From IMG/VR virus record IMGVR_UViG_2563367003_000006: a stretch of 25,778 nucleotides of DNA. The stretch is one strand, 5' to 3'. Under the pieces are notes generated by a model. It saw nothing but the letters and a program-made list of their open reading frames with translations, was not told the DNA's origin and searched no databases. Every line of letters begins with the position of its first letter. Position 1 is the first letter of the stretch. The stretch is from a virus. Taxonomy: Duplodnaviria; Heunggongvirae; Uroviricota; Caudoviricetes. Below are positions 1-25,778 of this stretch, piece by piece. Position numbers and translations under genes: made by a program.

Positions 1-1320
1 ACGCTGCAGCGTCTGTTCATCGTCGTGGCGGCCCATAATAATCTGCCGGTCAATCAGCCAGCTTTCCTCACCCGGCCCCCATCCCCATACGCGCATTTCG
101 TAGCGATCCATCTGGGAGTCGATACCGGCGGTCAGGTAAGCCACACGGTCAGGAACGGGCGCTGAATAATGCTCTTTCCGCTCTGCCATCACTTCAGCAT
201 CCGGACGTTCACCGATTTTCGCTTCCCACGTCTCACCGAGCGTGGTGTTCACGAAGGTTTTACGTTTTCCCGTATCCCCTTTCGTCTTCATCCAGTCTTT
301 GACAATCTGCACCCAGGTGGTGAACGGGCTGTACGCCGTCCAGATGTGAAAGGTCACACTGTCAGGTGGCTCAATCTCTTCACCGGATGACGAAAACCAG
401 AGAATGCCATCACGGGTCCAGATCCCGGTCTTTTCGCAGATATAACGGGCATCAGTGAAGTCCAGCTCCTGCTGGCGGATGACGCAGGCATTATGTTCGC
501 AGAGATAAAACACGCTGGAGGGATCATCCGGCGTCCATTTGAGGCCAAACGGCGTCTCTTTATCGCCAAATTTAAGGTACTGCTCCTCCCCGCAGTGCGG
601 GCAGGCAACATGAAAACGCATAAAATGCGGGGATTCACTGGCTGCACGCTCAATCTGACAGGTGCCTCTCACTTTGGGCGTGGAGCCACGGATGGACTTT
701 GGCCAGACCGAGCCTTCAATACGCTTATCGCCCAGGAACGTCGGAGAGCCTTCCTGTTCAATATCCTCATCAAAGGCAGCAAGTTCATCATAACCCGCCA
801 CATCCACTGACTTTTCACGGTAGTTTTTTGCCGCTTTACCGCCCAGGCACCAGAAGCCACGCCCATTGGTGAAACGCTTCATGGTGAGCGTGTTATCCCG
901 GTGCTTTTTGCCATACCACGGGGCCAGCGCCAGCAGCGACGGAATATCACGAATAGTCGGCTCAACGTGGGTTTTCATAAAGTTCTCGGCATCACCATCC
1001 GTCGGCAACCAGATAAGGGTGTTGCGCTGCTTATGCTCTATGAAGTAGGCATAAACACCCAGCAGCATTTTGGAATAACCAACACGGGCAGACTTCACCA
1101 CATTCACCTCGCGGATGTAGTCACTGCCCATCGCATTCATGATGGCCCGCTGAAAGGGCAGTGTTTCCCAGCGCCCTTCCTGGTATGCGGATTCTTTCGG
1201 GAGATAGTAATTGGCATCCGCCCATTCAACGGCGGTCTGTGGCTCCGGCCTGAACAGTGAGCGAAGCCCGGCGCGGACAAAATGCCGCAGCCTGTTAACC
1301 TGACTGTTCGATATATTCAC
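1..1320 (-). CDS. A: Terminase large subunit gpA, N-terminal 440 codons; 3' end runs off the window
   Basis: Minus-strand GTG at 1318-1320 gives VNISNSQVNRLRHFVRAGLR; window start translates to DRVAYLTAGIDSQMDRYEMRVWGWGPGEESWLIDRQIIMGRHDDEQTL. Both match lambda gpA as I recall it. No stop before position 1. Confidence 0.9.
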   Translation of the reverse strand, partial: MNISNSQVNRLRHFVRAGLRSLFRPEPQTAVEWADANYYLPKESAYQEGRWETLPFQRAIMNAMGSDYIREVNVVKSARVGYSKMLLGVYAYFIEHKQRNTLIWLPTDGDAENFMKTHVEPTIRDIPSLLALAPWYGKKHRDNTLTMKRFTNGRGFWCLGGKAAKNYREKSVDVAGYDELAAFDEDIEQEGSPTFLGDKRIEGSVWPKSIRGSTPKVRGTCQIERAASESPHFMRFHVACPHCGEEQYLKFGDKETPFGLKWTPDDPSSVFYLCEHNACVIRQQELDFTDARYICEKTGIWTRDGILWFSSSGEEIEPPDSVTFHIWTAYSPFTTWVQIVKDWMKTKGDTGKRKTFVNTTLGETWEAKIGERPDAEVMAERKEHYSAPVPDRVAYLTAGIDSQMDRYEMRVWGWGPGEESWLIDRQIIMGRHDDEQTLQR

Positions 1321-1840
1321 TCAGCAACCCCGGTATCAGTTCATCCAGCGCGGCTGCTTTGTTCATGGCTTTGATGATATCCCGTTTCAGGAAATCAACA
1401 TGTCGGTTTTCCAGTTCCGGAAAACGCCGCTGCACCGACAGGGGGATCCCGTCGAGAATACTGGCAATTTCACCTGCGATCCGCGACAGCACGAAAGTAC
1501 AGAATGCGGTTTCCACCACTTCAGCGGAGTCTCTGGCATTTTTCAGCTCCTGTGCGTCGGCCTGTGCACGCGTAAGTCGGTGGCGTTCGTACTCAATAGT
1601 CCCTGGCTGGAGATCTGTCTCGCTGGCCTGCCGCAGTTCTTCAACTTCCCGGCGCAGCTTTTCGTTCTCAATTTCAGCATCCCTTTCGGCATACCATTTT
1701 ATAACGGCGGCAGAGTCATAAAGCACCTCATTACCCTTGCCACCGCCTCGCAGAACGGGCATTCCCTGTTCCTGCCAGTTCTGAATGGTACGGATACTCG
1801 CACCGAAAATGTCAGCCAGCTGCTTTTTGTTGACTTCCAT
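1295..1840 (-). CDS. nu1: Terminase small subunit Nu1
   Basis: 181-aa ORF MEVNKKQLADIFGASIRTIQNWQEQGMPVLRGGGKGNEV... is near-identical to lambda Nu1 from memory; overlaps the gpA start by 26 nt as in lambda. Confidence 0.9.
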   Translation of the reverse strand: MEVNKKQLADIFGASIRTIQNWQEQGMPVLRGGGKGNEVLYDSAAVIKWYAERDAEIENEKLRREVEELRQASETDLQPGTIEYERHRLTRAQADAQELKNARDSAEVVETAFCTFVLSRIAGEIASILDGIPLSVQRRFPELENRHVDFLKRDIIKAMNKAAALDELIPGLLSEYIEQSG

Positions 1841-2060
1841 TGTTCATTCCACGGCCAAAAACAGAGAAAGGAAACGACAGAGGCCCAAAAGTTCGTTTTC
1901 AGCACCTGTCGTTTCCTTTCTTTTCAGGGGGTATTTTAAATAAAAACATTAAGTTACGACGAAGAAGAACGGAAACGCCTTAAACCGGAAAATTTTCATA
2001 AATAGCGAAAACCCGCGAGGTCGCCGCCCCGTAACCTGTCGGATCACCGGAAAGGACCCG
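1841..2060 (-). other. cos: cos packaging site (cosB plus cosN); 12-nt cohesive-end sequence at 2018-2029
   Basis: Plus strand 2018-2029 is aggtcgccgccc, the reverse complement of the lambda cohesive end GGGCGGCGACCT. Flanks on both sides match my recollection of the lambda left and right ends. Confidence 0.8.
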
Positions 2061-2228
2061 AAAAATGATAATGATTATCATCTACATATCACAACGTGCG
2101 TGGAGGCCATCAAACCACGTCAAATAATCAATTATGACGCAGGTATCGTATTAATTGATCTGCATCAACTTAACGTAAAAACAACTTCAGACAATACAAA
2201 TCAGCGACACTGAATACGGGGCAACCTC

Positions 2229-2462
2229 ATGTCAACGAAGAACAGAACCCGCAGAACAACAACCCGCAACATCCGCTTTCCTAACCAAATGATTGAACAA
2301 ATTAACATCGCTCTTGAGCAAAAAGGGTCCGGGAATTTCTCAGCCTGGGTCATTGAAGCCTGCCGCCGGAGACTGTGCTCAGAAAAAAGAGTTTCTTCTG
2401 AAGCAAACAAAGAAAAGAGTGACATTACTGAATTGCTCAGAAAACAGGTCAGACCAGATTGA
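2229..2462 (+). CDS. Small ribbon-helix-helix-like protein (position of ynfO in Qin)
   Basis: 77-aa ORF; basic N-terminus then NIRFPNQMIEQINIALEQKGSGNFSAWVIEACRRRL, typical of a CopG/Arc-type fold. Begins at the edge of the cos-homologous sequence. Confidence 0.5.
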   Translation: MSTKNRTRRTTTRNIRFPNQMIEQINIALEQKGSGNFSAWVIEACRRRLCSEKRVSSEANKEKSDITELLRKQVRPD

Positions 2463-2519
2463 AGCAATTTAGATAATCGTGCAGACTACGCCCCCTCATA
2501 TCACATGGAAGGTTTATCT

Positions 2520-2930
2520 ATGGATCAGGTAGTCATTTTTAAACAAATATTTGATAAAGTTCGAAACGATTTAAACTATCAATGGTTTTATTCTGAGCTA
2601 AAACGTCACAATGTCTCACATTACATTTACTATTTAGCCACAGAGAATGTTCATATTGTATTAAAAAATGATAATACAGTGTTATTAAAGGGCCTAAAAA
2701 ACATTGTGTCTGTCAAATTTTCAAAGGATAGGCATCTTATAGAAACGACCTCTAATAAGCTGAAATCCAGAGAGATCACATTTCAGGAATACAGAAGAAA
2801 CCTTGCTAAAGCAGGAGTTTTTCGGTGGGTTACAAATATCCACGAACAAAAAAGATATTACTATACCTTTGATAATTCATTACTATTTACTGAAAGCATC
2901 CAGAAAACTACACAGATCTTACCACTCTAA
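2520..2930 (+). CDS. Hypothetical protein, YdfO/YbcV-like (DUF1398-type by recollection)
   Basis: ORF 2505-2930; preferred start is the ATG at 2520 (MDQVV...) preceded by ggaagg. AT-rich. Followed by an 8-bp-stem hairpin at 2941-2969. Confidence 0.55.
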
Positions 2931-3081
2931 ACCATAACGTCCGGCTTCTCTCACTCCTGAGCCGGACTGCATTGGTTTAATAAAAACCATCAACAATTGT
3001 GATTTAGATATTCGGAACCATTCAAATATAACAAAACCCCGTAAAAACGAGGTTTATGGATAAATTTTATTATTGAATACA

Positions 3082-3255
3082 TCAGATTAAATTAATCTTG
3101 ACATCATAGCTTTCAAGACCCGTCATTTTTTCCCGTGCGGTAAACTGAATACTGGTAACTTCTTTCCCGGTCTTTTTCTTAAGTTCAATAATTTTTTTTG
3201 TTATATATTCAGAAATATCTGCTTCTGCTTTTGTTTTTAAGTTTTCAATATTCAT
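3082..3255 (-). CDS. gnsB: GnsA/GnsB-family small protein
   Basis: Found by hand, below the ORF-track cutoff: aagaggaaATGATG then MNIENLKTKAEADISEYITKKIIELKKKTGKEVTSIQFTAREKMTGLESYDVKINLI, stop at 3082-3084. Confidence 0.7.
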   Translation of the reverse strand: MNIENLKTKAEADISEYITKKIIELKKKTGKEVTSIQFTAREKMTGLESYDVKINLI

Positions 3256-3426
3256 CATTTCCTCTTTTAGTCTGTTATGACTTTCCAGTTACACAGTAAG
3301 TCGATTATATGGTGCAAACGTGTAAAAGATAAGATGAAACATCGCAATAATCAACATACGATAGTCTAAATTTTACACAAACAGACAAAGAGAATTTTCC
3401 TGAATTATCAATGCAATAGCATCAAA

Positions 3427-3699
3427 TCAACTCAAGAGCCTTATTGCTGCTTCCAGAATTTCTTCTGAAGTAACATGTCGATCCGCGGCTACATAAATGA
3501 CTTTATGATCTCCGGTCAGAGATGGAAACCCTGCGGCCATTACAGTAAGGTGTGTTTTTTCGCCATTTGGATATTCACGCATGATGGTGTTAACTCCAGT
3601 CATCGCTGGCACTACCACTGCTGGTTCAGAGTTAAAAAAAACTATGATTTTTTTCATGATGTTACCGTAGTATGTGAGTATCCATCGAATAGACACCAA
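3427..3699 (-). CDS. Small hypothetical protein (position of ynfN in Qin)
   Basis: 90-aa ORF; internal ATG at 3657 (MKKIIVFFNSEP...) is an alternative start. No family recognised. Confidence 0.4.
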   Translation of the reverse strand: MVSIRWILTYYGNIMKKIIVFFNSEPAVVVPAMTGVNTIMREYPNGEKTHLTVMAAGFPSLTGDHKVIYVAADRHVTSEEILEAAIRLLS

Positions 3700-3700
3700 G

Positions 3701-3721
3701 CAAAAAAGCTCCCGAAGGAGC
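3701..3721 (-). terminator. Intrinsic terminator candidate downstream of the cspI-like gene
   Basis: Minus-strand reading ggctccttcgggagc followed by tttttt (plus-strand caaaaaagctcccgaaggagcc). Confidence 0.5.
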
Positions 3722-3928
3722 CTTCATTTTCACTTTTTTAAATCCAACGACAGACGGCTGGCATTTAAGTATTGTGAAATATTATCAAATGTAATCATCA
3801 TTGATTTACAAAAGATACATTTTGCCCCGAAAGGATTCATGTCAGAAACATCAAAAGATGATGTTCTATACTGGGAACCATGACAACACGGGCATCTAAA
3901 GTGAATATGGTTTGTAATATTGTCTACC

Positions 3929-4141
3929 TCAAAGCGCCACTACATGAACAGCGGCAGGACCTTTAGGTCCGTTCTCAATATCAAATTCAACTTCCTGATT
4001 CTCAGTTAATGTTTTGAAATCGTTGCTCTGAATTGCTGAGAAATGGACAAACACATCTTTGCTGCCATCTTTCGGCGTGATGAAACCAAAACCTTTTTCA
4101 GGGTTAAACCATTTCACTAAACCAGTCATTTTGTTAGACAT
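3929..4141 (-). CDS. cspI: Cold-shock protein, CspA family (CspI-like)
   Basis: [38 protein letters not shown]... has the RNP1/RNP2 cold-shock-domain motifs; 70 aa. Confidence 0.85.
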
Positions 4142-4503
4142 AATTATTACCTTTTGAAGAAATTAGCCCTTGGGCAGAATGGTCCGAAAAAAAATATCAG
4201 AGAGAAAAACCAACAAGGAAATCTCAAGAGGTACAAATAATAAAATTATAACAATGACTGCTTCAGATAAATTTGTAACAAACCAGAACACCATTAACGC
4301 ATGATTAACCACCCATAGCAAGGATTACTTTTGTAAAGAAAAACACAGCAATGAAAGAATAGCTTTATTTATTAATAAAACGTGTCATTCTGATTAAGAC
4401 CTTTTATCTTACCCTTAAGATTTCAGGAATTTTGGCTCATGGAAGAGTCCTTTTTATTTAAATTTTACATTCCGCGATGTAAATGTTCCGATTTAATATT
4501 ACC

Positions 4504-5533
<1,030 letters not shown>

Positions 5534-5609
5534 AGATATTTATGATGAGGACGCTTGAACCGCCCCGGGAATCCTGGAGACTAAACTCCCTGAGAAAGAG
5601 GTAAACAGG

Positions 5610-5936
5610 ATGACTAAAAATACTCGTTTTTCCCCCGAAGTCCGTCAGAGGGCGATTCGTATGGTTCTGGAAAGTCAGGGCGAATATGACTCACAGTGGG
5701 CGGCAATTTGTTCCATTGCCCCAAAGATTGGCTGTACACCGGAGACTCTGCGTGTCTGGGTACGCCAGCATGAGCGGGATACCGGAGGCGGTGATGGCGG
5801 GCTCACCACCGCTGAACGTCAGCGTCTGAAAGAGCTGGAACGTGAAAATCGTGAACTGCGCCGCAGTAACGATATCCTTCGCCAGGCTTCCGCTTATTTT
5901 GCGAAGGCGGAGTTCGACCGCCTCTGGAAAAAGTGA
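5610..5936 (+). CDS. IS3-family transposase OrfA (helix-turn-helix, leucine zipper)
   Basis: 108 aa, [23 protein letters not shown]...; ends at the slippery-looking A-run GAAAAAG, which overlaps the OrfB start. Confidence 0.9.
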
Positions 5937-6823
5937 TGCCACTGCTGGATAAGCTGCGTAAGCTGTACGGGGTCGGACCGGTATGCAGTGAACTACATAT
6001 TGCCCCGTCAACGTATTACCACTGTCAGCAACAGCGACATCATCCTGATAAACGCAGTGCCCGTGCGCAGCGCGATGACTGGCTGAAGAAAGAGATACTG
6101 CGCGTATACGATGGGAATCATCAGGTATACGGTGTGCGTAAAGTCTGGCGTCAGTTGTTACGGGAAGGAATCAGGGTAGCCAGATGTACAGTGGCGCGCC
6201 TCATGGCGGTTATGGGACTTGCCGGTGTTCTCCGGGGTAAAAAGGTCCGCACTACTGTCAGCCGGAAAGCCGTTGCCGCAGGCGACCGCGTAAACCGTCA
6301 GTTTGTGGCAGAACGTCCTGACCAGTTGTGGGTGGCTGATTTTACTTACGTCAGCACATGGCTGGGGGTCGTCTATGTGGCGTTCATCATTGATGTGTTT
6401 GCCGGATACATCGTGGGGTGGCGGGTCTCATCGTCTATGGAAACGACATTCGTGCTGGATGCTCTGGAGCAGGCGTTATGGGCCCGTCGACCGTCCGGCA
6501 CAGTCCATCACAGTGATAAAGGTTCTCAGTATGTATCGCTGGCCTACACACAGCGGCTTAAGGAAGCCGGATTACTGGCATCAACAGGAAGTACTGGTGA
6601 CTCGTATGACAACGCGATGGCGGAGAGCATCAATGGCCTTTACAAAGCGGAGGTAATACACCGTAAGAGCTGGAAAAACCGGACAGAAGTGGAGCTGGCC
6701 ACACTCACGTGGGTGGACTGGTATAACAATCGACGATTGCTGGAAAGGCTGGGCCATATCCCACCGGCAGAAGCAGAAAAAGCTTATTATGCTTCCATCG
6801 GAAACGATGATCTGGCAGCCTGA
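5933..6823 (+). CDS. IS3-family transposase OrfB (DDE/rve catalytic domain)
   Basis: 296 aa in the -1 frame relative to OrfA; contains [15 protein letters not shown] and a conserved E further downstream. Confidence 0.9.
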
Positions 6824-6865
6824 GTTCACAGATAAAACACTCTCCAGGAAACCCGGGGCGGTTCA

Positions 6866-7154
6866 GCTCGTGCTTATTGGCAGGATTTTCAATCTTAAAG
6901 GAGTACTGATGCTGCAGATAAGACTCAACTTTTTCTGACAATTTTTCTGCTACTTCCAGGAAGACTTGCCGGACGCTCCTTCTGGCTGCTGCCTCATAAA
7001 ACTCCAGCGCAGCTCCTTCAACACGGTCCATGGCGACATCCAGGTCAAAAATTTCACCGTCAAAGCGTTCTTTGTCCTGTAAGGCTACAGTTACCGTAAC
7101 TTTATTCTCAAAATTACGGACTCCTTTCACAACCAGTTCATAGTCTTGAGTCAT
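6866..7154 (-). pseudogene. ydfR-like small lysis-cassette gene, 3' end displaced by the IS629 insertion
   Basis: ORF 6705-7154 reads native sequence to ...ENPANKHE, then continues into the IS inverted repeat (LNRPGFPGE...). With the IS and one GCT copy removed, the frame reads ...HERPHHKYL and stops at a TGA overlapping the endolysin ATG. Confidence 0.65.
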
Positions 7155-7158
7155 TGGA

Positions 7159-7374
7159 TTACTCTCCTCTCGCAGCCTTACGCCTGTCTTCTTTAATCTT
7201 GAAATAAAGATTTGTCAGATACGTCAGCAGGCCAAAAACCAGGCTACCCAGCACACCGATTGCAGCCCACTGTGACGGAGTTACTTTATCGAGTAACTGC
7301 AATGCCCAGAAACCAGCATTACCCGCCGATGTGCCATAGGCAACACCTGTTGTTAACTTATCCATTGATTTCAT
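7159..7374 (-). CDS. Class II holin, phage-21 S-type (pinholin-like) with dual-start motif
   Basis: [71 protein letters not shown], 71 aa, two transmembrane helices, Met1-Lys-Ser-Met4 dual start; GGTGAGG ribosome-binding site upstream of 7374. The longer track ORF (to 7449) is probably an over-extension. Confidence 0.8.
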
Positions 7375-7593
7375 ATCCTCACCCCGATGTACACGGATGG
7401 TGCAATATGTTTGAAAAGATCGGAGTCTACGGGGTAGTTTTGACAGCACACGTTGTTCTCAACGGCGCTAAAAAAACATACACATTAAAAATGTGGGTAA
7501 TTATTTTGAAAGAAAGTCATATATAAAATAATAATACGAGAAATGTTTTCATATTTAGTGTACTGTATACGGCCATTTATACAGGAAAAGCCT

Positions 7594-7764
7594 ATGTCAG
7601 AACGTAAAAACTCAAAATCACGCCGTAATTATCTCGTTAAATGTTCCTGCCCAAACTGCACCCAAGAGTCAGAACACAGTTTTTCAAGAGTACAAAAAGG
7701 TGCCCTTTTGATCTGCCCTCATTGCAACAAAGTATTCCAGACAAATCTTAAAGCTGTAGCCTGA
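7594..7764 (+). CDS. Small zinc-ribbon protein (CxC...CxxC), YnfU-like by recollection
   Basis: 56 aa from the ATG at 7594 (aggaaaag upstream): MSERKNSKSRRNYLVKCSCPNCTQESEHSFSRVQKGALLICPHCNKVF... Convergent with the late operon. Confidence 0.6.
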   Translation: MSERKNSKSRRNYLVKCSCPNCTQESEHSFSRVQKGALLICPHCNKVFQTNLKAVA

Positions 7765-7818
7765 TTGATTTTATTAGTAACAAGTATTTTTTATATTTTA
7801 ATAATATATTTAAAGCAG

Positions 7819-7846
7819 ATAATAAAAAACCCGCCTGAGCGGGTTT
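7819..7846 (-). terminator. Intrinsic terminator candidate between the cspB-like gene and the holin
   Basis: Minus-strand reading aaacccgctcaggcgggttt followed by tttttatt. Confidence 0.45.
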
Positions 7847-8127
7847 GAGATTGTGGTGCTTTTTGTGGGAGTCATCCACTTACGCACTTTGTTTTGCCAT
7901 GCCAGCAGTTAGCTTCTGCTGTAAAACTATTCATGCAGCAAACCTGCACTTCACCACAATGGTTAGCATACTTTTCCTGATTAAGATTTTGCCAAATATG
8001 CTAGCCATTGTTTCATGTATTGGACCTCCTTACTTTTTATTAAAGAGATCCAATATTCACTACTCTGTCCGTATCTCTACTCAGGCATCAGCCTTCTTCG
8101 TTATCGTATACAGACGAGCGATGAATT

Positions 8128-8343
8128 TTAATCAGTAATGATGACATTTGCTGCTGCAGGACCTTTAGCACCACTCTCTATAGAGAAGGTAACCTTTTGA
8201 CCTTCAAATAAGGTTCGATAATTATCATTCTGAATCGCAGAAAAATGCACAAACACATCTTTACTACCATCAACAGGAGAAATAAAGCCGAAACCTTTAT
8301 CAGCGTTAAACCATTTTACTAAACCAGTCATTTTATTTGACAT
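8128..8343 (-). CDS. cspB: Cold-shock protein, CspA family (CspB-like)
   Basis: [38 protein letters not shown]..., 71 aa; long AT-rich 5' leader at 8344-8640. Confidence 0.85.
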
Positions 8344-8643
8344 TCTACATTCCTTAACTTGAGCCTTTCGGCATAAATGGTTTGCATAACAGAAACGACT
8401 TCGTACTTAATTGGAGAGACTCAAAGAAGGAATAAGTGAATAACACCTGAAATGAGAACTGCTTTAGTAAACTACTTCGTATATCGTCTGTTCTTCAAAC
8501 CGACGCAATCATTAACGCATAGTTGAACATATGAAGCAATGTTTATTTTAGACATCCAGCCATCTTCAACCCCATCAAAAAACTATAGCTTTCTTCAGGA
8601 ACGTGTGTATAGTGCGCCAAGTTATCAGTATTAAGGAATTTTT

Positions 8644-8856
8644 TTGTCCCGTAAAATGACAGGAATTGTCAAAACCTTTGACGGCAAAAGCGGCAAGGGT
8701 CTTATCACCCCATCCGATGGTCGTATCGATGTCCAGCTTCATGTTTCAGCGCTCAATCTCCGCGATGCAGAAGAAATTACCACCGGATTACGCGTGGAAT
8801 TTTGCCGGATAAATGGTCTGCGTGGCCCTTCAGCTGCCAATGTTTACCTTTCATGA
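8644..8856 (+). CDS. cspF: Cold-shock-domain protein (CspF/CspH-like)
   Basis: (M)[43 protein letters not shown]...; the track start at 8644 is TTG, an internal ATG follows four codons later. Divergent from the cspB-like gene. Confidence 0.8.
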
Positions 8857-9140
8857 GCTATATTAAAGCTTTAATTTCAGGCCCCATCGGATCACACATG
8901 GAGAGTTTTTATGAATAACCCCGTCTGTCTTGATGACTGGTTGATTGGCTTTAAAAGCTTATGCTGTACTTTGGCCGTAATAGCTCTGCTAATAATATAA
9001 TAAGCAGACTCATTGTGTTTAGGGACATTGTACTGGAAGAAAACATTTTAAACATCAGGCAAATAACCAAGTCACCAGCTAAATAATAAGTTAACAGACA
9101 TGAGTCCCGGGATGAGATTCAACATTACCATTGCCCCATT

Positions 9141-9182
9141 TAAAGCACAAAACCCGCTCATCAGCGGGTTTTCTACTTTTTC
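9141..9182. terminator. Hairpin terminator candidate downstream of the late promoter (tR'-like), possibly bidirectional
   Basis: aaaacccgc tcatca gcgggtttt (9-bp stem) with T-rich sequence on both sides. Confidence 0.5.
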
Positions 9183-9216
9183 TTAACGTCGGGTATACAA
9201 AGCCCATCGTTGAAAA

Positions 9217-9245
9217 AATTTTATCCATATTTTTTGAAAAATGCA
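9217..9245 (-). promoter_or_regulatory. Late promoter candidate (pR'-like) just downstream of Q
   Basis: Minus strand TTGCAT, 17 nt, TAAAAT; 33 nt after the Q stop and about 45 nt upstream of the hairpin terminator. Confidence 0.45.
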
Positions 9246-9277
9246 AACATCATGTCGCCATCTTCAGCAAAAATCAT

Positions 9278-10030
9278 TTATCTCGTCACCTTCCTCAATT
9301 GCGCTTCCGCGTATGCTTCTTCCTGCCAGCACTTTGTTACCAGTTTACCAATGACGTCCGCATACCCCTTATACCACTGATAATCGGTCAGGTCTGGTAC
9401 CAGCTTCTGGACATGACGTCGTGCCAGCGTGGTCGGTAAACGACTAAACCGGTTTCCATTACAACGCCCACAAATCTTATATACCGGTACGCCATGAAAC
9501 CGGGTTCTTTTTTCATCCAGAACAATCCCTTTACCCTTACACCCTCTGCACGCTGTGCTGGCTTCGCCCTTACCATGGCAATGCTGACATAGTTCCTTCA
9601 CCCATTCTTCCTTGATTACAGATTCCCCGCGTCTGTAGTGTTTCACCACTTCGCGCAATACATTATAAAATCCCGTACCTGAACAATGCTCACAGCGAGC
9701 CTTACTTGCCGCAGACCTGGAGTAATCAGCAAAGGCAAAACTCACGAGGTAAGGAATAATCTGTAACCGGATTTCTTCACTCAATTTGTTCAATGTCGGG
9801 TTATCCAGTGCCATCGCGTAATTTAGCAGGCCTTCAATCGCAAACTGAGGGTCCTGAACACCAACTTTTGCCAGAAATAAGGCCAACCCAAGTGGTGCTT
9901 TCGACTGCACCATCCCCTGCGCTGCCATTACATCCGTAATTGTTAAACAACCGGTGCCTGTCGCTGGAGCGTCATCGCTCAATTTTGGAGATTTTGGGGA
10001 GTAATATTTTGGTAAGGCTTCAAGGTTCAT
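9278..10030 (-). CDS. Q: Late-gene antitermination protein Q
   Basis: 250 aa from the ATG at 10030 (ggag upstream): MNLEALPKYYSPKSPK...; Cys-rich zinc-binding region (CEHCSGTG...CQHCHGKG...CRGCKGKG...CGRCNG). Position between the nin-like region and the lysis genes. Confidence 0.8.
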   Translation of the reverse strand: MNLEALPKYYSPKSPKLSDDAPATGTGCLTITDVMAAQGMVQSKAPLGLALFLAKVGVQDPQFAIEGLLNYAMALDNPTLNKLSEEIRLQIIPYLVSFAFADYSRSAASKARCEHCSGTGFYNVLREVVKHYRRGESVIKEEWVKELCQHCHGKGEASTACRGCKGKGIVLDEKRTRFHGVPVYKICGRCNGNRFSRLPTTLARRHVQKLVPDLTDYQWYKGYADVIGKLVTKCWQEEAYAEAQLRKVTR

Positions 10031-10043
10031 GCTCGTTCTCCAC

Positions 10044-11132
10044 TTACGCCAGTACGCCAATTGCCAGCGCGCGATCGATAAAACGAAATATCAGCTCCAG
10101 TTGGGAGCCATACTTATCTTCAAATGCCACTGTATCCGTATGCAGCTCGTTGTGATGCTTTCTGCACAAAGGCAACACAAAGAGATCATGTGCTTTTGTT
10201 CCCATTCCGCCCTGCCCGTGACCAATCAGATGATGCGGATCGTCGGCTGGCATACCGCAGCAAGCACACGGCTGTGTCTTAACCCAACGTGTGTATTTCT
10301 CCTTAACCCAGCGGCGACGTTTAGGCAGCTTCATGAAAGATTCCGGAGACTCTGGATCAACGGTGATGCTTACCACCGTCTTTTCCTGTGGTGATTTTTG
10401 TTGCTGGTGGGCGTAAGGCAACGGTGCAAGATTTTTTGTGCGTTGTTTCAATATGCTGGTGGCGGTCTGCTCTCCCGGTACGATGTCGCTTTCGCGGTAC
10501 ACCGAGCAGATTTTTTCCGCTGGTAATCCCAGCGAACGACGCGATACAGCCTCAGGTAGTGCATCCACCACCTGATTGCAGACCGCCCACCAGGATAATT
10601 CAGCCAAAGATAATTCCCGCTCCTGCGTACCGCTTATTGCGTGACGGATGACGTCAATCACCCATGCTGTCAGATTTTGTTGAGCAAGCAGCTCCAGTGA
10701 TTCCGATGTCTGGTCACGCAGTTGGTTGTCGCAGTGCCAGCACAACACCATTGCGCCGGTACCATAACGGTGAATGACTGTTTCAGTGTGATGGTAATCG
10801 CCATTAGGCCACTGGCAGGATGTAACATGACGTAATAGCCAGTCGGACAATGCGCCAACGCCGCCAGCAGCACGAATCACCCGTTCGTTACTAAAAAACG
10901 GCAGCAATGTTTTGTCCTCCGCCAGCGGCTGGCGAACGGCAGGAACGACTCCGGATGGCAGATTACGCATGCTTTTTGGTTCCGGTTCCACCAGCACTCG
11001 AGGATTATGAAATATCTGTATGGATTCACGGCCCGGCTTAAGGACCACCAGCCCAAGCTCAGGCACCAGAACAGGTCTAAGTAATACCCGCACGTTACCT
11101 CCAGATCCGTTGCTGGAAAGTGCGGGACGCAC
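10044..11132 (-). CDS. DUF968-type protein with C-terminal HNH-like zinc-finger nuclease motif (YdfU-like)
   Basis: 362-aa ORF; C-terminus PCACCGMPADDPHHLIGHGQGGMGTKAHDLFVLPLCRKHHNELH has paired Cys and His-His/His-Asn, HNH-like. Start codon uncertain. Confidence 0.7.
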   Translation of the reverse strand: MRPALSSNGSGGNVRVLLRPVLVPELGLVVLKPGRESIQIFHNPRVLVEPEPKSMRNLPSGVVPAVRQPLAEDKTLLPFFSNERVIRAAGGVGALSDWLLRHVTSCQWPNGDYHHTETVIHRYGTGAMVLCWHCDNQLRDQTSESLELLAQQNLTAWVIDVIRHAISGTQERELSLAELSWWAVCNQVVDALPEAVSRRSLGLPAEKICSVYRESDIVPGEQTATSILKQRTKNLAPLPYAHQQQKSPQEKTVVSITVDPESPESFMKLPKRRRWVKEKYTRWVKTQPCACCGMPADDPHHLIGHGQGGMGTKAHDLFVLPLCRKHHNELHTDTVAFEDKYGSQLELIFRFIDRALAIGVLA

Positions 11133-11373
11133 GTGGTGGGCGTTCGGAATAAGGCAGCCTGACAGAGATTATCCAGTGCCGATAGTCGAGACTGAGAGCT
11201 TTCTTAACCTCGAACCCGCGCCTGCGGTAAGAATGAATCAGCCATTCGGCCTGTTCTGCAGTGCATGGAGGGTGCTGGAACCATTCAGACTTGAATGCGT
11301 GAGAATACCTCCCGTGCGTGCAGGCAAGAACGGGCGAATTATCAGAATTGTAATATTTTGCGTTGCGTGCCAT
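11095..11373 (-). CDS. Hypothetical protein, 92 aa
   Basis: ORF only; overlaps the next ORF's 5' end by 38 nt in another frame. Confidence 0.4.
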   Translation of the reverse strand: MARNAKYYNSDNSPVLACTHGRYSHAFKSEWFQHPPCTAEQAEWLIHSYRRRGFEVKKALSLDYRHWIISVRLPYSERPPRASRTFQQRIWR

Positions 11374-11439
11374 CGGTTTTCTCCGGTGGCACGGTGTTAC
11401 TCAGCGGGAGTTCAGCCCCGCGCAAGATTGTAGATGAGT

Positions 11440-11691
11440 TTATTCTCCTGAAAAAGCAGAAAAGCCAGCTTTTATTCCGATCTCTTTCAATGCCTGTAAT
11501 GAAGTGACAAACTCACCTTCGCGCAAGATAAATCCGTCCGTGACCCGAGCATCCACAAAATTAATTAACGCAGCCCCATTCTTTCGCAAACACATAATGC
11601 GGTAATGACTAACAAGATTTCCATTTTCAACGCACACAGCATAGAGGCCATCTTCACAAAAAATTTTACGCAGTTCTTCGATGTTCATCAT
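11440..11691 (-). CDS. rem: Rem-like small protein
   Basis: 83-aa ORF MMNIEELRKIFCEDGLYAVCVENGNL...; length and position between the DUF968 gene and hokD match Qin rem as I recall it. Confidence 0.6.
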   Translation of the reverse strand: MMNIEELRKIFCEDGLYAVCVENGNLVSHYRIMCLRKNGAALINFVDARVTDGFILREGEFVTSLQALKEIGIKAGFSAFSGE

Positions 11692-11807
11692 CAGAATCCT
11701 TCCGGATAATTAGCTCTCCCCTTTAAGGGACCATCCCTCTTATCCCTGCGCGCTACTTAAGTATTTTTGATTCTATTCCGGCACCGTCCAGAACTTCAAA
11801 CGCGTTG

Positions 11808-11839
11808 AAAATAAAAACAAAAACCCGCCGAAGCGGGTT
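11808..11839 (-). terminator. Intrinsic terminator downstream of the relBE-hokD operon
   Basis: Minus-strand reading aacccgcttcggcgggtt followed by tttgtttttatttt. Confidence 0.55.
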
Positions 11840-11907
11840 AAGTGCGGGTGCGTTGAGGATGCCTGCCACATCAGAGGTGGCGAGGGATTTCTCCCCCGCC
11901 GGGTCTC

Positions 11908-12063
11908 TTACTCCTCAGGTTCGTAAGCTGTGAAGACAGCGACCTCCGTCTGGCCGGTTCGGATTCGTACCTCGCAGAGGTCTTTCCTCGTTACCAGTGC
12001 CGTCACTATGACGGTTAAACAGATGACGATCAGGGCGATTAACATCGCCTTTTGCTGCTTCAT
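11908..12063 (-). CDS. hokD: Hok-family membrane toxin (HokD/RelF)
   Basis: Found by hand, 51 aa: MKQQKAMLIALIVICLTVIVTALVTRKDLCEVRIRTGQTEVAVFTAYEPEE; single transmembrane helix plus the conserved Hok C-terminus. Confidence 0.8.
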   Translation of the reverse strand: MKQQKAMLIALIVICLTVIVTALVTRKDLCEVRIRTGQTEVAVFTAYEPEE

Positions 12064-12134
12064 AGCCTGCTTCTCCTGTCAACGCAAAGCAGAAGTGTCA
12101 CCTTCGGTGCGAAACAGAGATGTCATGCTTTGGT

Positions 12135-12422
12135 TCAGAGAATGCGTTTGACCGCCTCGCTATATACTTCCGAGCGTTCTCTTTTCCCAACAGAAATCAC
12201 GAAAACGACAACTTTCTCGTCTATAACCTGGTATACAAGGCGATAGCCTGAAGACCGGAGCTTAATCTTGTAACAATCAGGCATACCACGGAGCTTGTTT
12301 GCTTCAATCCGGGGTGACTCAAGTACTTCAACCAGCTTCTTTTTCAACTGTTCACGTACCGTCGAGCCCAGCTTTCGCCATTCCTTTAGTGCCCGCTCGT
12401 CAAAATCCAGAAAATACGCCAT
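12135..12422 (-). CDS. relE: RelE mRNA-interferase toxin
   Basis: 95 aa, MAYFLDFDERALKEWRKLGSTVREQLKKKL...; start overlaps the relB stop (TGATG). Confidence 0.85.
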   Translation of the reverse strand: MAYFLDFDERALKEWRKLGSTVREQLKKKLVEVLESPRIEANKLRGMPDCYKIKLRSSGYRLVYQVIDEKVVVFVISVGKRERSEVYSEAVKRIL

Positions 12423-12661
12423 CAGAGTTCATCCAGCGTCACACGTACTGGCTTAGGATTACGAAGCCGTTCTTTCACTATCTCCACAAGTTCAGCATCT
12501 TCATCACTCAGGAGTGTCTGTTTGAACGGCAAGCGTTCATTGTCAGCGATATACTCGAGCATGAGACGAAGCGCTTCAGAAGGAGTTACACCCATTTTTT
12601 CAAGCGCGGCGTAAGAACGCGCTTTAAGTTCATCGTCAATACGCAGGTTAATGCTACCCAT
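12422..12661 (-). CDS. relB: RelB antitoxin
   Basis: 79 aa, MGSINLRIDDELKARSYAALEKMGVTPSEALRLMLEY..., ribbon-helix-helix N-terminus. Confidence 0.85.
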   Translation of the reverse strand: MGSINLRIDDELKARSYAALEKMGVTPSEALRLMLEYIADNERLPFKQTLLSDEDAELVEIVKERLRNPKPVRVTLDEL

Positions 12662-12672
12662 GTCTTACACCT

Positions 12673-12698
12673 CTTGTAATTACAAATGTCATTACAAG
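12673..12698 (-). promoter_or_regulatory. relBE operator/promoter inverted repeat
   Basis: cttgtaattacaaatgtcattacaag just upstream of relB, an inverted repeat built from TTGTAAT-type hexads. Confidence 0.6.
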
Positions 12699-12991
12699 TA
12701 TCGCACTACAACATGCTTAGGGCAAGTCACGAAGGAAGTCAGAAAGTAGTCGTAAGAACGGTGATCACTGTCCGCTTTGTGCCAGGAGCAGCCATTGCTA
12801 AGTCCATCCTGTATTGTGCAGGTCAGCTCGTTTTTAAAGAGTCCGGCCATCATCTTACTGGTACAGACACCATATACTTTGTGACGGTCAGGCTACATAT
12901 GCACAACTCAACTTATTCATCTATTTTTTGCTTTAGCATGTCAGTGTTGCTTTCTCGTCGGCGGGTGAGCGGTGACCTGACCTGTCGATAA
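12686..12991 (+). CDS. Hypothetical ORF (position of ydfV in Qin); may not be translated
   Basis: 101-aa ORF starting inside the relBE operator; composition is not convincing. Confidence 0.3.
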   Translation: MSLQVSHYNMLRASHEGSQKVVVRTVITVRFVPGAAIAKSILYCAGQLVFKESGHHLTGTDTIYFVTVRLHMHNSTYSSIFCFSMSVLLSRRRVSGDLTCR

Positions 12992-13143
12992 AGGAACGTA
13001 ACACGTTTTATGCAACACCCGCATGCGGCAGAAAATTATTGCCGAACGTTTACCCCTGTCAACAAGCTTTACTTTCTGAGGCGCGCCAGCCCGCGAGGAA
13101 AACAATCTGAACATCAAACAATTAATGACACAAGAAATACGAT

Positions 13144-13170
13144 TAAAGATTTTTTTGTGCATGCCGATAG
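13144..13170 (+). promoter_or_regulatory. Sigma-28 (FliA) class-3 flagellar promoter for flxA
   Basis: TAAAGATT, 15 nt, GCCGATAG, fitting the TAAA-N15-GCCGATAA consensus; aaaggag ribosome-binding site follows. Confidence 0.6.
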
Positions 13171-13193
13171 TGCTTTTTTAAAAGGAGAAATCT

Positions 13194-13526
13194 ATGTCTG
13201 TCACAATTCAGGGAAATACCTCAACCGTTATTTCAAACAACTCCGCCCCGGAAGGAACATCAGAAATAGCCAAAATCACAAGACAAATTCAGGTGCTGAC
13301 TGAAAAGCTTGGGAAAATCTCATCGGAAGAGGGGATGACGACACAGCAGAAAAAAGAAATGGCTGCATTGGTACAGAAGCAAATTGAAAGCCTCTGGGCT
13401 CAACTGGAGCAGTTGTTAAGGCAGCAGGCAGAGAAAAAGAATGAAGACGCGACAGTTCAGCCTGATAAAAAAGAAGAGAAAAAAGACGATACAAATACCG
13501 CTGGCACCATTGATATTTACGTCTAA
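13194..13526 (+). CDS. flxA: FlxA-like protein
   Basis: 110-aa ORF with the sigma-28 promoter upstream and a terminator downstream; Qin position. Confidence 0.75.
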   Translation: MSVTIQGNTSTVISNNSAPEGTSEIAKITRQIQVLTEKLGKISSEEGMTTQQKKEMAALVQKQIESLWAQLEQLLRQQAEKKNEDATVQPDKKEEKKDDTNTAGTIDIYV

Positions 13527-13540
13527 GTGACAGCCGTATT

Positions 13541-13563
13541 GTGGCCCTCATCGGGCCACTTTT
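13541..13563 (+). terminator. Intrinsic terminator after flxA
   Basis: gtggccc tcatc gggccac followed by tttt. Confidence 0.55.
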
Positions 13564-13962
13564 CGCCATCAGCCTTTTCTTTAAAGACATATTATCTTTG
13601 TATCATTTCTGATAGTTAACATTACAAGATATAAGTAATGGACGCACTCCCAATTAGTCTATTTAAATCGCCACGAGTTTAACTGACAACCCATGATCAA
13701 TTATGAATTGCAACTATTTCTGTAGTCACTTTTGTGGGGACAGTCCACAAAACTGCCAACTTCCGCTTCTTGCTCTTAGCGGACATTAGCATAGGCTATT
13801 TACCATAACGCCTCATTACGCGCACCGCCCAGACTGACTCAGCGCGTTTCTGGCATATCCCCGGTAAAACAAGTAACAAACCACCCGAAAATGAACACCA
13901 GAAACGCGACTTAAGAATCTACCCTATGAATGGATATGCACTCAACCGAATCGATCTTGGTT

Positions 13963-14958
13963 TCAATCTTTTTTATCGGGATCAGGCTTCTTTTTAGGTA
14001 ACTTCGGGGGCTTAACTTGCTGATGACTTTGCGTTCGGCGCGTAAGCCAGGGATGGTCAGCTTTAGGTTTAACATAGTATTTTGAGCGTAAATCAATACG
14101 GGCATTATCCACTCGTTCATGGACACTCTTTTCATCATCCAGTGGTATAGGCTCCGGGCCATCAACATACTTTTCCCAGCCCAGCGCTTTCCCGTCATAC
14201 AGAACGTTAATTTCACCGTCAAAGTTCTCGCATACAGTAACAACCGAATGCCTAAGTCGATATCCCCGGCCCTCACTGCGTACCTGAAACGCACTGCTTT
14301 TGTACTGGAAAGTGAGATTTTTAGACAGAACGCGCTTCGCCTGTAGGCTGAAGATATAACCCAGTTCCTCTTCAGAATGGTGCACATCAAGATGAGCATT
14401 ATCAGTAGTACGAGGCGACGTAGCGAACCGGTTGTTATAGGCTTCAATAAAGGTCGGCAACCATGCATTTGCTGTTTCAATATCACTGATATTCTGAAGC
14501 CGCATTTCTTTGACCAGCCTGTCCTGTAGTGTCTGATTGGCGCGCTCTACCCGCCCTTTTGCCTGCGGGCTGTTGGCATGGATTGGCTCGATGCCCAGTG
14601 TCTTTATCGCACGAGTGAACTGGGTCAGCTCACCTTCCCGCTCTGGGTTATTTACCCTGAATATACTGTGTCTATCAGAGTAGAGAGCGAGCGGTACGCC
14701 ATGATCATTAAGGTAACCCCGGAGGGTTTCCATGTAAGCCCGGGTTGTTTCAGCAGGCACAAAACGCAACGCCATCAACGCACTGGTGGCATCATCAATG
14801 AAAACGATCAGTGTACATCTGGGGCCTCGATTTTCAAACCAGTCATGAGGTGAGCCATCAATCTGGATCAGTTCACCGTAAGATGGTCGTCGCATGCGGC
14901 GTTGATATATACGGGCAATTTTACGACGGCGTTCACGCCATAACCCCTCTTCTATCAT
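13963..14958 (-). CDS. Transposase DDE (rve integrase-core) segment
   Basis: 331 aa starting at the ATG immediately after the TAG; DDE-like motifs LIQIDGSP, ALYSDRHSIF, AKGRVERANQ. Confidence 0.6.
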   Translation of the reverse strand: MIEEGLWRERRRKIARIYQRRMRRPSYGELIQIDGSPHDWFENRGPRCTLIVFIDDATSALMALRFVPAETTRAYMETLRGYLNDHGVPLALYSDRHSIFRVNNPEREGELTQFTRAIKTLGIEPIHANSPQAKGRVERANQTLQDRLVKEMRLQNISDIETANAWLPTFIEAYNNRFATSPRTTDNAHLDVHHSEEELGYIFSLQAKRVLSKNLTFQYKSSAFQVRSEGRGYRLRHSVVTVCENFDGEINVLYDGKALGWEKYVDGPEPIPLDDEKSVHERVDNARIDLRSKYYVKPKADHPWLTRRTQSHQQVKPPKLPKKKPDPDKKD

Positions 14959-15276
14959 CTACTTTCTGAGAGTTTCAACGGATAAAGATAAACCGTGTAT
15001 CTCGCGCAATTTTTCGCACGCAAACGTAGGTCCAAAATCAGCGTAACGGCCTTTGAGGAGTGAAATTACTGTTGCTCTGAATTCAGTAGAAAAGGAATTA
15101 TTAGGACGCTTTCCACGTCGGTGGGAAACCAGACCAGAAGGCCCTTCATTTCTATACCGTTGCACCAGACGTTTAACCTGCCGAATAGAAATGCCAATGC
15201 GTGCCGCAGCTTGTTCCTGAATAATCTGAAGTCGGTGGAGTTCCTTATGACTCATCGTAACAGTCTCTTTGATCAT
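14959..15276 (-). CDS. Transposase N-terminal helix-turn-helix segment, ends at an in-frame TAG
   Basis: 105 aa, ...ARIGISIRQVKRLVQRYRNEGPSGLVSHRRGKRP...; TAG at 14959-14961 is in the same frame as the next ORF. Confidence 0.6.
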   Translation of the reverse strand: MIKETVTMSHKELHRLQIIQEQAAARIGISIRQVKRLVQRYRNEGPSGLVSHRRGKRPNNSFSTEFRATVISLLKGRYADFGPTFACEKLREIHGLSLSVETLRK

Positions 15277-15610
15277 GAAAAATCCCCCAGAGAATTGTCT
15301 GGGGACATTTTAGAATGGTTCAAAGGGGACATTACAGCTTGGTGTTAACAATAGCCTGCTTCTCCGTGCCTTTCGGCACGTAAGAGGCTAACCTACATGT
15401 GTCTAGCATGAAATTGGCCTCAGATTAATGTTAAGCGTCTTGCAGGACGCGTAATGTTAACTGGGGCTTTTCTCTATCTGCCGTTGGTGTCCATGCCCGA
15501 GGCAGATAGCCTCAAGCACCCGCAGTCATTCTACTTAACTAAGATTTCCCCGCAAACCGTTTTTGTCCAGCACAGTAAATATCCAACTAAACCAATGGAG
15601 TTCGCTGTAT

Positions 15611-15790
15611 TTACCGCCAGTATTCAATGCACATGACCGCCATGAACACCCCTAAAAAAAGGGCATTTATATATCCAAATATTAATATCAAAACATCAAC
15701 TTTTTCCATATACCTTGCTGTGAAGATGATGGGCATACATGATGCGAACAACCAGAACGCAACAAACAAAAACTGCAATGCGTTTTTCAT
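15611..15790 (-). CDS. Small hydrophobic membrane protein, 59 aa, two predicted transmembrane helices
   Basis: ATG at 15790 preceded by a strong ribosome-binding site (taggaggaata); MKNALQFLFVAFWLFASCMPIIFTARYMEKVDVLILIFGYINALFLGVFMAVMCIEYWR. Confidence 0.5.
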   Translation of the reverse strand: MKNALQFLFVAFWLFASCMPIIFTARYMEKVDVLILIFGYINALFLGVFMAVMCIEYWR

Positions 15791-16045
15791 TATTCCTCCT
15801 ACAATCAATGTGCAATTACATTTAAACACACCTCAATTTGGCCGGACATATAAATATCTAAACCAGAAAAAATCACTTACATAGCTTTACAAACTCTTTA
15901 GTCTAAAGGTTCATCGTAAAACATTCCCCATACTTATCAGTCCGTTCCGCGCCAGGTAGCTCATTGCCTTATCTGGCAACCTGTAATCAGGTTTCCGCTT
16001 TTTCAGTTGGCTGGTCGTTTAACCGACATAGTTAATCCATTAATC

Positions 16046-16332
16046 TAGTTGCCGGATGTTGGTGGATTTTCGCGTTTTAGTTGTTCATAAAAGTGCACAG
16101 CTTTAACCAGTTCTTCTGATGTAACTGGGGCTGGTGAGGCAGTGAATAAGGCCTGAATTTGATAGTTCGGCCTGTCGTTACAATCCTCTTTTTTCGGTAC
16201 ATATTTCCAGTCACCAGACCACTACTTCCCCTGAAAGTCCGTAACGCCTTTTTTCACGTAGCGATATCGCCATGCCACTGGTTTTGCTTGCCCCGCCGTT
16301 TCATGCCCTTCCTGATAATTAATCTCGCTCAT
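16046..16332 (-). pseudogene. About 96-codon reading frame interrupted by an in-frame TAG (hypothetical protein)
   Basis: ATG at 16332 gives MSEINYQEGHETAGQAKPVAWRYRYVKKGVTDFQGK, then TAG (16222-16224), then 60 more sense codons (WSGDWKYVPKKEDCNDRPNYQIQALFTASPAPVTSEELVKAVHFYEQLKRENPPTSGN) containing no ATG. Confidence 0.3.
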
Positions 16333-16942
16333 TCATCGCCCCACTCATCACAATATGCTTCGACCGGAGTTTTTCCCGCTTCATAGTCATCACGCTAGGA
16401 TTCGACATCAGCAGCACTTCCACCGCGTAACTCACCATAGTCCATTAATAGTTCATCCCGCTCTTCAAAACTGATGTTATATTTAGCTGAACAAAAATCA
16501 GCCACTTTGTTCTTCCTCATCGTCTTTTATTTCGTGGTATGAGTAATTGCAGTAGTTAAAGAAAATTTCTTATGCTCCGTCATGAATTTCCTCAGGTGTT
16601 GCGTCATCGTCCACTTCGAATACATCCTCAAAATCTCCACCAGCTATTCCCGTTTCAATAATAATTTTGAACTTTCGCATTTCACTACCGCCCTTTCGGG
16701 CGGCCTCCTGATGTTCTGAGGGTGCAGAAATCCATCCGGTTAAGGATTAAATTTTATTTACAGAACTGAATTTAATTATTCAGATATACGTATCTGTAGC
16801 CTTACGAATCTACTCACTGGATGCCTCTTTCATAAAAATAATCCAGTGGGTTTTATCGTTTTTTCCCTGTTCGTTGACAGATAACAGGTTTTCTGTCTGT
16901 CAGTGCCAGAATCTGGCTTACCGGTATTTGCGTTTCATTCCA

Positions 16943-17299
16943 TTAAAAAATCAGAACGCCGTGCGGCCTCAACACCCGAAAGGCTTCTTTAAATCTCTGT
17001 CGCGAATCATCACGCCAGGCATCTTTATTCAGCCGTCCATATTTCTTTCCCATCCAGGCGTTATCACCAACACTCTCAAGATGCGGAGGGTCTAATACAA
17101 CCATCGAAAAAGATGCGTCTGCAAATGATAATGCACGAAAATCTGCGATAATGTCAGGGCTGATAATCAAGCGTCTCCCATTGCGTAATGTGTATCCTTC
17201 TTTTCTGATATCGCTGAATATCGCCCGTTCGTCAGACTTATCGAACCAGAACATGCGGCTGCCACAGCACATATCAAGAATGGTTGCCGGTGCACTCAC
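16943..17299 (-). CDS. Short SAM-dependent methyltransferase core (DPPH motif)
   Basis: 118 aa; motif I-like ILDMCCGSRMF, acidic FSDIR, motif IV-like VVLDPPH, about 61 residues apart. No recognisable target-recognition region. Start overlaps the upstream gene's stop (ATGA). Confidence 0.6.
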   Translation of the reverse strand: MSAPATILDMCCGSRMFWFDKSDERAIFSDIRKEGYTLRNGRRLIISPDIIADFRALSFADASFSMVVLDPPHLESVGDNAWMGKKYGRLNKDAWRDDSRQRFKEAFRVLRPHGVLIF

Positions 17300-17718
17300 T
17301 GCGCCACGTCCTGAAAATTACCCTGATAGAAAGCCAGTATGCGCTGCATAACTTCGCTCTTCCGGCACTCGCGACAGATTATGTTTAGGCGACTGTCGTA
17401 GCGACGTATTTCTCCGTCAGGTGATGACCAGATAAGGTCCGGATCAACCACAGCAGGTTTCTTCACCTTTGCCCTCGAGAGTTTTTTGCGGGCGTTTTGC
17501 CAGTCCTTACGCGCCTGTTCAGAGGGGAATAACCCGTAGCCGGAGTTGTATACATCGCCACTGGCTACCAGCTCTCTGGCAAGAACGCTCATCAGATATC
17601 TAGTCGCACCTGTTTTAGCTTCCAGTTGCCGTAACGTCTCACGGCCGCTCTGGCGCACGAGTTCCACCACCTGCCATTTAATTTTTTCCCGCTCTTCTTG
17701 TGTAAAAACTTTTGCCAC
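17296..17718 (-). CDS. Hypothetical early protein, possible winged helix-turn-helix
   Basis: 140-aa ORF coupled to the methyltransferase gene; N-terminal ...TGATRYLMSVLARELVASG.... Confidence 0.5.
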   Translation of the reverse strand: MAKVFTQEEREKIKWQVVELVRQSGRETLRQLEAKTGATRYLMSVLARELVASGDVYNSGYGLFPSEQARKDWQNARKKLSRAKVKKPAVVDPDLIWSSPDGEIRRYDSRLNIICRECRKSEVMQRILAFYQGNFQDVAQ

Positions 17719-17758
17719 AAGTCCCCCTTAAAATTACCTCATGACCTGAAATCAACAC

Positions 17759-18724
17759 TTATCCTCTGAAACCAGGCGGAATTTCTGTATCCGGTTCAGA
17801 AATATGATTAACACAACGCTGTACAGGTGAACGTCCCAGGCGGATGACCAGTTCGTCCCATTTTTCGCGGAGCTTTGACGGGCTCATGATGTTTTTTACC
17901 CAGAATGGATCTCGCTGAACCCGACCAAACATTTCGCAAATTTGTCTGTGGCTTCTGCCATCCAGCATCCGCATTGTGCGCACGTCATTGGCCCAGGCAG
18001 TCCAGTTAGGCTCTTTTGGTCGCATGATCTCGCCATCATCACTGGCTGCCTGTTCGTAGAGACCCACGATCCGCCCCCAGATCCACTGCGCACACGCCAA
18101 ATCCTCCCTGCTACCCCACTGGCGTTTTTTCGCACTAAACACAACCGCGTCGGAGTTCCGGGTTAAAAAATCCTGTTCAGTCGTCTGCGGGTCCGGTTGC
18201 GAAGCTTCCGGACGAAAAGTGTTTTTATTCTCTGTAGTAATCTCTGTTGTATTCTCTGTAAGATCATCAGGCCATTTTGACCCGATGACATTGGGTCGTT
18301 TTGAACCAATGGAGCGTTTCATTTTGACCTCTTCCATCGTGTCATTTTGACCTGATGGAGCGGCGCATTTTGAACCGATGGATTCGCTCAATTTGCCACC
18401 ATCTAAAAGCTCGCTCCCATAGTTGATCGTGTAGAAATTGGTCATATCGCGCTTTGATTTATTGAGCTTTTCACAACGCAAAAGCCCCAGCGTTTTCAGA
18501 CTTGCAAACGCGCGCTTTAACGTTGACTCTGACCAGAATGGGAACTGTTCCAGCCATTGTTCCGTTGTGTTATAAATCCAGCGAACACCATCACATTCCA
18601 TGCCGGAGTTGGTATCTCTCAACCAGTAGTGCAGTTGTTGCAAAACAATGGCTTCGTTTAAGCCAATTTTCATTGCCAGCTGCGTGTTTATAACCAGTGG
18701 GCGTTCAGCAAAAAGAAGGCTCAT
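17759..18724 (-). CDS. Replication initiator (lambda O-like) with origin iterons inside the coding sequence
   Basis: ORF 17759-18778 (track start is TTG); first ATG at 18724. Central part encodes repeated SIGSK peptide units from the DNA iterons, as in lambda O. Confidence 0.65.
   Translation of the reverse strand: MSLLFAERPLVINTQLAMKIGLNEAIVLQQLHYWLRDTNSGMECDGVRWIYNTTEQWLEQFPFWSESTLKRAFASLKTLGLLRCEKLNKSKRDMTNFYTINYGSELLDGGKLSESIGSKCAAPSGQNDTMEEVKMKRSIGSKRPNVIGSKWPDDLTENTTEITTENKNTFRPEASQPDPQTTEQDFLTRNSDAVVFSAKKRQWGSREDLACAQWIWGRIVGLYEQAASDDGEIMRPKEPNWTAWANDVRTMRMLDGRSHRQICEMFGRVQRDPFWVKNIMSPSKLREKWDELVIRLGRSPVQRCVNHISEPDTEIPPGFRG
18273..18411. repeat. Replication-origin iterons: six tandem repeats with 23-bp period, flanked by an AT-rich stretch (18215-18265)
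   Basis: cattttgacccgatga / ttttgaaccaatgga / cattttgacctcttcc / cattttgacctgatgga / cattttgaaccgatgga / caatttgccaccatct, starting about every 23 bp. Confidence 0.65.
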
Positions 18725-19226
18725 AATTCCATCCAGCTTTTTGTTGGTATTGCTGTCGATACGCAAGTTTGAAAGCAATTGCTTTTTCTATAAGTTCGTC
18801 AGTTTCACGATCCACTACGGCAGGATCAGCAAAAAGCAGTCCGGACTCCACCACATCGCCATATTCTTTGTTTAACCCGGCGATCATGCACGTGATGCTT
18901 TTTCCGTCAGTAATTTCACGATACAACCTGAAATCATTAATCCGGATAGCCTCCATAATTGCAGGCACTAGCGCCGTGAACTTTTCACGCTTATCCCTGG
19001 TGTCGATAGCCTTCCAGCGTTCAAATATCTTCACTCGATTAACGCCAAGCGCTCGCTGATCAATCGCGCCACCTTCATATGTGACACGCTGAACATCGAT
19101 GTTCGGGCGCTCTTTCAAAGCCCAGAATGCTTCAGTGATTAATATCGTCGCCTGCTCCTGTGTCATTCCTGGTCGACATATCCAGGCATCCAGAGCCTCA
19201 CGAGCCTGTTCAGGAGTGATTTTCAT
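18705..19226 (-). CDS. Hypothetical early protein, 173 aa (occupies the cII position)
   Basis: ORF between the Cro-like gene and the replication gene, overlapping both ends by 17-20 nt. No family recognised. Confidence 0.5.
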   Translation of the reverse strand: MKITPEQAREALDAWICRPGMTQEQATILITEAFWALKERPNIDVQRVTYEGGAIDQRALGVNRVKIFERWKAIDTRDKREKFTALVPAIMEAIRINDFRLYREITDGKSITCMIAGLNKEYGDVVESGLLFADPAVVDRETDELIEKAIAFKLAYRQQYQQKAGWNYEPSFC

Positions 19227-19440
19227 TGTTCAACCGCCCCGCCCGCTTCGTCTTACGATATTCATCATAAACTTTGGGATCATACTGAAGCTCCCCGCCA
19301 GATGCCTCCTGTAGACGCATCGCGCGACCTTCGGGAACTAAATCCCCTTTCCAGCTATAAAGCGAAGCCAAACGAATACCTGCTGCTTGTGCAAGTTTTG
19401 TTTTTGAACCGAAATACAAAAGAGCGTCAGTTTTAAGCAT
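19210..19440 (-). CDS. dicC: DicC, Cro-like regulator
   Basis: 76-aa ORF divergent from dicA; helix-turn-helix-like ...KTKLAQAAGIRLASLYSW...; length and position as Qin DicC. Confidence 0.8.
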   Translation of the reverse strand: MLKTDALLYFGSKTKLAQAAGIRLASLYSWKGDLVPEGRAMRLQEASGGELQYDPKVYDEYRKTKRAGRLNNENHS

Positions 19441-19523
19441 TTAAAACACCTTTATTGTTAGCCATAACTAACAAGATAGATGTTAACAAAAACATAGTCA
19501 ATACGATTTAGCATTAGCTAACT
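19441..19523. promoter_or_regulatory. Divergent dicC/dicA promoter region with operator palindromes
   Basis: TGTTAGCCATAACTAACA (19456-19473), TGTTAACA (19481-19488), TTAGCTAA (19514-19521) in 83 bp between two divergent helix-turn-helix regulator genes. Confidence 0.55.
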
Positions 19524-19931
19524 ATGGAAACAAAAAATTTAACTATCGGCGAACGCATCAGGTATCGTCGGAAAAACCTCAAACACACCCAAAGGTCTCT
19601 TGCTAAAGCCCTGAAAATCTCCCATGTGTCTGTATCACAATGGGAACGGGGTGATAGTGAACCTACAGGGAAGAACCTTTTTGCCCTCAGCAAAGTATTG
19701 CAATGCTCACCAACATGGATTCTATTTGGCGATGAAGACAAGCAACCAACACCACCTGTTGAGAAGCCAGTTGCCTTATCCCCCAAAGAACTAGAGCTCC
19801 TTGAGCTGTTTAATGCACTGCCAGAATCAGAACAGGATACCCAGCTCGCCGAAATGCGAGCTCGAGTAAAAAACTTCAATAAACTCTTTGAAGAATTACT
19901 AAAAGCCCGTCAGCGGACAAATAAAAGATAA
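19524..19931 (+). CDS. dicA: DicA, cI-like helix-turn-helix repressor
   Basis: 135 aa; helix-turn-helix ...TQRSLAKALKISHVSVSQWERG...; divergent from dicC and followed by the dicB operon. Confidence 0.85.
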   Translation: METKNLTIGERIRYRRKNLKHTQRSLAKALKISHVSVSQWERGDSEPTGKNLFALSKVLQCSPTWILFGDEDKQPTPPVEKPVALSPKELELLELFNALPESEQDTQLAEMRARVKNFNKLFEELLKARQRTNKR

Positions 19932-19966
19932 CATCATCAATGAGTTATCTTTTACCACATCAATTA

Positions 19967-20020
19967 TGTTAGCTATAGCATACAAAATCACTTGACCGAT
20001 ATGTTAGTCATGGCTAATCT
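19967..20020 (+). promoter_or_regulatory. PL-like promoter of the ydfABC-dicF-dicB operon with operator-like sites
   Basis: TTGACC (19992-19997), 17 nt, TAATCT (20015-20020); TGTTAGTCATGGCTAA (20002-20017) over the spacer and -10; degenerate TGTTAGCTATAGCATA at 19967-19982. Confidence 0.5.
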
Positions 20021-20097
20021 TGTTTGCATCAACACACCGCACGGTGTTCTCAGCAAACAGTTCCGCTACCCCAGCGTTAAGGGGAAATGAGGTCAGC

Positions 20098-20253
20098 ATG
20101 GATACTATCGATCTTGGCAACAACGAATCTCTGGTGTACGGCGTGTTTCCAAACCAGGACGGCACGTTCACCGCAATGACGTATACCAAAAGCAAAACGT
20201 TTAAAACCGAAAATGGTGCCCGTCGCTGGCTGGAAAGAAACTCAGGTGAGTGA
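20098..20253 (+). CDS. ydfA: YdfA-like small protein
   Basis: 51 aa from the ATG at 20098 (gaggt upstream): MDTIDLGNNESLVYGVFPNQDGTF... Confidence 0.7.
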   Translation: MDTIDLGNNESLVYGVFPNQDGTFTAMTYTKSKTFKTENGARRWLERNSGE

Positions 20254-20254
20254 T

Positions 20255-20383
20255 ATGGATTTCGACACAATCATGGAAAAGGCTTACGAAGAATACTTCG
20301 AAGGCCTTGCCGAAGGCGAAGAAGCTCCCAGCTTCAGTGAGTTTAAACAGGCGCTTTCCAGTTCGGCAAAATCTAACGGCTGA
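20255..20383 (+). CDS. ydfB: YdfB-like small protein
   Basis: Found by hand, 42 aa: MDFDTIMEKAYEEYFEGLAEGEEAPSFSEFKQALSSSAKSNG; starts 2 nt after the ydfA stop. Confidence 0.65.
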   Translation: MDFDTIMEKAYEEYFEGLAEGEEAPSFSEFKQALSSSAKSNG

Positions 20384-20412
20384 TAAGCGAAACAGCACCG
20401 CGAGGAATCAGT

Positions 20413-20631
20413 ATGCAGAAACGAGAACCCGTCATCATCGCGCCAGACTATACCGATGATGAACTTTATGAGTGGATGCGCCAGAAAATTAATGCAGCGC
20501 AGGATCTGAAATGGGCTAATGAAGCCAGGGCTAAGCAGGCTGAAAATCTGTCCGCTCTGGAGCAGGATATCACCAATCTGGAAAAAGCAGCGGCATTAAG
20601 CATTGCCAGAATGATTACATACCCGCGTTAG
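20413..20631 (+). CDS. ydfC: YdfC-like protein
   Basis: 72-aa ORF in the operon position of ydfC. Confidence 0.7.
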   Translation: MQKREPVIIAPDYTDDELYEWMRQKINAAQDLKWANEARAKQAENLSALEQDITNLEKAAALSIARMITYPR

Positions 20632-20971
20632 TAGCTAATCAACAAAGCTAAGGTTAGTAATTAAGGAGTTCTCCACGGGTGAGGTGGAGTGCGTGCGCCG
20701 GACACGGGTGCGCATCCGGAACTGACAGTTTACTGAAAGGATATTTCCCTGAAAAGTCAGACCATAACGCGAAAGCGCACGGCGAGGTAGCTGGTTCATA
20801 GATAGCCTGTCGTTAAATTTTCGTCGACCGTGCGCTTCCGGTTGTGGCAACCCGCGAAATGGCGCGGCGGTAAGTATGGCGGGGTTATTCCTTCCCCGTT
20901 GAGGACACCGGGTTGTCAGGTTGACCATACGCTTAAGTGACAACCCCGCTGCAACGCCCTCTGTTATCAAT

Positions 20972-21024
20972 TTTCTGGTGACGTTTGGCGGTATCAGTTT
21001 TACTCCGTGACTGCTCTGCCGCCC
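20972..21024 (+). ncRNA. dicF: DicF small RNA (cell-division inhibitor, antisense to ftsZ mRNA)
   Basis: tttctggtgacgtttggcggtatcagttttactccgtgactgctctgccgccc followed by ttttt matches DicF as I recall it, with its intrinsic terminator. Ends are approximate because the RNA is produced by processing. Confidence 0.8.
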
Positions 21025-21198
21025 TTTTTAAAGTGAATTTTGTGATGTGGTGAATGCGGCTGAGCGCACGCGGAACAGTTAAAACCAAAAACAGTGTTAT
21101 GGGTGGATTCTCTGTATCCGGCGTTAATTGTTAACTGGTTAACGTCACCTGGAGGCACCAGGCACTGCATCACAAAATTCATTGTTGAGGACGCGATA

Positions 21199-21387
21199 AT
21201 GAAAACGTTATTACCAAACGTTAATACGTCTGAAGGTTGTTTTGAAATTGGTGTCACTATCAGTAACCCAGTATTTACTGAAGATGCCATTAACAAGAGA
21301 AAACAAGAACGGGAGCTATTAAATAAAATATGCATTGTTTCAATGCTGGCTCGTTTACGTCTGATGCCAAAAGGATGTGCACAATGA
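21199..21387 (+). CDS. dicB: DicB cell-division inhibitor
   Basis: 62 aa from the ATG at 21199: MKTLLPNVNTSEGCFEIGVTISNPVF...; downstream of dicF. Confidence 0.85.
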   Translation: MKTLLPNVNTSEGCFEIGVTISNPVFTEDAINKRKQERELLNKICIVSMLARLRLMPKGCAQ

Positions 21388-21575
21388 ATTCAGCATTTGT
21401 GCTTGTTCTGACAGTTTTTCTTGTTTCCGGAGAGCCAGTTGATATTGCAGTCAGTGTTCACAGGACAATGCAGGAGTGTATGACTGCAGCAACCGAACAG
21501 AAAATTCCCGGTAACTGTTACCCGGTCGATAAAGTTATTCACCAGGATAATATCGAAATCCCGGCAGGTCTTTAA
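21384..21575 (+). CDS. ydfD: YdfD-like small membrane protein
   Basis: 63 aa; ATG overlaps the dicB stop (ATGA); hydrophobic N-terminus MNSAFVLVLTVFLVSG. Confidence 0.75.
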   Translation: MNSAFVLVLTVFLVSGEPVDIAVSVHRTMQECMTAATEQKIPGNCYPVDKVIHQDNIEIPAGL

Positions 21576-21667
21576 AACAGTTCCGTAATAAATATCCGGT
21601 TTCATTCTTATATGCCAGCAATGGCAGGGATTTGTTCATCCTTAAATCTGTCATGAGGTTAAAACAA

Positions 21668-24139
21668 ATGAGTAAAGTCTTTATTTGCGCCGCTATTCCT
21701 GACGAACTGGCAACAAGGGAAGAAGGCGCTGTGGCTGTAGCCACAGCCATTGAAGCTGGCGACGAACGCCGTGCTCGAGCAAAATTTCACTGGCAATTCC
21801 TGGAACATTATCCGGCTGCTCAGGACTGCGCTTATAAATTTATTGTCTGCGAGGATAAACCTGGCATACCCCGCCCTGCCCTCGATTCATGGGATGCTGA
21901 ATATATGCAGGAAAACCGCTGGGATGAGGAGTCTGCTTCTTTTGTCCCGGTTGAGACTGAATCCGATCCGATGAACGTCACTTTTGACAAGCTGGCCCCT
22001 GAAGTACAGAACGCTGTCATGGTTAAGTTCGACACATGTGAAAACATCACCGTTGATATGGTTATTAGCGCACAGGAATTGTTGCAGGAAGACATGGCAA
22101 CATTCGACGGACATATCGTTGAAGCGTTGATGAAAATGCCAGAAGTTAACGCCATGTATCCGGAGCTTAAGTTGCACGCCATTGGGTGGGTTAAGCATAA
22201 ATGTATTCCTGGTGCTAAATGGCCCGAAATTCAGGCAGAGATGCGCATCTGGAAAAAACGTCGCGAAGGTGAACGCAAGGAAACCGGAAAATACACGTCT
22301 GTTGTTGATCTCGCCCGCGCCAGAGCCAATCAACAGTACACTGAAAATTCAACAGGAAAAATCAGCCCGGTCATTGCTGCCATTCATCGCGAATACAAGC
22401 AGACATGGAAAACACTGGATGACGAACTGGCCTACGCTCTCTGGCCTAGTGATGTGGATGCCGGAAACATTGACGGCAGCATCCATCGCTGGGCAAAAAA
22501 AGAAGTTATCGACAACGACCGCGAAGACTGGAAGCGTATCTCGGCATCAATGCGCAAACAGCCTGATGCCCTTCGCTACGACCGCCAAACTATTTTTGGC
22601 CTTGTCCGTGAGCGTCCGATCGACATTCACAAAGATCCCGTAGCACTGAACAAATATATCTGCGAATACCTGACGACAAAGGGCGTGTTTGAGAATGAAG
22701 AAACAGACCTGGGCACTGTTGATGTTCTCCAGTCATCAGAAACACAAACTGATGCAGTGGAAACTGAGGTATCTGATATCCCAAAAAATGAAACCGCGCC
22801 GGAAGCTGAACCATCTGTAGAGCGTGAGGGGCCGTTCTATTTCCTCTTCGCAGATAAGGACGGAGAAAAATACGGTCGCGCAAACAAACTCTCTGGTCTG
22901 GATAAGGCACTGGCTGCTGGCGCCACTGAAATCACAAAAGAAGAATATTTTGCCCGAAAAAATGGCACATACACGGGCTTACCGCAAAATGTAGATACCG
23001 CTGAAGATTCAGAACAACCAGAGCCGATAAAAGTTACCGCTGACGAAGTAAACAAAATTATGCAGGCAGCCAATATCAGCCAGCCTGACGCCGATAAGTT
23101 GCTTGCTGCATCACGTGGTGAATTTGTTGAAGGGATTAGTGACCCGAATGATCCGAAATGGGTTAAGGGGCTCCAGACCCGCGATTCTGTGAACCAGAAC
23201 CAGCATGAATCGGAACGGAACTACCAAAAAGCGGAACAAAACAGTCCAAATGCGTTACAAAACGAGCCAGAAACGAAACAGCCTGAACCAGTAGCGCAAC
23301 AGGAAGTGGAAAAAGTCTGCACCGCCTGCGGTCAGACCGGCGGCGGCAACTGCCCTGATTGTGGCGCGGTGATGGGCGACGCAACATACCAAGAAACATT
23401 CGATGAAGAGTATCAGGTTGAAGTTCAGGAAGATGATCCGGAGGAAATGGAAGGCGCTGAACATCCACACAAGGAGAACACTGGCGGCAATCAGCATCAC
23501 AATAGCGATAATGAAACTGGCGAGACGGCAGATCACCCAATTAAGGTGAACGGTCATCACGAAATCACATCCACCAGCAGGACGTGTGACCATCTAATGA
23601 TCGACCTTGAAACCATGGGAAAAAATCCTGATGCCCCGATCATCTCAATAGGTGCAATATTTTTCGATCCGCAAACCGGAGATATGGGACCGGAATTTAG
23701 TAAGACTATCGATCTGGAAACTGCTGGCGGAGTCATTGATCGGGACACCATTAAATGGTGGCTTAAGCAATCACGCGAAGCGCAATCTGCCATTATGACC
23801 GATGAAATCCCGTTAGATGATGCACTGTTACAATTGCGAGAATTTATCGACGAAAACTCCGGTGAATTTTTTGTTCAGGTTTGGGGAAATGGAGCCAACT
23901 TCGACAACACGATTTTGCGCCGTTCATACGAACGGCAGGGGATCCCCTGCCCGTGGCGTTACTACAACGATCGCGATGTACGCACAATCGTTGAGCTGGG
24001 GAAAGCCATAGACTTCGATGCCAGAACGGCTATTCCATTCGAAGGTGAGCGCCATAATGCACTTGATGACGCCCGTTACCAGGCAAAATACGTTTCAGTT
24101 ATCTGGCAAAAACTGATCCCGAGTCAGGCTGATTCTTAA
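21668..24139 (+). CDS. Large exonuclease: unknown N-terminal region, acidic linker with CxxC...CxxC zinc ribbon, C-terminal DnaQ-like DEDDh 3'-5' exonuclease domain
   Basis: ORF 21632-24139; preferred start ATG 21668 (gaggt upstream). Exo I MIDLET (D658, E660 in track numbering), Exo II VWGNGANFDNTIL (D758), Exo III HNALDDARY (H808, D813). Zinc ribbon CTACGQTGGGNCPDCG at 23320-23366. Confidence 0.8.
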   Translation: MSKVFICAAIPDELATREEGAVAVATAIEAGDERRARAKFHWQFLEHYPAAQDCAYKFIVCEDKPGIPRPALDSWDAEYMQENRWDEESASFVPVETESDPMNVTFDKLAPEVQNAVMVKFDTCENITVDMVISAQELLQEDMATFDGHIVEALMKMPEVNAMYPELKLHAIGWVKHKCIPGAKWPEIQAEMRIWKKRREGERKETGKYTSVVDLARARANQQYTENSTGKISPVIAAIHREYKQTWKTLDDELAYALWPSDVDAGNIDGSIHRWAKKEVIDNDREDWKRISASMRKQPDALRYDRQTIFGLVRERPIDIHKDPVALNKYICEYLTTKGVFENEETDLGTVDVLQSSETQTDAVETEVSDIPKNETAPEAEPSVEREGPFYFLFADKDGEKYGRANKLSGLDKALAAGATEITKEEYFARKNGTYTGLPQNVDTAEDSEQPEPIKVTADEVNKIMQAANISQPDADKLLAASRGEFVEGISDPNDPKWVKGLQTRDSVNQNQHESERNYQKAEQNSPNALQNEPETKQPEPVAQQEVEKVCTACGQTGGGNCPDCGAVMGDATYQETFDEEYQVEVQEDDPEEMEGAEHPHKENTGGNQHHNSDNETGETADHPIKVNGHHEITSTSRTCDHLMIDLETMGKNPDAPIISIGAIFFDPQTGDMGPEFSKTIDLETAGGVIDRDTIKWWLKQSREAQSAIMTDEIPLDDALLQLREFIDENSGEFFVQVWGNGANFDNTILRRSYERQGIPCPWRYYNDRDVRTIVELGKAIDFDARTAIPFEGERHNALDDARYQAKYVSVIWQKLIPSQADS

Positions 24140-24211
24140 TGTTCAACTGTCGCCGGTTGTGACTGGTATTCTGCAACCGGCGCTCGTCTGATGTAAGAGA
24201 TAAAGAAATCG

Positions 24212-24463
24212 ATGAGCGAAGTAATCATGATTGTCTCTCCCGGCAAATGGGTATCCGAAGAGCAGTTAATTGCGCTGAAAGGAATAAAAAAAGGTACGTT
24301 AAAAAAGGCCCGGGAAAAATCGTTTATGGAAGGAAGGGAATATAAGCATGTCGCTCATGACGGTATGCCATGGGATAACAGTCCATGCTTTTACAACCTG
24401 GAAGAAATTGATCGCTGGATTGAGCGCCAGGCATCAGCGAGACCAAGACGTCATCTTACTTGA
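24212..24463 (+). CDS. Excisionase-like small DNA-binding protein
   Basis: 83-aa ORF immediately upstream of the integrase; product inferred from position and size. Confidence 0.5.
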   Translation: MSEVIMIVSPGKWVSEEQLIALKGIKKGTLKKAREKSFMEGREYKHVAHDGMPWDNSPCFYNLEEIDRWIERQASARPRRHLT

Positions 24464-24497
24464 CTAAAAACCACACTAACTAATGAGAGAAGTTGAA

Positions 24498-25778
24498 ATG
24501 AAATATCCGACAGGCGTGGAAAACCATGGAGGGAAATTACGTATCTGGTTTGTTTATAAAGACGTAAGAGTCAGGGAAAATCTGGGGGTTCCTGACACAG
24601 CAAAAAACAGGCGCGTTGCAGGTGAACTACGCTCCTCTGTTTGTTACGCAATAAAAACTGGTGTTTTCGACTATGCAAAACAGTTTCCCTCCTCACGCAA
24701 TCTGGAAAAATTTGGTGAGGCCCGACAAGATTTAACCATAAAAGAACTGGCTGAAAAATTTCTGGCACTGAAAGAAACTGAAGTCGCCAAAACATCACTC
24801 AACACATACCGTGCCGTCATCAAAAATATCCTGAGCATAATCGGTGAAAAAAATCTTGCCTCATCGATTAATAAAGAAAAATTACTGGAGGTTCGTAAAG
24901 AGTTACTGACTGGATACCAGATCCCCAAAAGTAACTATATTGTTACACAACCAGGGAGATCGGCTGTAACTGTAAATAATTACATGACAAATCTTAACGC
25001 CGTGTTCCAGTTTGGTGTTGATAACGGTTACCTGGCAGATAATCCGTTTAAGGGGATCTCGCCATTAAAGGAATCAAGAACCATTCCGGATCCTCTTTCG
25101 CGGGAAGAATTTATCCGTCTTATCGATGCGTGCAGAAATCAGCAAGCAAAAAATTTATGGTGTGTTTCTGTTTATACTGGAGTTCGCCCTGGTGAGCTGT
25201 GTGCACTTGGATGGGAGGACATAGATCTGAAAAATGGAACAATGATGATCAGGAGAAATTTAGCAAAAGACCGTTTCACGGTACCAAAAACACAGGCGGG
25301 AACCAATCGGGTCATTCATCTTATTAAGCCAGCAATCGACGCTCTCCGGAGTCAGATGACATTAACGAGACTGAGCAAAGAGCATATCATTGATGTTCAC
25401 CTCAGAGAGTATGGCAGAACAGAAAAACAAAAATGCACCTTTGTTTTTCAACCTGAAGTGTCAGCGAGAGTAAAAAATTATGGTGACCATTTTACCGTTG
25501 ACTCAATAAGGCAGATGTGGGACGCAGCGATAAAACGTGCCGGACTCCGCCATCGAAAATCATATCAGTCGAGACATACTTATGCCTGCTGGTCGCTGAC
25601 AGCTGGTGCTAACCCGGCATTTATAGCAAACCAGATGGGCCATGCAGATGCGCAAATGGTATTTCAGGTATACGGAAAATGGATGTCTGAAAACAATAAT
25701 GCACAGGTAGCTTTGTTAAATACACAGTTAAGCGAGTTTGCCCCAACCATGCCCCATAACGAAGCAATGAAAAATTAA
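24498..25778 (+). CDS. int: Tyrosine site-specific integrase
   Basis: ORF 24483-25778; ATG at 24498 (MKYPTGVENHGGKLRIWF...). C-terminal catalytic signature ...HRKSYQSRHTYACWSLTAG...MGHADAQMVFQVYGKW (R, H-x-x-R, Y). Stop codon is the last three bases of the window. Confidence 0.85.
   Translation: MKYPTGVENHGGKLRIWFVYKDVRVRENLGVPDTAKNRRVAGELRSSVCYAIKTGVFDYAKQFPSSRNLEKFGEARQDLTIKELAEKFLALKETEVAKTSLNTYRAVIKNILSIIGEKNLASSINKEKLLEVRKELLTGYQIPKSNYIVTQPGRSAVTVNNYMTNLNAVFQFGVDNGYLADNPFKGISPLKESRTIPDPLSREEFIRLIDACRNQQAKNLWCVSVYTGVRPGELCALGWEDIDLKNGTMMIRRNLAKDRFTVPKTQAGTNRVIHLIKPAIDALRSQMTLTRLSKEHIIDVHLREYGRTEKQKCTFVFQPEVSARVKNYGDHFTVDSIRQMWDAAIKRAGLRHRKSYQSRHTYACWSLTAGANPAFIANQMGHADAQMVFQVYGKWMSENNNAQVALLNTQLSEFAPTMPHNEAMKN

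Follow-up and report, generated by a model that had tools for sequence, protein, structure and literature searches.

A probable IS629 isoform in the last codons of ydfR, beside a frameshifted endolysin gene, in a Qin-type prophage of Escherichia coli KTE98

Qin is a classic cryptic prophage of E. coli K-12 that carries its lysis genes in the order essQ-ydfR-rrrQ-rzpQ/rzoQ, and in the RefSeq annotation of K-12 ydfR (9476-9787) and rrrQ (8946-9479) share 4 bp, ATGA. A second close relative of this arrangement is the S21-R21-Rz-Rz1 cassette of phage 21, which stands for lysis by a pinholin and a SAR endolysin. The insertion sequences IS629, IS1203 and IS3411, found in E. coli O157:H7, Shigella and Stx phages, share with the element described below their 1310 bp, TG...CA ends with terminal repeats of about 25 nt, an orfA/orfB pair joined by a -1 frameshift, an ALIL pseudoknot, a 3-bp target duplication, and a site in a lambdoid prophage. 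IS1203 and IS3411 are regarded as IS629 isoforms, and subtypes of IS629 differ by 4-5%; the element duplicates 3-4 bp of a target that is not sequence-specific, and 62% of its copies in O157 lie within prophages (Rump et al., PMC3271280). Here we describe an apparently intact IS629 isoform that occupies the last codons of ydfR in a Qin-type lysis cassette and that came, very probably, as a second hit on a cassette already crippled for lysis, in the course of neutral decay.

The window, i.e., the whole stretch of 25,778 nucleotides that was analyzed (IMG/VR record IMGVR_UViG_2563367003_000006), matches scaffold KE137154.1 of E. coli KTE98 (GCA_000408545.1) at 100% identity over 17154 bp. On either side of the insertion it aligns with Qin of K-12 MG1655, at 99.65% identity over 4244 bp on the left (1312-5555) and at 99.96% over 7282 bp on the right (6866-14147). 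Gene order in the cassette is that of K-12, with all genes on the minus strand and with the same neighbors (cspI on one side, cspB, cspF and quuQ on the other), at 99.6-99.96% nucleotide identity. This synteny and near-identity place the host element among the lambdoid prophages of Qin type. All the proteins can be assigned clearly to families and have nearly identical orthologues in K-12. Unlike K-12 Qin, the KTE98 copy carries the IS, a 2-bp frameshift in rrrQ and a 4.8-kb segment (14148-18946) that K-12 lacks, and genes for an integrase, a large exonuclease and terminase, all lost from K-12 Qin, are still present in it. The cassette consists of the following features:

7159-7374, minus strand: essQ, intact P21-type class II holin gene of the pinholin family (PF04971, E=4.7e-34), orthologous to the K-12 gene
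6705-7154, minus strand: truncated ydfR (DUF1327), native codons 1-96 at 6867-7154 followed by 53 codons read antisense from the IS
5530-5553, minus strand: 3' end of ydfR left orphaned, comprising codons 97-103 and a TGA stop that overlaps the rrrQ start codon as ATGA
5021-5533, minus strand: frameshifted rrrQ homologue (GH24 lysozyme), 170 aa compared with 177 aa in K-12
5138-5139, no strand: 2-bp GT insertion in rrrQ (CGTGT where K-12 has CGT), which puts the endolysin out of frame after residue 131
4504-5001, minus strand: rzpQ, intact Rz-type spanin gene (DUF2514), named after the K-12 annotation
4554-4808, minus strand: rzoQ, Rz1-type lipoprotein gene inside rzpQ in another frame, with lipobox LTSC; the corresponding ORF (4554-4826) is presumably the rzoQ of the K-12 annotation

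By its sequence features this is a cassette of the pinholin/SAR-endolysin type known from phage 21. The holin matches the Pfam family "Bacteriophage P21 holin S", and the endolysin can be assigned to this type because the rrrQ homologue has an N-terminal hydrophobic, SAR-like segment followed by the E35/D44/T50 spacing and matches the solved endolysin R21 of P21 (3HDE/3HDF, E=2e-16), with a further relationship to RrrD (4ZPU). Unlike phage 21, the Qin-type cassette has an additional gene, ydfR, between holin and endolysin that is plausibly coupled to the endolysin gene, and in KTE98 the endolysin gene has a frameshift and the IS divides the cassette.

The inserted element is exactly 1310 bp long, as had been proposed, and is delimited by inverted repeats for which 25-26 bp had been suggested and which we place at 25 nt each. 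They match at 23/25 positions, i.e., they are imperfect repeats with the TG...CA ends of IS3-type elements; the IS begins with TGAACCGCCCCGGG... and ends with ...CCCGGGGCGGTTCA. Its parts are:

5556-6865, plus strand: complete IS629-isoform insertion sequence of the IS3 family
5556-5580, plus strand: left terminal inverted repeat (IRL), starting 5'-TG, 92% complementary to 6841-6865
6841-6865, plus strand: right terminal inverted repeat (IRR), ending CA-3'
5610-5936, plus strand: orfA, 108 aa, with an HTH_Tnp_1 domain (PF01527, E=1.8e-12)
5933-6823, plus strand: orfB, 296 aa, in the -1 frame, with the rve DDE integrase core (PF00665, E=2.1e-26)
5891-6007, plus strand: ALIL frameshift-stimulating pseudoknot (Rfam RF01497), full-length, 116.2 bits at a gathering score of 50
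5553-5555, no strand: left copy of the GCT target-site duplication
6866-6868, no strand: right copy of the GCT target-site duplication

The two transposase genes, the direction of which had been left unclear by the initial annotation, both lie on the plus strand and thus run antisense to the lysis genes. They are consecutive and partly overlapping, as is demanded of IS3 family members, and orfB additionally matches HTH_21 and rve_3 (PF13276 and PF13683). An AAAAAG motif at about 5927-5932, in the overlap, is the predicted -1 slippery site, from which a fused OrfAB would be made across 5610-6823; homologous copies are annotated in RefSeq as coding sequences of 1214 nt with "programmed frameshift". 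The A-rich motif together with the downstream structure makes up the predicted frameshift signal typical of IS3 elements. Because both ORFs, the AAAAAG overlap and the full-length ALIL pseudoknot are present, the copy looks intact and potentially active.

Under the ISfinder rule an isoform shares at least 95% nucleotide identity with its reference element. Of the 5426 complete E. coli genomes covered by a nucleotide search, 4265 contain homologous IS copies, and the best full-length ones, e.g., on plasmids of ETEC H10407 and in other E. coli, share 99.8-99.9% identity across the whole 1310 bp. These closest relatives are labeled only as "IS3 family transposase" in RefSeq. The copy that its depositors named IS629, in phage BP-4795, is 96.0% identical, and those in O157 Stx2a phages are 95.7% identical; author-named and RefSeq copies alike align over positions 1-1310, the length of IS629. 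The divergence of 4-5% from the IS1203-type copies of O157 and Stx phages equals the distance between published IS629 subtypes. The name IS629 isoform is consequently reasonable because of the 96.0% match to the BP-4795 element and the published spacing of subtypes, and together with the anatomy it bears out the initial assignment to an IS629-type, IS3-family element.

The flanks of the IS leave little doubt about where it entered. In their alignment to K-12 MG1655 Qin (locus L001) one flank ends at 9501 and the other begins at 9499, and the 3 bp by which they overlap show that the GCT duplication is genuine rather than coincidental. GCT is single in K-12 and in two IS-free read-set assemblies introduced below and double in KTE98, as expected of an IS3 element measured against its empty site. 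The gap between the IS and the endolysin start codon (ATG at 5533-5531 on the minus strand) is 22 bp (5534-5555); both this distance and the duplication agree with what had been reported at first. The insertion falls within codons 96/97 of the 103-codon ydfR and orphans seven sense codons plus the stop, i.e., the last eight codons that had been named as its location.

Removing the IS and one GCT yields an empty site, ...AAGCACGAGCGTCCTCATCATAAATATCTATGAAC..., that occurs verbatim in K-12 and in the assemblies of SRR20168730 (L009) and SRR29097611 (L011). The junction predicted beforehand, CACGAGCGTCCTCAT, is likewise found letter by letter in the latter two. The reconstructed 1000-bp empty site gave 1436 records with a best match of at least 99% identity, representing more than 1400 complete genomes, so that the uninterrupted site sought in related prophages exists in K-12 Qin and far beyond. 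The top matches, including K-12, are single pieces of 998 bp rather than 1000 bp because rrrQ carries its 2-bp insertion here.

Queries of 600 bp spanning the left and the right junction recovered neither as a single piece in the 5426 complete E. coli genomes, and all high-coverage matches were IS copies at other positions. One match in a single piece (86.5%), in an O121 strain, was set aside as it concerns another prophage, in which the IS lies 39 bp from the ATG without a duplication. The fusion protein of truncated YdfR and IS-derived residues is alone in its cluster, with EOV98606.1 of E. coli KTE98 as the sole member, in a set of about 15 billion proteins. The same IS-rrrQ junction is present in a contig of SRR639979 (L010; seen in 4 samples). 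The insertion is recent and strain-specific, and the junction can be used for strain comparison as had been anticipated.

Independently of the IS, the endolysin gene is damaged. Through the GT insertion, 39 unrelated residues take the place of the final 46 out of 177, the stop codon is moved away from the rzpQ start and the Pfam lysozyme match ends at profile position 104 of 125, so that the cassette lacks the intact endolysin frame expected of a functional one. Endolysin activity is probably lost through this frameshift, though a truncated protein that keeps E35/D44/T50 might have some activity left. The identical 170-aa lysozyme is encoded beside an intact 103-aa ydfR, free of any IS, in SRR20168730 and SRR29097611, two independent read-set assemblies the flanks of which are 99.93-100% identical to the window, while the SRR639979 contig has the frameshift and the KTE98 IS junction together. 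Because near-identical alleles without the IS carry the same frameshift, the endolysin was most likely broken before the IS arrived, and parsimony favors frameshift first and IS second. IS629 excises precisely when IEE is present (bioRxiv 10.1101/2023.06.07.543989), and the alternative, that the IS-free alleles lost the IS by precise excision, is formally possible but less parsimonious.

Among the other readings of the locus, the one that survives best takes the interval between holin and endolysin, with ydfR and its neighbors, as a regional or sequence hot spot or otherwise favored landing zone of IS629-family elements, where hits would be kept because they silence toxic lysis genes. In 15 complete genomes an IS629-family copy, oriented as in KTE98, is found no more than a few hundred bp upstream of an rrrQ-like lysozyme gene, and a chimeric query added 36 with the opposite orientation, i.e., at least 51 complete genomes have such an insertion between holin and lysozyme. 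The bias towards one orientation that we had suspected after six cases was dropped in view of these 36 genomes. Eleven insertions were mapped individually (in NCTC9038, 2014C-4423, F8704-2, 14EC007, SW071614, WS3294A, APEC E12053, PSS-11, 13E0725, the O121 lineage and O103 12009). They lie 39-381 bp from the lysozyme ATG, with one inside rrrQ, and occur in both orientations; their IS copies are 94.8-97.8% identical to that of KTE98. Target duplications are TTA, GCT, CTT, TTG, GCT, TCT, CGAC, TAG and CAG, and two insertions have none. These insertions in other prophages thus share with KTE98 the IS family, the interval and, mostly, duplications of 3-4 bp, but differ in position, isoform and orientation, and none has the KTE98 junction.

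At least 11 of the mapped events are independent, which would speak for a favored zone, as would the fact that one GCT triplet in ydfR was struck twice: 2014C-4423 and SW071614 were hit at the identical triplet, and the two events are independent because the orientations are opposite and the IS copies only 95.1% identical, i.e., two isoforms. A rough estimate that assumes uniform insertion, with about 7 copies of the IS in each genome, about 2-3 lysozyme loci and 800-bp windows, nevertheless predicts about 13 genomes, so that the enrichment is roughly 4-fold with clonal relatedness included, no more than the general bias of IS629 towards prophages (62% of copies, PMC3271280) would give. Because the enrichment matches this bias and clonality sits inside the count, we claim no specific hot spot. 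For selection against toxic lysis genes, moreover, the endolysin of KTE98, most likely dead already, leaves little to select against. When the literature was searched for IS629 in combination with holin, the only paper to emerge dealt with IS elements of the Q-S region in Stx2a phages. Taken together, we consider a favored landing zone unlikely as the explanation of the KTE98 insertion.

The initial annotation had instead seen the IS itself as the lesion that makes the prophage lysis-defective or changes the timing of lysis, through polarity and the uncoupling of rrrQ from ydfR. Much of what this reading builds on holds. The IS does part the holin gene from those of endolysin, Rz and Rz1, and the reconstructed ydfR ORF, ending ...NKHERPHHKYL*, has the proposed TGA stop in overlap with the rrrQ ATG, identical to the 4-bp ATGA annotated in K-12. 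In KTE98 this overlap is gone: the truncated ydfR encodes 149 aa where 103 are normal, and ribosomes on it would terminate at 6705, about 1.17 kb upstream of rrrQ. The rrrQ start itself lacks a Shine-Dalgarno sequence, with an anti-SD duplex of +1.1 kcal/mol at best compared to -6.3, -9.5 and -8.4 kcal/mol for essQ, ydfR and rzpQ. Translation of rrrQ plausibly depends on ribosomes that finish ydfR at the ATGA, and because the overlap was removed from a gene without a Shine-Dalgarno sequence of its own, the proposed loss of translational coupling is a sound and reasonable inference. A sequence scan of the IS detected no promoter-like site that leaves its left end towards rrrQ.

Transcriptional polarity from the IS is uncertain. 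On the antisense strand of the IS the scan showed no strong terminators but a single weak hairpin of 5 bp, located in IRR, and site counts did not exceed those of shuffled controls; RNA polymerase modified by Q could read through the IS, and transcription of rrrQ-rzpQ may persist. The DUF1327 match (residues 1-93) is complete in the truncated protein, and since residues 1-72 bind RNase E's catalytic domain according to a 2026 report (PMC13232886), the interaction surface is not removed because residues 1-96 are kept. Above all, the endolysin is frameshifted independently of the IS and the frameshift also occurs in IS-free alleles with near-identical flanks, for which reason a lysis defect cannot have the IS as its first or only cause. 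The homologous K-12 cluster is, in addition, essentially silent under standard conditions, with almost no RNA-seq reads (PMC13232886). The split of the cassette between holin and endolysin thus stands, whereas the IS as the cause of a lysis defect is not supported, and we now judge that reading quite improbable. Weaker still, and hardly credible, is an assembly artefact: the KTE98 genome is available as a draft scaffold assembly, and misjoins classically arise at repeated IS copies, but both junctions show the perfect 3-bp duplication, in agreement with the one GCT in the empty site, and the independent SRR639979 contig has 28 bp of the IS end on the same flank.

The reading that we prefer, an IS629 isoform as second hit on a decaying Qin-type cassette, would run as follows. 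The element inserted into the end of ydfR, presumably by the copy-out/paste-in route assumed for the IS3 family, and duplicated GCT. YdfR has lost its last 7 residues and gained an IS-derived tail of 53 residues, and ribosomes that end ydfR would no longer reach the rrrQ ATG so that rrrQ translation should drop. Between holin and endolysin there would now be 1.3 kb of IS RNA in antisense direction, of which about 1.17 kb would go untranslated. The cassette hit in this way probably had its endolysin frameshift already, which suggests that the insertion was neutral, and neutral decay of this kind would be typical of the accumulation of IS629 in prophages.

What was found is routine prophage decay and no new lysis switch: the IS, the prophage and the kind of event are all known, and the significance beyond bookkeeping is small. 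The exact junction is unique and the type of event is common. The junction can serve as a clean marker specific to strain KTE98 of E. coli, and it exemplifies exactly the 3-bp duplication of an IS3-family element with a verified empty site. If the interval between holin and endolysin were indeed favored by IS629, retained hits would constitute a recurrent, selected way for E. coli to disarm prophage lysis, and the choice between a hot spot and merely tolerated damage is a modest question of population biology. For the KTE98 prophage itself, a lysis phenotype read from the IS alone would mislead because the endolysin frameshift had most likely already inactivated the cassette.

The holin-lysozyme interval of lambdoid prophages has repeatedly received IS629-family insertions, which we found in 15 complete E. 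coli genomes in the KTE98 orientation and in 36 in the opposite one. Loci with such insertions in other E. coli genomes comprised L002, L004, L005, L006, L007, L012 and L013-L018, including the following IS629-family copies (coordinates are those of each locus):

L005 (strain 2014C-4423), 3019-4328: copy in a GCT triplet of ydfR
L013 (strain SW071614), 2319-3628: copy in the same ydfR GCT triplet
L002 (O121 GTVSS-020), 2810-4119: copy beside the lysozyme gene, flanks GTA/GAC
L016 (O103:H2 12009), 2181-3490: copy beside the lysozyme gene, flanks GTA/CAT

The copies that struck one and the same triplet in 2014C-4423 and SW071614 lie in opposite orientations and share only 95.1% identity. Comparison of the flanking triplets revealed no matching target duplication at the L002 and L016 copies, and these mismatched flanks suggest IS-mediated deletion or recombination rather than simple insertion.

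Compared with K-12 rrrQ, the endolysin gene of the KTE98 prophage (5021-5533, minus strand) carries a 2-bp insertion, GT, at 5138-5139 of the window that shifts the frame beyond residue 131. The same frameshifted allele is present in the read-set assemblies SRR20168730 and SRR29097611, both of which are free of the IS. At ynfN, which the MG1655 reference record annotates as "frameshifted", the window has a single T (position 3641) more than that record; the reading frame is therefore intact in the window (76 aa), as it is in NCTC9038.

Other features of the window include regulatory RNAs, of which the cspA-type leaders and DicF are expected of Qin, and the leaders sit upstream of cspI and cspB homologues that border the lysis cassette:

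3902-4287, minus: cspA-type thermoregulator 5' leader
8112-8504, minus: cspA-type thermoregulator 5' leader
20973-21024, plus: DicF small RNA
13963-15276, minus: two neighbouring ORFs, one of 105 aa (HTH_29/HTH_32) and one of 331 aa (weak rve_3 match)
14148-18946: segment with DUF977, YdaT-like and methyltransferase-like ORFs
15350-15521, minus: sok antitoxin RNA (Rfam RF01794, 104 bits)

Both neighbouring ORFs are labeled "ISNCY family transposase" in RefSeq relatives, and 13963-15276 is a probable second mobile-element-like insertion in this prophage besides the IS629 isoform. K-12 Qin lacks the 4.8-kb segment at 14148-18946, but other E. coli, strain cq9 among them, carry it as contiguous sequence at 99.9%, and a deletion appears to have occurred on the K-12 side. 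The sok RNA match implies a putative hok/sok-type locus within this segment, which would come on top of the conserved hokD locus shared with K-12.

We also compared the two ends of the window (21632-25778 and 1-1840) with K-12 Qin. Unlike the latter, the KTE98 prophage retains a protein of 835 aa bearing a 3'-5' exonuclease domain at its C terminus and a full 431-aa tyrosine integrase ending at the window edge, as well as Nu1 and large-terminase genes on the side opposite the integrase. The KTE98 prophage is a Qin relative that is less eroded than the K-12 copy.
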